64,000 bases of DNA, taken from positions 2,162 through 66,161 of the forward strand of contig MFCA01000022.1 in the NCBI GenBank assembly GCA_001775095.1. The letters are read 5' to 3'. The translations under genes and the position numbers were made by a program. The DNA is from Candidatus Curtissbacteria bacterium RIFOXYA1_FULL_41_14 (GTDB lineage: Bacteria; Patescibacteriota; Microgenomatia; Curtissbacterales; GWA2-41-24). Below, in pieces: positions 1 through 64,000 of the stretch; positions within the stretch are counted from its first letter, which is position 1; the number at the start of each line of letters is the position of its first letter. The notes under the pieces are model-generated. The model had not been told where the DNA came from. It worked only from the letters and a program-made list of their open reading frames with translations, and searched no databases.

Positions 1-149
1 AACAGGAGAAGAGGGTAGTAGATCACCATACCATCCCCGCTTAATGATTTTCCCTCAAGAAAGTTTAGATCCTGTCGAAAATAAGTAGGGTAAATTACCA
101 GAACCGACCTCGTTGCCCTGAGTCAAAAAACGCAATTATTGAGCCGAAA

Positions 150-195
150 GTTTGTATGTCACCTTGACATACATGTTACTATGTTATAGTATTCA
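150..195 (+). promoter_or_regulatory. Candidate operator/promoter of the Phd-like gene. Inverted repeat TGTATGTCA-cc-TTGACATACA overlaps a TTGACA-like box, with TATAGT about 14 nt downstream.
   Basis: Palindrome at 154-174 and hexamers read directly in sequence. Antitoxin autoregulation at such palindromes is established for Phd/YefM. Confidence 0.3.
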
Positions 196-200
196 ACTAC

Positions 201-458
201 ATGCTAAACACAATATCGGCAAGACAAATTCAAAGGGAGTATAAAAGGGTCTTACAACTTGCAAATAAGTCCAAAGAGCCAATTGTTGTTATGGCTAATA
301 ATAAACCCCTTGGTGCCATCATCGGCCTTGATCTTTTGGAAAAAATTCAATTAGAACTAGTAGTAAAACAAGCCCTCAAAGAATCAAAATCAAGAAAAAC
401 TAAAGTTATAGAAACTGTGCAGGATTTGGAAAAAGATCTTCAAGAACTTGAAAAATAG
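201..458 (+). CDS. Phd/YefM-family type II antitoxin. No cognate toxin gene is evident downstream.
   Basis: N-terminus MLNTISARQIQREYKRVLQ...EPIVVMANNKPLGAIIGLD fits the Phd/YefM fold pattern. Confidence 0.55.
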   Translation: MLNTISARQIQREYKRVLQLANKSKEPIVVMANNKPLGAIIGLDLLEKIQLELVVKQALKESKSRKTKVIETVQDLEKDLQELEK

Positions 459-512
459 AGATATTGGGAAGCATGATAAATATAGAAGATATTAAATTTC
501 CCCCGAAGCGGA

Positions 513-740
513 ATGAAAATTTTTGTTAAAGCCAAGCCAAGTGCCAAGACGGAAAGTGTCGAAAAAGTTGACGAGACGCACTTTACAGTATCAGTTAAAG
601 AACCGCCGATAAAGGGTTTGGCTAACGCGGCTATCGCCAAAGCGCTTGCCAAGTATTTTGATGTTGCACCCTCCAGCGTCTTTCTTGTCTCCGGTTTTTC
701 GCAAAAGCAGAAAGTGTTTGAGATTAAAAGTTACAGCTAG
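513..740 (+). CDS. DUF167 (YggU/UPF0235) family protein
   Basis: MKIFVKAKPSAK...VKEPPIKGLANAAIAKALAKYF is typical of UPF0235. Confidence 0.5.
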   Translation: MKIFVKAKPSAKTESVEKVDETHFTVSVKEPPIKGLANAAIAKALAKYFDVAPSSVFLVSGFSQKQKVFEIKSYS

Positions 741-815
741 ATTGGGTAATCAGACCAAATTATTCAAATTGCCTATAGTTGGAAAATAAGCATAGTTGGC
801 TTATAATTCCTCTTT

Positions 816-1517
816 ATGTCGCCCGAACGATACAGTACATTACGTTTTCCCAGAGGTTATCATTTGGAAAAAACAGTGACATGGGGTTTATGTTTACAAA
901 GAGATGATAAGGGGGAATTTTTTACATTAGCAAATCGGCATTTTGACAAAATAGATCATTACTTGGGCTATCTACCATCACGGTTTATAGAATTCTTTTT
1001 AGAAAATGCCGGTGGTAGGAGTGTTGACATTTTAGATTTAGGGGCAGGTGTCAATCTGGTCTCGGCTAAGGAAATCTGCAAAAAGTACGGTAGGAAAGTA
1101 CGAGTGACAACGATAGATTTCGTAGTCAACAAGGCTATTAGGCCTGCCAGCGTTGATAGATTGCAAGCTGATGCTGCCCACATTTCTCTGCGAGATAATG
1201 TATTTGAGTTCATATATGCTTTTCAGCTATTAAGTTATATTCAGGAGGATAAACAACTTGAGGTCATAAGAGAAATGGTGCGGGTCTTAAAATCGGGAGG
1301 AGTAGCCCTTCTTGATGACAGTTTACCTTTTGAAACGATAAATCATCAGCTATTTGAATCATTTGGGCCGGTTGCCTATTGCATTCCAAGAGAAGGGAAT
1401 AAGTCCGAGCCAGGACAAGTTGTGTTTGGTGGACCAAGCATTACAACTATGATTATAAAAGAACCCGTGGACCAGAGAATGTACGGAATACGCGAGAGAA
1501 TAATTGGACATATTTAA
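816..1517 (+). CDS. Class I SAM-dependent methyltransferase
   Basis: Motif I DILDLGAGVN and post-motif VLKSGGVALLDD. Confidence 0.55.
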   Translation: MSPERYSTLRFPRGYHLEKTVTWGLCLQRDDKGEFFTLANRHFDKIDHYLGYLPSRFIEFFLENAGGRSVDILDLGAGVNLVSAKEICKKYGRKVRVTTIDFVVNKAIRPASVDRLQADAAHISLRDNVFEFIYAFQLLSYIQEDKQLEVIREMVRVLKSGGVALLDDSLPFETINHQLFESFGPVAYCIPREGNKSEPGQVVFGGPSITTMIIKEPVDQRMYGIRERIIGHI

Positions 1518-1583
1518 TTGATCCTAAGGACTCTAATTATCTAGATTATTAGAGTGAATCAGGTTTGTTTGAGATTAGAAGTA

Positions 1584-2060
1584 CTAATTGAGTGCAAGGA
1601 TTGCGAGGTTGAGGAAGGCAGCGAAGGTTACCCAGAGGATGTAGGGGATAAGAATAAGACCGGCGGGTTTTGATATTTTGTAAAAAGTATAAATCGTTGT
1701 GGCGATTGCCAGCCAGAGAACAATAATTCCCGCAAATGCCAGAGATGGTGATTTTAAGCCGAAGAATAAAAAGGACCATAAAACATTTAAGACAAGCTGA
1801 AATGCAAAGATCAAAAGCGCAACTTGAATTTTCTTTTTAGCAATGCCTTTTTCCCAAATTAAAAAAGCAGAGATTCCCATAGAAAGATAAAGAAGTGTCC
1901 AGACCGGAGCAAAAATCCAGTTTGGAGGATTAAAAGAAGGTTTATTTAAAGTTGCATACCAAGTCGGAATAGCAGAGGAAGTAAAGATCGAACCAATCAC
2001 GCCAGCTAGTTCGACTACAACCACAAAAACCAAAGCGCGGGTTGCTTTCTTTATCCCCAT
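1584..2060 (-). CDS. tspO: TspO/MBR tryptophan-rich sensory protein
   Basis: WYATLNKPSFNPPNWIFAPVWTLLYLSMG and a five-TM pattern. Confidence 0.75.
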   Translation of the reverse strand: MGIKKATRALVFVVVVELAGVIGSIFTSSAIPTWYATLNKPSFNPPNWIFAPVWTLLYLSMGISAFLIWEKGIAKKKIQVALLIFAFQLVLNVLWSFLFFGLKSPSLAFAGIIVLWLAIATTIYTFYKISKPAGLILIPYILWVTFAAFLNLAILALN

Positions 2061-2186
2061 ACTTTAATAATAGATTTTTCCGTAAGAAATTCAAAGAGAA
2101 CTAATCCAAAATATTCAAGATCTAAGAATCCAACGTGCTTAAATGTCCAAACTAAGGTAAAATATATCAAAAGGAGGTGATTTAAT

Positions 2187-2549
2187 TTGAGCGATGATGA
2201 TGATAAATCAAAAACAGATAAAGTTACAGAAGAAGCAGCCGAAGAGGTAAAAGCTGAAGCAGAGGAAGAAGCCGACGAAAAACCGGCGGAAGAAGCGGAT
2301 ACGGAAGAACCAGAAGCGGAGGAATCAGGAGCAGAGAAACCAAAAGCGGAGGAACCAGAAGCTGACAAACCGGCAGAGGATAAAGCAGCATCAACCGATG
2401 CAGTACCTGCGGGAGTTGACCAACAAGGCCGCCAGCTTTACAACGTAAAGTGCAGCAATTGTGGAAAGGATACACAAGTTCCTTTTAAGCCTTCAGGGGA
2501 CAGACCGGTCTACTGCCGAGATTGCTACATGCAAAAGAAAAACTCATAG
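2187..2549 (+). CDS. Acidic (E/D/A/K-rich) protein with a C-terminal CxxC...CxxC zinc ribbon
   Basis: CSNCGKDTQVPFKPSGDRPVYCRDCY at the C-terminus. The N-terminal 80 aa are low-complexity acidic. Confidence 0.45.
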   Translation: MSDDDDKSKTDKVTEEAAEEVKAEAEEEADEKPAEEADTEEPEAEESGAEKPKAEEPEADKPAEDKAASTDAVPAGVDQQGRQLYNVKCSNCGKDTQVPFKPSGDRPVYCRDCYMQKKNS

Positions 2550-2586
2550 TTTTTAAAAGTATACTAATTGGTATATTTTTTTAACT

Positions 2587-2613
2587 AAAGCCTCATACAT
2601 GGGGGCTTTTTTG
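2587..2613 (+). terminator. Candidate intrinsic terminator, a hairpin followed by a T-run
   Basis: AAGCCTCATACATGGGGGCTTTTTT shortly after the stop codon at 2549. Confidence 0.35.
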
Positions 2614-2680
2614 ATATGGCTAAATCAATATTTAGATTATGCTCAGATGGCAAAATTGAAGAAATAATTTCGGGGGATAG

Positions 2681-3331
2681 TTAGTTACCGCTTTCGATAG
2701 CCTCTAAACAGGCAGCTTTGGCCTCGGGGTTAGTAAGCTGGTCACAGAGGGATTGTTGTTGTAGGTTTGTCGTATTTGTGGATTGTGGCGTCGGCATGCT
2801 AAATTCCACAAATTGGATGTTTGACGGAGGTTGGAATTTGGAATTATCAACCGACCAGTTGGAACATTTGTAATCCACTTGGGTATTAGCATCAAAATTT
2901 TGGGTTTGAGCTCCCGGGGTTGGTGTTGGTACATTTTCTTCAACTTTCATCTTTGTTCCTTGGGGCGTTGCCGAGGACCAGGTATAGACCCAGATTCCAT
3001 CTTGGATCATATGACTGTCCATTTCTTGATCCTGGAAGTTAATTGTGAAATCGCCTCTTAATCTTTTATCACCGGCAACATAGACAGTTCCATTTGACGT
3101 TCCTTCGTCTGTTGGATAAGTGATTGTACATGTTACGTTTTTCCCAAGTCCGATAAGGTCCTTGATTGACCCTTTGCTTGTCACTTCTTGGGTCCCTTCT
3201 TCTGTCTGCTGGGAAACAGTGGGTTCTTGAGAGGGCGCTTGAGATTTTTTGGATAGAGTGAAGACTGCGGCTGCCGCAATAATTATAATTACTACTATCA
3301 CTGCTCCAATTATGGGTAGTCGTTTTGCCAT
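2681..3331 (-). CDS. Hypothetical N-terminally membrane-anchored secreted protein
   Basis: N-terminal TM MAKRLPIIGAVIVVIIIIAAAAVF, then a T/S/Q/P-rich linker and a Cys-containing domain. Confidence 0.4.
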   Translation of the reverse strand: MAKRLPIIGAVIVVIIIIAAAAVFTLSKKSQAPSQEPTVSQQTEEGTQEVTSKGSIKDLIGLGKNVTCTITYPTDEGTSNGTVYVAGDKRLRGDFTINFQDQEMDSHMIQDGIWVYTWSSATPQGTKMKVEENVPTPTPGAQTQNFDANTQVDYKCSNWSVDNSKFQPPSNIQFVEFSMPTPQSTNTTNLQQQSLCDQLTNPEAKAACLEAIESGN

Positions 3332-3392
3332 TGGTTTAGAAGTATATCGCTTACATTCATGTTAATCAAGTCTTTAAAAAAGATATATAATT

Positions 3393-3806
3393 TTGTTGAT
3401 GAGTGAGATTCGTGAAGTTCCTAATTTTAGAGCCGATCTCACCCCGCAAGAAAAGGCAAAGTATTTGAAAGAAGCCAAGAGAAGAGCAACAGACGAGAAG
3501 CCTCTATGGGTTAATCTGGGACATGCGGAACTTTTGCCTTGGACTGGGATGGGCGGCCTGATTCCTCAAAAAGGTATATTTGTTGGGGTAAATTATAGCC
3601 GATCAAGAAGCCAAAAAATTCCTCAATCAATTGTTCTTGACTTCACAAGAGTAGTTCCCATTATCGATACTCCCTATGCTAGCTTGCCACTCTCGGCTGT
3701 TGAGATTGACGCTACAAAAGAAGAAATTTGGGTAGATTGCGCAAAAGCCGTGGAGGCTGGAGTCGGCGTTCCTCTTAATCGTTTTATTGAACGTTCGCAA
3801 AATTGA
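3393..3806 (+). CDS. Hypothetical protein
   Basis: Long ORF with coding-like composition and no recognisable motif. Confidence 0.3.
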   Translation: MLMSEIREVPNFRADLTPQEKAKYLKEAKRRATDEKPLWVNLGHAELLPWTGMGGLIPQKGIFVGVNYSRSRSQKIPQSIVLDFTRVVPIIDTPYASLPLSAVEIDATKEEIWVDCAKAVEAGVGVPLNRFIERSQN

Positions 3807-3838
3807 CACTTTCGGTACAAGTGTGTATTTTAAAGTGA

Positions 3839-4165
3839 GTGGATCTTAATAAGAAATACAATCCCGCCCTGGTTGGATTTATTCAGGCGGCGGGGGTATC
3901 TGCCTACTGTGCGTTGGTTTCCGCCTTCTTCTTTTATTTGACAAAAACTAAGGTTACGCCGCCCGGATTTTTTGGTTTTTTCCTGATGCTTGCCTTGCTT
4001 GTTTTTTCAGCGGCGATAACGGGTTCTTTGGTGTTTGGTTACGGTGCATATCTCACCTTGGTTAAAAATAGAATTAAGGAAGCATTTACAATTCTTCTCT
4101 ACACTTTGCTCTTTACACTTCTTATCATTTTAACTACTGTCATCCTGATAGTTTCCTTCGCATAG
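3839..4165 (+). CDS. Hypothetical small membrane protein (three predicted TM helices; GTG start)
   Basis: Hydrophobic helices. Confidence 0.35.
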   Translation: MDLNKKYNPALVGFIQAAGVSAYCALVSAFFFYLTKTKVTPPGFFGFFLMLALLVFSAAITGSLVFGYGAYLTLVKNRIKEAFTILLYTLLFTLLIILTTVILIVSFA

Positions 4166-4184
4166 CTGGGGTTATACCAACAGT

Positions 4185-5246
4185 TTGGTTAAACTTATGA
4201 GGAAGTCTTTGATTGTTTTAGTTATCCTAGTGGTGGTCTCGAGCGCATTTTATTTTTTAAGGCATCGGTCAAATTCAACCTTTACAAGTCCTAATTCCGA
4301 AACTCTCCAACAGAAATCAACGCCTCTTATCAAATACGCCATAGAAGCATTATCTAAAACCAATTTTAATCCCAGTCAAATTTCTCTGGGCGAACTAGTT
4401 AACAGCACGCCCGATTTTACCTCGCGGATATTTTACTTTTATGTTGATCCTTCGATAAACTCAGGACAAGGTAGAAAGGTTAGCGGGCTTATTAATATTC
4501 CCAACAATGGCACAGATTTACCGGTAATTGTGATGTTTCGCGGTTATGTTGATCGGGAAAAGTACCAAACGGGCGTTGGCACTAATCATGCCGGAGAAGT
4601 TTTTGCAAAAAATGGTTTTATTACTTTGGCCCCTGACTTTTTGGGTTATGGGGAATCTGATATGCCTTCTGAAAACCCTATGGAGGAGCGTTTTCAAACC
4701 CATACGACTGCTCTGACTTTGCTTGCGTCGGTTAAAAATTTGAATGCGGCTTTGTCGGAAGCTGGCGTTGCTGCGAGGGCGGATCCTGACAGAATTGCCA
4801 TCTGGGGGCACAGTAATGGAGGCCAAATTGCCCTAACGATTTTGGAAATTACCGGCAAGAGTTATCCCACAGTTCTCTGGGCGCCGGTTTCTAAACCGTT
4901 TCCGTATTCAATCCTTTACTATACTGATGATTTTGATGACCATGGCAGGATGTTGAGAAAAGTCGTTGCCGATTTTGAAAAGGATTATGACTCAGAGGGT
5001 TATTCACTGGCTAGTTATTTTGAAAAGATAAAAGCGCCTGTGCAGTTGCATCAAGGAGGAGCGGACGAAGCAGTTCCCCTGAAATGGTCAGATCAACTTT
5101 ATGAGCAACTTAAAGAACTAGACAGGGATATCCAATACTTTACCTACACCGGCGAAGACCATAATTTTGCCCAAGGCGCCTGGGGACAGGTTGTCAATCG
5201 GAATATTGTGTTTTATCAGAGGCAATTTGGTAGTAATAAAGAGTAA
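4185..5246 (+). CDS. Alpha/beta-hydrolase (S9 peptidase / dienelactone-hydrolase-like), N-terminally anchored. The start may be the ATG at 4197.
   Basis: Nucleophile elbow GHSNGG, a downstream HQGGADEAVP region and an N-terminal TM. Confidence 0.6.
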   Translation: MVKLMRKSLIVLVILVVVSSAFYFLRHRSNSTFTSPNSETLQQKSTPLIKYAIEALSKTNFNPSQISLGELVNSTPDFTSRIFYFYVDPSINSGQGRKVSGLINIPNNGTDLPVIVMFRGYVDREKYQTGVGTNHAGEVFAKNGFITLAPDFLGYGESDMPSENPMEERFQTHTTALTLLASVKNLNAALSEAGVAARADPDRIAIWGHSNGGQIALTILEITGKSYPTVLWAPVSKPFPYSILYYTDDFDDHGRMLRKVVADFEKDYDSEGYSLASYFEKIKAPVQLHQGGADEAVPLKWSDQLYEQLKELDRDIQYFTYTGEDHNFAQGAWGQVVNRNIVFYQRQFGSNKE

Positions 5247-5248
5247 AG

Positions 5249-5638
5249 TTAGTCTCTTATTTTCTTCATTAACTTAATACCGATGTCCGCAAATTTGGCA
5301 CCGCTTGAGGCAACAAACATCATCAAAAGATAAAATAGACCGATATTAATAATACCGTTATAAAGTTCGTCGGGGATGATTTTTGTTTGTGGAAGCTCAA
5401 TTCCTTCAGGCAGGTTTGGGATTGACAGAGAAGTAGTTGGGGCTGTGATATTAAATACTTGCGGAGGTTTTTGAACTCCTGTTAGGATTCTAAATATCAG
5501 TAAAATGCTTGCCGAAATCATTATAATTCCTGCAAAAAGAAGTATTAGGCCGAAGACTTTTTCTAGGTTAAACTGTTTTTTGGGTGAAACTTCTACTTGA
5601 GGTTGAGGTGTTAATGTTGGCAGAGAGTCACTTTGCAT
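5249..5638 (-). CDS. Hypothetical membrane protein
   Basis: Two TM segments, no motif. Confidence 0.3.
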   Translation of the reverse strand: MQSDSLPTLTPQPQVEVSPKKQFNLEKVFGLILLFAGIIMISASILLIFRILTGVQKPPQVFNITAPTTSLSIPNLPEGIELPQTKIIPDELYNGIINIGLFYLLMMFVASSGAKFADIGIKLMKKIRD

Positions 5639-5715
5639 ATAATTTGGTTGGCCTAATCTATTATAACTTTAATCTATATCTTCTGACTATCTCTTAAGGT
5701 AGATAGTTAGTCCTA

Positions 5716-5752
5716 CTCTGAAAAGAGATCCTTCGTCGAGTCAGACTCGACT
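5716..5752. repeat. Mini hairpin repeat AGATCCTTCGTCGAGTCAGACTCGACTCAGGATGAC, palindrome GTCGAGTC-A-GACTCGAC. A second copy lies at 45611-45646.
   Basis: Two near-identical copies read directly. The same hairpin is nested inside the element at 28115-28188. Confidence 0.55.
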
Positions 5753-5765
5753 CAGGATGACAGGA

Positions 5766-5793
5766 CGCGGGCTAGTTGACAAAATTTTTTTCA
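5766..5793 (+). promoter_or_regulatory. Candidate sigma70-like promoter (TTGACA ... TATAAAAAT) for the VOC-family gene
   Basis: Hexamers read directly. Spacing is 12-15 nt depending on which -10 hexamer is chosen. Confidence 0.3.
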
Positions 5794-5864
5794 TAGTATA
5801 AAAATACACCTTTTAAAGAAAGCCCTCCTGCGCTAAAGCTTCGGAGGGTGAAAGGAGGTGAAAT

Positions 5865-6248
5865 ATGAATAAAGTTGTGCATTTTGAAATTCCGGCCGAG
5901 GATTTAGACCGTGCTAATGAATTTTACAAGAGGATCTTCGGTTGGCAAATCAAGGATGTCTCGATGAACGGGATGACATATTTTATTGCGACTACGGTTG
6001 CGACTGATTCCAAGAATATGCCGATGGAAGCTGGAGCGATTAACGGAGGATTGATGAAGCGCTCGAAAGATGTACGCTCTCCGGTTTTTGCGATTGACGT
6101 TGATTCGATAGACGAATACACCAAGAAAATTAAGTCAGCCGGCGGTGAAGTGGTAATGCCTAAGATGCAAGTCGGTGATATGGGATATTACGCGTATGTC
6201 AAAGATACCGAAGGCAATGTTTTCGGTATTTGGGAAACTATAAGGTAA
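5865..6248 (+). CDS. VOC/glyoxalase-bleomycin-resistance family protein
   Basis: VHFEIPAEDLDRANEFYKRIFGW is a typical VOC N-terminus. Confidence 0.6.
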   Translation: MNKVVHFEIPAEDLDRANEFYKRIFGWQIKDVSMNGMTYFIATTVATDSKNMPMEAGAINGGLMKRSKDVRSPVFAIDVDSIDEYTKKIKSAGGEVVMPKMQVGDMGYYAYVKDTEGNVFGIWETIR

Positions 6249-6289
6249 TAAGCGAAGCAGATCTCCGTAATCACTAGATGGACAGGTAA

Positions 6290-6400
6290 GATAGTCTATT
6301 GAAAACTATTATTCTTCGAACAAAGTGAGAAGTCTCACAGTTCTCGCTCCGGAGAGTACCAGCCGGTACCCTCCTACGCTCGAACAATACAATAACGGTT
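6290..6400. mobile_element. MITE-like palindromic element copy A. Core GGAGAGTACC-N-GGTAC(C)CTCC flanked by inverted TTATTCTTCGAACAA / TTGTTCGAGCG arms.
   Basis: Four copies in this window (6290-6400, 24961-25150, 34981-35095, 38245-38350) are alignable by eye in both orientations. Confidence 0.6.
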
Positions 6401-6465
6401 TTCAACAAGCTCAGTTAAGTTACTTCGTGTTTTGTTTGGGCATGAGTGGTAGAATAAATTTGGTA

Positions 6466-6507
6466 ATGCAAAGAGGAATTGCTACCCTTCGACTTCGCTC
6501 AGGGTAA
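6466..6507 (+). CDS. 13-aa upstream stub ORF MQRGIATLRLRSG* that re-encodes the N-terminus of the downstream DUF763-like gene (MHRGIAT) and reads into a CTTCGACTTCGCTCAGGGTAAAC element
   Basis: Codon-by-codon comparison with the start at 6521. The two Arg codons come from different families (AGA vs CGG). Confidence 0.4.
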   Translation: MQRGIATLRLRSG

Positions 6508-6520
6508 ACTTTCAATTTTT

Positions 6521-7696
6521 ATGCACCGGGGAATAGCTACATTTACACTCGATTACGGTAAGTGTCCCAGATGGCTATTTGAGAGGATGGTAAGGCTGGG
6601 GCGGGAAATGACCCAGGTCTTGGTAGATGAATACGGACCCGAGGAGTTTATCAAGCGGATTGCCGATCCGGTTTGGTTTCAGTCTTTGGGAACTGTTTTG
6701 GCTTTTGACTGGAATGCTTCAGGGCTGACCACAATTCTGACCGCCGCTCTTAAAGAAGCGATCCGCGGCCAGGAAAAAGATTTGGGAATTTTTATTTGCG
6801 GCGGCAAAGGCAAAACCTCCAGAAAGACTCCTGATGAAATAACTGGATGGGGAAGCAGGTTGGGGTTGGAGAAGCTAGTAGTTAACAATCTGATTTACAA
6901 CTCCCGAATGTCTGCCAAAGTCGATAGCAGTCTGGTTCAAGATAATTTTCAAATTTATCATCACAGCTTTTTCTTTTCCCGAGGTGGATCATGGACAGTA
7001 GTCCAGCAGGGGATGAATACTGGTAATCAGACTGCTAGACGTTACCATTGGTACAGCGGGGATATTAACGATTTAGTCTGCGAACCTCACAGCGGTATCG
7101 TTTCCCAAGCAAAAATTGACAAAATGTTGAATATGACTGCAAAGGAAAGCGGCAGGACTAGAGATACAAGCGTCGATTTGATTTCGCAAAGCTATGTGAC
7201 CGTAATGCGCGATATTGAAATTTTAAGAAAACACTCTTCAAGTTTGTCGAGAATGATCGCCCTTCGACGACGCTCAGGGCAAGCGTTGAAGCGTAAGAAA
7301 GAAGAATTGGTACTACTTGAGCTTGCAGACAGTGAGTTTAGCTATCACCCGGTTGTAAGTGAGGATTTTTCCAGAAGTAAGTATCTTGAAAAAATTCTTG
7401 CAAAGCTGACTGGAGAGAAACCGAGAACTTATGAGGAACTATTGGCAACAGAGGGTGTTGGGCCAAAAACAATTCGGGCACTGGCACTGGTTTCTGAAAT
7501 TATCTACGGTGCAAAGCCTTCATACGAAGATCCTGCGCGCTACAGTTTCGCCCACGGCGGCAAAGACGCAACGCCTTATCCGGTAGACAAACCGACTTAC
7601 GATCAGACAATCGAGATTTTGAAAAATGCACTCAGAAAGACCAGAATCAGCTCTGTTGAAAAAGACAAAGCTCTTAGAAGACTAGGGAATGGATAG
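6521..7696 (+). CDS. DUF763-like protein. The ORF is open upstream to 6479, but ATG 6521 is the more likely start. The CCTTCGACGACGCTCAGGGCAAGC motif is in-frame at 7258-7284.
   Basis: FDWNASGLTTILTAALKEA and GVGPKTIRALALVSEIIYGAKPSYEDPARYSFAHGGKDATPYPVD resemble DUF763 from memory. Confidence 0.4.
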   Translation: MHRGIATFTLDYGKCPRWLFERMVRLGREMTQVLVDEYGPEEFIKRIADPVWFQSLGTVLAFDWNASGLTTILTAALKEAIRGQEKDLGIFICGGKGKTSRKTPDEITGWGSRLGLEKLVVNNLIYNSRMSAKVDSSLVQDNFQIYHHSFFFSRGGSWTVVQQGMNTGNQTARRYHWYSGDINDLVCEPHSGIVSQAKIDKMLNMTAKESGRTRDTSVDLISQSYVTVMRDIEILRKHSSSLSRMIALRRRSGQALKRKKEELVLLELADSEFSYHPVVSEDFSRSKYLEKILAKLTGEKPRTYEELLATEGVGPKTIRALALVSEIIYGAKPSYEDPARYSFAHGGKDATPYPVDKPTYDQTIEILKNALRKTRISSVEKDKALRRLGNG

Positions 7697-8216
7697 TTTT
7701 ATTTCGCACCAATTGAATCAATTTGCCGGTAAATGGCAAATGGTGGATTTACTGGTAATTTTTATTGCTAATTGGTTGCCGTATATTGCCTCAATATTCC
7801 TTTTTGGAATTTTTATTTGGAGAAAAAAACTTTCAAAAAATGCGCTGGTTTTGGTATTTTTTTCTGTGATTGTAGCTTTGATCGCTCGTCTTCCACTTGT
7901 TTTTTTAATTCAACTTTTTATCAACCGACCTCGGCCGTTCGTAGTTGATAGTCAGATAATCAATATTCTTGGACAACCCTTAACAAGCTCTTTTCCGTCC
8001 GGTCATGCGACCTTCTTTTTTGCCCTTGCAGCAGCTTTGTTTATTTTAGATAAAAGACTTGGCAGTATTTTGTTTTTATTCGTAAGCCTGATGGGACTTG
8101 CCCGAATTGTTGCCGGTGTCCATTGGACAACAGATATACTGGCCGGGGCTTTCTTAGGAATCTCAATAGTGTATCTTGCCTATTTTTCCTCCAGGCATTT
8201 TTTGCCCATCAAGTAA
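7689..8216 (+). CDS. PAP2-superfamily phosphatase (undecaprenyl-diphosphatase / phosphatidate-phosphatase-like)
   Basis: PAP2 motifs SFPSGHATFFFALAAALF and RIVAGVHWTTDILAGAFLG. Confidence 0.7.
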   Translation: MDSFISHQLNQFAGKWQMVDLLVIFIANWLPYIASIFLFGIFIWRKKLSKNALVLVFFSVIVALIARLPLVFLIQLFINRPRPFVVDSQIINILGQPLTSSFPSGHATFFFALAAALFILDKRLGSILFLFVSLMGLARIVAGVHWTTDILAGAFLGISIVYLAYFSSRHFLPIK

Positions 8217-8731
8217 GAAGTTGGCAGAGAATATATGCTAGAATTTGGGGTGAGGTGAATCATTCCCTAAAAACCGGATTTAGTTTTGGTTTGACTTCCG
8301 GCATTATTACAACTTTAGGATTGATGGTAGGGTTGCAAGCAGGGACTCATTCGAAACTGGTGGTTTTAGGAGGAATATTAACAATCGCCGTCGCTGACGC
8401 ATTTTCGGACGCGCTGGGCATCCATATTTCTGAGGAGTCGGAAAATAAGCACACATGTGGAGAAATCTGGCAGTCAACTATTTCTACATTTTTGTCAAAA
8501 TTCATTTTCGCTTCAACATTTGTCGTTCCCGTTTTACTATTTGACTTGACTGTCGCCGTTGTCATTAGCATTATCTGGGGACTGGCACTTCTAGGACTTT
8601 TCAGCTACATTCTTGCAAAAGAGCAAAAAGTGAAACCTCTGAGTGTTATTAGCGAACATTTAATGATTGCAATAGTGGTTATTGTGATAACTCATTACAT
8701 TGGCGACTGGATCGGGTCGACGTTTATTTAA
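8123..8731 (+). CDS. VIT1/CCC1-family membrane protein (candidate Fe/Mn transporter). Start uncertain because the ORF overlaps the PAP2 gene.
   Basis: GLTSGIITTLGLMVGLQAG...LVVLGGILTIAVADAFSDALG pattern and hydrophobic repeats. Confidence 0.45.
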   Translation: MDNRYTGRGFLRNLNSVSCLFFLQAFFAHQVRSWQRIYARIWGEVNHSLKTGFSFGLTSGIITTLGLMVGLQAGTHSKLVVLGGILTIAVADAFSDALGIHISEESENKHTCGEIWQSTISTFLSKFIFASTFVVPVLLFDLTVAVVISIIWGLALLGLFSYILAKEQKVKPLSVISEHLMIAIVVIVITHYIGDWIGSTFI

Positions 8732-8814
8732 TAATCCTCCGATTGACAAAACTCCCGCCTGGTGTTATTATGAATATATATTCAATATACGAAGCTGGAA
8801 AGGTGGTGAAAATC

Positions 8815-9066
8815 ATGCCACGGTTTGATAGAATGGGTCCTTTTGGAGCTGGTCCAATGACCGGCAGGGGCTTTGGGCCTTGTGGTTTGGGTTTGGGTTG
8901 GCATAGGGGTTTTGGTTTCGGTAAAGGTCTGGGAAAATATTTTGGCTGGAGCTGGCCATCTGATCCGAAACAAACGCGTCAAGATCTCAAGGATTACAAA
9001 CAAGCCTTGAAGGAAGAGCTTGAAGAAGTTGAGAAAGAAGAAAAAGGGCTTGAAGCGAAAAAGTAA
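8815..9066 (+). CDS. DUF5320-family small G/P/F-rich protein
   Basis: MPRFDRMGPFGAGPMTGRGFGPCGLGLGWHRGFGFG, then a coiled-coil tail. SD AAAGGTGGTGA precedes the ATG at 8815. Confidence 0.5.
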   Translation: MPRFDRMGPFGAGPMTGRGFGPCGLGLGWHRGFGFGKGLGKYFGWSWPSDPKQTRQDLKDYKQALKEELEEVEKEEKGLEAKK

Positions 9067-9090
9067 ATCCTTTATCTTATTTATAAGCTC

Positions 9091-9366
9091 ATGCCAAGAC
9101 CTAGAATACCCAGGGTTATAAATTTTCAACCTGATGTAACGTATTTTAAACCGCGAGGTATACCACTTCGGTTTCTTTCCGAGGTAAAACTTAGTATTGA
9201 TGAACTGGAAGCATTACGACTTGCTGATTTTGAAGGTTTGGATCAGCCAAAAGCTGCGAAAAAAATGAAGATTTCTCAAAGCACCTTTCAGAGAATTTTA
9301 GCAGGTGCTCACAAAAAAGTTGCCCAAGCCCTTATTAAAGGCGAGGCTATTCGGATTGAATGGTAA
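9091..9366 (+). CDS. DUF134 (UPF0251) predicted DNA-binding protein
   Basis: MPRPRIPRVINFQPDVTYFKPRGIPL...ELEALRLADFEGLDQPKAAKKM is a typical DUF134 fold-level signature. Confidence 0.6.
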   Translation: MPRPRIPRVINFQPDVTYFKPRGIPLRFLSEVKLSIDELEALRLADFEGLDQPKAAKKMKISQSTFQRILAGAHKKVAQALIKGEAIRIEW

Positions 9367-10451
9367 AACTTCAACATATTATTTTTATACTTTTTCTTAT
9401 TTTTCTTTTTATTCCCAGAAATGTAACTGCTCAAGAGAAGAAAATTTTCCTTTTTTGGGGACAGGGTTGTCCGCATTGCGCCCAAGTAAACCAGTATTTT
9501 GAAGAAAAAGGTTTTTACGATAAATATCCAATAGAAAAGAAAGAAATATATAACAATAAGCCGAATGCAAATTTGTTAAATGAGTATTTTGAAAAATATC
9601 AAGTGCCTTTGGAGAATAGAGGCGTCCCGGCTATTTTTATTGGGAAGAATTATCTAATTGGAGGTGCAGATATTCCAAACCAATTCGAATCTTTGGCAGA
9701 TGAGTTTATTAAAAACAGACCTGGCGAAACCAAATCGCAAACCTTTCCTACATTACCTACAACCTTACCAAGGATAAATCTTTTATTACCTGCAGTTATT
9801 GCCGGCGCATTAGCCGACAGTGTTAACCCTTGCGAATTTGCTGTTTTGATATTACTTTTAACAGCTATTTTAGCTTCAGGCTCATCAAAAAGAGCATTAA
9901 AGGCTGGGCTATTGTTTTCGTTGGCTATCTTTACTTCTTATCTTGCGATGGGCTTAGGGCTTTATAAAGCTTTGACTTGGGGTAATTTGCCAAGGATCTT
10001 TTTGGTATTTATCGGGTTTTTAGCGATTGTTTTAGGGCTTTTCAATCTAAAAGATTATTTTTGGTATGGGAAAGGTGGTTTTTTAATGGAAGTACCGATG
10101 AGCTGGCGGCCTCATCTTAAGACTATAATTTCGAGAGTGACAAGTCCAGGCGGCGCATTTTTCATTGGCTTTCTAGTTAGTTTGTTTTTGCTTCCATGTA
10201 CTAGCGGGCCGTACATCATAATTCTAGGTATGCTTTCCCAAAAAACCAATTTTACTCAGGCATTTGCTTACCTTGTTTTTTATAACATCATTTTTATCCT
10301 GCCGATGATATTCATTACCCTGGCTGTTTATAAGGGTTTTAGCCTAAAACAGGCGGAAGAATTCCGCCAAAAAAAGCTGCGCTTATTACATCTTATTATT
10401 GGTCTTTTATTAGTCGGTATGGGTGGCGTAGTTTTGGCCGGCTGGATTTAG
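9360..10451 (+). CDS. Thiol:disulfide interchange membrane protein, an N-terminal thioredoxin/glutaredoxin-like CPHC domain fused to a CcdA/DsbD-type transmembrane domain
   Basis: WGQGCPHCAQV redox motif. TM region has ADSVNPCEFAVLILLL and a second Cys in LPCTSGPY. Confidence 0.6.
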   Translation: MVKLQHIIFILFLIFLFIPRNVTAQEKKIFLFWGQGCPHCAQVNQYFEEKGFYDKYPIEKKEIYNNKPNANLLNEYFEKYQVPLENRGVPAIFIGKNYLIGGADIPNQFESLADEFIKNRPGETKSQTFPTLPTTLPRINLLLPAVIAGALADSVNPCEFAVLILLLTAILASGSSKRALKAGLLFSLAIFTSYLAMGLGLYKALTWGNLPRIFLVFIGFLAIVLGLFNLKDYFWYGKGGFLMEVPMSWRPHLKTIISRVTSPGGAFFIGFLVSLFLLPCTSGPYIIILGMLSQKTNFTQAFAYLVFYNIIFILPMIFITLAVYKGFSLKQAEEFRQKKLRLLHLIIGLLLVGMGGVVLAGWI

Positions 10452-10479
10452 GAAAGATTTGTATTAAAATTAACCAGCA

Positions 10480-10905
10480 ATGAAATTGACAAAGGTAAAT
10501 ATCTTAATTGTTACAGGGTTGATTTTGGTTTCCACACTTTTGGGAGGTTGTTCGACCGGGCAAAATCAGACCTTAGGTGCTCAAACAATCAAAGAATTGA
10601 ACCTCCAGGAAGCTGAAAATTTAATTAATAATGATGACAATTTAACGGTAATTGACGTGCGCACGTCTCAAGAATATACAAGCGGACACTTGCCTCAAGC
10701 AATTAATCTGGACTATAGATCTGGGACTTTCAATGACGAACTGGGAAAACTGGATAAGAACAAGGTTTACCTGGTTTATTGCCAAAGCGGCAATCGGAGT
10801 CAAAAAGCAGTCGATATTATGAAAGAGCTTGGATTTAAAGAAGTTTACAACCTTTCAGGCGGAATTACTCAATGGGGTGTCAACAGCTTGCCAATAGTGA
10901 AATAG
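10480..10905 (+). CDS. Rhodanese-domain lipoprotein (sulfurtransferase)
   Basis: Lipobox LLGGC. Rhodanese active-site loop YCQSGNRS. Confidence 0.65.
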   Translation: MKLTKVNILIVTGLILVSTLLGGCSTGQNQTLGAQTIKELNLQEAENLINNDDNLTVIDVRTSQEYTSGHLPQAINLDYRSGTFNDELGKLDKNKVYLVYCQSGNRSQKAVDIMKELGFKEVYNLSGGITQWGVNSLPIVK

Positions 10906-10912
10906 ACTACTG

Positions 10913-12082
10913 ATGGAGTTTCTCATCCTCTTAAGAAATCTGATTAACCGCTTTTTTTACAAAATTATTCTCAAGCAAATTTTTTTCAGAATCGATCCTG
11001 AAAACATGCACGATAGCATGGTTTCCTTTGGCGTTCTTTTGGGAAAGTATTGGTTAACTAGAAAAATTGTCGGGGCGTTTTTTTCTTATTCAAATAAAAC
11101 TTTGGAGCAAAAGATATTAGGGATTAAGTTTAAAAATCCCATTGGTCTTGGCGCTGGTTTTGATAAAGATGCGGTTCTAGTAGATATTTTGCCGTATGTT
11201 GGATTTGGTTTTGTTGAAGTTGGATCAATAACCGGAGAGCCTTGCAGTGGTAATCCGAGACCCAGGCTGTGGCGGTTGAAAAAATCCAAAGGTCTTGTCG
11301 TTAACTACGGATTGAAAAATGAAGGGTGTGAAAAAATTGCCAAACGACTCTTAGGGAAAAAATTTCAAGTTCCGGTTGGAATTAGTATTGCCAAAACAAA
11401 TAGTCCTAAAACCGTAAGTGATGACGCTGGAATTAACGACTACGTCAAAGCATTCGGTAAATTTGTCACAATAGGGGATTATTTTACAATTAATATCAGT
11501 TGCCCAAATGCCTTTGGCGGTCAGCCTTTTACTGATGCAAAACGACTAGATAAACTTATAGGAAAGATCGACAAAATTTCTACCAAAAAACCGATCTTTT
11601 TAAAAATCTCTCCTGATTTAACACATCGACAAGTTGATCGAATCATTGAGGTTTCTAAGCGTCATAAAGTAGACGGTTTTGTCTGCACGAATTTGACCAG
11701 TCAGCGGAACAACAAGAGGATAGTCGATAGACATGTTTCAAAAGAAGGCGGAATTAGCGGCAAAGTTGTAGAAGAGAAGGCTAATGATTTAATTTCCTAT
11801 ATTTACAAAAAAACGAAAGGTCGATACGTAATTATTGGTCTTGGCGGGGTTTTTAGCGCAGAGGACGCTTATAAAAAAATTAAACTAGGGGCGTCTCTAG
11901 TACAGTTGATTACCGGTATGATTTTTGAAGGTCCGCAGGTAATCAGTGAGATTAATCAGGGAGTGGTCAAGTTACTTAAAACAGACGGTCTCGAAAATGT
12001 TTCTCAAGCAATAGGGGTAGATAGACAGACAATTGACCCCACTTCGTCAAGTGAACTTGACTTCGAGGGGGCAAGCAGTTGA
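10913..12082 (+). CDS. pyrD: Dihydroorotate dehydrogenase. The last ~15 codons (IDPTSSSELDFEGASS) are encoded by a repeat element.
   Basis: KFKNPIGLGAGFDKDA, GFGFVEVGSIT and NISCPN are DHOD motifs. Confidence 0.75.
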   Translation: MEFLILLRNLINRFFYKIILKQIFFRIDPENMHDSMVSFGVLLGKYWLTRKIVGAFFSYSNKTLEQKILGIKFKNPIGLGAGFDKDAVLVDILPYVGFGFVEVGSITGEPCSGNPRPRLWRLKKSKGLVVNYGLKNEGCEKIAKRLLGKKFQVPVGISIAKTNSPKTVSDDAGINDYVKAFGKFVTIGDYFTINISCPNAFGGQPFTDAKRLDKLIGKIDKISTKKPIFLKISPDLTHRQVDRIIEVSKRHKVDGFVCTNLTSQRNNKRIVDRHVSKEGGISGKVVEEKANDLISYIYKKTKGRYVIIGLGGVFSAEDAYKKIKLGASLVQLITGMIFEGPQVISEINQGVVKLLKTDGLENVSQAIGVDRQTIDPTSSSELDFEGASS

Positions 12083-12085
12083 CAA
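12033..12085. repeat. Element TTGACCCCACTTCGTC-AAGTGAACTTGACTT-CGAGGGGGCAAGCAGTTGACAA. Paralogous copy at 28115-28188.
   Basis: Two copies aligned by eye. Both begin at or just before the stop of the upstream gene and end in a TTGACAA box just upstream of the next gene. Confidence 0.55.
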
Positions 12086-12903
12086 TAAAATTAATGCCCG
12101 ATTCTGAAGAACTCGACGAACTAAAGGAAACGCCAGGGGATCCAGCTGAGCCAGCGACAACGAAGGCGTCTCCTTTTTCACAAAAATCAAAGTCGCCGGA
12201 AGATCTTTTGGCTGAAGCTAAGATATTATCCAATTTATCAATCAGCTCACAAGAAGTAACTTCTCAGGGGAAAGAGGCATCTAGCTTTAATGGTTCCAAA
12301 TCTGGGGGAGGGGGCTTGGGGCAAGCAATGGGATTGTTTTTCGCAGCAGTTATTTTGATAATTATTTCAGGCACGGGTGGCTTTTATTTGGGTAAGAATT
12401 CATCTGTGCAAACAGTAAGTAATAATTCAGGAGTACCAGCAACTAATGAGCCTGCTGGGAGTTTGCAAAGTGCAGCTGAACCCACGCCAACACCATTGCT
12501 TGAGCAGCCGGACGCTATAGGAGATGAGGTTAAACTTGCTAGCGGTTTGACCTTAATTTTAGAGAGAGCATGGATTGACAGTGCTTATAGTAAGAGCAAA
12601 ACAGCATTACCAACAGAAGCACAGGTTAATGTTGAAGTGACTTTTACCAATAACGAATCAGTGGCGATGTCGTACACTCCATCGCTATTTTTGCTTAAGG
12701 ATTCAAAGAATTTAGAGTACAAGCCAGTTGCTGGTACTTCGGGGGAGTATAAGCCTTTAGTGTTGGGGTCACTTTTGCCCGAAGGATCTGTCAAAGGTGG
12801 AATCTCTTTTATCGTACCAAAAGGAGAGAAAGCTTTTAGATTGATTTATGAAGATGCAGAAGTGATTTTTAGTCTTTCCACACAAATTAACACCTCAAAC
12901 TAA
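12079..12903 (+). CDS. Hypothetical membrane-anchored protein (start probably ATG 12094)
   Basis: Acidic and S-rich N-terminus, one TM (LGQAMGLFFAAVILIIISG), extracytoplasmic C-terminal domain. Confidence 0.4.
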   Translation: MTIKLMPDSEELDELKETPGDPAEPATTKASPFSQKSKSPEDLLAEAKILSNLSISSQEVTSQGKEASSFNGSKSGGGGLGQAMGLFFAAVILIIISGTGGFYLGKNSSVQTVSNNSGVPATNEPAGSLQSAAEPTPTPLLEQPDAIGDEVKLASGLTLILERAWIDSAYSKSKTALPTEAQVNVEVTFTNNESVAMSYTPSLFLLKDSKNLEYKPVAGTSGEYKPLVLGSLLPEGSVKGGISFIVPKGEKAFRLIYEDAEVIFSLSTQINTSN

Positions 12904-13589
12904 AAAGTAAGATTTGTTGCTTTTTCAATAGCCACAATTGACGATTCTTCCTCAATTTTTTGGAGTTTATTGATAGTTATTGAATGTTTGTTAAAGGTGA
13001 GAACCTTCTCTTTTTGGAGTTTTTCGAGCGCCAGACTTGTCGTTTCCCGGCTCAGATTAGCAAGGGAAGCCAGGATTCGGTGAGTAAGGGGCAACCGAAT
13101 AACCAAATCACCATTTGTTTCTTTTCTGCCAAAACGCCGTCCTAGAACTAAAAGAACCGATATCAATTTCCCACGGGCATTTTCGGTCAGTAAGGCTTGG
13201 GTTAATCTAACAATTCCATCCAAGCCAATGTATGTACGTTTAGTTAAAGCGAAGAGTAATTTCGGATTGTTTTTGACCAGTTCCAATAGTTTTTCGCGGG
13301 GTGCTGTATAAACCACTGTGTCTGTTAAGCTTTCGAAAAAATAGAAGTTGGGTAGATTGCCGATAGCCCAGATCATCGGGAAATAAGTACCAGGTTTATA
13401 TATGTTGAAGGTAATTTCCCGGCCAGTTAGCGCAATTAAGTAAAGCCTAACGAAACCCTTTTTAAGAAAATATACTTCTTTTGGCTCTTCTTGCGCCCTC
13501 AGAATCATCTCGCCCTTTTTATAGGCTTGGGCCCGATTAAACTGAATAAAAAACTGCTCGTCTAGTTTAAAATATGTGTTTTTTTGCAA
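12900..13589 (-). CDS. Crp/Fnr-family transcriptional regulator
   Basis: cNMP-binding-like N-domain and a C-terminal HTH (RETTSLALEKLQKEKVL). Confidence 0.7.
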   Translation of the reverse strand: MQKNTYFKLDEQFFIQFNRAQAYKKGEMILRAQEEPKEVYFLKKGFVRLYLIALTGREITFNIYKPGTYFPMIWAIGNLPNFYFFESLTDTVVYTAPREKLLELVKNNPKLLFALTKRTYIGLDGIVRLTQALLTENARGKLISVLLVLGRRFGRKETNGDLVIRLPLTHRILASLANLSRETTSLALEKLQKEKVLTFNKHSITINKLQKIEEESSIVAIEKATNLTF

Positions 13590-13888
13590 GGGGGTAGTAT
13601 ATCACAGTTAAGCTGGACTTTGTGACCTGGCTCACAAAAGTTTTGTAAGCCAGGTTACTGATTTTAAATTTTACACGAAGTAAAGTTCAAGACTTACATG
13701 ACTTTCGAAAAATTTATTATTTTCATTAGGAGCCCGCCTAGAGAAGAAAACAGATATGAAATCAATTAGCAAATTATTAAAAGGACAATCAAGGTTACTG
13801 GCAAGGAAATTAATTTTTGAATTTAAATTGTATTGGGATTTTGTTAAAAGTGTTTGATTAAAAGTTATTTCAGGGAAGGGGGTGAGAA

Positions 13889-14081
13889 AGTGAGTAATAA
13901 AAAAGGAGCCATATCTCATTTAAAGGATCATCAAATGTATCCGGCAACGAGGGATGATTTGATAGCCGAATGTAACGGTTTGTCCGATTTTTCCAAAGAG
14001 GATAAGATGTGGTTTGAGGAGCATTTACCGGAAGGAAATTATGCTTCGGCTAATCAAGTTATAAGCGCGCTGGGTTTGTAG
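13889..14081 (+). CDS. DUF2795-like small protein (GTG start after SD GGGGGTGA; the ORF is open from 13854)
   Basis: YPATRDDLIAECN...EDKMWFEEHLPEGNYASANQVISAL pattern. Confidence 0.4.
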
Positions 14082-14127
14082 ACAATTTTAAAATAAGGGA
14101 CGAGTCAAACGAAGATCCTGCGACAAC

Positions 14128-15240
14128 TTAACCTGTCTGCGGGATCTTAATTTTTTCTGCGCTTTCGGTATAGCCCTTTTCTACTAGAACCTTTTTGACT
14201 TCTTCAATAAAAACAGGAAATATTTCTTTTTCCGGAATTGTTCGAAGTAGTTTGCCCTTTTTGAATATTGCGCCTTGTTTCTTACCGCCGCAGATGCCGA
14301 TATCGGCAAAACTGGCTTCTCCAGGGCCGTTAACTACACATCCCATGACGGCCACTTGAATCGGCGCATTTATTTTTGAAAGAATCTTTTCAACCTTTTT
14401 GGCAAGACTAATTAAATCAATTTCTGTTCGGCCGCAAGTCGGACAGGAAATAATCTCTACTCCTTTTTGGCGAAGCTTTAAGGATTTAAGAATGTTCCAG
14501 GCTATTTTTACTTGAGACTGCGGACTATCACTCACGGAAACTCGGATCGTATCGCCAATTCCTTCCGCCAGGATAGAACCAATTCCAACCGCGCTCTTGA
14601 CGGCGCCGGCGATTGATGGTCCCGATTCGGTAATTCCAACATGCAAAGGATAGTCAAAACGCTTTGCAAAGGATAGATAGGCTTGCCTAGTTACAACATT
14701 ATCCGAACCCTTTAAGGAAACTACAATATTTTCGAATTTAAGGTCTTCCAGGATCTTGATATGGCGTGTGGCTGATTCAACCATAACTCGCGCAATGCCG
14801 AATTTGCCATATTTTGCCCAGAGATCCTTTTCCAAAGACCCCATGTTGACACCGATTCTTATGGGTACATTTTTCTCTTTACATACCTTGACGACGGCTT
14901 TGACATTATCGATGCTGCCGATGTTCCCGGGATTAATTCTGACTTTGTCTATTCCTTGTTTTATCACTTCAAGTGCCAGAAGATATTGAAAATGGATATC
15001 AGCAACAAGGGGGATATTAATTTGTTTTTTGATTTTTCCGATCGCTTTTGCCGATTCCATATCCGGGACTGCCACTCTGATAATCTCGCAGTCTATCTTT
15101 TCAAGATCAAGAATTTGCCCGACAGTTGATCTAACATCTGCAGTTTTTGTCTGAGTCATTGACTGGACAAGCACAGGATTACCGGCACCGATTGTGACTT
15201 TGCCAATTTTTACCGGTCTGGTTTTATCGCGCGTATACAT
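14128..15240 (-). CDS. ispG: 4-hydroxy-3-methylbut-2-enyl diphosphate synthase
   Basis: GcpE motifs, including the Cys cluster ISCPTCGRT and the C-terminal 4Fe-4S region. Confidence 0.85.
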   Translation of the reverse strand: MYTRDKTRPVKIGKVTIGAGNPVLVQSMTQTKTADVRSTVGQILDLEKIDCEIIRVAVPDMESAKAIGKIKKQINIPLVADIHFQYLLALEVIKQGIDKVRINPGNIGSIDNVKAVVKVCKEKNVPIRIGVNMGSLEKDLWAKYGKFGIARVMVESATRHIKILEDLKFENIVVSLKGSDNVVTRQAYLSFAKRFDYPLHVGITESGPSIAGAVKSAVGIGSILAEGIGDTIRVSVSDSPQSQVKIAWNILKSLKLRQKGVEIISCPTCGRTEIDLISLAKKVEKILSKINAPIQVAVMGCVVNGPGEASFADIGICGGKKQGAIFKKGKLLRTIPEKEIFPVFIEEVKKVLVEKGYTESAEKIKIPQTG

Positions 15241-16109
15241 TAACTTATTGGTTTTGTGATTATAACTTGTTTGTATTTATTTTTTAATTTTTGTTTTGCA
15301 CTTTGAGCTGCCTGTTCGTTATCAAAGAAGCCTACAACCGAGAGTCCTGCTCCGGCAAGAAGTGATCTTCGTGCACCCGCATTTGTTAAATCATCTTTGA
15401 TTTTTTTTGTAACTGGATAAAATGAAAAAACTAAATCTTCAAAATCATTGTGAAGATTTTCAAAAATTGCCTCTCTATTATTTTCTCGAATTGCGTTTTT
15501 TAAAAGAGAGAGTTTTTGAATATTTTGGCCGATTTTTTTAATGTTTAAGTGATCATACATCCAAGCACTGGAAGGTTTTTTATCCTTTGGTTCGACGATA
15601 AGCATCTTAAAATCGGGCAATCTAAAGGGGAAGGGGATTATTCTGTACTTGTTATCTTCCCCCTCGAATTGAGAAAGTTTGCCATAGTAAGAATAGAAAA
15701 AGTCCTGTCCTAACTTACTCGTTAATTCTTCTAACTTTTTTTCGTTGATCTTTAATTTCCAAAGTTTCAGAAGCCCCTTTACAGTTGCAGCCGCATCAGT
15801 TGATCCACCGCCAAAGCCGGCCTTAATCGGAATTCTCTTTTTCAGTGTTATTTTTGCGCCCAGATTTTGATCAGATGCCATTTTTTTCAGAAGTAATGCA
15901 GCTCTTTCTACCAGGTTGTTGTTTCTCTTAGGAACGTTTTTATCGTCGCAAAAAAAAACAACATGTTCCTTTTGACTTTCAAAAAGAATCTCATCTTTTA
16001 AATCCAATTGGCAATTTAAAAATCTAATAGGGAAAAAACCGTTTTTGGATTTTTTTGGGATGATATGCAAATTTAAATTAAGCTTTGCAAATGCATCTTC
16101 TTTAATCAT
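15240..16109 (-). CDS. ispE: 4-diphosphocytidyl-2-C-methyl-D-erythritol kinase
   Basis: GHMP-kinase motif IPIKAGFGGGSTDAAA. Placement within the isp operon. Confidence 0.75.
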   Translation of the reverse strand: MIKEDAFAKLNLNLHIIPKKSKNGFFPIRFLNCQLDLKDEILFESQKEHVVFFCDDKNVPKRNNNLVERAALLLKKMASDQNLGAKITLKKRIPIKAGFGGGSTDAAATVKGLLKLWKLKINEKKLEELTSKLGQDFFYSYYGKLSQFEGEDNKYRIIPFPFRLPDFKMLIVEPKDKKPSSAWMYDHLNIKKIGQNIQKLSLLKNAIRENNREAIFENLHNDFEDLVFSFYPVTKKIKDDLTNAGARRSLLAGAGLSVVGFFDNEQAAQSAKQKLKNKYKQVIITKPIS

Positions 16110-16596
16110 TCTTTGAAATGAGAACCTCGGAAATTGCTTGGATACCTTTCCCTTGACCGAAAGGGGTTAGATTTTCGCCGGAGGTAAAAGTTATTCCTAC
16201 TTGTTCTGTTTTGATCTTCAAGAGACTGGCGATTTTTGCCTTTATTTTTTTGATAGTCTCAAGATCAAGACGCGGTTTTTTAGCCTCAACACAGATTGAC
16301 ACGTTCTCAACTTTATATTTATTTCCTTCAACTTGTTTGAGAATATGTTCAACGTATTTTGCGCTGTCTATTATTCCGTTTTGACACATTTTATCTGACC
16401 AGGTGGATAGTGAATCTCCACCAACTGCAGAACTTAGAGCATTACATAAACTGTGCAAAATCACGTCGGTGTCTGAATTTCCTGACAGGCCGTTGCTTTG
16501 ATTGACCTTGACTCCACCTAAAATTAGCGGCTTATTTCCGCCGGCCGGCGGATTTAAAAATGCATGAGAATCCTGGCCCAGTCCTATTCTGTACAT
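16102..16596 (-). CDS. ispF: 2-C-methyl-D-erythritol 2,4-cyclodiphosphate synthase
   Basis: MYRIGLGQDSHAF...SDTDVILHSLCNAL matches IspF metal and substrate motifs. Confidence 0.8.
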   Translation of the reverse strand: MYRIGLGQDSHAFLNPPAGGNKPLILGGVKVNQSNGLSGNSDTDVILHSLCNALSSAVGGDSLSTWSDKMCQNGIIDSAKYVEHILKQVEGNKYKVENVSICVEAKKPRLDLETIKKIKAKIASLLKIKTEQVGITFTSGENLTPFGQGKGIQAISEVLISKND

Positions 16597-16680
16597 AATG
16601 CAGTTTGTGTCATTCCGAACTTGTTTCGGAATCTAATAATCTAAGATTAATTAGATCCTGAAATAAATTCAGGATGACAA

Positions 16681-17391
16681 TTAGTGTTTCACTTTTGAAG
16701 TGCGAAGCTTACGCACAATTTGTTCTGCAATCAACAAGTCTTGCGGGAAAGTTATTTTGAAATTCTGAAGTGAACAGGGAACAATTCTCACTTTAACACC
16801 TATTCTTTCAAGAAGTTGTGCGTCGTCCGTTCCGACAAAGTTTTGACCAGCGGCTCTTGCATGCGCCTTCCATAAATTTTTGAATGTTGACACCTGAGGT
16901 GTTTGGGCATACCAACATTTTTCCCGCAAAGGGGTTTCGGCTACGAATTCATCTTTTCCGACGATTTTGACAGTGTCTTTTGCTGGATAAGCTAAAAGAC
17001 TCGCGCCCCATTTTTTGGCAGCTCCGTAGACCTTTCCAATTTCATCTTGAGTAACAAACGGATTAACAGCGTTATGGATTCCTACCAAATCGTTATTTTT
17101 CATTCTGGTTTTCAGAAGTTTCAAAACTTCGAAGGTCGAGTTTTGACGACTGTCTTTGGCATCAACAACATCTTTTACCTTTTTCAATTTATATTTGGCA
17201 AGGATTGTTTTGATTTTTTTTAGGTCTTCTTTTCTTGCTGAGATAACGATATTATCAATGGTCTTACTTTTCTCAAATGGCTTGAGTGTCCAGTAGAGAA
17301 GAGGAAATCTGTTGAGTCCGGCAAAAATTTTATTGAATTTTAAGTTTAACCTTTGCCCTTTACCTCCGGCAACAACAATTAACCAATTCAT
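16681..17391 (-). CDS. ispD: 2-C-methyl-D-erythritol 4-phosphate cytidylyltransferase
   Basis: LIVVAGGKGQRLN nucleotidyltransferase motif. First gene of the operon. Confidence 0.8.
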   Translation of the reverse strand: MNWLIVVAGGKGQRLNLKFNKIFAGLNRFPLLYWTLKPFEKSKTIDNIVISARKEDLKKIKTILAKYKLKKVKDVVDAKDSRQNSTFEVLKLLKTRMKNNDLVGIHNAVNPFVTQDEIGKVYGAAKKWGASLLAYPAKDTVKIVGKDEFVAETPLREKCWYAQTPQVSTFKNLWKAHARAAGQNFVGTDDAQLLERIGVKVRIVPCSLQNFKITFPQDLLIAEQIVRKLRTSKVKH

Positions 17392-17457
17392 CTAAAAAGT
17401 AAGGTCAAGTTTATCATAAGTCTTGCCAGTGGGACCAGTTTAGTCCTATATTGTTCT

Positions 17458-18333
17458 TTGAAGAAACATAGTTATGGCTATATGAGTTCTACTCAAATAG
17501 AAAGACCAGGGTATCGGGGATTTTATGAATTACGGAAAGAGGGTAAGCCAATCCCGTGCGCTGATGTAAGGAATTGGGTTATCCAATTTTCTTTGCGAGA
17601 AGGGGATAGGGATCTAAGGTTGCAGAGTAGAAGACAGCTATTACGGGATTTTTTGAATGGGTTTCAAGAACACGTGCTTTTTGAAGATGACGATATTTTA
17701 ATTATCAATAAGCCAGCCGGAATTATTTCACATTGCTCATCTACACAGCCAATTGGTGTAGAAGAAATTGCCCAATACCTTCGCGGAGAAGAAATAGCTT
17801 TGGTTCATAGGCTTGATATTGAGACAAGCGGCGTATTGGCTTTAGCAAAAGGCGAAGAAGCGTTTTTTGGTTTGGTTCGCCAGTTTCGTTCTAAGAGGAA
17901 TCGTTGCATAGAAAAGAAGTATCTTGCAATTGTTGAAGGAGAATTTCCATCTATGCGTCAATTTTATGTGCGAACCGCTTTAGCCCCAGACGGATGGAAA
18001 ATGAAAGTTGTAAGGCCTGGTAACCGTGAGTCGGGAGTTGTTGAATCTACTACCTATTTTAAACCGATGGTTGCTTTCGACAGAGAAGATGGTGGAAGGA
18101 GGAGTCTTGTCGAAGTACAGACATTCACCGGCAAGAAACATCAGATAAGAGTTGTATGTGCGCAATGTTTAGCTCATCCGGTTGTGGGAGATTATCTTTA
18201 CGATCCCAACTATACTAGAGACCTTAGAGTTATGCTTCATGCCCATTTATTAGGTTTCAGTCATCCAAGGAATGGTAGACGTCTTTTTTTTAGTGCTCCT
18301 GTTCCAGAAGATTTTCTTTCTCTTATAAAATAA
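17458..18333 (+). CDS. RluA-family pseudouridine synthase with an atypical N-terminal extension
   Basis: Catalytic-Asp motif HRLDIETSGVLALAKG. ILIINKPAGI substrate loop. Confidence 0.7.
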   Translation: MKKHSYGYMSSTQIERPGYRGFYELRKEGKPIPCADVRNWVIQFSLREGDRDLRLQSRRQLLRDFLNGFQEHVLFEDDDILIINKPAGIISHCSSTQPIGVEEIAQYLRGEEIALVHRLDIETSGVLALAKGEEAFFGLVRQFRSKRNRCIEKKYLAIVEGEFPSMRQFYVRTALAPDGWKMKVVRPGNRESGVVESTTYFKPMVAFDREDGGRRSLVEVQTFTGKKHQIRVVCAQCLAHPVVGDYLYDPNYTRDLRVMLHAHLLGFSHPRNGRRLFFSAPVPEDFLSLIK

Positions 18334-18450
18334 TTTGGTACAACGAGGTCGGACCTGGTAAGTGGAATTCGGGAAAGCCCCTCTAAAAAGATCGAAAATT
18401 TCTTAAAAGGTTCTTTCGGTAATGTAGTAAGCGGATTGATATAATGAGTT

Positions 18451-18780
18451 GTGATTTTAATACTTTTGAAAAAGGCCACAGATGAGGAAGTTAAAAAAGT
18501 TGCCCAAGATCTCGACGGTTATATAAAATTTGTGGTTAATATAAAACAGGAAATTTTGGCGGCTGGCGGGAAGTTGCACTCGGATGGCGAAAAGTTACTT
18601 CTCGGGCAGGGAAGCAGACAAGAAGATTTGTGGGGTGGAGGATTAGATTTGGAAACAGATGAAATTGATTTTGATTCGATGATTAATTTAAGACCTGGTC
18701 AGGGGAATCCGAGCAGAGAAGTTTTGTCGGCCGAAATTAGAAAAAAGATTGAGGGAATTGTTAGGCGGATACTGGGATGA
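18451..18780 (+). CDS. Hypothetical protein; its stop overlaps the next gene's start (ATGA)
   Basis: Coding-like ORF. The 4-nt overlap suggests translational coupling. Confidence 0.3.
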   Translation: MILILLKKATDEEVKKVAQDLDGYIKFVVNIKQEILAAGGKLHSDGEKLLLGQGSRQEDLWGGGLDLETDEIDFDSMINLRPGQGNPSREVLSAEIRKKIEGIVRRILG

Positions 18781-19058
18781 ACGCGCATGATCTGATCTTA
18801 AATATTGCTGTAAATTTAGGAAGGATGGGCAGATGGGTTGCCGACGGAAAGACTGGACGAGTCAAGCAATTTATGACTGAAACAGAAGGTTTTCTAGATC
18901 AGCTTAGCAAAGCGGAGAAGAGCACAAGGTTCGAAAAGACATTTAGATTATTTGAGAAAAGCTTTGAGAATTTAAAGAAAAGAAAGATGGACGATAATTG
19001 GGCAGAGGAGATTTTCACTTGGGCAAATATCTTAGTCCACCGCGCAAAACTGGCTTGA
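18777..19058 (+). CDS. Hypothetical small helical protein
   Basis: Coding-like ORF coupled to the upstream ORF. Confidence 0.3.
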   Translation: MNAHDLILNIAVNLGRMGRWVADGKTGRVKQFMTETEGFLDQLSKAEKSTRFEKTFRLFEKSFENLKKRKMDDNWAEEIFTWANILVHRAKLA

Positions 19059-19062
19059 GATT

Positions 19063-20148
19063 TTGTTTGGAATGAAAGTGGTACAGATAAGAAAATACGG
19101 AGGGAATGAAGTTTTGGAGGTTAGTGATATACCAAAATCAAAACCCGGTAAAAATCAGGTATTGGTTGTGGTACATGCGGCAAGCGTTAACCCCTTTGAT
19201 TTGGCTGTCCGCTCAGGAGGAATGAGAAGTGTCTCATCCTTACAATTACCGTTTACTCTGGGCGGCGATTTTGCCGGAGTTGTTTTAGAAACTGGTGAAG
19301 ATGTAGTTGATTTTAAAATTGGTGATGAAGTTTACGGCAGCGCAATTGTATTTGGCAGTGGTTCCGGAGCTTTTGCCCAAGAGGTTAGTGTGAACATCGC
19401 AAATTGCGCTTTAAAGCCTAAAGGGGTAAATATGCAAGAGGCAGCCGCGCTGCCGCTTGTCGGATCAAGCGCTGTGCAGGCGCTTGAGGAACATATCAAA
19501 TTAAAAAATAATCAAAAGATATTGATCCATGGCGGCGCAGGCGGAATCGGCCATATTGCGATCCAGCTTGCCAAATCGAAAGGCGCGTACGTTGCCGCAA
19601 CAGTAGGGGACAAAGATAGGGAATTTGTCGAAAGGCTTGGCGCGGATGAGGTGATCGACTATAAACTTCCGAGGGCTAAGAGCCCTCGGTCTTGTTCTTT
19701 AAGTTTATATGAGCGAGCAGATGACTCAAATACTCGGAAGTATGTATTCTCTCGCATTCAGCCGCGGACTGATAGTCCACGGTATTCTGCGAGCGAATAT
19801 AAAAATCAGAAATTCGAAGATATCTTATCAGATTTTGATGCAGTGTATGATACTGTCGGAGGCGATGTCACAGAAAGGTCTTTTAGAGTTTTGAAAAAGG
19901 GCGGAATACTTGTTTCTATGAAAGGACAGCCTGATGAGAAGCTAGCTCAAAAATACCAGGTGTTTGCTATCGGACAATTCACAAAAATTAACGCAGAGCA
20001 CTTGAAGCGGCTTTCAGAACTGGTCGATGCAGACGTTGTCAAAGTTCATGTCGACAAGATTTTTACACTTGATGCGATAAAAGATGCTTTCGAATATCAA
20101 GAGATCGGCCATCCCCAAGGAAAGGTTGTTGTTAAAATTGGAAATTAA
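19063..20148 (+). CDS. Zn-independent MDR-family NADPH:quinone oxidoreductase, carrying a ~45-aa in-frame insertion encoded by a repeat element
   Basis: MKVVQIRKYGGNEVLEV...VLVVVHAASVNPFD and a GxGxxG-type GGAGGIGHIAIQ. The insertion lies between VIDYKL and FEDILSDFDAVYDTVGG. Confidence 0.7.
   Translation: MFGMKVVQIRKYGGNEVLEVSDIPKSKPGKNQVLVVVHAASVNPFDLAVRSGGMRSVSSLQLPFTLGGDFAGVVLETGEDVVDFKIGDEVYGSAIVFGSGSGAFAQEVSVNIANCALKPKGVNMQEAAALPLVGSSAVQALEEHIKLKNNQKILIHGGAGGIGHIAIQLAKSKGAYVAATVGDKDREFVERLGADEVIDYKLPRAKSPRSCSLSLYERADDSNTRKYVFSRIQPRTDSPRYSASEYKNQKFEDILSDFDAVYDTVGGDVTERSFRVLKKGGILVSMKGQPDEKLAQKYQVFAIGQFTKINAEHLKRLSELVDADVVKVHVDKIFTLDAIKDAFEYQEIGHPQGKVVVKIGN
19664..19798. mobile_element. 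~135-bp palindrome-rich repeat lying in-frame inside the quinone-oxidoreductase gene. The reverse-complement copy is at 58243-58378.
   Basis: RC alignment with 58243-58378 is about 85% identical by eye. Includes the CCGAGGGCT-AAG-AGCCCTCGG and CCGYGGACT-RAT-AGTCCACGG hairpins. Confidence 0.65.
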
Positions 20149-20206
20149 GATTAATAAACAATCTACATATCCTCTTGACTACCATTTTCGCGGTGAGAGG
20201 CTGGCT

Positions 20207-20498
20207 ATGAGGCCATTGTATGACAAGCTGATTGCAAAACTGGCTAAGGAGCTGAGCTTCAAATACAAAATTGGTAAAGCTTATATTGGTTTAATACATA
20301 CCCTTGTTTTTTTGCGCACTGCATATTCAAACAAAAAAGATAATTGTTGAATTTGTCCCTCGCAGGGAATTTAAAAACCCAAGGATTATAAAATCGAAAA
20401 AATTTCAAAAAGCACGCTGGGCGCAATATGTGGAATTAAAAGGGCTAAGCGATATAGATGGAGAACTTATTGACTGGATTCGTTTCTCGTACGAATAA
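20207..20498 (+). pseudogene. Apparent frameshifted small gene (two overlapping frames, 20207-20350 and 20304-20498, joined near an A6 run); possibly DUF5655-like
   Basis: Two consecutive ORFs in different frames with continuous coding-like sequence. The A-run at about 20333-20339 is the likely slippage site. Confidence 0.25.
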
Positions 20499-20562
20499 TT
20501 TCTTTGGCCCAAAAGCTCCTCAAATGTTAAAATAAATACCACAGTCGGTAATTGAATTAGAA

Positions 20563-21306
20563 ATGCTCTGGTATATATTACTCGCCACTTTTTTTGCCTC
20601 AATAGCCTCGCTTCTTTTGGCGGCATTTTCTCTCTTTTGGCAGAACTTTTTCAAAAAATATTCTTTCCATATGGTTGCATTTGCAGCTGGGGCGCTTTTG
20701 ACAACAGGGTTTTTAGATACTATGCCAGAAGCGATTGAGGCAAGCGAAAAATCATTTTTGACGATTACCATTTTTATTGCTTTGTTTTTCCTGATTGAAA
20801 AAGTACTTTTAGGTATGCACCACCATCATCCTAAGGAAAGTGAAGAGAGAAAACTAAGGATGCCGCTTGCCTTTCTTCTATTTGGCGATGCGCTTCATAA
20901 TTTTATTGACGGGGTTTCCATTGCCTCAACATTTCTGGTTAGTTTTCCTCTTGGGATTGTGACTTCCGCCGCGGTTTTTGTTCATGAAATACCTCATGAG
21001 CTTGGAGATTTTGGAATCCTTATCCACTTGGGATATGAAAGATTGAAGGTGTTGGGTTTTAATGCGTTGACAGGATTGGGAGCAATTTTTGGTGCAGTCG
21101 GTGGTTTTTATCTTGGCGGCAAAATCGAGGGACTTTTACCAATTTTTCTTTCACTTGCGAGCGCAAATTTTATCTACCTTGCGCTTTCCGATTTGATACC
21201 CGAAGTTCAGGAAAAATCTAAGGGGGATCGTAGCTTCTTAACGGCTATATTTTTCCTTCTTGGTATTTTATTTATAAGTCTTTTGACAAGTTTCGTCCCA
21301 GAATGA
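20563..21306 (+). CDS. zupT: ZIP-family divalent metal transporter
   Basis: HHHHP loop and the HEIPHELGDFGILI signature. Confidence 0.75.
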   Translation: MLWYILLATFFASIASLLLAAFSLFWQNFFKKYSFHMVAFAAGALLTTGFLDTMPEAIEASEKSFLTITIFIALFFLIEKVLLGMHHHHPKESEERKLRMPLAFLLFGDALHNFIDGVSIASTFLVSFPLGIVTSAAVFVHEIPHELGDFGILIHLGYERLKVLGFNALTGLGAIFGAVGGFYLGGKIEGLLPIFLSLASANFIYLALSDLIPEVQEKSKGDRSFLTAIFFLLGILFISLLTSFVPE

Positions 21307-21321
21307 AAGGGGTTGAAACCT

Positions 21322-21396
21322 ATATTGTTCGAGCCCTTCGTCGAAGCTCAGGGCGAGAACTGTCAGACTTCTCACTTTGTTCGAAGAAGAATAAGG
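21322..21396. mobile_element. MITE-like element variant with the same TTGTTCGAGC...TTGTTCGAAGAA arms as the other copies but a CCCTTCGTCGAAGCTCAGGGCGAG core
   Basis: Arms are shared with the copies at 34981-35095 and 24961-25150. The core belongs to the CTTCG...CTCAGG motif family. Confidence 0.5.
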
Positions 21397-21413
21397 TTAT
21401 CAACGGACTAAAA

Positions 21414-22337
21414 TTAGGATTCCTGGGGTAGTTTTTTAGTTTTTCTTTTTCTAACAATATAAATAATCACCAAAAGCGGTACCCAAATTACCGAATATAC
21501 ACCTACCCAAATCGAAGCATTTGCCCCAGACCGCATCGTACCCAAAAGGCTTCTGACCGCTTGTTTAAGAACAAGCTGTGGCCTGAATGCTTTGTCCGGG
21601 GTATAAGGTAGAGCCAACTCATCGGTCGAAAGATAAGCTGTTACTTTGGAAAGATTAGCATTCTGCTCAAGCGATTTTTGCTGGCCAACTAGTGAGTCAA
21701 TTTGGCTCTGGATACTTATTAGTTCCCTCTGAACTTGCAGAATCTCTGTAACAGCCACAGCCTTATCCAGAATTTGCTCAAATTTTGCTTTGGTTTTTTG
21801 AAGTGTGGCAATTCTTGCTTCGATATCAACATACTGATCAGTTACGTCTTTGCCGAGAAGCCTTTCGCTGGTGACTTTAATCGCCAGCGATCTGAAATAG
21901 TTAAGTGTTTCATCAAGCTTATTTTCCGGAATTCTAACCGTGATTGTGGCAAATGGAGATTCGTTGGGTCTATTGTAGGAGGCTTCGACCATGTAACCAC
22001 CGGCGCTTTTGGCCCGGTCAATAATTTTTTCGCCGGTTGCTTTTACATCGTTTACTAAGAGCGAAAGATTGGAGTTTTTGACAACCATGCGCTCGCTGTC
22101 AGTAGTTGTTGGGGGAGCCTCCTGAGAAGAGTCCGGAAGACCAAGCTTTGTTGAGGGTAGCATTCCAAGTGCCGGCTCTTCCATTGTCGCTATTCCGGAT
22201 GACGGCGGACTGATTGATCTTTCCACTGACCTGGTTCTCAACGCACCGCCGGATAATTCTCTAAAGAGAAGGAATAAGATAATTAAGGAAAGAGCGAAAA
22301 CGAGTTTATTTGTTTTTAGCCAGTTAACAACAGCCAC
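21414..22337 (-). CDS. DUF4349-domain membrane-anchored protein
   Basis: N-terminal and C-terminal TM segments. Coiled-coil DVTDQYVDIEARIATLQKTKAKFEQIL is typical of DUF4349. Confidence 0.45.
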   Translation of the reverse strand: MAVVNWLKTNKLVFALSLIILFLLFRELSGGALRTRSVERSISPPSSGIATMEEPALGMLPSTKLGLPDSSQEAPPTTTDSERMVVKNSNLSLLVNDVKATGEKIIDRAKSAGGYMVEASYNRPNESPFATITVRIPENKLDETLNYFRSLAIKVTSERLLGKDVTDQYVDIEARIATLQKTKAKFEQILDKAVAVTEILQVQRELISIQSQIDSLVGQQKSLEQNANLSKVTAYLSTDELALPYTPDKAFRPQLVLKQAVRSLLGTMRSGANASIWVGVYSVIWVPLLVIIYIVRKRKTKKLPQES

Positions 22338-22370
22338 TTATTACATTTTAGAATTGTTGTTTGCGATTTA

Positions 22371-23063
22371 TCAAGTTTTGTTATAAGCGGATAGTTCGCG
22401 GAGGGCGTCGTGAGCGATCCATTTGGCTGATTTTGAATCGATTTTCTCGATTTCTTTTGCCAAGTCTATGGCTTTTCCAAGAAGTTTCGGCCGGCTTTTG
22501 GCGATTTGGCGAAGGGCCCAGTTAACTGCCTTTTTGACGAAATTTCGCTCATCAGTCGAGTACTTTTTGATCAGTGGAAAGAATTCCAAAAATCTTGCAT
22601 CCGGGGAAGTTTTATCGTGCCAGGCAAGGCAAGCCATTAGGGCAAAGCCGGCACGGCGGATAAATTCCTCCTCATTTCGTGTCCACTTCTTTGCTTTTTC
22701 AAAGGCGAAAGGAGTTTTGTCGAAAAGATTCATGCAGACTTGATCGCAGACGTCCCAGGAATCAAAATCTCTCACCCAGGCATCCATCTGTTTTTCTGAA
22801 ACTTCACTCGGGTCGTCAACCATCGATGCTAAAATTTTTACCTCGTGGATACCGGAGTTCCAAAGCTCTTGCGCTAAGTTATGCCTGCCCGCCGTATCTT
22901 TAGAGAAGGCGGGCTGTTTGCCAGTTTCCCTGGCAGTTTTGCGCAAAACTGGAATTGGAACACCCAAGGTATTTTTGGGGTTTATCCCGAAACGCGCCAT
23001 CCCTGCGACATTTTTCGGATTGGCCTGTAAGCGGAGTTTGGCAATGATTGCCTCGGCGTTCAT
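22371..23063 (-). CDS. DNA alkylation repair enzyme (AlkC/AlkD-like HEAT-repeat glycosylase family)
   Basis: PF08713-like pattern: NPKNVAGMARFGI...VPIPVLRKTARE...ELWNSGIHEVKILA. Confidence 0.55.
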   Translation of the reverse strand: MNAEAIIAKLRLQANPKNVAGMARFGINPKNTLGVPIPVLRKTARETGKQPAFSKDTAGRHNLAQELWNSGIHEVKILASMVDDPSEVSEKQMDAWVRDFDSWDVCDQVCMNLFDKTPFAFEKAKKWTRNEEEFIRRAGFALMACLAWHDKTSPDARFLEFFPLIKKYSTDERNFVKKAVNWALRQIAKSRPKLLGKAIDLAKEIEKIDSKSAKWIAHDALRELSAYNKT

Positions 23064-23208
23064 ATTTATAGTTTAAATTATAAAATAAGTTTTGGTCTAG
23101 CGCAGACCGTGGCGGCGAAAAATCCAAGTTGCTGTTGGCAAAGTCACAACAGAACCTCCCGTATCTTTCAATCCGTAGGAAAAGGGTAAAATAGACTCTG
23201 GACTACTG

Positions 23209-24198
23209 ATGAAAAAGTTATTTGCGGCGGTTTTGCTATTTATACTGGTCATAATTGGTTTTTATGTATCGCAAATGGACAGAGGAAAAATTACGGTTAG
23301 TGAGAAATCCGGTACAAACGTACCGCCGGTTATTGAGCAAAAAATTGAGGATCAAACAATCACCATAATCTCGACGGGGGATATAGGTTTGGTGCGGGAC
23401 GTTAACAATGAAATACAAATAAGGCATGATCCGAATTATCCTTTTTTGAAAATTGCGCCTTATTTGAAAAGTGCTGATTTAACAGTTACGAATCTGGAAG
23501 GCCCACTCATCAAGAACTGTCCAATTGCTCTAACCGGCTTTACTTTTTGCGGAAAGGATACAAATGTCAATGGACTTACCTTTGCCGGGATTGATGCTGC
23601 CAGTCTTGCCAACAACCACGCCACTAACTTTGGATTCAACAGTCTGGCTGAAACCGCCGCTGTCCTTAAGTCAAATGGTATCGCCCCTTTTGGCTTGGCG
23701 GACAAAATTGAATATATCAACATCAAAGACAAAAAGGTCGCGCTTGTTGGTTTTGTCGAACTCGGTAACAATTGGGCGGGACTAAACAATTCTACTTTAG
23801 AAAATGTTGCAAGACTAGTATCGGAGGCCAAATCAAAAGCAAACATTATTATCGCCGCTTTTCATTGGGGTGTTGAATATACTCGTAGACCCACTCAAAA
23901 CCAAGTTAATCTTGCCCACATTGCCATTGATAACGGAGCGGATATTGTGCTTGGAAATCACCCCCATTGGATTCAGGACAATGAAATTTACAAAGACAAA
24001 TTCATAACTTACGCACAGGGAAACACTATTTTTGATCAGGATTGGTCCCAGGAGACGAAAGAGGGAGTGATTTATAAATTTGAATATAGCGGGGAAGAGC
24101 TTAAAAAAATTGATGAAAAATACACAATAATTGAAAATAATAGCCAGCCAAGATTTGCGACAGAAGCTGAGACGGTTAATATTAAAAGTAAAATATGA
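23209..24198 (+). CDS. CapA/PGA_cap-family metallophosphatase-like protein, N-terminally anchored
   Basis: ISTGDIGL, ADLTVTNLEGPL, AAFHWGVEY and LGNHPHWIQ motifs. Confidence 0.6.
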   Translation: MKKLFAAVLLFILVIIGFYVSQMDRGKITVSEKSGTNVPPVIEQKIEDQTITIISTGDIGLVRDVNNEIQIRHDPNYPFLKIAPYLKSADLTVTNLEGPLIKNCPIALTGFTFCGKDTNVNGLTFAGIDAASLANNHATNFGFNSLAETAAVLKSNGIAPFGLADKIEYINIKDKKVALVGFVELGNNWAGLNNSTLENVARLVSEAKSKANIIIAAFHWGVEYTRRPTQNQVNLAHIAIDNGADIVLGNHPHWIQDNEIYKDKFITYAQGNTIFDQDWSQETKEGVIYKFEYSGEELKKIDEKYTIIENNSQPRFATEAETVNIKSKI

Positions 24199-24244
24199 GT
24201 TAAGTTTTACTCAACTTATTTTTTGGTACAATCAGCTGGCAAGT

Positions 24245-24955
24245 ATGAACGATATCATTTTGGCAGCAAGAGAGGAATTAGAGGCCAGTGTTGATACAAA
24301 GACAAAGGAAAGTTTCCAAAGGTTTTTTAAAGAAAAGGTTACTTACTGGGGTGTTAAAACAAATACCGTTGAAAAGATCGCCAAGAAGTATTTTGCACAA
24401 ATAAAAGGTTTGGGTAAGGAGAAAGTCTTTGCGCTATGCGAGGAACTTTTGAAATCAAACTTTGGAGAAGAAGCCTGGATTGCGGCTAACTGGGCTTATT
24501 TTGTCCGTGATGATTATAAAATAAGCGACATTTTAATTTTTGAGCGCTGGATCGATAAATATATAAATGACTGGGCCAAGTGCGATACTCTTTGTAATCA
24601 CGCGGTGGGTGCGTTTGTAGAAAAGTTTCCAAAAACAATAGACAGATTAAAAACCTGGGCCAAGTCGGAAAATCTATGGCTCCGCCGCGCGGCAGCTGTT
24701 ACTCTGATCATTCCTGCCCGCCGGGGGAAATTCTTAAAAGATATTTTTGAGATTGCCGATATTCTTTTAAAAGATAGCGAAGATTTGGTCCAAAAAGGCT
24801 ATGGCTGGATGCTTAAAGTTGCAAGCCAAACCCATCAGAAGGAAGTATTTGAGTGGGTAATGAAGAACAAGGGGGAAATGCCAAGGACTGCTCTTCGCTA
24901 CGCGATTGAAAAAATGCCTCCGGACTTAAGAAGAAAAGCCATGGCGAAAAGTTAA
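24245..24955 (+). CDS. Second DNA alkylation repair enzyme (AlkD-like); start taken at ATG 24245
   Basis: FQRFFKEKVTYWGVKTNTVEKIAKKY...NLWLRRAAAVTLI. Paralogue of the gene at 22371-23063. Confidence 0.55.
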   Translation: MNDIILAAREELEASVDTKTKESFQRFFKEKVTYWGVKTNTVEKIAKKYFAQIKGLGKEKVFALCEELLKSNFGEEAWIAANWAYFVRDDYKISDILIFERWIDKYINDWAKCDTLCNHAVGAFVEKFPKTIDRLKTWAKSENLWLRRAAAVTLIIPARRGKFLKDIFEIADILLKDSEDLVQKGYGWMLKVASQTHQKEVFEWVMKNKGEMPRTALRYAIEKMPPDLRRKAMAKS

Positions 24956-24960
24956 TAGTA

Positions 24961-25150
24961 TTAGCTTTGAGCTTATTAACCCTTATTGTTCGAGCCCCTC
25001 GTTGAAACTCAGGACGAGAACAACATGCTTCGCATATTGTTCGAGCACAGGAGAGTACCATCCGGTACTCTCCGTAGCGAGAACTTTCTGACTTCTCACT
25101 TTGTCGAGTCTAACTCGACTTTGTTCGAAGAATAACAAGGTTTTCAACAA
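24961..25150. mobile_element. Composite, nested MITE-like element: the palindromic GGAGAGTACC core plus a CCCCTCGTTGAAACTCAGGACGAG module and a GTCGAGTCTAACTCGAC hairpin module
   Basis: Contains the arm motifs twice (TTATTGTTCGAGC at about 24983 and 25037), with different cores between them. Confidence 0.5.
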
Positions 25151-25203
25151 GATCTCGGCTCAAATGTTGACAAATATGTAACTATTGTATATACTTTGGT
25201 TAT

Positions 25204-25479
25204 ATGCAGACTGTAATTCATATAAAGGCTGATAAAGAAGTTAAGGAAAATGCCGCTAAGACCGCGCGGGATCTTGGTCTGAATTTAACAGATGTAATCA
25301 ATGCGTCTTTGCGCAATTTTATCAGAACCCGGGAAATAATTTTTTCTGATACTCCTCAAATGACCCCCGAACTTGAGAAACTCTTGGACAGGGTCGAAGA
25401 AGATATAAAGCATAACCGCAACATAGTTGGTCCTTTTAAGAGCGCTAAGGCGGCTAACGAGTATCTTGATTCCCTATGA
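25204..25479 (+). CDS. dinJ: RelB/DinJ-family antitoxin
   Basis: Ribbon-helix-helix N-terminus IKADKEVKENAAKTARDLGLNLTDVINASL. 4-nt overlap with the toxin gene. Confidence 0.6.
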   Translation: MQTVIHIKADKEVKENAAKTARDLGLNLTDVINASLRNFIRTREIIFSDTPQMTPELEKLLDRVEEDIKHNRNIVGPFKSAKAANEYLDSL

Positions 25480-25733
25480 TTATCAAATATCATAAGGATT
25501 TTATAAAAGACTTCAAAAAACTCCCCAAAAGAACCAAGGAAAAATTCAAAGAGAGGCAATTATTTTTTGAAAAAGATGAATTTGACCCTGTGTTAAACAA
25601 CCATGCGTTAAAAGGCAAATGGTTAGGATATAGGAGTATAAATGTGACAGGTGATATCAGAGCAATATTTAAGAGAGAGTCAGAAAGTGTACTGTTTGTC
25701 GCAATTGATACCCACAGTAATTTGTACGGATAA
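25476..25733 (+). CDS. yafQ: YafQ/RelE-family mRNA interferase toxin
   Basis: LPKRTKEKFKERQ...NHALKGKWLGYRSINVTGDIRAIF is typical of YafQ. Confidence 0.6.
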   Translation: MIIKYHKDFIKDFKKLPKRTKEKFKERQLFFEKDEFDPVLNNHALKGKWLGYRSINVTGDIRAIFKRESESVLFVAIDTHSNLYG

Positions 25734-25767
25734 AATCAAAATGAATGGTGAAAGCTCCTAATCCTTG

Positions 25768-26496
25768 TTAAGATTTAGTTTTAAACCATTCAATATAAAT
25801 TCTTTCAACTTCATCTCTAAAAGGTCCTTCTTTTATGCTGTGCGGAGCACCTTTCATAAAAACGTAAGTTAATTTATTCTTATCTTTTGTAGCATCAATA
25901 TAGTTTTGCACGGTTTGATGGGGAACGTAAGTGTCTTTTTCTGATTCGATAATTAGAATGTTGCCGTTAAAATTGTTAACGGCTTGCAAAGCATACGTTT
26001 CATTTGGTTTTTTAGCTTTTCTCCTCCACTCCATAATCGCAGGCACCTCGCTGCCTCCCGCTTTTGCTCTAGGTACTTTAAAAGCTCCTGAATCATAATC
26101 TGCAGGCACTCTAAGTACAAGATTCTTTACTGGTCTTTTTGAGGTTAGATAGGCTGCTCGGTATCCCCCGAAACTAGAACCTACAACGCTTATATTATTT
26201 TTATCTACCCCTTCCATTGTTGCAAAGAAATCATAAGCAGCTAGATCATCTTTGGTAAAATCCTCTGTTGTTGCCAAATTTACATCACTTTCACTCTCTC
26301 CGTGTCCTCTTGCGTCAAACAAAAAACAAATATACCCGAGTTTTGCTAGTGATTTGGCGTATTGAAAGCTATTTTCTTTTAATCCCGTCCAACCTTGAAT
26401 AAATAGGATTGCAGAATTATTCACTTTTGGATATTTAGGATAAAAAACATTCCCTTTGAGCTTTTGACTATCAACTACAAACTCTACCGATTTCAT
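25768..26496 (-). CDS. Alpha/beta hydrolase (dienelactone-hydrolase / S9-like)
   Basis: Nucleophile elbow VVGSSFGGY and a HGESE region. Confidence 0.6.
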   Translation of the reverse strand: MKSVEFVVDSQKLKGNVFYPKYPKVNNSAILFIQGWTGLKENSFQYAKSLAKLGYICFLFDARGHGESESDVNLATTEDFTKDDLAAYDFFATMEGVDKNNISVVGSSFGGYRAAYLTSKRPVKNLVLRVPADYDSGAFKVPRAKAGGSEVPAIMEWRRKAKKPNETYALQAVNNFNGNILIIESEKDTYVPHQTVQNYIDATKDKNKLTYVFMKGAPHSIKEGPFRDEVERIYIEWFKTKS

Positions 26497-26557
26497 GATG
26501 GCATTATAGCAGGAAGAGGGGCCTCGGTTTGTAAAGCTAATTTGATATACTTTTCTT

Positions 26558-27637
26558 ATGAATCTGTCAGTTGGAATAGTCGGGTTACCGAACGCTGGGA
26601 AGTCGACGCTTTTTAATGCCCTTCGCTCCGCTCAGGGTAAACTCTCCGGGCTGGCTACGGTTGCGAATTATCCTTTTACGACAATTGAGCCGAATGTCGG
26701 AATAGTAGAAGTCCCTGACAAACGTCTTAAGAAGTTAAAAGAAGTTGTTGAAAAAAGCGAGGGATTGAACCCCAACTTCAAAGTTATCCCGGCAATTGTA
26801 AAATTTGTGGATATCGCCGGCCTTGTTAAAGGTGCCCATAAGGGTGAAGGTTTGGGAAATCAATTCCTCTCGCATATCCGTGAAGTTGATGCGATTGTTT
26901 TTCTGCTTCGCGACTTTGAAAACCCGGATGTTGTTAGAACCGGTGAAAATCCGGATGCGGATCTGGCGGTTTTAAAAAGTGAGCTACTTCTTAAGGATTT
27001 GGAGACAATAGAAAGGCAACAAGAAACAAGAAACAAGAAACAGGAAACAAGTAACAAGTTCAAAAGTGCTTTGGAGAAGCTTCAGGAGGGGATAGCAAAG
27101 GGGGTTATGGCAAAGGATATTCAGTTGGACCAGCAGGAGCAACAGGAAGCAAAAAGCTTAAGCCTTTTAACATCAAAGGAATTTTTGATTGTCGTAAACA
27201 GTAATGAGGGTGATCTAAACAAAGAGCCACCGATTAATGGGTCGATTAGGATTAGTGCCAAACTTGAGAGTGAACTAGCTGATTTATCCCGTGAGGAGCA
27301 AGAGGAATATCTAAAAGAACTGGGTGTTTCGGAACCGGGACTTAATCGGTTGATTAAAATAGCCTATGAAACTTTAGGACTTTGTACATTCTTTACTGCC
27401 GGACCGAAAGAAGTTCGTGCCTGGACTGTTCGATGCGGTTCGCTTGCTCCTGCGGCAGCTGGCGTAATCCACAGCGATTTTGAAAGAGGATTTATCGCGG
27501 CAGATGTAATTAGTTGGGAAGAACTAGTTAAGATTGGCGGCTGGCAAAAAGCAAAAGCGGGAGGACTTATTAAAACAGTCGGAAAGTCGGAAGAAATTAA
27601 AGACGGGATGGTTGTGGAATTTAAGTTTAGTGTTTGA
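26558..27637 (+). CDS. ychF: Ribosome-binding ATPase YchF. The CCTTCGCTCCGCTCAGGGTAAAC element is in-frame near codons 22-30, and a heptamer SSR lies in the helical domain.
   Basis: G1 motif [18 protein letters not shown]-terminal TGS domain [25 protein letters not shown]. Confidence 0.8.
27018..27059 (+). repeat. Six tandem heptamers (AACAAGA-like) inside ychF, encoding [14 protein letters not shown]
   Basis: CAACAAGAAACAAGAAACAAGAAACAGGAAACAAGTAACAAG read directly. 42 nt, so the frame is preserved. Confidence 0.6.
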
Positions 27638-27671
27638 ATAAAAAGCTGTGGTCTGATATGATTTTTGCCAT

Positions 27672-28118
27672 ATGCGCTACGATTTAATGGTTGCTGTTGG
27701 TATCAAGGATGCGGACTCACTTGCCGGCAAACTTGAGAAATTTATTAAAGATGCTGCGGCGCAAGAGGTAAAAGTTGAGAAGCTGGGCAAAAAGACCTTA
27801 GCTTATCCTATTGCCAAGCAGCTAGAGGCCGAGTATTTCCTGTTTAATTTCGAGGCCCCGGCAGAGGCAATTTCTGCAATTACTCAAAACCTAAGACTTG
27901 AGCGAGAGACAATATTGAGGTATCTTTTAACAAAGGTAACAAAAGTAACAAAAGGAACAAGGGGTACAAAGGGAACAAAAGAGTTAATAGAATCAGAGGG
28001 TGAGAAAACAAAAGAAACAGGGAAAGTTGTGGTAAAGACGGTAGTAAAGGCAGGTACAAAGGTAACGAAAGGAACAAAGGGTACAAAAGGAACAAAAGTG
28101 AAAGGAAAGAAAAGTTGA
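27672..28118 (+). CDS. rpsF: 30S ribosomal protein S6 with a lysine-rich low-complexity C-terminal extension
   Basis: MRYDLMVAVGIKDAD...KTLAYPIAKQLEAEYFLFNFEA is an S6 core. The tail is KVTKGTKGTKGTK. Confidence 0.8.
   Translation: MRYDLMVAVGIKDADSLAGKLEKFIKDAAAQEVKVEKLGKKTLAYPIAKQLEAEYFLFNFEAPAEAISAITQNLRLERETILRYLLTKVTKVTKGTRGTKGTKELIESEGEKTKETGKVVVKTVVKAGTKVTKGTKGTKGTKVKGKKS
27934..28100 (+). repeat. Two blocks of tandem 9-nt repeats (GGTAACAAA / AGGAACAAA / GGGTACAAA) inside rpsF, encoding (V/G)TKG repeats
   Basis: Read directly. The repeats are multiples of 3 and in-frame. Confidence 0.55.
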
Positions 28119-28188
28119 CCCCACTTCGTCGAGTCAGACTCGACTTCGTCAAGTGAAACTTGACTTAGAGGGGCAAGGCAATTGACAA
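28115..28188. repeat. Paralogue of the 12033-12085 element carrying a nested GAGTCAGACTCGACTTCGTC hairpin insertion flanked by the direct repeat CTTCGTC
   Basis: Alignment with 12033-12085. The extra 20 nt equals the core of the mini-hairpin repeat. Confidence 0.55.
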
Positions 28189-28200
28189 TTAATAAACGAC

Positions 28201-28764
28201 ATGGCAAGTAGAGCATCGTTGAACAAAGTATTATTAATTGGAAATCTGACAAGAGATCCGGAGTTGAGATATACGCCTTCAGGCGCGGCGGTTTGTTCTT
28301 TCGGGCTGGCTACAAATAGAGTTTACGTTGCTTCTGACGGTACTAAAAAAGAGGAAGCGGAATTTATCAGGATCGTTTCCTGGAATAAACTGGCCGAGCT
28401 TTGTTCGCAGCTTCTTTCAAAAGGCAGGAAAGTTTATGTTGAAGGAAGATTGCAGACGAGAAGCTGGGAGACCCCCGATGGAATAACTAAGCAGACAACG
28501 GAAGTAGTTATTGATGACATGAGAATTCTGGATTCCCGCAGAAGTTTCGAGGAAGCCAGCACGGGGGAAAATATCCCTTATATAGAAAATACATCTGCAA
28601 GCCAGACAAAAGTCAAAGAGCCATCTTCCTTCGCTAAAGCTACGGAGGACAAGGAGAGTCTAAGGGTCAAAGAGTCAAAGGGGACAAAAGGGTCAAAAGA
28701 GCCAAAGGATTCAAATGGAGGCGGAGATGAGGATAAAATAGATTTAGACGATTTGCCATTTTAA
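28201..28764 (+). CDS. ssb: Single-stranded DNA-binding protein
   Basis: OB-fold N-terminus LNKVLLIGNLTRDPELRYTPSGAAVCSF...W. Acidic tail ending in DDLPF. Confidence 0.8.
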   Translation: MASRASLNKVLLIGNLTRDPELRYTPSGAAVCSFGLATNRVYVASDGTKKEEAEFIRIVSWNKLAELCSQLLSKGRKVYVEGRLQTRSWETPDGITKQTTEVVIDDMRILDSRRSFEEASTGENIPYIENTSASQTKVKEPSSFAKATEDKESLRVKESKGTKGSKEPKDSNGGGDEDKIDLDDLPF

Positions 28765-28794
28765 TCTTACAGACACTATTCTTAAATTAAGACT

Positions 28795-29010
28795 ATGAGA
28801 AGATTGAGACGCAGCAAGAAATGTCCTATATGCGGGACGAATGCTACTTTAGATTATAAAGATATTTCTCTTCTTAAAAAATATCTTTCTGAAAGAGGTA
28901 AAATTTTGGGCAGGGCTATCACTGGTGTATGTGCGAAGCACCAGAGGGGTCTTACCAGGAGTATTAAAAGAGCAAGATTCATGGCTCTTTTACCATTTAG
29001 CCAAAGATAA
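28795..29010 (+). CDS. rpsR: 30S ribosomal protein S18
   Basis: [42 protein letters not shown] is a bS18 signature. Sits in the rpsF-ssb-rpsR arrangement. Confidence 0.8.
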
Positions 29011-29016
29011 TCTCTT

Positions 29017-30252
29017 ATGCCTCAAAGTAAAACCCCAGCAAATCCGATCTTTAATTTCTTTTTGCAGTTTTTTGTTGTTGCCATAGTTTTTTTCGCAATC
29101 GGCTTTGCGGTAGGACAAAAAAGAGTTGAGATAGAAAAACGCGGTTTTGTACCTTCAATTTCGGTTACCAACCAGCTTCCCCCTAAAGAACAAAATCTAG
29201 ACTTTTCTCTTTTTTGGCAGGTATTTGACACCTTGCCCGAAAAGTATTTGGATAAAAGCGCGATTGATAGCCAAAAGCTTCTTTACGGGGCAATTTCCGG
29301 TATGGTGCGGTCTCTTGGCGATCCGTATACTGTCTTTTTGGATCCCGAGCAAAATGAGGAGATTCGCCAGGATCTTGCAGGCAGTTATGAAGGGGTTGGT
29401 ATTCAACTGGGTTTCAATAAAAACAAAAGGCTTGCGGTAATAGCGCCTTTGGACGGTACTCCTGCGCAGAGAGAGGGGATTTTGCCTAACGATCTGATTT
29501 TGCAGATTGACGAGCGGGACACTTTTGATTTGACATTGCCGGAAGCTGTTGACTTGATCCGCGGCCCGGCAGGGACCAAGGTTAAACTGGTTCTTTTGCG
29601 GGAAGGCGAAGATAAATCTTTCGAGAAAGAAATTGAAAGGACAAAGATAGATGTTAAAACTGTTAATGTCCAGTTTAAAGATACCCAAAGTGGCCAGGTA
29701 GCTGTAATTCGCGTCTCCAGATTTGGTGAGAATACAAATGACGAATGGGATAGGGCAGTAGAAGAAGTTTTGACAAGCGGAGCCAAAGGAGTAATTGTTG
29801 ACATGCGCAATAACCCAGGGGGACTACTGGATTCAGCCGTTCATTTGGCTTCTGAGTTTATGAGAGGGACAGTAGTTAAAGAGGAATTTTCCGATGGTTC
29901 TTCTGAGTCTTTGGGAATAGACCACGCGGGCAAGCTTTTAAAAATACCTTTGGTGGTTCTAGTTAACGGCGGTTCGGCTTCGGCTGCGGAAATTTTTGCA
30001 GGCGCAATCCAGGATGCAAAGCGCGCCGAAGTGGTCGGGGAGAAGACGTTCGGTAAGGGAACTGTTCAGGAACCGATTGAGCTATCAGGAGAAACAGCGC
30101 TTCATGTGACAATTGCCAGATGGTTGACGCCTAAAGGCAATTCGATACACGATGAGGGGATAACACCGGATGTTATAATTGAGTCTCCCGCGGAAGCGGA
30201 AGAAGGAGTAGATCCGCAATTGGAGAAGGCACTGGAGCTGGTTTTTAAATGA
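29017..30252 (+). CDS. ctpA: Carboxyl-terminal processing protease (S41), membrane-anchored, with a PDZ domain
   Basis: Catalytic-Ser region LVNGGSASAAEIFAGAIQD and the catalytic Lys in the GEKTFGKGTVQ segment. Confidence 0.75.
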   Translation: MPQSKTPANPIFNFFLQFFVVAIVFFAIGFAVGQKRVEIEKRGFVPSISVTNQLPPKEQNLDFSLFWQVFDTLPEKYLDKSAIDSQKLLYGAISGMVRSLGDPYTVFLDPEQNEEIRQDLAGSYEGVGIQLGFNKNKRLAVIAPLDGTPAQREGILPNDLILQIDERDTFDLTLPEAVDLIRGPAGTKVKLVLLREGEDKSFEKEIERTKIDVKTVNVQFKDTQSGQVAVIRVSRFGENTNDEWDRAVEEVLTSGAKGVIVDMRNNPGGLLDSAVHLASEFMRGTVVKEEFSDGSSESLGIDHAGKLLKIPLVVLVNGGSASAAEIFAGAIQDAKRAEVVGEKTFGKGTVQEPIELSGETALHVTIARWLTPKGNSIHDEGITPDVIIESPAEAEEGVDPQLEKALELVFK

Positions 30253-31367
30253 AGGTTAAAAGATTTACTTTGATCTTAATAGTTGGTGCTTTGTGGTTGG
30301 TAAGTGCCATCGCTATCGGCCGTTTTTTGGTGCAAAAACTACCTGCGCAGACTTTTGAAAATAAGAGTATTAACCAAACCCAAAAAGTTGTTAATGAAGA
30401 GTCGGTGGTTATTGATGTTGTTAAAAAAGTTTCGCCATCGGTAGTGTCGATTGCAGTTGAAAATCAACAACAATTTCTCAATCCATTTTTTAACTTCGGG
30501 CAATCAACCGAGCAGCAATCCGGGATCGGAACCGGCTTCGTAGTTTCCAAAGACGGTTTGATTTTGACCAACAAACATGTTGTTTCGGAGAGCGGAGCGA
30601 AATATACAGCGATAATTAGAGGCAGTGACGACTCAGAAAGAAAATTGCCCATTAAAAAAGTTAACCTTGATCCTTTTAACGATTTAGCCCTGGTCCAGGT
30701 AGATGCCAATGATCTATCTCCGGTCGAACTCGGCGATTCCGATCATCTGCAGGTTGGCCAATCGGTTATTGCCATTGGTAATGCTTTAGGCCGGTTTGAT
30801 AATACCGTGACAACCGGTGTTGTTTCAGCGCTGGGCAGAGCTGTCAGTCCGATTGATCCCTCAACCGGTGTTGCCGAAAGACTTGACGATCTAATCCAAA
30901 CAGATGCGGCGGTTAATCCGGGTAATTCCGGAGGCCCCTTGGTTAACAGTGCAGGTCAGGTAATCGGTGTTAATACAGCTGTCGCCAGTGCCCAGAATAT
31001 TGCTTTTGCCATCAAAATTAATGTTGCCAAAGCCTTAATTTCTGATTTTCAAAGTTCCGGAGGAAAAATCTCCAGACCCTTCTTAGGAATCCGCTATACG
31101 CATATTCCCAAAGACACAGCAATATTGAATGATGTTGTCGAAGGAGAACTGGTGCGTGAAGTTGTCTCAGGTTCGGCCGCAGATAGTGCTGGTGTTAAAG
31201 TTCGCGATATTGTCACTGAATTTGACGGTCAAAAATTAGCCGGGGATACTACTCTTAATCAAGTGATTAGAAATAAAAAGGTCGGCGACACGGTTAAGAT
31301 TAGGGTTTTTCGCGATGGAAATACTTTGGATTTTTCGGCGACTTTAGGAGAAGCACCTTCCGAATAA
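30249..31367 (+). CDS. htrA: HtrA/DegP-family trypsin-like serine protease with a PDZ domain
   Basis: Catalytic triad contexts LTNKHVV, D...ALV and GNSGGPLVN. C-terminal PDZ. Confidence 0.8.
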   Translation: MKVKRFTLILIVGALWLVSAIAIGRFLVQKLPAQTFENKSINQTQKVVNEESVVIDVVKKVSPSVVSIAVENQQQFLNPFFNFGQSTEQQSGIGTGFVVSKDGLILTNKHVVSESGAKYTAIIRGSDDSERKLPIKKVNLDPFNDLALVQVDANDLSPVELGDSDHLQVGQSVIAIGNALGRFDNTVTTGVVSALGRAVSPIDPSTGVAERLDDLIQTDAAVNPGNSGGPLVNSAGQVIGVNTAVASAQNIAFAIKINVAKALISDFQSSGGKISRPFLGIRYTHIPKDTAILNDVVEGELVREVVSGSAADSAGVKVRDIVTEFDGQKLAGDTTLNQVIRNKKVGDTVKIRVFRDGNTLDFSATLGEAPSE

Positions 31368-31403
31368 AATTCGGAATTTCAAATTTCAAATTTCAAATTT
31401 CAA

Positions 31404-31458
31404 ATCCCAGTGCACACCCCCGGGGTGCGCGTCGGCAATCGTCTATTGCTCACCCCGG
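31404..31458. repeat. Double palindrome CACACCCCCGGGGTGCG-N22-CTCACCCCGGGGGTGAGC lying between the convergent genes htrA and dedA. Likely a bidirectional terminator and a member of a mobile repeat family whose paralogue sits inside prfA.
   Basis: Palindromes read directly. Preceded by the hairpin TTCCGAATAAAATTCGGAA and (AATTTCA)x4. Confidence 0.6.
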
Positions 31459-31472
31459 GGGTGAGCTATGAA

Positions 31473-31958
31473 CTATAATACCTTCCCCAGAATATTCCCA
31501 AAGAACTTTCCAATCACGTAGTATAAATTTGCCCAGATGAAGGCAGCAATGGTTGTATAAAGCCAGAAGGTTTTGTAGGGAACTTCAAAAAGTCCGGCAA
31601 CAGCGGGCGTGACTATGCGAAGACCTGGAATGAGACGGCCGATGACAATGGTTTTTCCTCCATGTTTTTCAAACCAGCCCTCGATCTTCCTAATTTTGTC
31701 AGGTGTAAGTTTAATGTATTTACCGAATTTGAGGATTAATTTATGGCCGAAGAATCTGGCCAGAGTAAATAAAATTGTCGAGCCGCAAAGGGTAGCGGCA
31801 ACGATTGTTGCCACGAGTGCTAGATAATTGGTGCTGGGCAGGGCAGCGATAGTGGCAATAAAAATATCGCCGGGAATGGGTAGAGGAATACCTCCTTCCT
31901 CGGCAAATAGAATCAAAAATAGTCCTAAATAGGAATATTCCTGGATAAACTCAAGCAT
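31473..31958 (-). CDS. DedA/VTT-family membrane protein
   Basis: EGGIPLPIPGDIFIATIAAL and GRLIPGLR motifs. Confidence 0.7.
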   Translation of the reverse strand: MLEFIQEYSYLGLFLILFAEEGGIPLPIPGDIFIATIAALPSTNYLALVATIVAATLCGSTILFTLARFFGHKLILKFGKYIKLTPDKIRKIEGWFEKHGGKTIVIGRLIPGLRIVTPAVAGLFEVPYKTFWLYTTIAAFIWANLYYVIGKFFGNILGKVL

Positions 31959-32012
31959 GTGATTATTTTATACCAGATGTGTGTCTGGAGCACTGTTAAG
32001 GGAGGTTCGGGC

Positions 32013-32225
32013 TTACTTATGTTTGGTCCTCGTAAAATTATCAATTGCTTGCAATACCGCAGTATAGCCATGTGTATGTTTCTCTCCTCCAAGCGGTCGG
32101 GGAATACCCATTAATTCTTGCATCAACGTAGTGTCTATTTGGTCAAGATGCGCGTCCTCGTTTTTGGATTGCTGTCTTAGCCAAGCATCAGCATCGATAC
32201 GGGCTGTTTCTTTCGGGCTTGACAT
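32013..32225 (-). CDS. Hypothetical small protein
   Basis: ORF only. Confidence 0.2.
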   Translation of the reverse strand: MSSPKETARIDADAWLRQQSKNEDAHLDQIDTTLMQELMGIPRPLGGEKHTHGYTAVLQAIDNFTRTKHK

Positions 32226-32316
32226 ATTATAGGGTATTATAACTTTGTGAATTTAATTTGTCAACAAGATCACTACGCCTTGACAAAAGGCCCATAATGC
32301 ATTAGATTACTTAACT

Positions 32317-32889
32317 ATGCTAGAGAATGTTGGTTACTGCAGGTTGCCAGATGACACCTATAGAAATTTAGCAGAAGGACACTGGAGTTATACAGATGAA
32401 AAGCCAGATAATCCAGTTCTAATTCTGGCGCAGGTTTTAGAACAAAGACGTTTGGGGGTTCGATTTTTAGATAGCGAGACATCTGAAGGCGATGTAGAAA
32501 TTCATGTTTCTCATCATAAGGGCGAAGTTTTGCTAGATAGAATTATCCGTACTCCGGAACTAGGTGTTCTTATAAACGTAATTCGGTTAGGTGTTTTGGA
32601 CCCCAGGATTAGATGTTGTCATCAGTGGATCGCGGACACCCAAAAGAGAATAGAGGCTCTTGCGTTGCAAAAACAAGCTGATCATAGTCAAAAGCAGGCT
32701 GATCTGATTACGTCCACTGACATAGGGCCCGGAGAGCAAAAAGCTACTTTTCTAAAAGTAGCTCAAAACGCGAGTAACGAAGCACGGAGAATATTAGGAA
32801 ACCTTGACTCTTTAACACCAGATGATATTCGCGGACTCATTGAGGCGGTTGTTGAGCGAGAAATAATTCCGGCTTCTCAGGCTGCATAA
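32317..32889 (+). CDS. Hypothetical protein, paralogue A of a tandem pair
   Basis: Shares NPVLILAQVLEQRRLGV and LDSLTPDDIRGLIEAVV with the next ORF (NPAYVLAQTLNRVGLA and LPPLRSTDIRGIIRQLV). Confidence 0.35.
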   Translation: MLENVGYCRLPDDTYRNLAEGHWSYTDEKPDNPVLILAQVLEQRRLGVRFLDSETSEGDVEIHVSHHKGEVLLDRIIRTPELGVLINVIRLGVLDPRIRCCHQWIADTQKRIEALALQKQADHSQKQADLITSTDIGPGEQKATFLKVAQNASNEARRILGNLDSLTPDDIRGLIEAVVEREIIPASQAA

Positions 32890-32957
32890 ATTTTATCTCG
32901 AGCCGGTAAAATTCATAATTGACACAAAACCTATAATATGCTAATGTTCAGTTCAAT

Positions 32958-33527
32958 ATGAAAGAAGTAGTGGAGGTAGGCGCAGTTACCCCAGATAAGT
33001 TAGCTGAGATTGCCAATAATGGGATCTTCTGGAGTCAAACTCGCCAAGATAGACTTAATCCCGCTTATGTGCTAGCCCAGACTCTCAATCGAGTGGGATT
33101 AGCTGCTTGTGTTCCCGTAGCAGCAATTGATGGTCAGGGAATTTTAAGTAAGGGAATGGTTGCGATTTATGCGACTTCAGAAGGTGATTCAGTTTTAAAT
33201 AGGATTACCGATACCCCTGGTGTATATTGTGTTTTGGAACGGGCATATAATGGAGATTTAGTCCCGGATGATCCATTGTTCGAAACTTGCAGGTTGAATA
33301 GAAGAGCTAGAAGAAGAATTATGGCTTTTAATCTGCAGCGATCAGCAAGGGCATCTTGGAGATTAGGGTTGGGAGAAGAAGCAAAAGAAAGTCGATTGGT
33401 AGCCAGGAGAGTTTTAGGCAAACTTCCACCATTGAGATCAACTGATATTCGCGGAATTATTAGACAACTTGTTATAAGGGCACAGATGTCGCAACTTCCC
33501 AGGCCTCATAAACCAAAAGTGCAGTAA
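32958..33527 (+). CDS. Hypothetical protein, paralogue B of a tandem pair
   Basis: See paralogue A. Confidence 0.35.
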   Translation: MKEVVEVGAVTPDKLAEIANNGIFWSQTRQDRLNPAYVLAQTLNRVGLAACVPVAAIDGQGILSKGMVAIYATSEGDSVLNRITDTPGVYCVLERAYNGDLVPDDPLFETCRLNRRARRRIMAFNLQRSARASWRLGLGEEAKESRLVARRVLGKLPPLRSTDIRGIIRQLVIRAQMSQLPRPHKPKVQ

Positions 33528-33599
33528 TCGGACATTTCACAAATACTGTTTTATTAAGAACTGTTTAGGGGTAAACTTCGCAGGGCAGGCATGTTTTGT

Positions 33600-34517
33600 T
33601 TATTCATGTAGGGCATCAATTATTTTATCCAATTTGCCATTCATTACTTCTTCCAGGTTGTGCCATGACTTATTAATTCTATGGTCTGTAATGCGATTCT
33701 GGGGATAATTATAAGTGCGGATTTTTTCGGAGCGGTCGCCCGTGCCCAGTTGGGCTGAGCGTTGAGAACTGAGTTGAGAGGATTGCTTTTCTTCTTCAAG
33801 TTGATAAATTTTTGAGCGCAAGATTCCCATAGCGATTTCGCGGTTTTGGCCTTGTGAACGTTCGGTTTGAGCCTTAACAACAATTCCGGTCGGTTTGTGT
33901 TTAATTCTGACGGCGGTTGAAACTTTATTAACATTTTGACCGCCGTGGCCGCCGGAACGGAAAGCTTCAAATTCAATATCGGCAGGATCAATAATAACTT
34001 GAGTCGGAGGTACTTCCGGCAAAATCGCAACTGTAGCAGTTGAGGTATGAATACGGCCGGATGACTCGGTGACAGGAACTCTTTGAACCCGGTGGACACC
34101 TGATTCATGTTGAAGTTTTTCAAAAACGTTTTTGCCGGAAATTTTAACAATTACAGTCTTGATATTTCCAAGTCCGCCTTCGGTGCAGTCCAATTCTTCA
34201 AACTGCCATCTGTTGTTGACGGCAAACTTTTGATACATTCGCAGAAGATCGGCTGCGAAAAGCCCGGCTTCATCGCCGCCGGCAGCGGAGCGGATTTCTA
34301 GAATGACAGACGAGTTTGTGGGCCCACCCCCGGGGTGCGATCCGGGTGACGTCAAGACTTCACCCCGGGGGTGAGTCAGGGCAATTTTTTCTTCTTCAAG
34401 CTTCTCTATTTCTTCCTGCGCGAGCTCGGCCATAGAAGGGTCAGCTGACACTAATTCTTGAGCTTCTTTAATCTTCTTTTCAATATTTTCAATTTGTTGT
34501 TTTTGATAATCGGTCAT
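33600..34517 (-). CDS. prfA: Peptide chain release factor 1 with an in-frame palindromic-element insertion in the N-terminal domain
   Basis: GGQ motif [14 protein letters not shown]1-type PVT tripeptide in [16 protein letters not shown]. The extra segment [21 protein letters not shown] is encoded by the element. Confidence 0.85.
34318..34384. mobile_element. Double-palindrome element (CACCCCCGGGGTG ... CACCCCGGGGGTG) inserted in-frame within prfA. Paralogue of 31404-31458.
   Basis: Same two palindromes and a similar spacer as the intergenic copy. The ORF remains open through it. Confidence 0.65.
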
Positions 34518-34614
34518 AAAAGTTAATTGTTATATTGTTGAATTGTTAAATTGTTAGAGATTCATTTTCTATAGAACAATATGGCAATATAGCAATTCAA
34601 CAATTTAGGATTAT

Positions 34615-34926
34615 CTAGGAGGAGGCTTGCTTTTTGGCAAGATCAAGCATTTCTTTGAGGGAAGTGGGCCTGATTCTTTCGACTCTTTCTTTTTCGACCT
34701 TTTGCTTTTGGAGGCTAATCTCTTTTGATTTTTGCTGACGTTTCTGGAACTTTTCAACTCGCCCTAAAGTATCGACAAATTTCATCTCGCCGGTAAAGAA
34801 GGGATGGCACTTGCTGCAGACGTCGACGTGGATTTGGGCGACTGTAGCCCCTGTAGTAAATGCGTTACCACAGGCGCAAGTCACTTTGGCATCGTCAAAA
34901 TATTGCGGATGAACACCTTTTTTCAC
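34615..34926 (-). CDS. rpmE: 50S ribosomal protein L31 (type A, Cys4) with a basic C-terminal extension
   Basis: MKKGVHPQY...CACGN...[10 protein letters not shown] is a bL31 signature. Confidence 0.8.
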
Positions 34927-34980
34927 TTCAGGCTATTTTAGCAAAATTGGCATATTTTTTACAATTATTAACGATGATCT

Positions 34981-35095
34981 TGTTAAAAACCCTTATTGTT
35001 CGAGCACAGGAGAGTACCGTCCGGTACTCTCCGCAGCGAGAACTCAAACTTCTCACGTTGTTCGAAGAATAATAGTTTTCAATAGACTATCGATG
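34981..35095. mobile_element. MITE-like palindromic element copy C
   Basis: CCCTTATTGTTCGAGCACAGGAGAGTACCGTCCGGTACTCTCCGCAGCGAGAAC...TTCTCACGTTGTTCGAAGAATAA, a near-perfect RC of copy D. Confidence 0.65.
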
Positions 35096-35977
35096 TAAAG
35101 GGTGGGCGCGGCGTTTTTGTTCAACTAAAAGAACTGCTGTTGCAATCAAAAGTCCGCCGATTAGAAGTTGAGGTGTTAATTTCTCTCCAAGCAGAATGAT
35201 AGACAGGATAGTTCCGGAAACCGGATCCAGATAGAAGAAAAAAGCTGCCTGACCAGCCGGCATGAGCGAAAGTCCCTTTTGCCAAAACCAGTAGGCGATA
35301 AGAGAGGCAAAGATAATTCCGTACACAATACCAGCAATGCCCATTAAGTTGATTTGCGAGGTCCAATTTGGGTTCGAGATATATTCCCAAATAAATAAAG
35401 GCATAAGTGTGATGCTGCCGATTGCCATTAAATAAAAAGTGAGAACATCGGCGCTGTAAGAAGTTAAGAGTTTTTTGGCAATAATCTCGTGAACTACCCA
35501 GGAAAAGGTCGCAATTAGAAGAAGCATGTTTCCGATTGTTTGGGTCAAAGTAAAGCTGCCCAAGGGTTTGCCAATAATAATAATTATGCCAACCAGGGCA
35601 ATAATTGATGAGCTGATAAGGGAAAAGGACAGTTTTTCTCTAAGGTAAAAATGGGCTGCCAGTATAGTTAAAATCGGTACGGAAGCTACCAAAAACGAAG
35701 CAGTGATTGCTTCGGTTAATTTGAGCCCGAGAAAGAAAAAGGTCAGATTAAAAGAAACTCCTGTTAACGCTGCCCATATAAACATAAAAATGTCCTTCTT
35801 TTTTATTTCCAATTTTTTGTGAACAAAGATTAAAAGGATCAGGGCGGCTATAGAGATTCTGATAAAAACCAGTGAGAAAACCGGGACTTGGGTTAAGGTT
35901 AGTTTCATAATCGGGGCGGTCGCGCCCCAGATGATGGCGGCGGAAGCGGTAAATAAGAAGGCAGAGTTGAGCTTCAA
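35087..35977 (-). CDS. EamA/DMT-family transporter (TTG start)
   Basis: Ten TM segments and two EamA-like halves. Confidence 0.65.
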   Translation of the reverse strand: MKLNSAFLFTASAAIIWGATAPIMKLTLTQVPVFSLVFIRISIAALILLIFVHKKLEIKKKDIFMFIWAALTGVSFNLTFFFLGLKLTEAITASFLVASVPILTILAAHFYLREKLSFSLISSSIIALVGIIIIIGKPLGSFTLTQTIGNMLLLIATFSWVVHEIIAKKLLTSYSADVLTFYLMAIGSITLMPLFIWEYISNPNWTSQINLMGIAGIVYGIIFASLIAYWFWQKGLSLMPAGQAAFFFYLDPVSGTILSIILLGEKLTPQLLIGGLLIATAVLLVEQKRRAHPLHR

Positions 35978-36234
35978 TTTAATTTCTAATTTCTAATTTC
36001 TAAATCCTAAACAAATCAAAATGACCAAAATTCAAAACAATTTTAAGAGAAATTTATCTTTTTTGATCATTTGATATTTGAATTTTGAAATTGTTTAGAG
36101 TTTAGAATTTAGAGTTTAGAATTTTTATTAGTCATTAGGTTAATATCAGCATGAGCTTCGCTCATCTGATATATCAGTAAACTTCATTAGATTTTTATAT
36201 TAATTACAATAATTGAAGTTTAGCTGATATTAGG
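35978..36234. repeat. ~260-bp AT-rich intergenic element, copy 1, in reverse orientation and abutting the eamA start
   Basis: RC aligns by eye with 59764-60028. Contains the CTAAACTCTAAATTCTAAAC and TTAGGATTTAGAAATTAGAAATT blocks and a CTGATATATCAG-hairpin-CTGATAT module. Confidence 0.65.
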
Positions 36235-37134
36235 TCAATTTTGTATCGCTTCAATAAGTCGGTCAAGGCCGAAAGAAAAGCCGACAGCAGGAATTTGCCT
36301 TTTAGAAAACATGCCAATTAAGTTATCGTATCTGCCGCCTGAGCCAATGGATAAATTGCCATAAGACGGGATTTTTAGTTCAAAAATCGCTCCTGTGTAA
36401 TAATCAAGACCGCGGGCTAAAAGGGGGTCAAAAATATATTCCCGACTATCGATTCCCCCCTCATCAAGAATTTTAAAAAGTGATTTAAGATTATCAGTCA
36501 GCGGTTTATTTGCCATACTCTGGAGTATGGCAGTTGCTTTCGCTTTTGAAAGCCCCTTTTGCGTTAATTCGTTGACAACTCCTTCTTCGCCGATCTTTTC
36601 CAGTTTATCAAGAGCGATGACGACTTCCTTGTCAACTCCTTCAAAATTTTTGCGGTCGTTAATTTTAATTTGCGAGCTTTTAAGGCCAACTGCTTTGACA
36701 GCTTTAAGTGCGGCGGCGATAATTTTTGCGTCTTCTTCTAAACTGTCTGATCCGACAGTGTCAAAGTCCAGTTGAGTGAATTCGCGATAGCGGCCTTTTT
36801 GGGGATTTTCGCCGCGGAAAACCTGGCCGATTTGATACCGGCGAAAGGGCAGTGGGGGATTATTAGTTGCGACATAACGGGCGACTGGAACGGTCAGATC
36901 GTAGCGCAGAGCCAAGTCTCTGCCGCCGCGATCTTTAAACTCATAGATTAGTCTTTCCTCCTCACCATATTTACCTTTTAGAGTCTCGGCAAATTCGATA
37001 GTTGGTGTTTCGATTGGTGCAAAACCGAACTCTTCCAGTACATCGACGATCTGATTAATAACAGCTCGTCTTTTTTTGGCTAGATCCGGTTTAATATCGC
37101 GGAAGCCTTTTGGTGTCGGCGGGGCTTTTTGCAT
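36235..37134 (-). CDS. hisS: Histidyl-tRNA-synthetase-like catalytic core (class II motifs 1-3) lacking a C-terminal anticodon-binding domain
   Basis: RYDLTVPVARYVA, FRRYQIGQVFRGENPQKGRYREFTQ (motif 2) and GGRYDNLIGMF...AVGFSFGLDRL (motif 3). The ORF ends 5 aa after motif 3. Confidence 0.6.
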   Translation of the reverse strand: MQKAPPTPKGFRDIKPDLAKKRRAVINQIVDVLEEFGFAPIETPTIEFAETLKGKYGEEERLIYEFKDRGGRDLALRYDLTVPVARYVATNNPPLPFRRYQIGQVFRGENPQKGRYREFTQLDFDTVGSDSLEEDAKIIAAALKAVKAVGLKSSQIKINDRKNFEGVDKEVVIALDKLEKIGEEGVVNELTQKGLSKAKATAILQSMANKPLTDNLKSLFKILDEGGIDSREYIFDPLLARGLDYYTGAIFELKIPSYGNLSIGSGGRYDNLIGMFSKRQIPAVGFSFGLDRLIEAIQN

Positions 37135-37192
37135 ATGAGTTTATAATCGCATAAACAACACCTTTCTTCAATCTTACAGTCAGAAAATTTTT

Positions 37193-38134
37193 TTAGGGGA
37201 GTAGGTAGATTAAGTCGATAAGTTGTTTGCCTTTTTCTTCATGGGATATGATGATGGTATTTTTGTCTTTGGTGATATCTGTGATTTTGGCTTCTTTGCC
37301 GTCAACTAATATCTGAGAGGTTTTACCTAAAGTAAATTCCTCAATTTCACCACTTTGCTGATTCTTTGCCGAAAACAGGTTCTGGCGGGGGGCGGTTAAA
37401 GTTTTGACAACAGTTAGTCGCCGCGAATTTTGCGGAACAGCTTCTCTAATAATCTCGATCTTTTTGGCCTCTAGCTGGTCTTCTTTTGAGAGATTTCCGA
37501 TGACAATCGCAAAATCACCGATTCTGATATTCCTGAGTGCAGAGCCGATTGACTCTTTTTCTTTATCATCTTCTTTGGGTAAGGTTATTGCAGTTGTTTT
37601 TGAAGCACGGATCTCTTTTTGACCATCGGTAGTTGTGAGGGTAATTAGCGTATCAAATATAGTTTTGACTGGCCCAGTGTAAACCGTGTCGCCGTCCTTA
37701 GTATCTTGAGCAATCAAAAGAGTTAGGGATTTTTTATTTTTTGTTTGAAAATCAGGTGTTACGGTCACCAGATCAACTAAATTCAGGCCGTCGGCTAAAT
37801 CAATTTCCTTCTCAGAATTTCCGCTTGTGTCTGTTTTAACTACGGCTTGAGAAGTATTGGAAAAGATCGCAAGGTAAGAATTTGGCGTTGAGGTACCTTC
37901 AAATTTAACTTTTTTGGAGGTTAAGACGGAGAAATCTTTAGGGGAGAGTTTGAGTTTCTGGGGATTTTTCCCCTCAGAGGCAACTGTTTGGCTATTTATT
38001 GCAGTCTGGACTTCTTGATTTTGAATTTTCGGTTGCCTTTGCCAGAGCCAATAGAGGGCGAAGATGAAAGAGGCTGCCAGAATTAAAATCACGAGGTATT
38101 TGGCGATATGGTTGATAATAGGAAACGAACTCAT
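37193..38134 (-). CDS. Hypothetical N-terminally anchored extracytoplasmic protein
   Basis: N-terminal TM, then a T/S/K-rich beta-rich region. Confidence 0.35.
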   Translation of the reverse strand: MSSFPIINHIAKYLVILILAASFIFALYWLWQRQPKIQNQEVQTAINSQTVASEGKNPQKLKLSPKDFSVLTSKKVKFEGTSTPNSYLAIFSNTSQAVVKTDTSGNSEKEIDLADGLNLVDLVTVTPDFQTKNKKSLTLLIAQDTKDGDTVYTGPVKTIFDTLITLTTTDGQKEIRASKTTAITLPKEDDKEKESIGSALRNIRIGDFAIVIGNLSKEDQLEAKKIEIIREAVPQNSRRLTVVKTLTAPRQNLFSAKNQQSGEIEEFTLGKTSQILVDGKEAKITDITKDKNTIIISHEEKGKQLIDLIYLLP

Positions 38135-38445
38135 AATTTCTAATTGCCTTAATTACTAAAAACCCTAAACTCTAAATTCTAAACTCCTGCCTGCCGGCAG
38201 GCAGGCTAAACAATTTCAAAATACAAAACTCAAATGATCAAAAAAGAGATAGTCTATTGAAATCCTTATTCTTCGAACAACGTGAGAAGTTTGAGTTCTC
38301 GCTGCGGAGAGTACCGTCCGGTACTCTCCTGCGCTCGAACAATATGTTTATCATCCTGTTTTGAATTTTAGATTTACCTCATTTGGATTTATTTAGGATT
38401 TAGAAATTAGAAATTAGAATTTTACTCTTTAGGTCTTTTAGCTTA
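38135..38445. repeat. AT-rich element copy 2, interrupted by a nested MITE-like copy D (38245-38350) and an extra CCTGCCTGCCGGCAGGCAGG palindrome. Lies between divergent gene starts.
   Basis: Both flanks align with copy 3. The MITE-like copy D (38245-38350) sits between them. Confidence 0.6.
38245..38350. mobile_element. MITE-like palindromic element copy D, nested inside the AT-rich element
   Basis: Reverse complement of copy C. Confidence 0.65.
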
Positions 38446-38533
38446 TCACAGGTTGGCTAAATCGGGCAATTTTTGTCACTTCTTTCGTTTTTAATTTTGT
38501 GCTATTATTTTTAACGCCCCGTTGGGATAGTTT

Positions 38534-39226
38534 ATGGTTGACATTTGGTTTTATGGCCAGTCATGTTTTAAGGTCAAAGGCAAAAGTGCCAGTATTGTAT
38601 TTGATCCTTACAACGAAGAATTTACGGGACTTCCCAAACTTAAACTTGAGGCCGATATTGTCTGTGTAACTCACGATCACAAAGATCACAATAATGTTGA
38701 AGCAGTGTCAGGCGCTTCGGAGAAAAATGAGCCCTCCGGGCCAGGAGCCCCTCCGGATCGGCGGCCATTTGTAATTTCCGGGCCGGGAGAATACGAAATT
38801 TCGGGGGTTAACATTGTTGGGATTGACAGTTTTCACGACGATAAAGACGGCAGCGAGCGGGGTAAAAATACCATATATCACATAGAGATTGATGAGGTGA
38901 ACATTGTTCATTTGGGGGATCTGGGCCAAAAGAAGCTAACTCAAGAACAGGCTGAAACTCTTTCTACCTGTGATATTCTCTTAATCCCTACGGGTGGCGT
39001 ATATACCATAGGTTACAAAGATGCTCCGGATATTATCGCCCAGGTTGAACCAAAAATTGTTATTCCGATGCACTACAAGTTGCCAGGATTAAAATTTGAT
39101 CTTGATCCGGTTGATAAATTTATGGCAGCAATGGGTAAGGAAAAGGCGCAGCCACAAAGTAAACTTTCGATTTCAAAAGAGAAATTGCCGCAGGAAGTGG
39201 AAATAGTGCTGCTTTCGACAGCATAA
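38534..39226 (+). CDS. MBL-fold metallo-hydrolase (UPF0173-like)
   Basis: VTHDHKDH, an HxHxDH variant, plus a downstream His/Asp pattern. Confidence 0.6.
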   Translation: MVDIWFYGQSCFKVKGKSASIVFDPYNEEFTGLPKLKLEADIVCVTHDHKDHNNVEAVSGASEKNEPSGPGAPPDRRPFVISGPGEYEISGVNIVGIDSFHDDKDGSERGKNTIYHIEIDEVNIVHLGDLGQKKLTQEQAETLSTCDILLIPTGGVYTIGYKDAPDIIAQVEPKIVIPMHYKLPGLKFDLDPVDKFMAAMGKEKAQPQSKLSISKEKLPQEVEIVLLSTA

Positions 39227-39234
39227 ATAATCAG

Positions 39235-40608
39235 ATGGCCAAAGTTCAAACTTCAAGACAAGTTACAACCGGAAGAATTCCACCCCAGGATTTAGAGGCT
39301 GAAAAATCAATAATCGGTGCGATTTTAATTGATAAAGACGCGATAGTTGCAGTTATCTCAGTCTTGAAATCTGAATACTTTTATAAGCAGGCTCATGGCG
39401 ATATTTTCCAAGCTATTTGTGATTTATATGAAAGGAGGGAGCCTGTCGATTTGGTGACCTTGACTGCCCAGCTTAAGAAAAGAGGCGTTTTTGATGAAGT
39501 CGGGGGAACAGCATATCTGGCCGAGCTTGGTAGCGCTGTTCCGACTGCTGCCAATATTGTCCAGTATGCACAATTTGTCAGAGAAGCGCACATAAAGAGA
39601 AGATTAATTGCGACCAGCGCTAAAGTTACCCAGTCGGCATTTGACGAGACGGCTGATATCAGAACAATTCTGGATGAAACTGAACAGGCGGTTTTTGCAC
39701 TTTCTCAAGAGCAGTTGAGGCAAAATTTTATGCCGATTAAAGATGCACTGGCAGAAAGCTTTGACAGACTTGATGAGTTGCACAAAAAAGCCGGCGGTCT
39801 TCGGGGAGTTTCGACCGGGTTTTGGGATTTGGATGCAAAGCTTGCCGGTATGCAGGATTCTAATCTTTTGATTTTGGCATCACGTCCAGGTCAGGGTAAA
39901 ACAAGTTTAGCCCTAAATATTGCCGCCCATGTGGCTGTTAATGATGGTTTGCCGGTCGGGATTTTTTCACTGGAGATGAGCAAGGAGGAGCTGGTTGACA
40001 GACTCTTAGTGTCACAATCTGAAATCGATGCCTGGAAATTAAAAACCGGCAAACTTGACGATGAAGATTTTGACAGGCTTCAGGAAGCAATGGGAGTTTT
40101 GGCTGATGCGCCGCTGTTTATAGACGATACTCCGGCAGCTAGCATATTAGAAATGCGTACCAAGGCCAGACGCTTGCAGGTTGAACACAATCTTTCGTTT
40201 TTAATTGTTGATTATTTACAGTTAGTTCAAGGACGCAGAATGGAAAATAGGGTTCAGGAGGTTTCGGAGATTTCCCAAAATCTTAAAAATTTGGCAAGGG
40301 AGTTAAAGATTCCGGTTCTGGCTTGTTCGCAACTTTCCAGAGCAGTTGAACAGCGGGGGACCAAAAAACCGCAGCTTGCGGATCTTAGAGAATCCGGGGC
40401 GATTGAGCAGGATGCTGACGTAGTCATGTTTATCTGGCGGCCTGACGCCGACAACATGGAGCAGGTTAAACTTGATATCCAAAAACACCGCAACGGTCCG
40501 ACCGGAGAGATTGATATGACTTTCAGAGCGGACCGTGTCAAGTTTTACGGAGTCGAAAAACAAAGAAGACAAGTGCCGCCGCCTCCTCAAGCAGTCGCCG
40601 AAGCCTAA
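39235..40608 (+). CDS. dnaB: Replicative DNA helicase DnaB
   Basis: N-terminal DnaB domain PPQDLEAEKSIIGAIL. Walker A SRPGQGKTSLALNIA. RecA-like core. Confidence 0.85.
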   Translation: MAKVQTSRQVTTGRIPPQDLEAEKSIIGAILIDKDAIVAVISVLKSEYFYKQAHGDIFQAICDLYERREPVDLVTLTAQLKKRGVFDEVGGTAYLAELGSAVPTAANIVQYAQFVREAHIKRRLIATSAKVTQSAFDETADIRTILDETEQAVFALSQEQLRQNFMPIKDALAESFDRLDELHKKAGGLRGVSTGFWDLDAKLAGMQDSNLLILASRPGQGKTSLALNIAAHVAVNDGLPVGIFSLEMSKEELVDRLLVSQSEIDAWKLKTGKLDDEDFDRLQEAMGVLADAPLFIDDTPAASILEMRTKARRLQVEHNLSFLIVDYLQLVQGRRMENRVQEVSEISQNLKNLARELKIPVLACSQLSRAVEQRGTKKPQLADLRESGAIEQDADVVMFIWRPDADNMEQVKLDIQKHRNGPTGEIDMTFRADRVKFYGVEKQRRQVPPPPQAVAEA

Positions 40609-41237
40609 ATCAAACCTCTTCTAGAAATTTCTTTAAGTACAAATCTGGGGAGATAACCTTTGTACTTTTGTGCAAGACGCAAATCTTTTTTAAAAATATC
40701 CAAATTTGATATTTTACCCCGGCAAGATTTTGTTTTGCACAAACAATCGATCGTCCAGTTATAGTCCGATCCGTTGATTTCGCACATGCTATAGTCCCAG
40801 GTTAGTTCTTCTCCCTTTTTAATGTCACACATCGTAACGAACATACCAGCTGCTTTGAATCCCAAGTTTGGTTCACAGGAATGATTAATAAATCTTGTCT
40901 CGTTTGAAGGCAAAATCCATTTTTTGGTTCCAACTTGGATTAATACATCAATACCATAGGAGGAATAAAGGATATCTGCAACCTGCTCTCCGACTACTGG
41001 TCCGATTACTTTGATAATTTCCTCATTTTTGTAAATATTTCTTGCTGCAAACAAGCCGGTTCCGTGTGTGCATCCAGCCTTATGAACATAATAAAGGCTA
41101 AGAACAGGCGAATGGGCAATGTCTTTGTTAACTTCAACACCGATAGAATTTAAATTGAGAGTATATGGCGCAATGTTCATGAATAAAATTATAGCAAAAA
41201 GGAGAGATCGTTTCAAACTATGGGGTCGTTGTGCCAA
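40605..41237 (-). CDS. SET-domain protein-lysine methyltransferase-like protein
   Basis: RFINHSCEPN and ELTWDY SET signatures. Post-SET Cys cluster CLCKTKSC. Confidence 0.7.
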   Translation of the reverse strand: MAQRPHSLKRSLLFAIILFMNIAPYTLNLNSIGVEVNKDIAHSPVLSLYYVHKAGCTHGTGLFAARNIYKNEEIIKVIGPVVGEQVADILYSSYGIDVLIQVGTKKWILPSNETRFINHSCEPNLGFKAAGMFVTMCDIKKGEELTWDYSMCEINGSDYNWTIDCLCKTKSCRGKISNLDIFKKDLRLAQKYKGYLPRFVLKEISRRGLI

Positions 41238-41368
41238 GAGATAGTCGAACTCCTACGGTAGACAGGTTCACGGTAAGTGCCGGTGGTTCTCTCACTTCGT
41301 TCAAGATAAGCAGAGCTTGCGGTTCTTACTGTCGCTGCGGGCCTAAAACTTCATCGAACCGAGATATG

Positions 41369-41453
41369 TGGCCAGGGAGAGATTCGAACTCTCACGGCAG
41401 TTTCCTGCCACAAGTTTTTGAGACTTGCATGTCTACCATTCCATCACCTGGCC
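41369..41453 (-). tRNA. tRNA-Leu (anticodon CAA), class II with a long variable arm
   Basis: Folded by hand: 7-bp acceptor GGCCAGG/CCTGGCC, D-arm ATGG-AATGGTAGA-CAT, anticodon stem CAAGT/ACTTG with loop CTCAAAA, variable arm GGCAGGAAACTGCC, T-arm GAGAG-TTCGAAT-CTCTC. Confidence 0.75.
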
Positions 41454-41507
41454 ATATTTTAAAGCAAGTATGGAAATTTACGCTCAATTATTATATCATT
41501 TCCTCTA

Positions 41508-42482
41508 GTGACTATTGAAGAAATCTATCAACTGGCAATAAAGATGGGGACTGCTGCCGATCCGCGCGGCAAGCGCGGCGTGGAGAAGTATTTGGCGAGG
41601 CAGAAAAAGATTTATGATGAGTTGCCCCAGCGCAAGAAAGAAGAGTTCGATTTGGAAAGTCTCAAGAATCCCTATTCCGATACCAGAATTTTGTTCGGCG
41701 ACCCGTCAGTTAACGTTGATAAAATCATGGCCGGGATTGATTTTGACACCGGCGAGGTAGTCTTGGCAGACAGACTCAACGAAAAAGGCGAGGGGATAGA
41801 TCTTCTGATTGCCCACCATCCGGCAGGCGGTGCGCTGGCATCGCTTCATGAAGTGATGGATTTGCAGGTCGATCTGATGGCCTCTTACGGAGTACCGATT
41901 AACGTGGCCGAAGGAATGATGACTAATCGAATTTCAGAAGTTGCCCGCAAATTTGGTCCTATTAACCACTACCGCAGTGTTGATGCCGCGAGGATTTTGG
42001 GTATTCCTCTAATGTGTATTCATACCGCCTGGGATAATTTGGGGTGGCGCTTTATGGCCGATATTTTTGAAAAGGAGGAATTTGATACGGTGGGCGATGT
42101 GGTCAGCGAACTAAAAAAAATTCCGGAATATGCTCAAGCAGTAAAGTTTAAAGCTGGACCCAGTTTATTTACCGGGAGCGAGAAGAATAGAGCAGGTAAA
42201 GTTGTCGTTTCGGAATTTACCGGAGGGACTGAAGGGTCAAAAGAAATTTACGAAAAACTTGCGCATGCCGGGGTAGGGTCCATAATTAGCATGCACGCTT
42301 CCGAGGAAAATCGTGAAGAAGCAAAAAAGCACCACCTAAATTTAGTTATCGCCGGCCACATAGTTTCTGATTCCGTCGGTGCCAACATTTTCCTGGATGA
42401 ACTGGAAAAACGGGGAGTCCATATTATCCCGACTTCCGGCCTAATCCGCGTCAGTCGAACAAAATCCGGCAAAGGAAGGTAG
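41508..42482 (+). CDS. NIF3/YqfO-like dinuclear-metal-centre family protein (tentative)
   Basis: IDLLIAHHPAGG resembles the NIF3 HHP motif. Length is appropriate. Confidence 0.35.
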   Translation: MTIEEIYQLAIKMGTAADPRGKRGVEKYLARQKKIYDELPQRKKEEFDLESLKNPYSDTRILFGDPSVNVDKIMAGIDFDTGEVVLADRLNEKGEGIDLLIAHHPAGGALASLHEVMDLQVDLMASYGVPINVAEGMMTNRISEVARKFGPINHYRSVDAARILGIPLMCIHTAWDNLGWRFMADIFEKEEFDTVGDVVSELKKIPEYAQAVKFKAGPSLFTGSEKNRAGKVVVSEFTGGTEGSKEIYEKLAHAGVGSIISMHASEENREEAKKHHLNLVIAGHIVSDSVGANIFLDELEKRGVHIIPTSGLIRVSRTKSGKGR

Positions 42483-42688
42483 GTGGAAATTATGTACGAT
42501 GCTGAACGTCGATCAGATTTTCGTTTGGGAGTTGAACTAGCGCATTTGGGAGTGGGTCAAAGAAGTGAAATATGGCCAACAGACGTTGATCTAGTTGAAG
42601 TAGCCGCTCGCAGATACGAAAGTGCCGTGAGGAGGTCAAATATCAGAATTAAGAGAAGACATACTCCGATTCGACCACATCGCCGAAA

Positions 42689-43249
42689 ATGATACCCGTA
42701 ACAGATCTTAGAGCAGGAACTGTCTTTGAAGATAGGGGAGAATACTTCTTAGTCCTTTCATATGAGCACATTAAGATGGGGAGAGGTTCTGGGACGATTA
42801 AAGTCAGGGTAAAAAATCTGGGAACGGGTGCGACTATCCAAAAATCCTTCATCACTGGCGCAAGAGTTAACGACGTGAATCTGGAGCGCAAAAAGGCCCA
42901 GTTTTTATACCAGGACGGGCAAAATTTTCACTTAATGGATACAGCGTCTTACGAACAGTTTACTATTAACAGACGTTTGGTTGAAGATACAGCCAAGTTT
43001 CTCAAGGAGGGAATGGAAATAACTTTATTTGCGATTGATAATAAGCCTTTGTATATCGAAATTCCCAAGATTTGCGAGTATAAAATTGCTCAAACAGGCG
43101 GATCAGCCCGTGGTAATACGGTTGGCGCAAGTTACAAAGACGCAATTTTGGAAAACGGACTGACGGTGAAGGTACCTTTATTCATCAAAAACGGAGAGGT
43201 AATCAGAGTCGATACCAGAACAGGGGAGTATGTCGAGAGGGCAAAATAG
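42689..43249 (+). CDS. efp: Translation elongation factor P
   Basis: MIPVTDLRAGTVFEDRGEYFLVLSYEHIKMGRGSG...KVRVKNLGTGA is a canonical EF-P N-terminus (KOW plus OB folds). Confidence 0.85.
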   Translation: MIPVTDLRAGTVFEDRGEYFLVLSYEHIKMGRGSGTIKVRVKNLGTGATIQKSFITGARVNDVNLERKKAQFLYQDGQNFHLMDTASYEQFTINRRLVEDTAKFLKEGMEITLFAIDNKPLYIEIPKICEYKIAQTGGSARGNTVGASYKDAILENGLTVKVPLFIKNGEVIRVDTRTGEYVERAK

Positions 43250-43396
43250 TTATGTCATCGCGAGTCGTGTTCCTCGAATCTGAGTGATCTCGGAATCTAA
43301 GATCCGACCGGGTGATCTATTAAAGATTGCTTCTCCGGCTGTGCCGGATCGCAATGACATTGAGTGCCTGCAATGACAACATGAAATTTCCAGTCA

Positions 43397-43915
43397 TTAA
43401 GAGGCAAGAAGCAGCAAACTGGCTAAGGTATCTTTAATATCAGCAAAGTTAACCGATATCAAAAGAGCAATCCCCACCGCAATTATTTGAGTAACCAAAC
43501 CCCACGGAAGCTGCATTCTTGATTGGATTTTGTGACCTACCCAGTCCATCCAGGAGAAAGGCGGAATGTTGATCCCAAACATAAAAGCGGGAGCTTCGAG
43601 CCAGTCGGGTAGTTGAGCGGCAATGATCATGATAAAAAGATAGATTGGGTCGACAGCCCTCGAGAAGATTAAAAAAGAAAGACCAAAACCCAAGAGAACA
43701 TCAAAAACAGCTTCGATTCTGAGCCTAGTCATGGATTTATTCCGATGATTAGTGCCAAGGTCCCAGTGCGGAATAATATCGAATATGAAATGTGACAGGA
43801 TCGCAAGCGGTATACCCAGAAGGGGATTTGAAAATTTGGCTGCCAGGCTTGCGCCAATTAGTGCGTGTGCTGTTGCAGTCATATAAAAAAACCAGAAAAT
43901 TCTGGCTTGGCACAT
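43397..43915 (-). CDS. DUF457/YdjM-like membrane-bound metal-dependent hydrolase family protein
   Basis: Polytopic membrane protein. HALIGASLAA...SHFIFDIIPHWDLG resembles the YdjM family. Confidence 0.45.
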   Translation of the reverse strand: MCQARIFWFFYMTATAHALIGASLAAKFSNPLLGIPLAILSHFIFDIIPHWDLGTNHRNKSMTRLRIEAVFDVLLGFGLSFLIFSRAVDPIYLFIMIIAAQLPDWLEAPAFMFGINIPPFSWMDWVGHKIQSRMQLPWGLVTQIIAVGIALLISVNFADIKDTLASLLLLAS

Positions 43916-43987
43916 AATATCTTAGCATACTTTTTTAGGTGCAACAAGCTGATGTGAATAGGGTATAATTAACAAACTTCTTTTTAA

Positions 43988-44845
43988 ATGATTGATCCAT
44001 CAGTAGCCAAATTGATAGTTGTACCGATAGCTATACTTTTAGCTTCCTTTTTATTTTGGCGGGCGGGCAGGCGTGAACTTTTTGAATCTAGCCTGCTTTT
44101 CGATTTTTTGATCGTTTCTTTTATAGGCAGTTTAATTTTTGCCCGGGTATTTGATTTTTTGCTTTTCCCCGACATCTATCATTGGTCTCTCAAACGGCTT
44201 ATTTTTGTTAATTTATATGGCTCATTCAATTTGTGGGGAGCGCTACTTGGAGCAATTATTTTGGGGCAAATTTATGCAAAACTTGCCAAGGTCAATTTTT
44301 GGCAGATTTTTGACTTGGGAGTCGCGCCGATTGTATTTGCCGCCATCTTTATTTCCGCAAGTCAAGTAATCGACAATTTTTTATTAAAGAGGGAGATTGG
44401 TTTCTCTCTATATTATTTTATTTGCTACTTTTTAATTTTTTGGTTTTTAAAGCGTTTGGAGAGCAAAAAGCGACATCATGGATTTTTCTTTTGTTTTTTC
44501 CTGACTTTGGTTTCAATACTTAATTTTTTACCCTTGGTTCTTAAAGATTTGGGTCAGTCTTTCATTGTAGCCCCCTTTTTTATTTTTGGGGTCGTTGCCT
44601 GGTACCGTTTAGCCAAAAGAAAAGTGCGGGCAGATTTAAAGATGATCGTTGCAGTGTGTTTGCTTATTCTATTGAAGACACAAAGAATATTAACTTCAGT
44701 TAGAGAAGCAGATAGTTTTTCAAGATCCATTGTGCTTTCACCACTTGTCTTGGCAAAGTCGCTTGCAGTTGGTGTAAAATTGTTAGGGCGCGAAATTATT
44801 TTTTCTTTGTGGGGTTTAGTAGAGGTCTTCAGAGGAAGAAAATAG
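43988..44845 (+). CDS. lgt: Prolipoprotein diacylglyceryl transferase-like membrane protein (divergent)
   Basis: IFVNLYGSFNLWGALLGA resembles the Lgt W-GG-hGgllG motif. Seven TM. A DksA/TraR-family gene and then lspA follow directly downstream. Confidence 0.45.
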   Translation: MIDPSVAKLIVVPIAILLASFLFWRAGRRELFESSLLFDFLIVSFIGSLIFARVFDFLLFPDIYHWSLKRLIFVNLYGSFNLWGALLGAIILGQIYAKLAKVNFWQIFDLGVAPIVFAAIFISASQVIDNFLLKREIGFSLYYFICYFLIFWFLKRLESKKRHHGFFFCFFLTLVSILNFLPLVLKDLGQSFIVAPFFIFGVVAWYRLAKRKVRADLKMIVAVCLLILLKTQRILTSVREADSFSRSIVLSPLVLAKSLAVGVKLLGREIIFSLWGLVEVFRGRK

Positions 44846-44852
44846 ACTCAAA

Positions 44853-45206
44853 ATGATTGATTTTAACAAGATTAAAAACAAAGTAAAAAAACAGCAAGCT
44901 ATAATTCTTTCTAGAATAAGAAGGCTTCGCCATGACGATCCTTTTTCGACGGTAGATAGATCAATTATCGTTGAACCAGGAACTGATGCAGCGGCCCTTT
45001 TTGGCCACGAGCAAGTGGTAGTTTTGGAAAATCAGCTAAAGCGCGAACTCAAGGAGACAGAGGCAGCGCTTGCTAAAATCAAGAAGGGAACATATGGTAT
45101 TTGTGAGAGATGCGGCAAAAGAATTGATCCGAAGCGGCTAGAGGTCAAACCCCAGGCAGTGTATTGCTTGAAATGCAAGAATGAGCTTGAGGCAAAGAAA
45201 AATTAA
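44853..45206 (+). CDS. DksA/TraR-family C4 zinc-finger protein
   Basis: CERCGKRIDPKRLEVKPQAVYCLKCK at the C-terminus. Coiled-coil N-terminus. Confidence 0.6.
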   Translation: MIDFNKIKNKVKKQQAIILSRIRRLRHDDPFSTVDRSIIVEPGTDAAALFGHEQVVVLENQLKRELKETEAALAKIKKGTYGICERCGKRIDPKRLEVKPQAVYCLKCKNELEAKKN

Positions 45207-45603
45207 CAGGTTCAGTCTTTGGCTACCGGCAGTCCTGTTTGTAATAACTCTCGATCAAATCCTCAAAAATATCGCCCCAAAATTCTTGTCTGTTTATTGC
45301 AACGAGGGTATTGCCTTTGGATTTGCGAAAACTCCTTATAGTCAAATAATAGTTTTGGCGGTTTTGTTAATACTTGTATTTTATGCTTCGGGGAGTCGAG
45401 AAGTTTCCACTAAGTACGGTTTTGCGTTGATCTTAGGCGGGGGAATTTCCAACTTTATTGACAGACTGACAGCAGGTTGCGTCAGAGACTTTATTGATTT
45501 GGGATTCTTTCCAAGTTTTAATCTGGCAGACGCAGCGATAAGTGCGGGGGTCGGAATTTTAATAGCTTTTGTCATTCTGAGACCGAAGGGCGAAGAATCT
45601 TAA
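45181..45603 (+). CDS. lspA: Lipoprotein signal peptidase II
   Basis: NEGIAFGF and FNLADAAISAGVGILI signatures. Confidence 0.75.
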   Translation: MSLRQRKINRFSLWLPAVLFVITLDQILKNIAPKFLSVYCNEGIAFGFAKTPYSQIIVLAVLLILVFYASGSREVSTKYGFALILGGGISNFIDRLTAGCVRDFIDLGFFPSFNLADAAISAGVGILIAFVILRPKGEES

Positions 45604-45610
45604 TGTAGAC

Positions 45611-45646
45611 AGATCCTTCGTCGAGTTGGACTCGACTCAGGATGAC
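45611..45646. repeat. Mini hairpin repeat, second copy (AGATCCTTCGTCGAGTTGGACTCGACTCAGGATGAC). Its ATG is the first in-frame start of the downstream ORF.
   Basis: Near-identical to 5716-5752. Confidence 0.55.
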
Positions 45647-45662
45647 TTTTCTGGAGGAATTA

Positions 45663-46433
45663 ATGTTATTTAAAGTCATTTTTGAGGATGAGCAGATTTT
45701 GGTCGTTGATAAGCCGGCGGGATTGGTTGTTAATCGGTCAGAAACGAACAGGCAAGAAACGCTTCAGGATCAGCTTGTCGATTATTTTAAATTGGGTCAT
45801 GATTTGGGAATAGGTGACCGGGCTGGAATTGTCCATCGGCTGGATCGGGAAACATCCGGAGTGTTGGTAGTTGCCAAGACCCAAAAGGCATTTGATTTTC
45901 TGCAGAAACAGTTTAAAGACAGAAAAATTAAAAAAGAATATGTTGCCTTAGTTCATGGTTTTGTTAAAGAAAAGACCGGATCAGTAGTCGGTGACATTGG
46001 ACGGATCGGCAGATTTGGCAAATTCGGAGTCGTGGATGAGGGAAGAGAGTCAAGGACTGACTATGAAGTTCAAGAGTATTACCAGCATCGTCTTTTAGGG
46101 GTCGGACCTCTGCAGGAACTTACAAAGTCGAGGGTTCGATATTTGCAAAATCACGCCAAAGACTATACTTTACTTCATCTTTTTCCCAAGACAGGCCGGA
46201 CCCATCAGGTGAGAGTCCATCTTAAAAGTATCGGTCATTCGGTCGTGTCGGATACCCTGTATGCACCGGCCAAACTTTTAAAATTTGATAAGACTTGGTG
46301 TCCTCGGCTTTTCCTTCACGCCCAAAAAATCGAATTTGAGAACTTAAAACACAGGCAGGTTGTTTTTGAAGCGCAACTACCTTATGATTTAATTAAAGCG
46401 CAAGCTAACTTGAATCTACTGCCCGATGTTTGA
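45663..46433 (+). CDS. RluA-family pseudouridine synthase (RluD-like). The ORF is open from the ATG at 45642, inside the hairpin repeat, but GGAGG precedes the ATG at 45663.
   Basis: ILVVDKPAGL and HRLDRETSGVLVVAKT motifs. Confidence 0.65.
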   Translation: MLFKVIFEDEQILVVDKPAGLVVNRSETNRQETLQDQLVDYFKLGHDLGIGDRAGIVHRLDRETSGVLVVAKTQKAFDFLQKQFKDRKIKKEYVALVHGFVKEKTGSVVGDIGRIGRFGKFGVVDEGRESRTDYEVQEYYQHRLLGVGPLQELTKSRVRYLQNHAKDYTLLHLFPKTGRTHQVRVHLKSIGHSVVSDTLYAPAKLLKFDKTWCPRLFLHAQKIEFENLKHRQVVFEAQLPYDLIKAQANLNLLPDV

Positions 46434-48147
46434 CTTATCCGAAAGAATATATTTCGTTCTAGCGACAATCTTGATTATTGCCGCCGGAATCGGAATCATT
46501 TCGTCGCTTTTCTCCCAACCTTTGATACTAGCCTACATTCTTTCGGGAGCAGTAATCGGTTTCTTGTCCTCCAATTTCGTGGCTATTCCAACTCCAGCAG
46601 AAACATTTGGCTTTTTTTCTCAAATTGGCATTGCCCTTATCCTTTTTATGGTAGGGATCGAACTTTCAATTAGCGAGTTGAAAAATATTGGGAAGCCGGT
46701 TTTTTTAGCAACACTGTTCCATGCTCTGATAATCGGAACGAGTGCATTTATCCTCTCTTTAATTTTTGATTTTGGAATTTTAGCTTCCTTTTATATTGCC
46801 GTGGCCATAATTTTTTCTTCGACTGTGATCGTTATAAAACTTCTCGATCAGCAGAGGGATACAAACTCACTTTACGGCAAAATTACTATTGGTATTTTAC
46901 TTCTGCAGGATTTATTTGCGGTTATTATTTTGATGTTTCTTGCGGGTATTGGTCCTAAGGGAGTGCCTTTTAACTTTCTAAATTTAGTTCTTACCTTTAT
47001 AAAAGGAGGGCTATTGGTAGGAGCAATATGGTTTATTTCAAAGTTCGCCCTAAGGCGGATATTTGCTTATGTTGCTTCAAATTCAGAACTCCTTTTTTTA
47101 TGTACCATGGCTTGGGCCCTAGGTGTTTCCAGTATTTTTAAATTTTCAGGCTTTTCATTCGAGATAGGAGCTTTTTTATCGGGGGTGGCTCTAGCAAATT
47201 TGCCATATCGATATTCTATATCTGCAAGAATCGCACCGATTAGGGATTTTTTCATCATAATCTTTTTTATAGTATTGGGCTTGTCTATTGACTTTGCCGC
47301 TATTAAGAACATGTTTTGGCCGATTGCTGTTTTTTCAGTTTTCGTTTTAACTGTAACCCCGGTAGTGGTTGCTAATTATCTTGGATATTTAGGATTTGGT
47401 AAACGGGTGGCTTTTTTGTCAGGACTGTCACTAGCCCAAGTTTCCGAATTTTCCTTAATTATTGTGGTCGTTGGAGCGAATCTTGGTCATATAAGCGGCG
47501 AAATTGTTTCTTTTATTTCCTCTGTAGCTATTTTCACGATTGCTGCCTCTTCTTATTTGATAATTAACGGCGGCAAAATTTACAGGGTCCTTCGCAGTCG
47601 AATCAAGATTATTGAGAGAAATAAAGTTGCAATCGGAAATATTTCGGAAAAAGATCTGGAAAATCATCTGCTGCTTGTTGGCGCGGAGCAGATGGGTAGT
47701 GATATCTTGGACTATTTAAAAAATAAAGCTAAGGATACAGGGCAAAGTGTTGTAGTGGTTGACTTTAATCCGCAGATTGTCGAAAGTCTGGTAGCCGGTA
47801 ATTTTAATGTAGTTTTTGGAGATATTTCTGATCCGGAAATTTTAGAACAGTTAAATTTGGCTCGCGCAAAGTTAATAATAACGACTGTCCCTGATCTTGT
47901 GGACAACACCAATCTTATAAAGTTCGCAAAAGAAGAAGGCTATACAGGGCCGATTATCTGCGCGTCATACTGGCTTCATGACGCGGTTAAACTGTATGAA
48001 GCGGGAGCTGATTTGGTAGTGGTGCCTGAAGATGTGGGTGGCAAGCATGTTGCCAGAGTTCTTTCAGATCATTGGGATAATTTAAAGGCAATTAAAAAGG
48101 CGAAAAGTAAACGTTTTGAAGAACTAATCTCCCGCAAAATATTTTAA
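46426..48147 (+). CDS. CPA2-family cation:proton antiporter with a C-terminal TrkA-N/RCK NAD-binding domain
   Basis: About 12 TM helices with a Na_H-exchanger-like pattern. C-terminal LLLVGAEQMGSDI Rossmann. Confidence 0.7.
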   Translation: MFDLSERIYFVLATILIIAAGIGIISSLFSQPLILAYILSGAVIGFLSSNFVAIPTPAETFGFFSQIGIALILFMVGIELSISELKNIGKPVFLATLFHALIIGTSAFILSLIFDFGILASFYIAVAIIFSSTVIVIKLLDQQRDTNSLYGKITIGILLLQDLFAVIILMFLAGIGPKGVPFNFLNLVLTFIKGGLLVGAIWFISKFALRRIFAYVASNSELLFLCTMAWALGVSSIFKFSGFSFEIGAFLSGVALANLPYRYSISARIAPIRDFFIIIFFIVLGLSIDFAAIKNMFWPIAVFSVFVLTVTPVVVANYLGYLGFGKRVAFLSGLSLAQVSEFSLIIVVVGANLGHISGEIVSFISSVAIFTIAASSYLIINGGKIYRVLRSRIKIIERNKVAIGNISEKDLENHLLLVGAEQMGSDILDYLKNKAKDTGQSVVVVDFNPQIVESLVAGNFNVVFGDISDPEILEQLNLARAKLIITTVPDLVDNTNLIKFAKEEGYTGPIICASYWLHDAVKLYEAGADLVVVPEDVGGKHVARVLSDHWDNLKAIKKAKSKRFEELISRKIF

Positions 48148-48188
48148 GCCAGTGTGTTAAAATTTAAGAAAAGAGGTGTTTTTGCCAA

Positions 48189-48338
48189 ATGGGTAATTTC
48201 GGAGGATTCTATATCAGCAGGTCGCCTCGGTACAGTCCTTCGACTGCGCTCAGGACTTCATGCCGATGGCGCTTTTCTGATATAAAATTATTGTATTCGC
48301 ACATGGATATTCATAAAAAATATGAAGTAGGAGAGTAA
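48189..48338 (+). CDS. 49-aa upstream stub ORF beginning MGNFGGFYISR. It mimics the N-terminus of the next gene (MGTYGGFYKGE), reads through a repeat element and stops 3 nt before that gene's ATG.
   Basis: Read directly. AAGAGGTG upstream. TAA at 48336-48338. Confidence 0.4.
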   Translation: MGNFGGFYISRSPRYSPSTALRTSCRWRFSDIKLLYSHMDIHKKYEVGE

Positions 48339-48341
48339 CTA

Positions 48342-48479
48342 ATGGGTACTTACGGTGGATTTTATAAAGGGGAGCGTAAGAAACTAAAAAAAGAGGTTTT
48401 GGAAAAAAAGGCTGCAAAAATAAAGCGGATTGCAACAATTCCTCAAGTAGAAATCCTCGGTAAAAAAGGGAAGTAAGTT
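48342..48479 (+). CDS. 45-aa lysine-rich small protein MGTYGGFYKGERKKLKKEVLEKKAAKIKRIATIPQVEILGKKGK
   Basis: Short ORF with AGGAGA 7 nt upstream. Not in the supplied ORF track because it is under 60 aa. Confidence 0.35.
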
Positions 48480-48534
48480 GTCAGATCTTGACTAAATTTC
48501 CAAGGGCAGATTGCTAAGTTGAAGAGAAAGTTCA

Positions 48535-49521
48535 ATGACCACATATCCTGCTTGGAAAAAACGTCAGGTGCAAGCGAAATGGCGAAATTTGGTGGCTTTT
48601 TTTATTACGCTCACTCTGGTTTTGGCACTTTTAAATGGACTTTCTAAATCTCTTTCCCTAAATAAGTATTTTGGAAAGTCCAACTGGGATAGTAAATCTT
48701 CTTTTGTAGCAGCACTGTCAACAACACCGATTTCTCTTTTGGTTGTTCAAAAAGACCCAAAAAGGATTGTTTTTTTGACGCTTTCTGAAGAGACATATTT
48801 AACAACCGGTGAGAGTGAGGAACCGATTGTCAAACTCTCTTCACTTGTTGGAAAAGGCGAAGGAGAGCAACTTTCAAAGATATTGACGGTTGCTTACAGG
48901 ACTTATATTGGTAGCTATGTGGTTTTTAAAAAGGATCAAAAAATAGATAAGGATATGGTTCAAAAATGGTTTAAACAATATGCGTCTTTACTTACTCCTT
49001 TTGCTATTTTGACTGGTGGTATAAATGGTGAAGTTATGAACACTAATATTACTCGTATTGACCAGTTTAAATTGTGGTGGCAAGTTAAAGGGATTAGTCT
49101 TAAAAATGTGGATTTGGTTGATCTTTCACAATATAGAGAGGAAATGCTTGTCTTTGATAACCAAAAAGTTCTAGGTGTTGATGGTGTTGTCTTGCACCAG
49201 GTAATAAAAAAATATTTGGGAAATTTAGAGATTGAGAAAGAAAATTTAAAAGTTTTAATTACTAATTCAACAGGTGTACCGGGGGCAGGGCAGTTGGCTG
49301 CGGATTTTGTTACCAGTGTTGGCGGCAGCGTGGTCGAGGTTGACACCTCTTCTAGTAACCTAAGTAAAACCTTTATTCAAACTGAGGATAAGAATAGCTA
49401 CAGCGCAAAATATTTGGCAAAAATGTTTGATTGTGGTATAAATGGCGCGCCAGAAGGTGGGGAAGGAGCTGATATTACTCTAGTAATTGGGCAAGATTTT
49501 ACCGCTAGATACTTCAAATGA
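48535..49521 (+). CDS. Membrane-anchored protein with a LytR_C-like C-terminal domain
   Basis: N-terminal TM. VLITNSTGVPGAGQLAADFVTSVGGSVVEVDTS resembles the LytR C-terminal domain. Confidence 0.4.
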   Translation: MTTYPAWKKRQVQAKWRNLVAFFITLTLVLALLNGLSKSLSLNKYFGKSNWDSKSSFVAALSTTPISLLVVQKDPKRIVFLTLSEETYLTTGESEEPIVKLSSLVGKGEGEQLSKILTVAYRTYIGSYVVFKKDQKIDKDMVQKWFKQYASLLTPFAILTGGINGEVMNTNITRIDQFKLWWQVKGISLKNVDLVDLSQYREEMLVFDNQKVLGVDGVVLHQVIKKYLGNLEIEKENLKVLITNSTGVPGAGQLAADFVTSVGGSVVEVDTSSSNLSKTFIQTEDKNSYSAKYLAKMFDCGINGAPEGGEGADITLVIGQDFTARYFK

Positions 49522-49895
49522 TAATCTTCGTAGTTTTAGGGATTTTTATACTACTTGTTTCGTTTATTGTTGCTTTTGCTTCTTTAATTTATGAGCAGAA
49601 GAGAAACATCGAGGTCAAAGAAGACCTGGAACCTATAAAGGACAGCGGAGTAAACCAGGAACAGGTGGATCGTGCAGTAGTTTCTGATGTATCTGGTACA
49701 AGCGATATTAAAAGAGTCGAGACTTTTGAAGAAGACCGTCTAAAAACAGCAGCCACAGAAATCTTTCCATGGGAACAAGACAAAGCTAATACACCTGCTC
49801 CAAGGCAGGATTTCGTTACGTTCCCCGAAAAAACAAAACCGGTACAAAGATTGAATGGGGTAATTTCTGTCAAGGATATGCTTAGTAAATCTTAG
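49518..49895 (+). CDS. Hypothetical N-terminally anchored protein
   Basis: N-terminal TM, otherwise no motif. Confidence 0.3.
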   Translation: MIIFVVLGIFILLVSFIVAFASLIYEQKRNIEVKEDLEPIKDSGVNQEQVDRAVVSDVSGTSDIKRVETFEEDRLKTAATEIFPWEQDKANTPAPRQDFVTFPEKTKPVQRLNGVISVKDMLSKS

Positions 49896-49896
49896 C

Positions 49897-50574
49897 CTAG
49901 TCTTCCGAATAAGGGTTCTGATTTTCCAGAAATGAGGGTTGATTAAAAAACTTCGCTGAGCGGTAAGCTTCCCTTATAAAAACAGTTAAAGTTTTTGAAC
50001 TTACGCACTTTATATAAGTTTCATATTTATTGCCGCCTGCAATATAAGTAAGAAGTTTGTGGGCTAAATCGTCAGGCAGTGCACCCAAATACATCCCATC
50101 GCTAGCCATTACCGTCACTGCATGTTTTTTGAGGTTTAAAAACATCTGGTCCCCGCAATTAAATGAACAGAGAACTGCTGGAGGGGCCAGATTTATAAGA
50201 TTAACTATTTTCGTCTTGCCAGGTTCAAAAAGAAAGATATTGGAAAGGTTTGTGCTTTCCCTGGGACTGTTACTGTTTGAGTGGCCGTTTTGCTTGGTAA
50301 CCTTTTCCAGATTTTTGCGGGCGATTATATTATAAGGATCTATTTGGAGAATCTGTTTGTAAATTTTTTGAGCTTTTACCTTTTCTCCCAGACAAGTGTA
50401 GGCATAGGCCAGACGATTAAGAGCGTCAACCTCGCTTGAGGCTATCTGGAGAATTTTTTTGTTAATTCTTATAGCCTCGTTCCAGTTTGCACAAAGGGCG
50501 ACTTTTATAGCCAGTTGAGCCAGAGTTTCCTTATCAGCAATGTTTTGCCAAGTTACGGATGCTACTTGTGGCAT
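49897..50574 (-). CDS. TPR-repeat protein
   Basis: Three TPR-like units, including LNRLAYAYTCLGEKVKAQKIYKQILQIDPYN. Confidence 0.5.
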   Translation of the reverse strand: MPQVASVTWQNIADKETLAQLAIKVALCANWNEAIRINKKILQIASSEVDALNRLAYAYTCLGEKVKAQKIYKQILQIDPYNIIARKNLEKVTKQNGHSNSNSPRESTNLSNIFLFEPGKTKIVNLINLAPPAVLCSFNCGDQMFLNLKKHAVTVMASDGMYLGALPDDLAHKLLTYIAGGNKYETYIKCVSSKTLTVFIREAYRSAKFFNQPSFLENQNPYSED

Positions 50575-50731
50575 GGAACTAAATTAGATAAAAGGGGAAT
50601 GGAAGTCAATGGGTGAAAATTCTGAGACATTATTGAGAAAATTGAGTACTCAAGGTGTTCAAAGAGGTTTTTTTAAAAAAAATTTTCAAAAAGCTTGACT
50701 TTCAAGTTTTAGAAGAGTATATTTTTCGATC

Positions 50732-51625
50732 ATGGAGAGACCTATAGGTGACCAAACCCAATTTGTCCCAAGCGTGACTTTTGAAAACCTATATGGTGAT
50801 AGTAGACTAGCCCTTGACGCTTTAGAAAAAGATCTAGGAAGAGGGATTAAAGAAACACAAAAACTAAACGCTGACTGGGCCGAAGACCAGCTAAGAGTCT
50901 TAAGAAAAGATCGCAGAGAACCCTTATTGGATATTTTGCTGGTTGATGAAAATGGTCAGATACTCAGGGCTATTTCTACATACTGGTCATACGCACGCAA
51001 TGCGCAACTTGCTTTATCTCCTACCGATTTAGCCCAGTTCACTGTAAAGAATAAAAAAATAGTTTATCCGTTAGTACCCCAAAATGATTCTGCACTTTTC
51101 TGGTTGGCTAGGGATGAAGGTAGGGTTCAATCAGCATTACAAAAATATTTTGGTGAAGTAGAAGTGGGGGATTATTTAGCAGCTCATCCAGCTGCAAGTG
51201 AAATGACTGGGTCTGTTAGACTAGCATGGGTACAAAAAGGAAGGGCTGGCAAAAGTAAGTTTGCAGATGAAGGTATAATTTTTGGCAATTTGGGTTTCTG
51301 GGTGAATCGAAAGCTCAGACTTGGCAATTCTGGACCTGGTATATATGTTCAAAGAGTCCGTTTTGATGACTCAAGGTTGCTCCCAGAAGATACGTATATC
51401 TCGCCGTTAGATCCAACGCAAGTTAACAAACGTGGTGGAAAGGTGATGGAAGACAAATATCCTAATGTGAGAGTGATTAGGGTAGATCCAGTATTATCAA
51501 AGCATGACTTTATTCCACTTGCACTAAATTCTTCTCCGAATTCTGAATATCCAGTTGTACTTAGTTATACAACTGCAAGACCATGGCTTGACTGGGTGCC
51601 CAAGCATGGGGGCGTAAGTTCTTAA
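50732..51625 (+). CDS. Hypothetical protein (no recognisable family)
   Basis: Long ORF with coding-like composition. Appears somewhat GC-richer than its surroundings by eye. Confidence 0.35.
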   Translation: MERPIGDQTQFVPSVTFENLYGDSRLALDALEKDLGRGIKETQKLNADWAEDQLRVLRKDRREPLLDILLVDENGQILRAISTYWSYARNAQLALSPTDLAQFTVKNKKIVYPLVPQNDSALFWLARDEGRVQSALQKYFGEVEVGDYLAAHPAASEMTGSVRLAWVQKGRAGKSKFADEGIIFGNLGFWVNRKLRLGNSGPGIYVQRVRFDDSRLLPEDTYISPLDPTQVNKRGGKVMEDKYPNVRVIRVDPVLSKHDFIPLALNSSPNSEYPVVLSYTTARPWLDWVPKHGGVSS

Positions 51626-51707
51626 CTTTGACCGGGTCCCATACTATCAGGGATCCAACCCCTAAGACATTTGCTTTTCTAATCACCAGAGTGTATATTC
51701 CCAGACT

Positions 51708-52865
51708 ATGAGTGCGGAGAGAGTGTTTGTTCCATATGAGGAGAGAGTTGCCACTGTTGTTGGCCGTAAAGGAGCTCTAGGGAGTAGAGTATTTCCATGC
51801 TACCAAGAAGCAGGCTTTAGAGAGGTTCATGGTTGTGAGCAAGGTGATCCCTTTTTAGATTTTGTTAACCGATCGACTGATTTATTTCTAGCTGTTGACG
51901 ATGCAGAGGTAATCTCTCTTTTAGAAATTGCCAAATTCCATTTAGGCCCCCAACATACAATTCTTGACGGTGCAAGCAATAAAAGCAATGCAATCGATAT
52001 TTACCTTGATGTAGATAGCAGAGGAGCAAGTGTTTGTCCGACACATCTCGGCGCCAGGCCAGACCATCCCTGGCAAGGTATGAAATTTTGGTTATGTCGG
52101 GTTGGTCAGAATTGCGAAAGAGGGATTCGCACAGGGATGGATTTATTTATAGCAAGGAATGTGGCAATAGATGTAATCGATGTTGAAGAGCATCAAAAGA
52201 TAGAAATAGATCAATGTGTAACTTTTTTAACTGCTTATGTTGTTTCTGAAACACTTCGAAGTTTGGGGATTCCTCTTAAAGAATTCGATTGTTTCGCAAC
52301 CTTAAATGCAGAATTTTTAGCGCTGCTTGCCGGAAGAACACAAGGCCAAGGGGTTAAGGTTCCTTCAGAAGTCTTATTCCGACAAGATAGAAAGTTTGAA
52401 ATAATCGGGGCGCTACAAGCGGCCTTAGAAAGATTAAAGCAAGCTTTATCTGATAGGGAAGAATTAGAGAAATTGATGCAAACAAATATCGATTATCATG
52501 ACAACCCCGAAGGATTAATTGGCCAATTATTCAGAAAAGCGGGAATAGTAGGGTCAAGAAACGCCAATCTTAGAATGTGTAGTTTAAGCTTCAGAATAAC
52601 CAGGGATAGGCCGGGGAAACTGAGGGATGTTCTCAAGCCATTTTTTGTGGAAGATGTTAACTTGACTGCAATTGATTCAATGCAGGGTGAAATTACTGAA
52701 GAAGAAAGACTAAGAGGTGTCGATCCAGACGGGATTATCGACTTTGACATTGGTGTTAATCCCAAAACAATCAATCCAGAAAAGGCTCGCAGGATAAAAG
52801 AAACACTGTGGGCAATGGGCTGTCAGGTTGCGGATTTTCCCTTTGACAAAGAAAATTCACAATAG
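51708..52865 (+). CDS. Prephenate/arogenate-dehydrogenase-like protein with a C-terminal ACT domain (tentative)
   Basis: N-terminal Rossmann VVGRKGALGS. A HPWQG region resembling TyrA HPMAG. C-terminal ACT-like LSFRITRDRPGKLRDVLKPF. Confidence 0.4.
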   Translation: MSAERVFVPYEERVATVVGRKGALGSRVFPCYQEAGFREVHGCEQGDPFLDFVNRSTDLFLAVDDAEVISLLEIAKFHLGPQHTILDGASNKSNAIDIYLDVDSRGASVCPTHLGARPDHPWQGMKFWLCRVGQNCERGIRTGMDLFIARNVAIDVIDVEEHQKIEIDQCVTFLTAYVVSETLRSLGIPLKEFDCFATLNAEFLALLAGRTQGQGVKVPSEVLFRQDRKFEIIGALQAALERLKQALSDREELEKLMQTNIDYHDNPEGLIGQLFRKAGIVGSRNANLRMCSLSFRITRDRPGKLRDVLKPFFVEDVNLTAIDSMQGEITEEERLRGVDPDGIIDFDIGVNPKTINPEKARRIKETLWAMGCQVADFPFDKENSQ

Positions 52866-52914
52866 AACTTCACAAAAAATTGACTAAATTCTATAATAGG
52901 CGCAAAGGAGTTTT

Positions 52915-53034
52915 ATGAGCGGACATTCGAAGTGGAGCCAAATATTAGCAGGTAGTCTTGGCACGCTTCGTCGTGCCAATGGCGCTCCTCTGATATTTGC
53001 GACCATAAGGAGGATTTCCTATGTCAGGTCATAG
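52915..53034 (+). CDS. 39-aa upstream stub ORF beginning MSGHSKWSQI, identical to the YebC N-terminus but with different synonymous codons. It reads through a repeat element and terminates 14 nt into yebC.
   Basis: Read directly. AAGGAG upstream. Stop TAG at 53032-53034. Confidence 0.45.
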   Translation: MSGHSKWSQILAGSLGTLRRANGAPLIFATIRRISYVRS

Positions 53035-53773
53035 TAAATGGTCGCAAATTAAAAGGCAAAAGGGAGTGGCGGATGTTAAACGCGGCCAGACATTTACCAA
53101 AATGGCTAACGCGATTACGATCGCCACAAGGGAAGGCGGAGGCGGTGATCCGGCAAGTAATTTTAAATTGAGGTTAGCTATTGATCAGGCCCACGCTGCC
53201 AATATGCCCAAAGAGAATATCCAGAGGGCGATTGACAGAGGTCTAGGCAAAGGTGGAGGAGCAGGGCAACTCGAATCTGTCGTTTATGAGGGCTACGGAC
53301 CTGGTAAAGTTGCATTAGTTATTGAAGCAACAACTGACAATAAAAATCGTACTACATCCGAAGTCAAAAATCTTATTGAAAGACTTGACGGTTCTTTTGT
53401 TTCTCCGGGGGCTATTTCCTGGATGTTTGCAGACCAGGGACAAATTACTGTCTCAAAAGAGGGTAAGAGTCTGGATGTGGTCTTTGACCTGGCAGCCGAG
53501 GCCGGAGCTGAGGATGTTGAAGAGGCCGGGGACGAGATTCTTGTCTATACAAAGCCACATGAAGTCGAAAGCGTAAAGAGTCAACTAGTTGAAAAAGGTT
53601 TGGTTGTCAAAAACGCTGAAATTTCTAAAGTTCCCACAACGACAGTTCAAGTAACCGACGCCGATATTGCCAGAAAAATTTTAAACCTGATGGAAAAATT
53701 AGAAGAACTGGACGATATCCAAAAAGTCTGGAGCAATTTCGATATTCCGGATGAGATTTTAGAAAAAGTTTGA
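53021..53773 (+). CDS. yebC: YebC/PmpR-family transcriptional regulator / translation factor
   Basis: MSGHSKWSQIKRQKGVADVKRGQTFTK is a canonical YebC N-terminus. Full length 250 aa. Confidence 0.85.
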   Translation: MSGHSKWSQIKRQKGVADVKRGQTFTKMANAITIATREGGGGDPASNFKLRLAIDQAHAANMPKENIQRAIDRGLGKGGGAGQLESVVYEGYGPGKVALVIEATTDNKNRTTSEVKNLIERLDGSFVSPGAISWMFADQGQITVSKEGKSLDVVFDLAAEAGAEDVEEAGDEILVYTKPHEVESVKSQLVEKGLVVKNAEISKVPTTTVQVTDADIARKILNLMEKLEELDDIQKVWSNFDIPDEILEKV

Positions 53774-53824
53774 AAACGTCATTCTGAGGCGGAGGCCGAG
53801 GAATCTTGATTAAATGGAGCCCGT

Positions 53825-54055
53825 TTATTCTGCGGATGACTTGTCTCGGTCGAGGGAACTGAGTCCTGGGCCAAAGTCTATATCATAGGCTTTTCCTTTT
53901 GTTACCAAACGTAAAACAACATTTCCACCCTGGTCTAAACCGAGCATTGACTCATGGTTAGCTGGAATCTCACTTCGAGGTTTAATGCTCCGGTTTACAC
54001 CGATGGAGCCCCCGTCTTCCACACTCATAATACGTTTATCATACTGTTGGTTCAT
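53825..54055 (-). CDS. Hypothetical small protein, divergent from the regulator gene
   Basis: ORF only. Confidence 0.2.
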   Translation of the reverse strand: MNQQYDKRIMSVEDGGSIGVNRSIKPRSEIPANHESMLGLDQGGNVVLRLVTKGKAYDIDFGPGLSSLDRDKSSAE

Positions 54056-54139
54056 GTTCCCTGCTTGACAGCCTCAAAACTTTAACCTGACAAAATACTG
54101 ACACCCCTTTTTGCTTGATGAGAAGCTCTTCCTGCCTGT

Positions 54140-55465
54140 ATGATTAGGGGCGTGGGCAGTCCGATAATTGAGGTTAAATATCCAATAAAGTTCAGGGAAG
54201 AAGACGCGAAGATTTTAGGCGAACATGTCAGGCTTCGGCATAATGTTAACTTAATCGGCGCAAAAAGAGTCGGAATCGGCGATTTTTTAAATTTCTTTCT
54301 TTATCACAAGGACATCGCCAGAAAATATATCGACAGACACCACAAGCATCTTTTGATCCCGGTGGATTTGAACGATCTTGTTGAGATTAAACTTTTTGCC
54401 TTTTGGACTCTGACTTTTAAAAGAATTGTTGATGCCGTAGGGAGTTTACCGGTCGAGCCAAGCGTCAAAAAACAGATAAACGGGCTATTTTTAACTTCGA
54501 TTCAGGAAAGCGATCTATTTTTAACCGTTGAAAATTTAAGAAAATCATTAATTGAAATCGCCAAGACGGGTATCCTTCCTACAATTTTTTGGTTGCGTTT
54601 TGACAGAATAAGCGAAATTACACCCATTGATTTTTTCGCCAATCTTCAGGGTTTAAGAGAAGCAACCGGTCAGAAATTATGTTTTGTTTTGACAAGTTAT
54701 CGCGAAATTGGAAAGATAACACCTAGGCTTACCGAGAAATTACTGCCTATTTTTATTCACAATTTTTACATCAAGCCGGCAGGGGAAAAAGACGCCAAGG
54801 TCATCTTACATGAGCTAGTTAGGAAATATCATCTGAAAATAAGTGGGAAATTGGCCAAAAAAATAATCGAGGTTAGTGGCGGTCATGCCCAATATCTTTA
54901 TTTAACTCTGATTATTTTGGCGCAGTCGCTCAGAGACCAAAAGGTCGATGAGAAAATCCTTCTGGAATTAATAAGCGGTGACGAACGATTGATTTTACAA
55001 TCGGAGGAAATTTGGGACAGTTTGTTTGACGCGGAAAAAGATGCGATAGGTCTTATTACGGAAGGTAAAAAAGTCGGCGCGGATTTACGATTCAATGCGA
55101 AATATATATGGGAAACAGGCTTAGTTTTGAGAAAGTTTGACAGGCGGCAAATTTTTAGTCCGATTTTTGGCGCATATGTTCGCGAAAACGGGAAAGGTAA
55201 GGTCAACGGAAGTGTCGAATTAACCAAGAAAGAAAATCTTCTATTTTCTCTTCTTTTGGCTAGTCAAAACGAAGTTTGCGAGAGGGAAAAAATCATAGAG
55301 GCAGTTTGGGCAGAATATGAAGATTTGGGAGTTTCCGATTGGACGATTGATAAACTGGTGGCAAGGTTGCGAAATAAACTAAAAGAGCAGGGAAGCGATT
55401 TTTCGGTAATTACAGTTAAGACAAGAGGGTATAAGTTAGTTTCGACTAAGCCAAATCCATCCTGA
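54140..55465 (+). CDS. Transcriptional regulator with an N-terminal degenerate AAA/Arch_ATPase-like domain and a C-terminal OmpR/PhoB-type winged helix
   Basis: C-terminal LTKKENLLFSLLLASQNEVCEREKIIEAVW...SDWTIDKLVARLRNKL...ITVKTRGYKL matches the trans_reg_C pattern. N-terminal GAKRVGIGDF is Walker-A-like but lacks the K-T/S. Confidence 0.5.
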   Translation: MIRGVGSPIIEVKYPIKFREEDAKILGEHVRLRHNVNLIGAKRVGIGDFLNFFLYHKDIARKYIDRHHKHLLIPVDLNDLVEIKLFAFWTLTFKRIVDAVGSLPVEPSVKKQINGLFLTSIQESDLFLTVENLRKSLIEIAKTGILPTIFWLRFDRISEITPIDFFANLQGLREATGQKLCFVLTSYREIGKITPRLTEKLLPIFIHNFYIKPAGEKDAKVILHELVRKYHLKISGKLAKKIIEVSGGHAQYLYLTLIILAQSLRDQKVDEKILLELISGDERLILQSEEIWDSLFDAEKDAIGLITEGKKVGADLRFNAKYIWETGLVLRKFDRRQIFSPIFGAYVRENGKGKVNGSVELTKKENLLFSLLLASQNEVCEREKIIEAVWAEYEDLGVSDWTIDKLVARLRNKLKEQGSDFSVITVKTRGYKLVSTKPNPS

Positions 55466-55874
55466 ATTCCCAGCCCCATTTGGTAAAGCCCAACTTTTCG
55501 TAAAATTTATGAACGTCTTCGCTTGCAAATCGGGAAGTCCCGACAACTTTATAACAGCCTTTTTCTCTGGCTAGTTCTATAAGTTTATTTAAAAGGGCAG
55601 TGCCGACTCCTTTTTTCCGGGAATTTTTATCTACCACTAGCCCCTCCAGGAAAGCATAGGGTTTTCCGTAAGCCGGTATTGGGAAGTAAAGGAGTGTGGC
55701 CGAGCCGATAATTTTATTATTCTGTTTTGCAACTACAATGTCACAGTGGGCCGCATCGATTAAGTCTACGAGGATTTTTTTGGCATCTGCGTGAGGCTCT
55801 TTGACTCTGTAGACTTGGTCTTGAAGGGCCAGAATGCCCTCAAGGTCGTCTTTCGTAGCCAATTTGATTTGCAT
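55446..55874 (-). CDS. GNAT-family N-acetyltransferase
   Basis: R/Q-x-x-G-x-G/A-like SRKKGVGTALL and a KLGF tail. Confidence 0.65.
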   Translation of the reverse strand: MQIKLATKDDLEGILALQDQVYRVKEPHADAKKILVDLIDAAHCDIVVAKQNNKIIGSATLLYFPIPAYGKPYAFLEGLVVDKNSRKKGVGTALLNKLIELAREKGCYKVVGTSRFASEDVHKFYEKLGFTKWGWEFRMDLA

Positions 55875-55932
55875 AGCACTATTTTAACTTATTTTTAGTT
55901 ATAATCTCTACATAGCGGAGGATTGCCTCAAG

Positions 55933-57219
55933 ATGAAGCTTTACGAGTTTGAAGGACATCGGATTCTTGCAAAAGTCGGGATAGAAAGCCCTTTTTTTGT
56001 TGCTTGTTCGAATTTAGACGAGGTAAAACAGGCTCGCAAACGTCTTAAATTTCCAATGGTTGCCAAAGTGCAAGTACTTTCCGGCAGGCGGGGCAAGTCT
56101 GGCGGAGTAAAATTTCTCTCAAACGAGAAACAACTTTTAACCTTTGCAAAAGAAATGTTTGGGAACAAATTTAATGGGGAGGACGTCAGATTTATAAGTT
56201 TTTCTAAAAAAATCGAGATCGAAAAAGAACTCTACCTTTCGATTGCCTACGATACTATCAAAAAAAATCCCTTTTTTCTTTTTTGTGAAGAGGGTGGCGT
56301 TGATATCGAAGAGGTAAAAAAGAGGAGTCCTGAAAAGATTGTTAGAGTAGATATTGATTCGTTGACCGGACCGACGAAAAAGAATCTGGAAGCGCTGTTT
56401 AGGCATGAACTCGTCGATTTTGCAACCCGTCTTTGGGATGCTTTTTGGCGATTTGATTGCCGTATGGTGGAGATTAACCCGTTAGCACTTGTCAGAGAAT
56501 CTGGATCTCACCCCCGGATTGAAGTCAAGACGAAATCTGGGGTGCACCTCGGGGATGGGCATAGTTATGTCGCTATTGATGCCAAAATCATCCTTGACGA
56601 TGCAGGTTTGGCAAGACATCGCGATTTGGATGTTTTGCCAAAGGGCGCAGCGAGTGCGGTACCGACAGAGAGAGAACTGGCAGCAAGAAAGGTTGATGAA
56701 GGTGACTGGCGGGGAACCGCCGGCTCTATTTTTATTGAGCTTGACGGTGACATCGCTGTTTTAGCGTCCGGCGGCGGAGCCAGTCTTTTGACAATGGATG
56801 CGCTGACTTCAGCCGGCGGTAAAGGGGCAAACTATACTGAATATTCTGGTAATCCACCGGCAGAAAAAGTTGAAAAATTAACAAAAATTACTTTGGATAG
56901 AGAAAATCTCAGCGGGTGTTTAGTTTGTGGAGCAGTAGCCAACTTTACAGACATTTATGAAACCTTAAAAGGTTTTACTGAGGGTTTAAGGCAGGTCAGA
57001 CCAAAGCCAAGTTATCCAATCGTCATCCGACGGGGAGGTCCGGGACAGGAGAAGATATACGAAGTAATTGGCAAGATTGCCCAAAAAGAAGATTACGACA
57101 TTCATCTTTTTGGGCCTGAGACACCGATATCAGTTGCGTGTCAAAAGATGGTAGAACTATCTAACGACTATAAAATTCGAAATCCGAAGTACGAAAGTAA
57201 AATCGATTCGTATGATTAG
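55933..57219 (+). CDS. Succinyl-CoA-synthetase-beta-like ATP-grasp subunit (SucC/CcsA/AclB family)
   Basis: Aligns by eye along the full length with SucC (KVQVLSGRRGKSGGVKF, VEINPLAL, LASGGGASLLTMDAL). Confidence 0.7.
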   Translation: MKLYEFEGHRILAKVGIESPFFVACSNLDEVKQARKRLKFPMVAKVQVLSGRRGKSGGVKFLSNEKQLLTFAKEMFGNKFNGEDVRFISFSKKIEIEKELYLSIAYDTIKKNPFFLFCEEGGVDIEEVKKRSPEKIVRVDIDSLTGPTKKNLEALFRHELVDFATRLWDAFWRFDCRMVEINPLALVRESGSHPRIEVKTKSGVHLGDGHSYVAIDAKIILDDAGLARHRDLDVLPKGAASAVPTERELAARKVDEGDWRGTAGSIFIELDGDIAVLASGGGASLLTMDALTSAGGKGANYTEYSGNPPAEKVEKLTKITLDRENLSGCLVCGAVANFTDIYETLKGFTEGLRQVRPKPSYPIVIRRGGPGQEKIYEVIGKIAQKEDYDIHLFGPETPISVACQKMVELSNDYKIRNPKYESKIDSYD

Positions 57220-57285
57220 TATCCATTAGTATATTGGTATCAATGCTAATATACGAATTTATGCTAATTATACAAATATGAGTAT

Positions 57286-58176
57286 ATGGCCATTTTAGTC
57301 AATAGAGATACGCGAGTTTTAATTCAAGGAGTTACAGGTAGATCAGGAACGCAAGTTACGGGCGAGCTATTGGACTATGGTATGAGAGTACTTGCAGGAG
57401 TAACTCCGGGTAAGGGCGGCCAAGAGATAGAGGCGGTGCCGGTTTTTAATTCAATCAAAGAAGCGGTTGAACAAATCGGACCAGTTGACGTCTCGATGGT
57501 TTATGTTCCGCCACTTCTTGCTTATGAAGCAGCGATTGAAGCGATTGAAGCGCAAATTCCCTTAATCCACATTTTCGCCGAGAAAATTCCGATTTTTGAT
57601 ACTTGCCGAATTCTTTCGATGGCCGCTAAAAAAAACGTCCGGGTTTTAGGACCGGCTTCAGTCGGAGCAATTTCTCCAGGCGAAGGTAAGATTGGTTCAA
57701 TCGGCGGACCCAAGCCGGAGGCAGTTTTTTCAAAAGGACCGGTCGGTGTAGTTTCCAGGTCTGGCGGGATGTGTGCCGAGCTTGGTCTTTTAATTTCAAA
57801 TGCCGGTCTTGGGCAGTCAACGGTTGTTGGTATCGGCGGGGATTTGCTTATTGGAATGGACTTATCCGATGTGCTTTTGAATTTTGAGGCAGATGCGCAA
57901 ACAAAAGTTGTGGTGGCTTTTGGTGAAGTTGGGGGTAGTCAAGAGATAGAAGCTAGTAGACTTTTGAAAAATGGCCAGGTAACTAAACCTGTAATTGTTT
58001 TTCTGGCAGGAACTTTTGCTGAAAGTTTGCCAAAAGATACCAGTCTTGGTCATGCCGGAGCTATTGTCGGTCTGGAAACAACAATGAAGGAAAAGATCAA
58101 GACGCTTAAAGATTGCGGTGCAGTTGTTGCCGAAAAATTTGAAGACATACCATTACTAATTAAAAAGTCTCTATAA
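57286..58176 (+). CDS. Succinyl-CoA-synthetase-alpha-like subunit (SucD/CcsB family) with the phosphohistidine loop
   Basis: VLIQGVTGRSGT, GVTPGKGG, SRSGGM and the active His in SLGHAGAIVG. Confidence 0.75.
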   Translation: MAILVNRDTRVLIQGVTGRSGTQVTGELLDYGMRVLAGVTPGKGGQEIEAVPVFNSIKEAVEQIGPVDVSMVYVPPLLAYEAAIEAIEAQIPLIHIFAEKIPIFDTCRILSMAAKKNVRVLGPASVGAISPGEGKIGSIGGPKPEAVFSKGPVGVVSRSGGMCAELGLLISNAGLGQSTVVGIGGDLLIGMDLSDVLLNFEADAQTKVVVAFGEVGGSQEIEASRLLKNGQVTKPVIVFLAGTFAESLPKDTSLGHAGAIVGLETTMKEKIKTLKDCGAVVAEKFEDIPLLIKKSL

Positions 58177-58242
58177 ACATCCTTATAAATATCTGAAAGC
58201 CCTGTTTAGCATTATTGATTTTGATTTTGATGATTATTTATA

Positions 58243-58378
58243 TTCGCTCGCAGAACACCGTGGACTATTAGTCCACGGATGAGGAGCGAGAGAATACATA
58301 CTTCCGAGGAGCGGGATGTTCTGCTCGCTCATGTAAACTTAAAGAACAATACCGAGGGCTCTTAGCCCTCGGAAGTTT
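58243..58378. mobile_element. Intergenic copy of the ~135-bp palindrome-rich repeat that is in-frame in the oxidoreductase gene
   Basis: RC alignment to 19664-19798. Contains perfect hairpins CCGTGGACTA/TTAGTCCACGG and CCGAGGGCTCTTAGCCCTCGG. Confidence 0.65.
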
Positions 58379-58415
58379 ATAATATTTGTATCCGTGAATT
58401 AATTCATAGATACAA

Positions 58416-58853
58416 ATGGCGCAAATTTCTAAAAGACAATTAGGCAGGAAACTTGAGTTGAAAGTTTACGATTCTTTTTGGAGAGTAATAGCAAATATTA
58501 AAAATAGAGAAGAGGTCTCTGACTTTTTTTCCGACTGTTTGACTCGAACCGAGCGGGTTTATTTGGCAAAAAGGATGGCTATCGCGGTACTTTTGTCAAA
58601 AGGTTATGATTACCGATCTATAAGTAATATGTTAAAAGTTTCCACAGGGACGGTGGGAAGAGTGGCAAGTAAAATAGAAGAGAAAGGCTGGAAACTTTTT
58701 GTCAGGAAACTCGAGGGTTTAGAAGATTGGGATAAGTTTTGGCATGATATGGAGAAACTTTTGATGAGGTCTACAGGTGCAGGGAGAAGGATGTTTTTAA
58801 GCGAGGAAGAAATCGAAGGTATCGTCAGGAAGCATAAAAGATTGTCTTCATGA
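58416..58853 (+). CDS. YerC/YecD (TrpR-like) DNA-binding protein
   Basis: LTRTERVYLAKRMAIAVLLSKGYDYRSISNMLKVSTGTVGRV resembles the Trp-repressor-like YerC fold. Confidence 0.55.
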   Translation: MAQISKRQLGRKLELKVYDSFWRVIANIKNREEVSDFFSDCLTRTERVYLAKRMAIAVLLSKGYDYRSISNMLKVSTGTVGRVASKIEEKGWKLFVRKLEGLEDWDKFWHDMEKLLMRSTGAGRRMFLSEEEIEGIVRKHKRLSS

Positions 58854-59022
58854 ATTAATTCATGAAGACAAGGTTCTTTTTGATTTTAAAAATGTAGTTT
58901 TAAGTTTCATGACTGAAAGAGAAGATCTCGATTCTGATTTTGAACTCACCAGGGGAGTTTGCTTTTCAGGGCGAAGATGGGCGAAGCTAGAATGATTAGC
59001 TGAATTTAGGTATACTTAAACC

Positions 59023-59763
59023 GTGATGCCAAAGCCGTACCGGACTTCAATAACCACCCATGCTGATGGTTCACCTCATGTATACGGTTATGATCTGACA
59101 AAGCTTGCCGGGAATACCTCTTTTGCCAAGGCTATCTACCTTATTCTTAAAGGTCAAATGCCGGATAAGGCGAGCGAGAAGATGTTTGAGGCGATGTTAA
59201 CGATCGCTATCGATCACGGTGTTGAACCTCCATCAGTTGTTGCTGCAAGAAACGTTTCTTCGGGCGGTAGTCCAATTCAGGCGGCGGTTGCGGCCGGGGT
59301 ACTGGCGCTTGGGGAATTTCACGGAGGAGCAATTGAGAAGGCGATGGAAAATTTTAAAAAATATCAGGGTGTTGGGGTTAAGATAATGGTTGATGATTTT
59401 AACAAAAATGGCGAGCGTATTTCCGGTTTCGGCCATCGACTATATGCTGACGATCCCAGAACGCAAAGGCTTTTAGAAATTGCCAAGGAACTTGGTTTTT
59501 TCGGTAAATATGTCAAATTTGCTCTTGAAGTTGAAGCAGAAATTTCCAAAGAGTCAAAAAAATTACCTCTTAATATCGACGGATGTTTTTCAGTACTGCT
59601 CTTGGAAATGGGATTCAATCCCAAGGTCGCCAACGGTATTTTTATAATTGCCAGAACACCGGGGTTGGTGGCTCACGTAGTTGAGGAAACCTTGCGTGAG
59701 AAACCGGCAAGGCGGTTAACCGAAAACGATGTGGAATATGACGGACCAAGACCGAGACGGTAA
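59023..59763 (+). CDS. Truncated citrate-synthase-family protein (citryl-CoA-lyase-like, C-terminal catalytic part only)
   Basis: Conserved citrate-synthase catalytic contexts HGGA, GFGHRLY...DPR and IARTPGLVAHVVEE. It lacks the ~150-aa N-terminal region of full citrate synthases. Confidence 0.65.
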   Translation: MMPKPYRTSITTHADGSPHVYGYDLTKLAGNTSFAKAIYLILKGQMPDKASEKMFEAMLTIAIDHGVEPPSVVAARNVSSGGSPIQAAVAAGVLALGEFHGGAIEKAMENFKKYQGVGVKIMVDDFNKNGERISGFGHRLYADDPRTQRLLEIAKELGFFGKYVKFALEVEAEISKESKKLPLNIDGCFSVLLLEMGFNPKVANGIFIIARTPGLVAHVVEETLREKPARRLTENDVEYDGPRPRR

Positions 59764-60028
59764 ATTGATCTAATATCAGCTAAACTTCAATTATTATAAT
59801 TAATATAAAAATCTAATGAAGTTTACTGATATATCAGATTCGCCGAAGGCGAAGGCTGATATTAACCTAATGACTTAACAAAATCCTAAACTCTAAATTC
59901 TAAACTCTAAACAATATCAAAATTCAAATGTTCCAAAAAATAATTAAACTTAAAATTGTTTTGAATTTTGTATTTTGATTATTTGGATTTATTTAGGATT
60001 TAGGATTTAGAAATTAGAAATTTCAAAT
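59764..60028. repeat. ~260-bp AT-rich intergenic element, copy 3, filling the whole spacer between the citrate-synthase-like gene's stop and the ruvC ATG
   Basis: Aligns with the RC of 35978-36234 and with the flanks of 38135-38445. Confidence 0.65.
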
Positions 60029-60553
60029 ATGATTATTTTTGGCATTGATCCTGGGACAGCTACAACTGGCTATGGGGTTATAAAGAAAGTTAAAAGCTCT
60101 CTCGAATTGGTAGATTACGGGTGCATAAGTACATGTAAAGATGACCCAATGCCCTTGAGGTTATATAGTATCCAAAAATCTTTAAAGAGCTTACTCAGAC
60201 AGTTTAATCCTGATTGTGTTGTTGTAGAGCAATTGTTCTTTGGTGCGAATTCCCGTACTGCAATGACTGTTGGACAAGCAAGGGGAGTAGTGCTCTCGTC
60301 CGTTGCGTCCTATAGGCTTCCCATATTTGAATACCAGGGATTACATGTTAAACATACTTTAACTGGAAATGGCAGGGCAGACAAAAAAGAAATCCAAAAA
60401 TCGGTGATGAAATACTTGAGAAAAAGAACATTGAGAAAACCGACAAACGGATATCTTGACGACGCAGCTGATGCCTTAGCCGTGGCAATTTGTCATGCGA
60501 TTAAGATTAAAGGTAACAAAAGTGTCAAAGCTGACAAAAGTGTCAAAGGCTAG
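60029..60553 (+). CDS. ruvC: Holliday junction resolvase RuvC
   Basis: MIIFGIDPGTATTGYGVI... catalytic DxG/E pattern. Length 174 aa. Confidence 0.8.
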   Translation: MIIFGIDPGTATTGYGVIKKVKSSLELVDYGCISTCKDDPMPLRLYSIQKSLKSLLRQFNPDCVVVEQLFFGANSRTAMTVGQARGVVLSSVASYRLPIFEYQGLHVKHTLTGNGRADKKEIQKSVMKYLRKRTLRKPTNGYLDDAADALAVAICHAIKIKGNKSVKADKSVKG

Positions 60554-60560
60554 CTGCTTC

Positions 60561-60605
60561 TGATACTTCTGATACTTTTGATACTTTTGATACTTTTGAT
60601 ACCTC
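60561..60605 (+). repeat. Five tandem copies of the 9-mer TGATACTTT between ruvC and the next gene
   Basis: TGATACTTCTGATACTTTTGATACTTTTGATACTTTTGATACCTC read directly. Confidence 0.7.
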
Positions 60606-60618
60606 TGGAGGTGGGGAA

Positions 60619-61443
60619 GTGACGATATTTAAGCCATTAAAAAAAATATTCTCGGGATTTATTTCCTGGGAGATAACTAAAAGGCAGAAGTTTATTCTGA
60701 TGTCTTTTTTTTTGACAGTCGTTTTAATTACGACTCAAACAGTCGGCGAAAATTTACGATATCAGACGATCGGTTTCTTAGCAATATCTGCCGCTTTTTT
60801 GGCGATCTTCGCTCTTTGGGGTGAACTCTCGGGGATTAAGTATTTTTTACTTCTTTTATTGCCTGTATATTTTGTGGCTGGAGCCTCACTTTTTTATTTT
60901 TTACTGCCGGTTAGATGGTTAACCAGGTTGCCTTTTGCATTTCTTTTTGGAATTTCTGTTTATCTTCTAATGTTAACCGCAAACATCTATAACGTGGCTG
61001 CGATACGGACAATCGCGCTACTTCGCGCTGCTCATGCTGTTGGACTTCTGTTTTCCCTGGTATCGACTTTTTTTCTTGCCAATGTCCTTTTTTCACTGCA
61101 TCTTCCATTTTATCTTGTGTCAGGGGGTTCAATTTTAATAACCTTACCGATTTATTTAGTAGGGCTTTGGTCTTATGAGCTTGAGGATTTTCTTTCCCGA
61201 AAGGTTTTCGTCTATACTGTTGTTTTTACTTTTGTGACAGCCCAAATCGCACTTGTGCTTTCATTCTGGCCGATCGCGCCGATAAATGGGGCTTTGCTTT
61301 TGGCTACAATTATGTATGTTCTTCTGGGTCTTGCGAGGTTGGATTTTGAGGGAAGGTTAAAAAGTAGGGTGGTCTGGGAACATGTGGTCGTGGCTTTTGT
61401 CGTTTTTGTGATTATTTTGATGACGACACGGTGGGGAGGCTAG
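60619..61443 (+). CDS. Hypothetical polytopic membrane protein (GTG start)
   Basis: Seven to eight hydrophobic helices. Confidence 0.35.
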   Translation: MTIFKPLKKIFSGFISWEITKRQKFILMSFFLTVVLITTQTVGENLRYQTIGFLAISAAFLAIFALWGELSGIKYFLLLLLPVYFVAGASLFYFLLPVRWLTRLPFAFLFGISVYLLMLTANIYNVAAIRTIALLRAAHAVGLLFSLVSTFFLANVLFSLHLPFYLVSGGSILITLPIYLVGLWSYELEDFLSRKVFVYTVVFTFVTAQIALVLSFWPIAPINGALLLATIMYVLLGLARLDFEGRLKSRVVWEHVVVAFVVFVIILMTTRWGG

Positions 61444-62485
61444 GGATTTTGGTCTTTCCGGTATTAACAATAAGCATCTTTTTATTTTTAGGTAGTCTAT
61501 CTTTCATTTGTAACATTAAGGCGAGTCCGGCAATTCCAGAAGCTTCACAGCTGATTTTTTGTGATGACGCAATCTTAATTGTCTCATCTAAGAAATTTTC
61601 TTTTATCAGGTAAACATTTGATTCCGGGCCGCAGAATCCCGCATATCTATATAATCGTATCCATTGCTCATCGTAGTGTACAAAAGGCAGGTGTGGGGAA
61701 TAAAGCTTGTCGGCTTTTGAATTCGGGTTATTGGTTGTAGCGCCCATAAAGTTGCATCTTCGCAGTATTTCAACGTTCCCTTTAAATCGGGGATCGTGAT
61801 TTTCTGTTGAAACCTCTTTCTTGTTAGTATTCAAAATATTTTCATACAAGTTTCCAGTACCAAAGGGGATAAAAACATAATCCGGGTTGTTGTTAATAGT
61901 TTCATAGCTCATCCAGTCATAAAACCTGGTTGTCGGGTCTAGCGCCTCATTTGAAGTTATATCAAAACCTTCAGGGTTATGAGTCAGAGTTAGAATTTCC
62001 CGCCAACTATACGGCTTTTTGGACAGGTCTGTTTCGTAGATCTCGCAGCCTATTTTCTTAAGAGTTTTTAGGATATTGGGTTCAATAAAATTGACATCGA
62101 CTAAAACTTTTAGATTTGGTAATTGGTATTTTTTCAATTGTGTTTGGATAGCAATTGCAGCAGAGCCGGAGGAGATAATTGACATCTGAGGTAATGGTCC
62201 TTTGATTTGGCTGCATTTTTTGGCTAGTAAAAAATCACGGTAAGTGACAGCAATTTCCCAGGCCATTCGATCTTTGTGAGTGCCAGTTGGGTTAATACTT
62301 TCGTCTTTTAGCCAGACATTAGAAAAATCGCGGACTTTTATTCTATATGTAGGCGTTGCCGGGAATTTGGGGTTATCGGGAGGGAATTCCGGTTTTTTGG
62401 GATTGTTTTCAGAGGCGACAAATATTGACTTTAATAACTTTTCCTCTGCTTTTGATAGAGACATATTGTGACCAAATAATAACAC
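61412..62485 (-). CDS. PLP-dependent fold-type-II enzyme-like protein (threonine-synthase / Trp-synthase-beta superfamily; tentative)
   Basis: NPTGTHKDRMA resembles the PLP-lysine motif NPTGSFKDR. A G-rich loop lies downstream. Confidence 0.45.
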   Translation of the reverse strand: MLLFGHNMSLSKAEEKLLKSIFVASENNPKKPEFPPDNPKFPATPTYRIKVRDFSNVWLKDESINPTGTHKDRMAWEIAVTYRDFLLAKKCSQIKGPLPQMSIISSGSAAIAIQTQLKKYQLPNLKVLVDVNFIEPNILKTLKKIGCEIYETDLSKKPYSWREILTLTHNPEGFDITSNEALDPTTRFYDWMSYETINNNPDYVFIPFGTGNLYENILNTNKKEVSTENHDPRFKGNVEILRRCNFMGATTNNPNSKADKLYSPHLPFVHYDEQWIRLYRYAGFCGPESNVYLIKENFLDETIKIASSQKISCEASGIAGLALMLQMKDRLPKNKKMLIVNTGKTKIPSLPTVSSSK

Positions 62486-62563
62486 TATTGAATTTTACAC
62501 TTCAAGTTACAAAAGCCCTATAGTTTGACATGACTCTTTGGATTTTATATAATCTCACTTGAG

Positions 62564-63409
62564 ATGAGTGCAGAAAGAACGGTAAGTACAGGTTTAATCC
62601 CACCCGTAGAGTCGGTTACAGGGACCGGGGAAGCAGCACAACCCGTTTTTAAAAAGACGCCTTTGATGCGCAGGATAGAGGAAAGATGTGCTAAGCCTGG
62701 TGAACCAATCGACGAATTTCTTCATAGATTGTACGTTGATAAAAGTCAAAGTCTCACAGCAATTGCTCAGGCATTTCGTGAAAGCGATTGTAGTGTAAAT
62801 TACACTACAATTGGTCGTTGGCTAGAAAATTTTTTCCCCAAAATTCAAATAAGAAGAGGATATCTTGGGCAAGATCCTGAAAGAAGAAGACAAATGTCTC
62901 AGAGAATCAGAAAATCTCGGGTAAGTAATCCTGATATGTACAGGAGGTTAAGAGAGGATAGAAGGAGACGTTTTGAGGAAAACGTAGCCAGATCATTTGG
63001 TAAAGATCCTAGAGAGTTTGTAACTCGGATGGTTGTAGGCGAGAATCTTTCTGTGCCAGAGATAGCCACCAGGATTGGGCAATCGACTTATTTTGTTAGG
63101 AGAGTAGTTAGAGAATACAAAGTTGAACCTAAACCCAGACGTCGAAGGCTAATACACAATGAATTTGAAGAAAGAAGAAAAATGATAAGGCAGGCAAATG
63201 ACGACGGATTGCTTGAGCGATTAACTCCCGAGCAGCGAAAGGTATTATTAGCCCGTTATCCCGAGGAGGGCATTGTTCCTACACAAATAGAAGTTGCGCG
63301 GGGTTTGCATTTAACCTTCCGCCAGCAAGTCTGGCAGTGTGAAAGAGATGGCCTTGCCGATATCGAAAGATTATTAGCATTGGACTCTAACCGCACAACC
63401 AACCTATAG
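62564..63409 (+). CDS. Arg-rich hypothetical DNA-binding protein with three helix-turn-helix-like segments
   Basis: QSLTAIAQAFRESDCSVNYTTIGRWL, LSVPEIATRIGQSTYFVRRVV and PTQIEVARGLHLTFRQQV. Looks locally GC-richer by eye. Confidence 0.3.
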   Translation: MSAERTVSTGLIPPVESVTGTGEAAQPVFKKTPLMRRIEERCAKPGEPIDEFLHRLYVDKSQSLTAIAQAFRESDCSVNYTTIGRWLENFFPKIQIRRGYLGQDPERRRQMSQRIRKSRVSNPDMYRRLREDRRRRFEENVARSFGKDPREFVTRMVVGENLSVPEIATRIGQSTYFVRRVVREYKVEPKPRRRRLIHNEFEERRKMIRQANDDGLLERLTPEQRKVLLARYPEEGIVPTQIEVARGLHLTFRQQVWQCERDGLADIERLLALDSNRTTNL

Positions 63410-63424
63410 TTTTTATTGGGGAAG

Positions 63425-63470
63425 AGGGAGGTTAACATTTGACATTTGACAATTGACAAATGACATTAGG
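63425..63470. repeat. Iteron-like cluster of (A)ATTGACA repeats. A second cluster is at 63806-63850.
   Basis: GGTTAACATTTGACATTTGACAATTGACAAATGACATT and GGGCACAATTGACAATTAACAATTGACATTTAACATT read directly. Confidence 0.55.
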
Positions 63471-64000
63471 TACAAGTTAGCTTCAAAAATTTTTCCAAAA
63501 AAATAAAGGCAGGGCAGGCGGAGTAGGGGGTGTAGTTTACATCAAGCGAAGCGAGATGATATAGTTTGATACAAAGCGTGAAAAAGGGTCAAAGGAAAGC
63601 GTGAAAAACATTATCGAGTCATAGACTATTAACTATAAGGTGTTGTTGATTTCTACCTGCAAAGTTATAATCGGGCTTGGACATAGAGAACTATAAGGTT
63701 CTTTATTCTCTAAACTCAGCCTTGGGTCTCTTTTTAAGCAGATGATGACTATGGGTGCTAAGGGTTCAAAATAGCGTTTTGAGAGGTTTCGGGGGAAGTG
63801 CCTTTTGAGGGCACAATTGACAATTAACAATTGACATTTAACATTTTTCTTTTGCATCTTTTGTCCTATTACTCCCTACGGAAAAGAGACTAATGTTGCT
63901 GTTGCCTATACGTCGCACAATGATACTTTTGCGACGTAAGTCGTGCGCGAATAGGGCGCAAAGCTGGTTTTCTGGTTGCTGTTCTCTGGTTGCTGTTTTC

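What the first reader, a model, noticed from the sequence alone, without database searches (positions are those of the whole stretch)
26618..26645. Short CCTTCG-N-GCTCAGG motif family embedded in-frame in ychF and in the DUF763-like gene
Seen in sequence. GCCCTTCGCTCCGCTCAGGGTAAAC lies inside ychF, encoding ALRSAQGKL in the otherwise conserved G1-to-G2 region (FNAL...NYPFTTIEP). CGCCCTTCGACGACGCTCAGGGCAAGC lies inside the DUF763-like gene at 7258-7284. Relatives occur in intergenic elements: 6485-6509, 21331-21360 (CCCTTCGTCGAAGCTCAGGGCGAGAAC), 24990-25015 and 48236-48262. The motif therefore behaves as a module that can reside both in MITE-like elements and inside coding sequence.
Basis: seen in the sequence. 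Interest (0 to 1): 0.6.

Follow-up and report, generated by a model that had tools for sequence, protein, structure and literature searches.

The report
Mobile hairpin repeat inserted inside genes
The motif is a real short hairpin-forming repeat scattered through this Curtissbacteria (candidate phyla radiation) genome, and copies of 21-24 bases have landed in frame inside housekeeping genes such as ychF, much as palindromic repeats do in Rickettsia; relatives of it occur in many bacterial phyla.

Summary
Observation confirmed. CTTCG-N3-9-CTCAGG occurs 6 times against 0.10 expected. A structure-aware model finds 9 copies, 8 on the + strand.

The motif is a small hairpin: a 4-6 bp stem closed by T-A, a 2x2 TC:TC internal loop (GA:GA on the other strand), a G-C pair, a variable tip and a short 3' tail.

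Orthologues with empty sites show clean in-frame insertions. These are 21 nt in ychF (7 residues at the end of helix 1, before switch I), 24 nt in DUF763 and 21 nt in an S9 hydrolase turn. Relatives also carry inserts in RecR and CysS.

Filled alleles are patchy among Curtissbacteria: 16/120 YchF and about 28/121 hydrolases. Part of this comes from recombination.

The same loop, with stems that covary, occurs across bacterial phyla. It is absent from E. coli and from Rfam.

Best reading: a REP/RPE-like non-autonomous hairpin repeat, tolerated only in surface loops of proteins. No transposase was found and the mobilising mechanism is unknown.

Intragenic REPs and RPEs are already known, so this is a new variant of a known kind. 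The pan-bacterial loop conservation and the CPR setting appear undescribed.

The parts
26617..26639 (+). Hairpin copy inside ychF: tgccct-TC-G-CTCCG-C-TC-agggta, followed by the tail AAAC.
   Evidence: Structural scan. Covariance model hit at 28.8 bits, E=2.9e-5. RNAfold reproduces stem / 2x2 loop / 2 bp / triloop at -8.4 kcal/mol, z=-2.3.
26621..26644 (+). The 21-nt in-frame insertion in ychF, adding residues R23-L29 (RSAQGKL). The phase is ambiguous by 3 nt because CTT and CTC flank it. The left arm GCC CTT is native Ala-Leu codons.
   Evidence: Empty sites: L133 'GCC CTT TTA AAA AAG', and likewise L131, L132, L005. Filled ancestral-like allele: L134 'GCC CTT [CGC TCC GCT CAG GGT AAA CTC] TTA CAA GGT'. 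PDB YchF alignments show a 5-6 residue gap. AF2 model: helix 15-26, pLDDT<50 for residues 29-42.
26558..27637 (+). ychF (redox-regulated ATPase YchF), the host gene.
   Evidence: Pfam MMR_HSR1 + YchF-GTPase_C. PDB 2DBY at E=5.7e-88. 100% identical to the Candidatus Curtissbacteria RIFOXYC12_FULL_41_11 protein.
7259..7282 (+). 24-nt (8-codon) in-frame insertion GCCCTTCGACGACGCTCAGGGCAA in the DUF763 gene ('ALRRRSGQ').
   Evidence: Empty sites in L126 and L128: 'ATG ATT | GCG CTT AAA AGG'. L127 has a diverged copy at the same codon boundary. CM hit at 32.4 bits.
4449..4469 (+). 21-nt in-frame insertion CCTTCGATAAACTCAGGACAA ('PSINSGQ') in a beta-turn of the S9/DLH hydrolase gene (4185-5246).
   Evidence: 90 of 121 orthologues have the native turn 'YVDGKK'. 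About 28 carry 7-8 extra residues, placed either D|G or G|K. CM hit at 19.7 bits, E=0.007, not in the training set.
6486..6520 (+). 35-nt insert (motif plus AAACTTTCAATTTTT) seven codons into the ancestral DUF763 start. It is flanked by a diverged 20-nt duplication of that start: 6466-6485 ATGCAAAGAGGAATTGCTAC and 6521-6540 ATGCACCGGGGAATAGCTAC.
   Evidence: L126 has the same arrangement. L127 and L128 have neither the motif nor the duplication. CM hit at 34.1 bits.
21317..21360 (+). Intergenic copy nested in the outer frame TTGTTCGAGC...GCGAGAAC, 3' of the ZIP transporter gene. The core hairpin is 21333-21354.
   Evidence: Repeat family D13. The fold shows two stacked 2x2 loops at -14.5 kcal/mol, z=-2.4. 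CM hit at 29.3 bits.
24978..25021 (+). Degenerate sister of 21317-21360 (86% identical), first of three adjacent hairpin elements after the DNA_alkylation gene.
   Evidence: It falls below the CM threshold because TTCG has become CTCG.
48234..48257 (+). Intergenic copy with a compensated stem: agtcct...aggact.
   Evidence: CM hit at 29.0 bits.
5728..5758 (+). Copy whose tip is expanded into a 7-bp palindrome: atcct-TC-GTCGAGT CAG ACTCGAC-TC-aggat, with tail GAC.
   Evidence: Families D5/D14. CM hit at 22.2 bits, independent of the training set. Fold at -15.5 kcal/mol.
45567..45650 (.). Inverted doublet: a minus-strand copy (45567-45600) and a plus-strand copy with a palindromic tip (45611-45650). 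The outer ends TTTTGTCATYCTGAG are inverted repeats. The minus-strand copy supplies the last codons and the stop of LspA (VILRPKGEES*).
   Evidence: CM hits at 19.4 and 21.4 bits. Translation.

Best explanation
The ychF segment is one copy of a dispersed, non-autonomous, REP-like hairpin repeat.

Architecture of the unit (about 20-25 nt):
- A 4-6 bp stem closed by T-A.
- A 2x2 TC:TC internal loop, which is a tandem G.A pair on the complementary strand.
- A G-C pair.
- A variable tip of 3-6 nt, or a nested palindrome.
- A short 3' tail (AAAC, AAGC, GAAC or GACA).

Shown:
- Copies sit between genes, nested in larger repeats and in each other, as inverted doublets, and as 21-24-nt in-frame insertions inside genes.
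- Inside genes they add 7-8 residues at surface loops or turns: the end of helix 1 before switch I in YchF, a beta-turn in the hydrolase, and linkers in DUF763, RecR and CysS.
- Orthologues with precise empty sites exist.
- Alleles with and without the insert are patchy, and recombination spreads some of them.

Inferred:
- The repeat spreads as a folded single strand, recognised in trans through its conserved loop and internal loop rather than its stem sequence. REPs and IS200/IS605 ends are handled this way by HUH/Y1 enzymes.
- Spread is probably tied to replication, given the strand bias.
- Selection then keeps only intragenic copies whose length is a multiple of three, that carry no stop codon, and that lie in permissive loops.

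The enzyme is unidentified.
For: Excess and family resemblance:
- 6 hits against 0.10 expected.
- The CM finds 9 copies at E<0.01. Four of them were not used to build it.

Hairpin:
- In a cross-phylum set retrieved by loop only (52 sequences), the covariation score is 0.502 against 0.183 for shuffles (0 of 500 reach it). Slid registers score at most 0.152. 63 cells change on both sides against 25.8 expected.
- The window itself shows GCCCT/AGGGC, GTCCT/AGGAC, ACCCT/AGGGT and ATCCT/AGGAT.

Insertion status:
- YchF: a 5-6 residue gap against 3 solved structures. 104 of 120 orthologues read 'NALLKKQVAxSANYPF'. The DNA shows a 21-nt insert.
- DUF763: a 24-nt insert against two empty sites.
- Hydrolase: 90 of 121 orthologues have the native turn, and inserts sit at two adjacent positions, so there were at least 2 events.
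- RecR has a 22-residue, triple-nested insert. CysS also carries an insert.

Permissive-loop filter:
- A different module (SAFAKASVGQAGFAKA) sits 3 codons away in the same YchF loop in P0080, P0084 and P0085.
- The DUF763 site carries about 24 different inserts, including the motif in antisense ('GGACPERSRG').
- The AF2 model places the insert at the end of helix 15-26, followed by a stretch with pLDDT<50.

REP-like behaviour:
- Intergenic clusters of several hairpin types.
- Inverted doublets in the window, in Sphingobium and in Moraxella.
- Up to 22 copies per roughly 1-Mb Sphingobium replicon, all unannotated.

Strand bias:
- 8 of 9 window copies lie on the leading (+0.12 GC skew) strand.
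- Across phyla, 41 of 59 do so (p=0.004).
- The ratio is 13:3 where flanking genes give no orientation.

Precedent: REPs and RPE-4/RPE-6 inside genes, and REP superfamilies spanning phyla with no dedicated transposase (PMC3733652).
Against: - No transposase, integrase or RAYT was found among about 75 ORFs of the window or in the Pfam listings of the related loci. A tblastn with an E. coli RAYT sequence recalled from memory found nothing in 2.6 Mb of fetched loci (a weak test).
- No strain-level insertion polymorphism was seen. The only near-identical contig, L211, carries every copy except the hydrolase one. That copy lies within the 105-nt direct-repeat deletion, not a clean empty site. Recent mobility is therefore not shown.
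- The two DUF763 inserts differ at 5 of 24 positions, which matches flank divergence. One old insertion followed by losses or recombination is as good an account as two events.
- YchF alleles are mosaics.
- Stems vary within single genomes while the loop stays fixed. This fits selection on a function at least as well as copy-and-paste.
- The hairpins are only moderately stable, with z about -2.
- Only one copy has a target duplication, and it is unusually long at 20 nt.
Confidence: 0.6

Rival explanations
1. The hairpin is a functional RNA (or DNA) element, kept by selection because a conserved host factor binds its loop. Candidate roles are mRNA stabiliser, processing site or regulatory site. 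It multiplies by duplication and recombination rather than transposition, and intragenic copies act on the mRNA.
For: - The loop and the internal loop are conserved across phyla while stems covary, even within one genome.
- Credible internal in-gene copies are mostly sense. That covers 5 different genes in Curtissbacteria and 6 of 7 in loci with GC<0.55.
- Intergenic copies favour co-directional gene pairs, 12 against 4.
Against: - No Rfam family matches.
- Copies lie in every kind of context, including divergent promoter regions, with 14 of 79 intergenic copies there.
- There is no fixed distance to starts or stops.
- The mRNA strand carries the weaker UC:UC form rather than the stable tandem G.A form.
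- Antisense copies exist (LspA C-terminus, P0190 DUF763).
- Nested insertions and clean empty sites look like insertion events.
- It is absent from all 5,426 E. coli genomes, so no universal factor requires it.
Confidence: 0.2
2. No dedicated mobile-element enzyme is involved. Copies arise by template switching or short-patch gene conversion, primed by microhomology between a native sequence such as GCC CTT and an existing copy elsewhere in the genome.
For: - The left arm of the ychF hairpin is the native Ala-Leu codons GCC CTT, which are present at empty sites.
- The DUF763 insert starts with GCC CTT next to native GCG CTT.
- Half-modules are reiterated in tandem in L098: CCCTTCGA-CCCTTCGA... 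and GCTCAGGGCAAGCAAGCTCAGGG.
- Mosaic YchF alleles show that recombination is active.
Against: - The hydrolase target (GAT|GGA AAA) and the site at the DUF763 start (GCTAC|ATTT) share no such microhomology.
- It does not explain why the same loop is conserved in distant phyla, nor the strand bias.
- The 20-nt duplication at 6466-6540 is not predicted by simple conversion.
Confidence: 0.15
3. The match is a chance low-complexity coincidence, or convergent selection for a peptide such as SGQ or AQGK in loops.
For: Part of the ychF motif (GCC CTT) is native coding sequence. The peptides are small and polar, as expected for loops.
Against: - 6 hits against 0.10 expected.
- 27 of 30 positions match between a coding and a non-coding copy.
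- The same DNA is read in different frames (LRxxSGQ, PSxNSGQ, LRSAQGK) and in antisense.
- Copies are abundant between genes.
Confidence: 0.02

Closest known systems
Rickettsia palindromic elements (RPE; RPE-4 and RPE-6 are classed with CGTC-tagged REPs in PMC3733652)
   Same: Both are short palindromic repeats that insert in frame into housekeeping genes. They add a peptide segment at tolerated sites without destroying the protein, and they also occur between genes. Both are found in a small, host-dependent, AT-rich genome.
   Different: No sequence relationship was shown. The unit here is 21-24 nt, whereas RPE-1 is about 100-150 nt. The host is a CPR bacterium. The hairpin has a conserved 11-12-nt loop region with a 2x2 mismatch. 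The family extends far beyond one genus.
REP / REPIN elements mobilised by RAYT (HUH/Y1) transposases
   Same: Both are dispersed, imperfect 20-40-nt hairpins with an internal mismatch and a short unpaired tail. Both form clusters of different hairpin types (BIME-like) and inverted doublets. Both lie mostly downstream of or between genes, and occasionally inside them.
   Different: There is no GTAG tag. No RAYT was found in the window or the related loci. Stems vary within a genome while the loop is fixed, whereas REPINs are near-identical copies. The loop is shared across phyla, whereas REP sequences are usually lineage-specific.
CGTC-tagged REP superfamily (Di Nocera et al. 2013, PMC3733652)
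   Same: Both are a cross-phylum hairpin repeat family with no dedicated transposase, frequent head-to-head dimers and intragenic copies. Read on the G.A strand, the window copies at 5728, 45613 and 45567 start TGTC-AT...AT. TGTC is an accepted variant of the tag, and the stems open with A-T, A-T.
   Different: - The copies in ychF, in DUF763 and at 6487 have GTTT or GCTT in place of the tag.
- Stems are 5 bp plus a 2x2 mismatch, not 8-9 bp.
- Loops are 11-12 nt or nested, not 4-5 nt.
- The motif strings are absent from that paper's text and held supplements.
Mobile GC clusters and double-hairpin elements of fungal and algal mitochondrial genomes (from my own knowledge)
   Same: Both are GC-rich hairpins spreading in an AT-rich genome, sometimes inside coding or rRNA sequence.
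   Different: Different hosts and sequences. The resemblance is of behaviour only, and it was not tested here.

Membership tests
REP/REPIN-RAYT | Short imperfect palindrome that folds into a stem-loop, present in many dispersed copies. | tested here: met
   9 copies in 64 kb at E<0.01 and 7 in 175 kb of related genomes. Covariation score 0.502 against 0.183 for shuffles. Predicted folds.
REP/REPIN-RAYT | Conserved unpaired GTAG (GYRG) tetranucleotide at one end. | tested here: not met
   On the G.A strand the tails read GTTT, GCTT, GTTC or TGTC. GTAG appears in only one copy, overlapping the stem at 6487.
REP/REPIN-RAYT | A RAYT (Y1 HUH transposase) gene in the genome, typically flanked by the repeats. 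| tested here: inconclusive
   No Y1_Tnp or any other transposase Pfam hit in about 75 window ORFs or in the related loci. A tblastn with a RAYT sequence recalled from memory found nothing in 2.6 Mb. The whole genome was not available.
REP/REPIN-RAYT | Inverted doublets (REPINs). | tested here: met
   Window 45567-45650, with inverted ends TTTTGTCATYCTGAG. Also L129 and L130. Most window copies are singletons.
CGTC-tagged REPs | Terminal CGTC, TGTC or CCTC tag. | tested here: inconclusive
   TGTC is present in the copies at 5728, 45613 and 45567 and in the cross-phylum types with a GACA or GACG tail. It is absent from the ychF, DUF763, 6487 and 48238 copies.
CGTC-tagged REPs | An 8-9 bp stem opening with A-T, A-T, and a 4-5 nt loop. 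| tested here: not met
   The stem is 4-6 bp and is interrupted by a 2x2 TC:TC mismatch. The loop region is 11-12 nt or a nested palindrome.
Rickettsia palindromic elements | In-frame insertion in otherwise conserved protein-coding genes, with orthologues that lack it. | tested here: met
   YchF. DUF763. Hydrolase. RecR and CysS in a relative.
Rickettsia palindromic elements | Sequence similarity to RPE consensus sequences, and Rickettsia as host. | not tested
   No RPE consensus was available in the tools. The host is Candidatus Curtissbacteria.
MITE | Terminal inverted repeats of 15-30 bp plus a short target-site duplication. | tested here: not met
   Single modules have no TIRs beyond the 5-bp stem. 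Only the doublet at 45567-45650 has 15-nt inverted ends. The one duplication seen is 20 nt (6466-6485 / 6521-6540). The coding inserts have none.
Intrinsic terminator | GC-rich hairpin directly followed by a T-run, at 3' ends of transcription units. | tested here: not met
   No T-run follows the hairpin. The 6487 copy has TTTTT only 14 nt downstream. Copies lie inside genes and in divergent intergenic regions.
Curated structured RNA (Rfam 15) | Match to a covariance model. | tested here: not met
   Only a tRNA-Leu hit in the window at gathering thresholds. Nothing overlaps the motif in 8 multi-copy loci at E<=1.

The most novel reading that the evidence does not exclude
The window's motif is the CPR branch of an unrecognised hairpin superfamily that spans the bacteria. 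Its loop (T-TCGACARGCTC-A and 12-nt variants), its 2x2 TC:TC (G.A:G.A) internal loop and its GAAC/GACA tail are held constant from Patescibacteria to Proteobacteria, Actinomycetota, Bacteroidota and Cyanobacteria. The stems covary, which would imply an unidentified, widely distributed trans-acting factor: a mobilising enzyme or a binding protein. In CPR bacteria this system would be an ongoing source of new peptide segments in essential proteins such as YchF, CysS and RecR.
Probability: 0.25. Interest if true: 0.7.

Novelty: new variant of a known kind. Interest (0 to 1): 0.45.

Why it matters
- It shows that the compact genomes of CPR bacteria carry a REP/RPE-like repeat that remodels loops of essential proteins. 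This matters for annotation: spurious N- and C-terminal extensions, odd 'LRxxSGQ', 'PSxxSGQ' or 'VILxxKxE' peptides, and misplaced start codons.
- It matters for alignment-based phylogeny of CPR, and for understanding how small genomes gain protein sequence.
- The filled and empty alleles are convenient strain markers.
- If the cross-phylum conservation of the loop reflects a shared factor, that gives a concrete handle on a long-standing gap: how REP families without a dedicated transposase (PMC3733652) are made and maintained. The handle is to profile which gene co-occurs with the hairpin.

Tried and rejected
- Known RNA family: Rfam at gathering thresholds on the window, and at E<=1 on 8 multi-copy loci, found nothing.
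- Fragment of a universal RNA (tRNA T or D arm, rRNA, tmRNA) captured at breaks: rejected. 5,426 E. coli genomes have no match, and the resemblance to tRNA arms was only by eye.
- Phage origin: only partial matches of 19-21 nt inside phage genes.
- Terminator: no T-run follows the hairpin, and copies occur in divergent regions and inside genes.
- RAYT or another transposase nearby: Pfam on all window ORFs and tblastn with a RAYT sequence recalled from memory found none.
- Independent recurrent insertion at the same ychF codon: an NJ tree scatters the filled alleles. However, sister pairs are recombination mosaics, so counting events from the tree is unsafe. The claim is limited to at least 2 events per loop, and only where inserts differ in position or type.
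- Recent mobility: the only close relative (L211, 99.99% identical) carries every copy except the hydrolase one, which lies inside the unrelated 105-nt deletion.
- Literature: translated and DNA strings of the motif gave no paper. Nothing links CPR with REP, REPIN or RPE. The strings are absent from PMC3733652 and its supplements.
- The metagenome scan with YchF returned mostly distant phyla, and only L131-L134 were useful.
- A LexA-box or CsrA-site resemblance of the tails was considered and dropped, because spacing and consensus do not fit.
Full report

The window has 41% G+C and a GC skew of +0.12 along its whole length. It comes from a Candidatus Curtissbacteria genome (Microgenomates, CPR): the YchF protein is 100% identical to that of RIFOXYC12_FULL_41_11.

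The expectation is 0.10, and 0 of 100 dinucleotide shuffles reach 6. A relaxed pattern adds the degenerate copy at 24996 and a weaker relative in the SSB tail at 28628.

The copies are alike beyond the pattern. The ychF copy and the copy at 6487 share CCCTTCG(A)CTYCGCTCAGGGTAAACTYTC, 27 of 30 positions with one gap.

**2. Anatomy**

Every copy can be written as:
- a 4-6 bp stem closed by T-A;
- TC;
- G, a variable tip, C;
- TC;
- the stem complement;
- a short tail.

Stems in the window differ by compensated changes: GCCCT/AGGGC, GTCCT/AGGAC, ACCCT/AGGGT and ATCCT/AGGAT. RNAfold returns this same shape for the ychF, 6487, 7262 and 21336 copies. Energies are -8 to -15 kcal/mol and z is about -2, so the hairpins are only moderately stable.

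On the complementary strand the two TC dinucleotides become a tandem G.A mismatch in a pyrimidine-GA-purine context. From general knowledge, that is a stable arrangement.

The tip can be 3-6 nt, or a whole palindrome. Examples are 5728-5758 and 45613-45643, CCTTCG[TCGAGTCAGACTCGA]CTCAGG. The module itself sits inside the outer frame TTGTTCGAGC...GCGAGAAC at 21317-21360 and 24978-25021. Elsewhere the same frame encloses a different long hairpin (family D2).

I built a covariance model from 58 copies, most of them from other genomes. It finds 9 copies in the window at E<0.01. Four of these were not in the training set: 5726, 45611, 4445 and 45567. Eight of the nine are on the + strand.

The copy on the - strand (45567-45600) forms an inverted doublet with 45611-45650. 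It also encodes the last nine codons and the stop of LspA.

**3. Are the copies inside genes insertions?**

*YchF.* Three solved YchF structures align with a 5-6 residue gap opposite this segment. Of 120 close orthologues:
- 104 read NALLKKQVAxSANYPF;
- 13 read [10 protein letters not shown]...;
- 3 carry a different GC-rich module, NALLKK-SAFAKASVGQAGFAKA-ANYPF, three codons away.

At the DNA level, empty sites read GCC CTT TTA AAA AAG CAG GTT (L133; likewise L131, L132, L005). L134 reads GCC CTT [CGC TCC GCT CAG GGT AAA CTC] TTA CAA GGT AAA, a clean 21-nt insertion. In the window allele the next codons have diverged further and two have been lost.

The left arm of the hairpin, GCC CTT, is therefore native coding sequence.

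An AlphaFold model (mean pLDDT 84) puts residues 15-26 in helix 1 and gives pLDDT<50 for residues 29-42. The insert thus extends the end of helix 1 into the flexible segment that leads to switch I.

*DUF763.*
- Empty sites: ATG ATT | GCG CTT AAA AGG (L128) and ATG ATT | TCT TTA AGG CGT (L126).
- Window: ATG ATC [GCC CTT CGA CGA CGC TCA GGG CAA] GCG TTG AAG CGT.
- L127: [GCC CTT CGG CTT CGC TCA GGG CGA] at the same boundary.

The two inserts differ at 5 of 24 positions, which is no more than the flanks differ. Common descent with later loss or allele exchange is therefore not excluded.

This linker is a general hot spot. 97 of 121 orthologues have the 6-residue native segment. The others carry varied inserts, including the motif in antisense ('GGACPERSRG').

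*S9/DLH hydrolase.* 90 of 121 orthologues have the native turn YVDGKK. About 28 have 7-8 extra residues (PSINSGQ, PSTSSGF and others). These sit either between D and G, as in the window, or between G and K, so there were at least two events. One orthologue has a further insert nested inside.

*The start of DUF763.* The window and L126 share the arrangement [ATGCAAAGAGGAATTGCTAC][35-nt insert with the motif][ATGCACCGGGGAATAGCTAC...]. L127 and L128 have neither the insert nor the duplication. The insert landed seven codons into the gene, and a 20-nt duplicate of the start restores the reading frame. The upstream pseudo-start reads MQRGIAT-LRLRSG-stop.

*Relatives.* RecR of L126 has a 22-residue insert built of three nested modules. 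CysS of L126 and L128 carries 'DPS...LRSGR'.

The same DNA is read in different frames (LRxxSGQ, PSxNSGQ, LRSAQGK) and occasionally in antisense. This excludes selection for one particular peptide.

**4. Distribution among orthologues**

A neighbour-joining tree scatters the filled YchF alleles. However, the sister pairs P0079/P0114 and P0098/P0113 are identical over the C-terminal 260 residues and divergent over the N-terminal 100.

Allele exchange by recombination therefore contributes to the pattern, and I do not count independent insertions from the tree.

**5. Beyond this lineage**

The hits come from Bacteroidota, Cyanobacteria, Chloroflexota, Acidobacteriota, Proteobacteria, Actinomycetota, Spirochaetes, Planctomycetes, Nitrospirota and several CPR groups, and they include cultured isolates.

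These matches are not chance:
- the spacer is nearly always ACAA, ACAG, GCAA, ACTCC, ACTTC, CTTC or CTAC;
- the 3' flank is CGAACGG, TGACA, CAGGCT, CAAGC, TAAAC or ACC.

I then searched the fetched loci for the loop alone (TCGACARGCTC). This returned 52 further distinct copies whose stems were not selected for. Their stems read GGGCT/AGCCC, ATGGT/ACCAT, GTGCT/AGCAC, ATGCT/AGCAT, GGGGT/ACCCC and so on, and often differ within one genome.

On this set the covariation score is 0.502, against 0.183 for shuffles (0 of 500 reach it) and at most 0.152 for slid registers.

Other distribution results:
- Sphingobium megaplasmids hold up to 22 copies per Mb.
- Moraxella, Comamonas and Polaromonas plasmids also carry copies.
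- In these plasmids all copies lie in unannotated intergenic DNA, sometimes as inverted doublets.
- 5,426 E. coli genomes have none.
- Phages have only partial matches.
- Rfam has no family for it.

**6. Orientation**

In the window the TC strand is on the + strand in 8 of 9 copies. The + strand is both the leading strand and the sense strand of the neighbouring genes.

Across phyla, the TC strand lies on the positive-skew strand in 41 of 59 loci with |skew|>0.03 (p=0.004). Where the flanking genes are convergent or divergent, and so give no orientation, the ratio is 13:3.

In loci with GC<0.55, copies inside ORFs are sense 6 to 1, and co-directional intergenic contexts are 12 to 4.

Both a replication-linked and a transcription-linked bias fit these numbers, and the data here cannot separate them.

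**7. What it most likely is**

The behaviour is that of a REP-like, non-autonomous repeat:
- dispersed copies;
- nesting within other elements;
- inverted doublets;
- clean empty sites in orthologues;
- presence both in coding and in non-coding DNA;
- survival inside genes only in loops.

Its intragenic copies resemble Rickettsia palindromic elements.

The constancy of the loop and internal loop, with free covariation of the stem, suggests recognition of a folded single strand by a trans-acting protein. This is an inference by analogy with IS200/IS605 ends and with REP-RAYT. No such protein was found: none of about 75 window ORFs has a transposase, integrase or Y1 domain, and none appears in the related loci.

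The published survey of REPs (PMC3733652) already reports three relevant things:
- REPs inside genes;
- REP superfamilies that span phyla;
- a CGTC-tagged superfamily, which includes RPE-4 and RPE-6, that lacks a dedicated transposase.

Three window copies, read on the G.A strand, begin TGTC-AT...AT as that superfamily does. The ychF, DUF763 and 6487 copies do not. Stem and loop dimensions also differ from the superfamily's definition, so I do not file the motif as a member.

**8. Rivals**

*A selected RNA or DNA binding site.* This is supported by loop conservation and the sense bias. Against it: the lack of any positional rule, the weak form of the hairpin on the mRNA strand, the existence of antisense copies, and the clean insertion junctions.

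*Template switching or short-patch conversion primed by microhomology.* This is supported by the native GCC CTT arm and by reiterated half-modules in L098. It is not supported at the hydrolase site or at the DUF763 start site.

*Chance, or convergence on a peptide.* Excluded.

**9. Novelty and verdict**

The phenomenon, a palindromic repeat inserted in frame in genes, is known. The new elements are:
- this particular hairpin architecture;
- its presence in CPR housekeeping genes, including the G1-G2 loop of YchF;
- the apparent conservation of its loop across bacterial phyla.

For these I found no description in the searchable literature, and that library is incomplete. I rate it a new variant of a known kind, of moderate interest.

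Noticed in passing
window 25035-25085(+), 34994-35044(+), 6336-6386(-), 38291-38341(-): A second family of long hairpins, TTGTTCGAGC-[ACAGGAGAGTACC..GGTACTCTCCGTA]-GCGAGAAC. Two copies are 96% identical. They use the same outer frame (with a tandem G.A) that encloses the motif at 21317 and 24978. The full composite unit of about 85 nt ends ...TGTSAGACTTCTCAC-TTTGTTCGAAGAATAA.
   Followed up: partly
window 4439-4554 versus L211 6649-6659: A 99.99%-identical contig from another sample lacks 105 nt (35 codons) of the hydrolase gene, including the motif copy. The deletion lies between two 11-nt direct repeats, TTATGTTGATC. It is either a strain-level in-frame deletion by repeat slippage or an assembly variant.
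   Followed up: partly
window 45567-45603: The C-terminus of LspA (VILRPKGEES*) and its stop codon are supplied by an antisense copy of the hairpin. The ATG of the neighbouring rluA-like ORF (45642) lies inside the tail CTCAGGATGAC of the partner copy, so that annotated start may be spurious.
   Followed up: partly
window 28628-28645 (SSB tail); YchF of P0080, P0084, P0085 (L003 10070-10120): A second CPR module type, CCTTCGCTAAAGCT(A/T)CGG..., read as 'SFAKATEDK' or 'SAFAKASVGQA'. It occurs in the SSB C-terminal tail here and in the same YchF loop in other Curtissbacteria.
   Followed up: partly
window 27921-28107, 28675-28726, 60507-60549: Tandem 9-nt repeats encoding (K/T)(G/V)T-type triplets. 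They form C-terminal extensions of ribosomal protein S6, SSB and RuvC (D1).
   Followed up: no
window 31412-31465 and 34322-34375; 19745-19782 and 58241-58278: Two further small palindrome families, CACCCCCGGGGTG...CACCCCGGGGGTGAG and CCGYGGACT..AGTCCACGG. They are unrelated in sequence to the motif (D10, D15).
   Followed up: no
window 55933-59763: Three adjacent genes with ATP-grasp_2 + Citrate_bind, CoA_binding + Ligase_CoA, and the citrate synthase C-terminal domain. Together they form an ATP-citrate-lyase-like set, which is unexpected in a metabolically reduced CPR genome.
   Followed up: no
YchF proteins P0113, P0114; L126 2190-2300 (RecR); L126 4535-4564 and L128 CysS: Other housekeeping proteins of Curtissbacteria carry GC-rich in-frame inserts. 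YchF has a second insert of 27-51 residues ('RDSIASLQNDKKGSQNDKGG...'). RecR has a 22-residue insert made of three nested modules. CysS has 'DPS..LRSGR'.
   Followed up: partly
window 25204-25733: A YafQ/ParE-type toxin gene with a small upstream partner. It lies directly downstream of the cluster of three hairpin elements at 24978-25135.
   Followed up: no
whole window: A uniformly strong positive GC skew (+0.08 to +0.17 per 8 kb) with about three quarters of the genes on the + strand. The window lies within one replichore.
   Followed up: no

Follow-up and report, generated by a model that had tools for sequence, protein, structure and literature searches.

The window, i.e., the whole 64-kb stretch of DNA analysed here, has a GC content of approximately 40% and carries on its minus strand, at positions 33600..34517, the gene prfA for a release factor 1 (RF1) of 305 aa. 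The gene belongs to RF1 by its Pfam domains PCRF (2.6e-49) and RF-1 (2.5e-39) and by the PVT and GGQ motifs seen in the translation; its product aligns to solved RF1 structures at 1e-87 and is 99% identical to the RF1 of a Candidatus Curtissbacteria (Microgenomates, CPR). In frame within prfA lies a copy of an inverted-repeat element (34322..34375, minus strand), whose two GC-rich arms (34325-34337 and 34361-34373) enclose a spacer of 23 nt, positions 34325-34373 reading CACCCCCGGGGTG, 23 nt, CACCCCGGGGGTG. Identical arms at the same 23-nt spacing are found again at 31415-31463 (arms 31415-31427 and 31451-31463), in the intergenic spacer where an htrA-like gene and a DedA/VTT gene converge. 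The unit shared by these two copies is GC[C/A]-CACCCCCGGGGTG-N23-CACCCCGGGGGTG-AG, 54 nt in length; both copies have the same orientation, and a repeat finder aligned them (31412-31465 versus 34322-34375) at 76% identity across the 54 nt. An earlier note on this DNA had reported a double palindrome in prfA with an ORF that stays open, and the 305-aa ORF at 33600-34517 (-) is indeed uninterrupted. It had also placed a second copy at 31404-31458; that copy exists, but its unit is in fact 31412..31465 (minus strand), approximately 5-10 nt away.

A third, decayed copy (56507..56560) lies on the plus strand, in the opposite orientation to the other two, with two mismatches in each arm (56509-56521 and 56545-56557). 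It is embedded in frame in a gene (55933..57219, plus strand) for an ATP-grasp protein of 428 aa with the Pfam domains ATP-grasp_2 and Citrate_bind (ATP-citrate-lyase/succinyl-CoA-synthetase beta-like, hereafter SucC-like). Relative to their host genes, the prfA and SucC-like copies have equal orientation and phase, and the peptides that they encode are homologous (HPRIEVKTKSGVHLGD in the SucC-like protein). The 64 kb hence hold three copies, two in frame in unrelated genes and one intergenic. The 13-mer arm, with at most two mismatches, was matched 6 times in the window versus 0.46 expected, the remaining two matches being those of the degenerate copy, and none of 100 shuffles attained 6; pairs of arms with at most four mismatches per arm define three elements in the window versus 0-1 in mononucleotide shuffles. 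The pattern is therefore not due to chance. The folding energy as RNA is -38.3 kcal/mol (z = -3.4) for the prfA copy and -41.9 kcal/mol (z = -5.8) for the one in the spacer; in the SucC-like copy the hairpin is gone (z = 0.07) and the ORF is still intact. An Rfam scan of the window returned a tRNA only; the element thus matches no known RNA family.

A second, unrelated repeat family of approximately 145 nt is present in the same genome. One copy, detected by the repeat finder at 19660..19803 (plus strand), is embedded, with the frame kept, in a gene for a zinc-type dehydrogenase (19063-20148), whose Pfam ADH_zinc_N match is broken between residues 201 and 245, and repeat comparison revealed an inverted, intergenic copy of 88% identity at 58237..58381 (minus strand). 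As this family also occurs in frame, ORF-preserving repeat insertion is general in this genome.

The intergenic copy

The htrA-like gene (Trypsin_2 and PDZ domains; 30249-31367, plus strand) and the DedA/VTT gene (31473-31958, minus strand) converge on a spacer of 105 nt. The suggestion of the earlier note that the copy in this spacer could act as a bidirectional terminator was not borne out: the folded copy does form a hairpin, but a terminator scan of 31412-31465 on both strands showed neither a terminator-like site nor a T tract, and the copy does not have the make-up of an intrinsic terminator. The spacer is not conserved either, as dedA and htrA adjoin in a relative (L023), from which the spacer is gone. 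With the T tract absent and the two genes adjoining in a relative, a terminator role is unsupported. A composite structure bounded by the spacer and prfA copies, which are 2.9 kb apart, was considered as well and rejected, since relatives without copies keep the gene order.

A hypervariable linker in release factor 1

The prfA copy encodes roughly residues T48-P66 of RF1. In a set of 120 Curtissbacteria RF1s, the protein was found to be conserved throughout except for a stretch of 15-34 residues between LEEEKxxL and VILEIR, where approximately 20% carry H[PL]RG..H[PL]GG and the remainder other low-complexity or palindrome-like peptides, e.g., VNREP..TVNHDSS, TTNYQLPTTN, or ITQNSLVPRSPGEVGSLTSNHTT. 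In an AlphaFold (AF2) model, built like that of the SucC-like protein from an orthologue alignment, residues 50-67 have a pLDDT <50 and form a coil between the last helix of domain 1 (residues 27-48) and the first strand of domain 2 (residues 70-78). The insertion site is a hypervariable linker from domain 1 to domain 2, which has been struck repeatedly by this and other repeat families. The earlier note had placed extra residues in the N-terminal domain of RF1: the residues are indeed extra, the RF1 of Thermotoga lacking the segment and the query having a net gain of 8 residues over the part matching LLFLLSPEASDK, but their site is the linker between domains 1 and 2. It had further proposed to delimit the insertion by alignment with orthologues and to place it on an RF1 structure. 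The model does put it in a low-confidence loop; the alignment met a hypervariable linker, and because every Curtissbacteria RF1 has some variable linker (15-34 residues, n=120), no clean empty prfA allele can be defined.

In a distance tree of the conserved core, the RF1s with an HPRG-type segment fall into at least six separated groups, and the neighbours of the query clade are without the segment; the trees behind the independent gains, here and for the SucC-like protein below, are neighbour-joining distance trees without bootstrap. The DNA was compared for five HPRG-type orthologues (P0048, P0024, P0058, P0108, and P0109). P0048 has arms identical to those of the query around a different spacer of 20 nt; P0024 has CACCTCCGAGGTG / CACCTCGGAGGTG, also pairing perfectly over 13 bp; in P0058 a single mismatch affects the arms; the arms of P0108 have diverged to CACCTTCAAGGTG / CACCTCGAAGGTG; and those of P0109 are decayed. 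The nearest non-carrier, P0006, has another hairpin, nested within CACTCAG heptamer repeats. The insertion junctions also vary by lineage, e.g., KIAL|THPRG versus ALEQSAAG|HPRG. The presence of the same segment in orthologous RF1s of unrelated lineages had been named in the earlier note as the observation that would make it ancestral protein sequence. Other Curtissbacteria do carry H[PL]RG..H[PL]GG, but the segments belong to varied spacer subfamilies with different junctions, their distribution on the tree is patchy, and Thermotoga has none, which speaks for recurrent insertions at a hot-spot linker and not for an ancestral segment.

An empty site in the SucC-like gene

With its 428 aa, the SucC-like protein of the query exceeds the typical length of its orthologues (395-405 aa). 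The ORF reads through the insert in frame (...NPLALVRESGSHPRIEVKTKSGVHLGDGHSYVAIDAK...), the peptide of the copy being SHPRIEVKTKSGVHLGDG and the inserted residues approximately 188-207. The site is empty in roughly 100 of the 120 orthologues (57-100% identity), which have a tight turn there (EVNPLAKx-DGxxVAIDAK), and it is also empty in the nearest relatives of the query (P0122-P0124). Compared as DNA, the filled site exceeds the empty one (P0123, L142) by 60 nt. An empty site in so many orthologues and a filled site of +60 nt identify a clean insertion. HPRG-type fills of this site are scattered singly across the tree, which implies at least five gains. In the AF2 model, residues 191-207 (pLDDT <50) lie between the strands 176-188 and 210-214. 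More repeat-like insertions were noticed in SucC-like orthologues at several other loop positions. The idea of the earlier note that the prfA segment is an in-frame insertion of the kind known from Rickettsia is corroborated by this third window copy, in frame in an unrelated gene with a clean empty site in orthologues.

Two spacer classes link both proteins. A 49-nt class comprises the RF1 and SucC copies of the query, RF1 P0109, and SucC P0129, the last of these inverted, so that this subfamily occurs at the SucC site in both orientations; a 46-nt class comprises RF1 P0048, P0024, and P0058 and SucC P0132. Identity between the two classes is at random level. The two subfamilies thus reached both sites, in RF1 and in SucC, in different lineages, and the 49-nt one is inserted at SucC in either orientation, so that the compared sequences argue for repeated independent insertions at the two sites.

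Architecture of the element

Each element consists of a variable spacer of 11-32 nt, most commonly 17, 20, or 23 nt, flanked by two arms of 13 bp, of which one reads CACCYCCGRGGTG and the other the reverse complement of this. The element size is approximately 48-60 bp, and outside the window the distance from arm to arm is 37-61 nt. The spacers are highly diverse, and the arms are conserved far better. Among the matches listed, both variable arm positions are Watson-Crick paired between the arms in 109 of 111 copies, versus 44.6 expected from marginal frequencies, and one class of 19 copies (CACCCCCGAGGTG / CACCTCGGGGGTG) has kept the pairing between the arms and lost that within each arm. What is conserved is therefore the inverted repeat, be it as a long hairpin or as terminal inverted repeats. 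Arms acting as independent local palindromes were rejected, given that the class of 19 pairs between arms only; an uptake signal or single binding site was rejected because the arms are nearly always paired at fixed spacing and there are only about three elements per 64 kb. Variants were seen as well, namely, a short form of 37 nt and one in which a CCTGCCTGCCGGCAGGCAGG palindrome is nested.

Direct repeats of 2-5 nt at offsets of 0-5 from the arms were no commoner than in re-paired flanks, the termini of the element being defined only approximately. In 0.97 Mb of DNA outside the window, no long insert bounded by two arms was noticed incidentally. One near-identical strain (L146, 98.7-100% identical) has both copies and shows no presence/absence polymorphism, and RF1 proteins of 97-99% identity that contain the insert come from ENA, JGI, and NCBI assemblies.

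Distribution of the family

Outside the window, genomes were scanned for exact arms, with one genome per species. Of the 19 loci obtained, 15 lie in metagenome-assembled genomes (MAGs) of Roizman-, Davies-, Levy-, or Curtissbacteria or other Patescibacteria (Microgenomates-type), and the remaining four are single occurrences scattered over unrelated genomes, of which two have 70-72% GC. The family was thus met almost exclusively in DNA of Microgenomates type. Ten of the 15 Microgenomates-type copies are located within Pfam-identified genes, i.e., those for topoisomerase I (TopA; two orthologues), the Y-family polymerase DinB, a VirD4-like ATPase, a PurL-like protein, a P-type ATPase, an epimerase, LeuRS, a dCTP-deaminase-like protein, and a TrxB-like fragment. 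The proposed Rickettsia-like mode of in-frame insertion consequently extends beyond this genome, the family being found within topoisomerase I, LeuRS, DinB, and other genes of Microgenomates. When metagenomes were scanned with two arm positions left free, at least 116 loci were added, on contigs without taxonomic assignment. In total, more than 140 copies in public DNA were examined, with related copies in more than 130 contigs from many projects, Rifle-type and Hainich aquifer samples being represented. By comparison, 2.9 million viral contigs yielded a single match and hence no sign of a phage association.

For the census, duplicates and contigs above 48% GC were removed, perfect-arm copies being favoured, and a copy was taken as embedded in an ORF when the open frame was continuous over at least 40 codons on each side. 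Among the matches listed, 70 of the 91 evaluable non-redundant copies (77%) lie within long ORFs, versus 63% of random 49-nt windows from the same contigs. The host phases of the first arm are strongly uneven: among the matches listed, 44 copies are in phase 0 (H[PL]RG), 25 in phase 2 (T[PS][GE]V), and a single one in phase 1. Stop-free availability in phases 0, 1, and 2 is 0.76, 0.34, and 0.81, from which a ratio of approximately 28:12:30 is predicted, versus the 44:1:25 observed among the matches listed. Of the 70 ORF copies, 62 have an arm-to-arm length of 1 mod 3 (again among the matches listed), and all gene-embedded copies that were examined keep the host frame open. Such constraints on frame, phase, and length are as selection on a translated product would give, and they argue against excision or ribosomal bypass.

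The earlier note had doubted that insertions of this kind had been described for such genomes. Literature searches agree: within their coverage, which leaves out most subscription journals, no description of such elements from CPR, Patescibacteria, or Microgenomates was found, and the element family is apparently undescribed so far in these bacteria.

Origin of the segment and alternative explanations

The prfA segment is very probably one copy of a very small, GC-rich, mobile inverted-repeat family that has multiplied in Microgenomates, and is translated as a tolerated loop. According to this model, a small non-autonomous inverted-repeat element would spread into genes as readily as into spacers, and the copies that persist in genes would be those that preserve the frame, are free of stops, and lie in permissive surface loops, where they would be translated as a Pro/Gly-rich, probably disordered loop of approximately 16-20 residues. 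Mobilisation may take place in trans, by a candidate enzyme that recognises the inverted arms or the hairpin. The constraints on frame and phase suggest that the insert is translated, and it may be near-neutral. For RF1 and the SucC-like protein, the most likely effect is a tolerated, disordered surface loop.

Four other readings were weighed against this one. That the segment is simply the ancestral linker of Curtissbacteria RF1, and its likeness to the spacer copy a coincidence of GC-rich palindromy, would fit with the roughly 20% of 120 Curtissbacteria RF1s that have H[PL]RG..H[PL]GG at this place and with the variable linker of 15-34 residues in all of them, which leaves no clean empty site. 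However, the window has the 54-nt unit in two further places, an intergenic spacer and an unrelated gene, the RF1 carriers are patchy on the tree with the query's nearest neighbours lacking the segment, the junctions differ by lineage and two unrelated spacer subfamilies are involved, and the RF1 of Thermotoga is without it. Moreover, it is the complementarity of the DNA arms that is conserved, read in two phases across hosts, and no peptide. This reading is largely refuted and regarded as very improbable. Slightly less credit still is given to an untranslated element, cut out of the mRNA or skipped by the ribosome like the byps of Magnusiomyces or the gap of phage T4 gene 60. A GC-rich hairpin insert in an AT-rich genome does have the general form of mitochondrial GC clusters and byps (PMC8811140), and intervening sequences are known from the rRNA and tRNA genes of CPR (PMC13011429). 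Bypass or excision would nevertheless lift the constraint on frame, stops, and phase, yet every gene-embedded copy examined keeps the frame, 62 of 70 ORF copies have an arm spacing of 1 mod 3 and just 1 of 70, versus approximately 12 expected, uses the stop-prone phase 1 (both among the matches listed), and decayed copies such as that in the SucC-like gene stay open though the hairpin is lost.

A cis-acting hairpin selected in place is improbable too, albeit less so than the two readings above. The hairpin might act as an mRNA structure (a ribosome pause at a domain boundary, or regulation) or as a DNA site for a dimeric host protein, with the spacer copy as a terminator. In favour of this, the hairpins fold with high stability (-38 and -42 kcal/mol; z = -3.4 and -5.8), perfect 13-bp arms persist where the proteins have diverged to approximately 65-70% identity, the arms are complementary in 109 of 111 copies among the matches listed, and insertions keep returning to one site, be it an inter-domain linker or a beta-hairpin turn. 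However, arm complementarity would be predicted equally well for a mobile element with terminal inverted repeats. In addition, in this same genome the SucC copy has decayed so far that no structure is left (z = 0.07), with its ORF kept, most orthologues of both host genes lack the element, unrelated repeat families fill the same sites, host genes and positions are heterogeneous, and the spacer copy has no T tract in a spacer that is missing in a relative. An assembly or sequencing artefact, i.e., a chimeric join or palindrome-induced misassembly, is scarcely credible: GC-rich palindromes can mislead assembly and the window is metagenomic, but RF1s with the insert, 97-99% identical, were obtained from ENA, JGI, and NCBI assemblies, the independent scaffold L146 has both copies at 98.7-100% identity, and related copies are present in more than 130 contigs from many projects.

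Significance of a probably translated, probably mobile repeat in core genes

To our knowledge, in-frame selfish palindromes have essentially one textbook case among bacterial chromosomes, that of Rickettsia. An unrelated and much smaller family across a CPR superphylum, in core genes such as those for RF1, topoisomerase I, and LeuRS, would make this a recurrent outcome in reduced genomes. The insertions may then serve as a natural map of those loops in essential proteins that tolerate insertion, and the element could account for many of the unusual protein lengths and low-complexity segments met in CPR families, which calls for caution among annotators and structure predictors, as such segments may be repeat-derived. 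How elements without an obvious transposase move also becomes testable in a large, well-sampled metagenome set. A broader proposal would go further: ultra-small elements that reside mainly in coding sequence, are enriched in genes over random positions, and re-hit linkers and beta-turns (RF1, TopA, LeuRS) may form a general generator of loop insertions, possibly with ribosome-pausing hairpins at domain boundaries, so that the recurrence of sites would reflect targeting or function beyond a filter of survivorship. Taken as a whole, this proposal is rather doubtful.

Comparison with known repeat systems

REP/REPIN sequences are REP doublets that form hairpins, are mobilised by RAYT transposases, and are extragenic by definition. 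The element resembles them in its two short inverted arms around a less conserved spacer, in the hairpin of the inverted doublet, and perhaps in the lack of a target-site duplication, none of 2-5 nt having been detected here. It differs in that its copies are mostly in frame and intragenic (77% in long ORFs, among the matches listed) instead of extragenic, and the conserved 5' tetranucleotide of REP sequences was not seen.

Bacterial MITEs with ORF fusions include the 107-bp form of Correia/NEMIS, ERIC, and YPAL (PMC2229807). Terminal inverted repeats (here the 13-bp arms, complementary in 109/111 copies among the matches listed), an occasional in-frame ORF fusion, and a stable RNA stem-loop are common to both. 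MITEs, however, are 100-200 bp long, usually have a TA target duplication, and are mainly intergenic, whereas the present element is two to four times smaller, mainly intragenic, and without a detectable duplication. With conservation centred on the hairpin and no target duplication detected, the element would recall REP/REPIN-RAYT or IS200/IS605-type systems more than classical MITEs, as a resemblance.

Among mitochondrial GC clusters, those of yeast include in-frame insertions in var1, and the byps of Magnusiomyces are bypassed and not translated (PMC8811140). These clusters are likewise GC-rich palindromes of tens of bp in an AT-rich genome, mobile, variable in sequence, and sometimes in frame (var1). 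They are, on the other hand, organellar and mostly intergenic, with AG/TAG terminal repeats, in contrast to the mostly intragenic copies on bacterial chromosomes described here, for which no terminal direct repeats were detected and frame and phase argue for translation. A byp breaks the frame or has stops and is skipped; in the gene-embedded copies the frames are open and their phases shun the stop-prone one.

The closest parallel is found in the Rickettsia palindromic elements (RPE), which were reportedly described by Ogata et al. in 2000. RPE are dispersed palindromes of 105-146 bp with terminal repeats of approximately 12 bp, fused in frame into housekeeping genes, and approximately 43% of the copies in R. 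conorii (19/44) lie in ORFs (PMC2229807, PMC10969869). Both families are dispersed palindromic or inverted repeats that occur in spacers and in frame, with the ORF preserved, in conserved housekeeping genes of reduced-genome bacteria, and both give rise to a recurring peptide tolerated in loops. Unlike RPE-1 to RPE-10, with their 105-146 bp, the element is only 54 bp long in the window (approximately 48-60 bp across the family), has GC-rich arms in a 40% GC genome, and belongs to another phylum (Microgenomates/CPR) with no apparent sequence relation, the two being set apart by described length and host. It is also located in ORFs in 77% of cases (among the matches listed), no less than random windows, and is read in two phases and both orientations, with the same loop struck repeatedly and independently. 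The best reading of this comparison is that the element would behave like an RPE, without being one.

Repeat families of the window

A second repeat family of ~145 nt, unrelated to the HPRG element (the ~54-nt GC-rich inverted repeat), is present in the window in copies that are 88% identical and contain CCGAGGGCTAAGAGCCCTCGG and CCGCGGACTGATAGTCCACGG as internal hairpins. One copy (19660-19803) lies in frame within the zinc-type dehydrogenase ORF 19063-20148, which gains ~47 residues (LPRAKSPRSCSLSLYERADDSNTRKYVFSRIQPRTDSPRYSASEYK) from it and in which the Pfam ADH_zinc_N match is split by the insert; the other (58237-58381) is intergenic and inverted relative to the first. Several further palindromic families were found in intergenic spacers only (6290-6389, 21317-21393, 24978-25120, 34994-35091, and 38266-38360; also at 5731, 28124, 28144, and 45616), e.g., GTTCGAGCACAGGAGAGTACCGTCCGGTACTCTCCGCAGCGAGAAC and the 22-nt hairpin CTTCGTCGAGTCAGACTCGACT.

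AT-rich heptamers are arranged in tandem at 31370-31405, 35981-36150, 38154-38423, and 59762-60028. Four TTCAAAT units directly adjoin the HPRG element copy in the htrA/dedA spacer, and TTTAGAA/ATTTCTA types occupy other sites. These tandems produce long, closely matching inverted or direct repeats across distant spacers, such as the pair 36164-36241 and 59762-59839 (97%). A tandem repeat with a 9-nt period (ACAAAGGTA-like) is located in the 3' parts of the genes for ribosomal protein S6 and SSB (27921-28114 and 28675-28715), giving both proteins low-complexity Lys/Asn/Gly-rich tails.

HPRG element variants in other genomes

Variants of the HPRG element also occur in other DNA, including one Patescibacteria MAG (loci L002, L012, L017, and L019). 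A form of 57-58 nt, located outside long ORFs, contains the nested palindrome CCTGCCTGCCGGCAGGCAGG in its spacer, and in a short form of 37 nt the spacer is 11 nt. Variants were positioned at L012:6404, L016:6934 and 7540, L017:2768, and L062:4799, with three HPRG element copies in 8 kb of L016.

Variation in RF1 and its surroundings

In the RF1 orthologues of other Curtissbacteria (P0006-P0120; L023:10001-10933), the hypervariable linker between domains 1 and 2, flanked by LEEEKxxL and VILEIR, contains different repeat-like peptides: VNREP..TVNHDSS (with nested variants), TTNYQLPTTN, ITQNSLVPRSPGEVGSLTSNHTT, and SEARQS..SRNDG. In the linker DNA of P0006, CACTCAG heptamer repeats enclose a distinct GC hairpin, CCCGACGAAGCCTTGGCGAAGTCGGG. 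The RF1 linker seems to be a hot spot common to several element families.

Curtissbacteria RF1 is short, at ~300-320 aa (ORF 33600-34517 in the window). The Pfam PCRF match of this ORF begins at model position 42, and only from about residue 33-57 onwards do solved RF1s align, so the whole group lacks the initial part of domain 1. Between dedA and prfA, the window has two tandem paralogous ORFs, 32317-32889 (190 aa) and 32958-33527 (189 aa), which share a 61-nt stretch of 70% identity and gave no match in a Pfam search; relatives have a single small unannotated ORF in this interval.

SucC-like orthologues and their gene cluster

The turn that holds the HPRG element in the SucC-like protein (ORF 55933-57219) accommodates other insert types too, e.g., KQNVILEGVKRPIGS...SLQND in five of the orthologues P0121-P0240. 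Repeat-like inserts, e.g., GSPRSPRGEAGGEA and YSSSEERSDESRSLRGSSRLRSNNI, were found at no fewer than six further alignment positions. The cluster at 55933-59763 encodes ATP-grasp/citrate-binding, CoA-ligase alpha-like, Trp-repressor-like, and citrate-synthase C-terminal-domain proteins. Together these genes make up an ATP-citrate-lyase or citryl-CoA-like set, which is conserved in relatives along with its synteny.

Follow-up and report, generated by a model that had tools for sequence, protein, structure and literature searches.

MITE-like palindromic repeats of a Curtissbacteria genome have arms that bracket a GIY-YIG nuclease gene in related genomes

Introduction

The genes of single-domain GIY-YIG nucleases of the Ssn type have hairpin repeats on their flanks, and it is beside these repeats that the enzymes cut single-stranded DNA (Chenal et al. 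2025, PMC11893778). The authors of that work remarked on the insertion sequence-like look of the NTS-ssnA-NTS layout, and Patescibacteria are unmentioned in their published survey (PMC11893778).

Other systems that bear comparison with the repeats described here are the bacterial MITEs (Correia, RUP, Nezha), the REP/REPIN sequences with their IS200/IS605-related RAYT enzymes, the Rickettsia palindromic elements (RPEs) and the cyanobacterial small dispersed repeats (SDRs) of Nostoc and others. RPEs are reportedly 100-150 bp long and have no known partner gene, a description attributed to Ogata et al. in 2000. The genomes of CPR/Patescibacteria are about 1 Mb in size and are usually described as streamlined. 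A full-text literature search returned no prior description of MITEs in Patescibacteria and none of UPF0213/YhbQ proteins linked to repeats. To our knowledge, UPF0213/YhbQ-type proteins have no reported function.

We analysed a stretch of 64,000 nucleotides of Curtissbacteria DNA (the window), in which an earlier note had proposed a family of MITE-like repeats. Among known systems, Ssn/SRM is the nearest in kind, but it has another repeat motif and another geometry, and its nuclease is from a different GIY-YIG clade.

Results

Five copies of the repeat in the window

A HisS-like protein encoded in the window was 100% identical to one of Candidatus Curtissbacteria bacterium GW2011_GWD1_40_8, and its next relatives, at no more than 82% identity, were from other Curtissbacteria. 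The window contains five intergenic copies of the repeat (A to E, Table 1), four of which carry a GGAGAGTACC-N4-GGTACTCTCC hairpin (H1) while the fifth has another core. The core motif GGAGAGTACCGTCCGGTACTCTCC was found with 0-3 mismatches at the four H1 positions and gave no match in shuffled sequence. The arm motifs TATTGTTCGAGC (six sites, two of them within copy B), GCGAGAAC-N-ACTTCTCAC (five sites) and TTGTTCGAAGAA (five exact sites) were confined to the five places already reported, with 0-0.8 sites expected by chance, and a looser search of the window recovered no extra remnants of them. The repeats noted at these places are real, the core and the arms being far beyond chance in the window.

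Copies C and D, which had been called near-perfect reverse complements, were 96% complementary over 79 nt, and copy E is the fifth element for which common arms and a different core had been described. Copies A, D and E were reproduced together with their flanks, which were identical, in independent assemblies from other samples (L001-L004, L055 and L073). This rules out that the copies are an assembly artefact such as the collapsed repeat that the earlier note had named as a concern.

Table 1. Positions of the repeat copies, their hairpins and flanking duplications, and the associated palindromes in the window
Feature	Position	Strand	Composition or context
17-nt palindrome GTCGAGTCTAACTCGAC, solo	5735, 28128, 45620		
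Near-duplication at copy A	6283-6290 and 6412-6419		CAGGTAAG / CAGTTAAG, 7/8 matching
Copy A	6292-6411	+	Outer arms TAGTCTATTGAAAAC (before R') and GGTTTTCAACAAGCT (after L', which contains the core hairpin)
Core hairpin H1, copy A	6351-6374		GGAGAGTACCAGCCGGTACCCTCC
Copy E	21311-21410	-	Arms as in other copies; L' with H2 hairpin CCCTTCGTCGAAGCTCAGGG, not H1; between convergent ZIP transporter and DUF4349 genes
Copy B	about 24963-25166	-	R' split by 17-nt palindrome, then L' with H1, ATGCGAAGCAT linker and second L' module, plus outer arms
Second L' module of copy B, with H2-type hairpin	24985-25021		
Core hairpin H1, copy B	25050-25073		
17-nt palindrome GTCGAGTCTAACTCGAC, nested	25103-25119		In R' of copy B; TTT/TTT duplication on flanks
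Duplication at copy C	35091-35095 and 34972-34976	-	CATCG in minus-strand reading, 5/5 matching
Copy C (reported locus)	34977-35089	-	Full element between EamA-family gene and rpmE; EamA stop codon TAG within outer arm
Core hairpin H1, copy C	35009-35032		TGC/TGT on flanks
Uninterrupted relatives of AT-rich repeat	35981-36241, 59762-60028		
AT-rich palindromic repeat	38135-38445		Copy D at its centre
Separate 20-nt palindrome CCTGCCTGCCGGCAGGCAGG	38188-38207		Inside the AT-rich repeat that hosts copy D
Copy D	38250-38356	+	Left outer arm, R', L' with H1; ATGTTTATCATCC replaces right outer arm
Core hairpin H1, copy D	38306-38329		Exact TGC/TGC duplication on flanks

Arms, core and nesting

Each copy was read in the orientation that starts TTATTCTTCGAAC. 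In this reading, the left outer arm TAGTCTATTGAAAAC is followed by an arm R', a short variable loop, an arm L' with a GC-rich hairpin and the right outer arm GGTTTTCAACAAGCT. These small elements, of 100-204 bp, are non-coding, contain no ORF and have both outer and inner inverted arms. The R' arm is TTATTCTTCGAACAAAGTGAGAAG, which takes the form TTATTCTTCGAACAA(A/C)GTGAGAAG in the window copies and (T)TA-TTCTTCGAACAAAGTGAGAAG in general, and the L' arm is GTTCTCGC..GCTCGAACAATAA, which takes the forms GTTCTCGC ... GCTCGAACAATA and GTTCTCGC-n3-5-GCTCGAACAA-TA(A), respectively. R' and L' joined make a palindrome of 45-47 nt that is scattered through Microgenomates genomes, to which Curtissbacteria-type copies add the outer inverted repeats TAGTCTGYTGAAAACC ... 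GGTTTTCARCAAGCT. The true ends of the elements are located at these outer repeats, further out than they had first been drawn.

The core, which had been presented as a perfect palindrome, has a stem of 10 bp and a loop of 4 nt. This loop reads GTCC in copy D and GGAC in copy C relative to the arms, so it is flipped between two otherwise near-identical copies. Comparison of metagenome Curtissbacteria-type copies with and without the core, identical in other respects (GTTCTCGCTACGCTCGAAC vs GTTCTCGCTAC[GGAGAGTATCAGACGGTACTCTCC]TACGCTCGAAC), showed that the sister copies lack exactly 27 nt, and the core is therefore a secondary insertion made up of a 24-nt hairpin and a 3-nt duplication (TAC or TGC). 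It is the conserved arm pair, rather than the core hairpin, that defines the family, and the core is nested in an older element. H1 occurred in 18 distinct contexts, every time at one position in L', and this position can be occupied by alternative hairpins, among them the E-type CCTGAG..GAAGGG and CCTGCCTGCCGGCAGGCAGG, which stands solo at 38188 of the window in the AT-rich repeat.

The view of copy B as nested and composite was retained, while its standing as a one-off was not, since its layout (L' with H1, an ATGCRAAGCAT linker and a second L' with an E-type hairpin) recurs in many metagenome copies. The nesting of copy D in an AT-rich repeat was borne out as well, and its central placement in an AT-rich palindrome recurs in other genomes. 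The nesting of palindromic modules as small as 17-27 nt in other repeats is a point of likeness to the cyanobacterial SDRs as reportedly described by Elhai et al. in 2008, but the sequences and the host phylum are different. A cyanobacterial origin and an identity as SDR/HIP1 repeats were both rejected, the host being a member of the Curtissbacteria and the window having no GCGATCGC (HIP1) sites.

For either strand of the elements, a multibranch fold was predicted in which one long stem closes around two or three hairpins. The predicted RNA folds ranged from -35 to -63 kcal/mol with z from -4.0 to -5.9 for copies A-D, and the predicted single-stranded DNA folds of the same copies had z from -3.8 to -5.0. 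The fold of copy E was no better than that of shuffled sequence (z about -1 to -2), and the hairpin predicted for the minimal palindrome was only weak, at -6 to -7 kcal/mol with a z of about -1.5.

Distribution beyond the window

A scan of one genome per species with TTCTCACNTTGTTCGAAGAA matched 21 places. Five of these were chance matches, located in coding sequence of Vibrio and Cyclobacteriaceae and in ribosomal operons of Lachnospiraceae. The remaining places were in Patescibacteria MAGs (Gottesman-, Davies-, Curtiss- and Levybacteria, Saccharibacteria and unclassified Patescibacteria), and some places were in MAGs labelled Gammaproteobacteria or Pseudomonadales. A label of this type is doubtful for locus L024, because the best relatives of its PurD are those of Levy- and Daviesbacteria. 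The usual form at the matched places was the bare imperfect palindrome of 45-47 nt, (T)TA TTCTTCGAACAAAGTGAGAAG GTTCTCGCTGCGCTCGAACAA TA(A), without the core hairpin and with TA flanks in every case. The scan of metagenomes gave 93 matches, about 45 of them distinct, on 87 stretches.

The arm elements were patchily distributed, in multiple copies, among Curtiss-, Gottesman-, Davies- and Levybacteria, Saccharibacteria and other Patescibacteria. The R'/L' palindrome spreads alone in lineages that have no outer arms. The spacing between R' and L' could be 0 nt or exceed 100 nt, and it reached about 300 nt when a nuclease gene (see below) was located between them.

This variable spacing bears on the idea that a DNA-binding regulator uses the arms as its operators, which might be boxes of a PurBox-like (..CGAAC..) or LexA-like (GAAC/GTTC) type. 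The arms do contain the half-site-like motifs CGAAC and GTTCG, which resemble what we take to be PurBox and Cheo boxes, and several genome matches adjoin purine or folate genes, occurring beside purD, purP and folA. However, arms were also found inside coding regions and beside unrelated genes, some copies have target-site duplications and empty sites (see below), and the neighbours of the window copies (glyoxalase, DUF763, ZIP, alkylation repair, rpmE and metallo-hydrolase genes) do not form one regulon. The operator idea was rejected because of the variable arm spacing, the occurrence in coding regions and the target-site duplications, and we regard it as extremely improbable.

Evidence for mobility

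The gene order DnaB / metallo-hydrolase / hypothetical / HisS-like / (EamA) / L31 / PrfA was common to four related Curtissbacteria contigs. The spacer between EamA and rpmE was 41, 31 and 59 nt in three related Curtissbacteria as compared with 160 nt in the window, and the R' motif (up to four mismatches) was absent from 80 kb of related Curtissbacteria contigs. The EamA stop codon is now within the element at copy C, and the promoter-like AATTTTGCTAAAAT, which is found beyond copy C in the window, directly follows the stop codon in L027.

Exact flanking repeats of 9, 8, 8, 8, 6, 6, 6 and 5 bp were found among 16 candidate full-length Curtissbacteria-type copies. When left and right flanks from different copies were paired as a control (240 pairings), no pair had a repeat as long as 8 bp, and a length of 6 bp was reached twice. 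Copies A and C of the window have a near-duplication and a duplication, respectively (Table 1), while no target-site duplication was definable for copies B, D and E. None was definable either for the minimal palindromes or for the units with a GIY-YIG gene, whose constant TA flank may belong to the repeat. A search for duplications at the element ends, which the earlier note had proposed as a check, thus returned duplications of 8-9 bp.

In-frame insertions were found in six genes, and the full palindrome was present in five of the six. The genes concerned were purD at two loci (L024 and L030, the two proteins being 63% identical), a thymidylate-synthase-like gene (L007), prmC (L112), a U32 peptidase gene (L020), which has the R' half only, and an O-antigen-ligase-like gene (L032), in which the insert is in the opposite orientation. 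The inserts in purD, prmC and the thymidylate-synthase-like gene have the frame ..YSSNKVRSS.. in common. The 18-19 inserted residues of PurD were absent from six other close PurDs, and comparison with the empty site showed a 19-codon insert that corresponds to the 47-nt palindrome and 10 nt, with no recognisable duplication. The purD element was identical at 42 of 47 nt between two lineages, and its arms were alike at all third codon positions, though synonymous sites nearby have diverged; this conservation points to nucleotide-level constraint, homogenisation between copies or repeated insertion at one spot. RPEs are likewise palindromic repeats that lie in frame within protein-coding genes and are retained as extra peptide segments, but they are unrelated to the present family in sequence and host.

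The conserved synonymous positions of the purD element, in two lineages with no more than 63% protein identity, would also suit a role at the RNA level, for which the elements would be kept as terminators or as structured RNA with a stabilising or cis-regulatory effect, and would not be mobile DNA. Such a role would be in keeping with the strong folding and with the first 21 genome matches, which were usually located just upstream of a gene and co-oriented with it. The co-orientation bias vanished in a larger set, in which 24 copies were co-oriented and 20 anti-oriented with respect to the neighbouring genes, and DNA-level mobility fits this unbiased orientation better than an RNA function does. 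Furthermore, the two strands fold about equally well and a U-tract for termination is absent. A known RNA family was rejected after an Rfam search of the window and of copy C, in which one window tRNA alone reached the gathering score and nothing credible was found on copy C, even at E = 10. The target-site duplications, the empty syntenic sites and the in-frame coding insertions also count against an RNA-level role, which we consider very unlikely.

Two other candidates were rejected. A composite transposon in L046/L062, where two R' arms are 4.3 kb apart, was discarded as the interval consists of leuS and an ordinary gene, and a phage origin was discarded as viral contigs gave no match.

MITE-like mobility of the window's family is well supported. 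The terminal inverted repeats, the 8-9-bp target-site duplications and the absence from the syntenic sites of relatives bear out the earlier description of the copies as non-autonomous MITE-like repeats. They are MITEs by structural definition and resemble Correia, RUP and Nezha in being small, non-coding and multi-copy, with terminal inverted repeats, target-site duplications and insertion polymorphism between relatives. They differ from these in that no DDE transposase parent was found in the window or, as regards the IS6 type, in about 1 Mb of related loci, the sole gene-bearing relative found encoding a GIY-YIG nuclease, and in their unusually modular build of palindromes nested in palindromes.

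A GIY-YIG nuclease gene between the arms

In several of the pattern matches, R' was immediately followed by a small ORF whose product begins ..WKWYVYIIEC.DGLYYTG... A profile of the proteins of these small ORFs, run on all DNA of the collected related loci, led to seven independent loci. The order R' - ORF - L' was observed in six of these seven loci found by DNA pattern, and the seventh, L082, has a complete R'-L' unit on either side of the nuclease gene. The stop codon of the nuclease ORF abuts L' or enters it (TA/GTTCTC, or ..LEQ and stop read from CTCGAACAATAA).

Circularity was avoided by the use of one nuclease protein as a query on protein databases and by the choice of four loci through protein homology alone. 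The query gave 206 relatives at E <= 1e-10; the 120 of these 206 that were listed were all 82-139 aa long, and the named relatives among the matches listed were from Levy-, Curtiss-, Davies- and Gottesmanbacteria. In all four loci chosen by protein only, the gene was preceded by R' and followed by L'. At some of them a hairpin interrupts R', and further R'-L' units without a gene are often present in tandem. The arms bracket a gene for an 82-90-aa single-domain GIY-YIG protein of the UPF0213 type in 11 of 11 independent loci of related genomes, and the R'-GIY-YIG-L' unit measures about 330-400 bp.

The sole domain of the bracketed proteins was Pfam GIY-YIG (PF01541), and an NCBIfam search with the nuclease proteins gave no match. 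Their best solved relatives were the UPF0213 proteins 1zg2 (E = 8e-15) and 1ywl (E = 1.5e-8), BH0048 and EF2693 being the proteins concerned, and the HK-GKG-FT motif of the nuclease is UPF0213-like. A GIY-YIG gene of the bracketed type is absent from the 64-kb window, and the outer inverted repeats are absent from the GIY-YIG units.

The earlier note had seen no transposase in the window and had suggested a search for a cognate insertion sequence with inverted repeats matching TTATTCTTCGAACAA. Neither a transposase nor an integrase was found among the 40 window ORFs scanned with Pfam or among the annotated genes of the collected loci, and no such insertion sequence was found; the partner that carries the arms in related genomes is the 82-90-aa GIY-YIG nuclease gene.

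The lack of outer inverted repeats in the GIY-YIG units assigns the 8-9-bp duplications to the outer layer. It may therefore be an unrelated transposase that moves the window copies, and the R'/L' palindrome may be carried along. The family would then be an ordinary IS-derived MITE, on which a DDE transposase encoded elsewhere, possibly IS6-like, acts in trans, with R'/L' and the hairpins as passengers and with the GIY-YIG link irrelevant to movement. Duplications of 8-9 bp are typical of DDE transposition, and those of 8 bp, together with the core of the outer arms, recall the ends of the IS6 family, which makes 8-bp duplications. The outer-arm core CTGTTGAAAA resembles what we take to be the IS26/IS257 end, GGCACTGTTGCAAA / GGTTCTGTTGCAAA; the possible likeness to an IS6-type end GGNNCTGTTGCAAA concerns the CTGTTG-AAA core only, and the length of the duplication fits. 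A possible solo outer palindrome, GCCGTTGAAAACCGGCCGTTTTTCAAC, was also found in L027. However, no transposase was detected in the window, and an IS6-type (Tnp26-like) transposase was absent from about 1 Mb of related loci. Outer arms without R'/L' were never seen apart from the one doubtful case of L027, and the R'/L' palindrome spreads by itself where outer arms do not exist. We consider this origin unlikely, though it has to be kept in mind for the movement of the outer layer.

Discussion

Comparison of the R'-GIY-YIG-L' units with Ssn/SRM showed several points in common. In both, the GIY-YIG protein has a single domain and a length of about 90 aa, and its gene has a short hairpin-forming repeat on either flank in an insertion sequence-like layout, and in both the flanking repeat is also scattered through the genome. 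The differences concern each component. The protein described here is of the UPF0213 type, with 1zg2 and 1ywl as its nearest solved structures, whereas the clade that defines Ssn is cd10448, and the evidence leans against membership in that clade. The flanks here are complementary halves of one palindrome, whereas those of Ssn are two self-contained hairpins. The SRM motif HGTCWYN(0-2)YYVSBRHN(0-5)WNVSBRGN(0-2)RNCYNB had no match in the window, as compared with 0.2 in shuffles, and is not fitted by R' or L'. Derivatives without a gene that have target-site duplications, and in-frame coding insertions, are undescribed for Ssn.

REP/REPIN sequences and RAYT are similar to the present system in that short palindromic repeats are dispersed and a single small nuclease-type gene is located between copies of its own repeat, with a hairpin or single-stranded DNA as the likely substrate. 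The enzyme here is a GIY-YIG hydrolase, whereas RAYT is an HUH/Y1 transposase; the Pfam scan of window ORFs showed no HUH/Y1 transposase, and what the arms flank in the related loci is a GIY-YIG gene. REPs are without target-site duplications, whereas the outer layer described here makes duplications of 8-9 bp.

We conclude that the window copies are probably non-autonomous palindromic mobile elements of layered build, specific to Microgenomates (CPR/Patescibacteria), whose arms are the putative substrate of a GIY-YIG nuclease acting in trans. The innermost conserved layer is formed by the R' and L' arms, which bracket a GIY-YIG gene or join as the 45-47-nt palindrome. The window copies are a Curtissbacteria elaboration of this layer, to which outer inverted repeats, 8-9-bp duplications and nested GC-rich hairpins have been added.

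The precedents of the Ssn nucleases with the SRM/NTS hairpin repeats, and of RAYT with REP, suggest that the nuclease acts on the arms. The arms would fold into a hairpin or a cruciform, the folded arms would be the substrate of the GIY-YIG nuclease in trans, and nicking by this nuclease would drive the spread, turnover or maintenance of the copies. The copies of the window, which have no gene, would rely on an enzyme encoded at another place in the genome, either a nuclease or, for the outer repeats, a transposase, and copies of this type could be internal-deletion derivatives of the R'-GIY-YIG-L' unit or homing sites for it. Such a nuclease-hairpin mechanism is plausible. GIY-YIG enzymes act on DNA by hydrolysis, and strand transfer is not known for them; for this reason a GIY-YIG nuclease may not suffice for transposition.

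A stronger proposal is that R'-GIY-YIG-L' is a new minimal autonomous mobile element of CPR bacteria, about 350 bp long, whose sole product, the 82-90-aa UPF0213-type nuclease, recognises the hairpin of its own ends, the palindromes of 45-190 bp, with the five window copies and the in-frame inserts of housekeeping genes among them, being its non-autonomous offspring or its homing sites. We put this forward tentatively, as a possibility that we find somewhat doubtful. If it is true, UPF0213/YhbQ-type proteins would acquire a function, and hairpin-specific nucleases would comprise a second clade, independent of Ssn.

Overall, the results point to a poorly known type of system, made of a nuclease and a hairpin repeat, rather than to an ordinary transposase-derived element. 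The link between the arms and a UPF0213-type GIY-YIG protein extends the nuclease-plus-hairpin-repeat idea, known from Ssn (cd10448), to another clade and another phylum, and gives UPF0213-type proteins, a widespread family, a testable function. As candidate sequence- or structure-specific nucleases, these proteins may be of practical interest of the kind raised for Ssn. The elements also matter for the annotation of CPR genes, in which they account for odd peptide inserts such as ..YSSNKVRSS.. and for start or stop codons that have been shifted. Against the streamlined picture of these genomes, the Curtissbacteria spacers described here are filled with palindromes nested in palindromes, and the arm-element family has entered housekeeping genes in frame in several CPR lineages.

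Hairpin changes within the repeats

Copies C and D of the window's palindromic elements, which share the conserved arms R' and L', are near-identical apart from an inverted loop in the core hairpin. With the arms as reference, the 4-nt loop is GGAC in copy C (35009-35032) and GTCC in copy D (38306-38329). This difference is a flip of the hairpin and not a random change. Small hairpins are also swapped between the copies of an AT-rich palindromic family, in which GAGCGAAGCTC is found in place of TCGCCGAAGGCGA, and the central content of this family varies from copy to copy as well.

The 20-nt palindrome CCTGCCTGCCGGCAGGCAGG was found as a clean insertion in host sequences that are unrelated to each other, one of which is an R'/L' element of another genome; by appearance, therefore, it is a very small insertion module in its own right.

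Positions of the additional repeats and of the TGA-bearing ORFs (window coordinates unless a locus, L, from a related genome or metagenome is named)
Feature	Position	Remark
~143-nt repeat, TATAAACTTCCGAGGGCTAAGAGCCCTCGG ... GGACTRATAGTCCACGG ... GCGAATATAAA	19660-19803, 58237-58381	distinct from R'/L' elements
GC-rich repeat family	31412-31465, 34322-34375, 56507-56560	paired CACCCCCGGGGTG palindromes
Tandem 9-nt repeats	27921-28114, 28675-28715; also 60507-60556	ACAAAGGKA
Repeat family GATCCTTCGTCGAGTCAGACTCGACTCAGGATGAC	5719-5761, 28115-28165, 45604-45646	
AT-rich palindromic repeat family	35981-36241, 38135-38445, 59762-60028	TTTAGAA/TTTAGGA heptamer runs
20-nt palindrome CCTGCCTGCCGGCAGGCAGG	38188-38207; L085:5899; L049:6451; L065:4675	perfect
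TGA-bearing GIY-YIG ORF	L013/L113 ~9445-9460	MKK*KWYVY
TGA-bearing GIY-YIG ORF	L063:8220-8240	MRWK*YVY; Trp in relatives at the TGA position

Other repeat families and gene content of the window

The two window copies of the ~143-nt repeat are ~90% alike; one lies in frame (48 codons, KLPRAKSPRS...SEYKN) within a zinc-type alcohol dehydrogenase/quinone oxidoreductase gene, and the other is intergenic, with ATP-citrate-lyase-like genes on either side. The latter genes, present here in a CPR genome (55933-59763), carry ATP-grasp_2 and Citrate_bind, CoA_binding and Ligase_CoA, and citrate synthase C-terminal domains, and are interrupted by a Trp-repressor-like gene and repeats. The first ACAAAGGKA block extends through the 3'-terminal region of the ORF for ribosomal protein S6 and the second lies within the 3' portion of the gene for SSB; both probably encode repetitive tails.

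The GATCCTTCGTCGAGTCAGACTCGACTCAGGATGAC repeat, with its GTCAT...ATC flanks, is reminiscent of the NTS/SRM repeats of the Ssn nucleases (PMC11893778), and its comparison with the published SRM pattern gave no match. Ssn-like GIY-YIG genes (YYVYI..TLYIGVT) are present on four related contigs (L039, L044, L063, and L075).

Related loci

The PurD of L024, a MAG contig labelled Gammaproteobacteria, has its best relatives in Levy- and Daviesbacteria, so that this label looks wrong. The PurD evidence applies to L024 only; similar labels are borne by L013, L014, L019, and L021 (Gammaproteobacteria) and by L009 (Pseudomonadales).

An in-frame TGA is located close to the start of the GIY-YIG ORF in two loci (L013/L113 and L063); either these ORFs are pseudogenes or their hosts recode TGA.

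The leuS gene of L046 contains an in-frame palindromic insert (5990-6080; CCCCACTCCGCTACACAGAGTGGAGCTTCGAGGGG...) that has one copy of a duplicated ..IESKW.. segment on each side; the insert is a further case of a coding-region insertion, from a different element. On the Daviesbacteria contig L127 (2755-2800), the called start codon of folD falls inside the 3'-terminal region of the GIY-YIG gene, and translation of L' yields the 11 N-terminal residues of the called protein (MDLVLTNRSNNK-IIDGRKLA). The start of a gene has thus been reshaped by the element.
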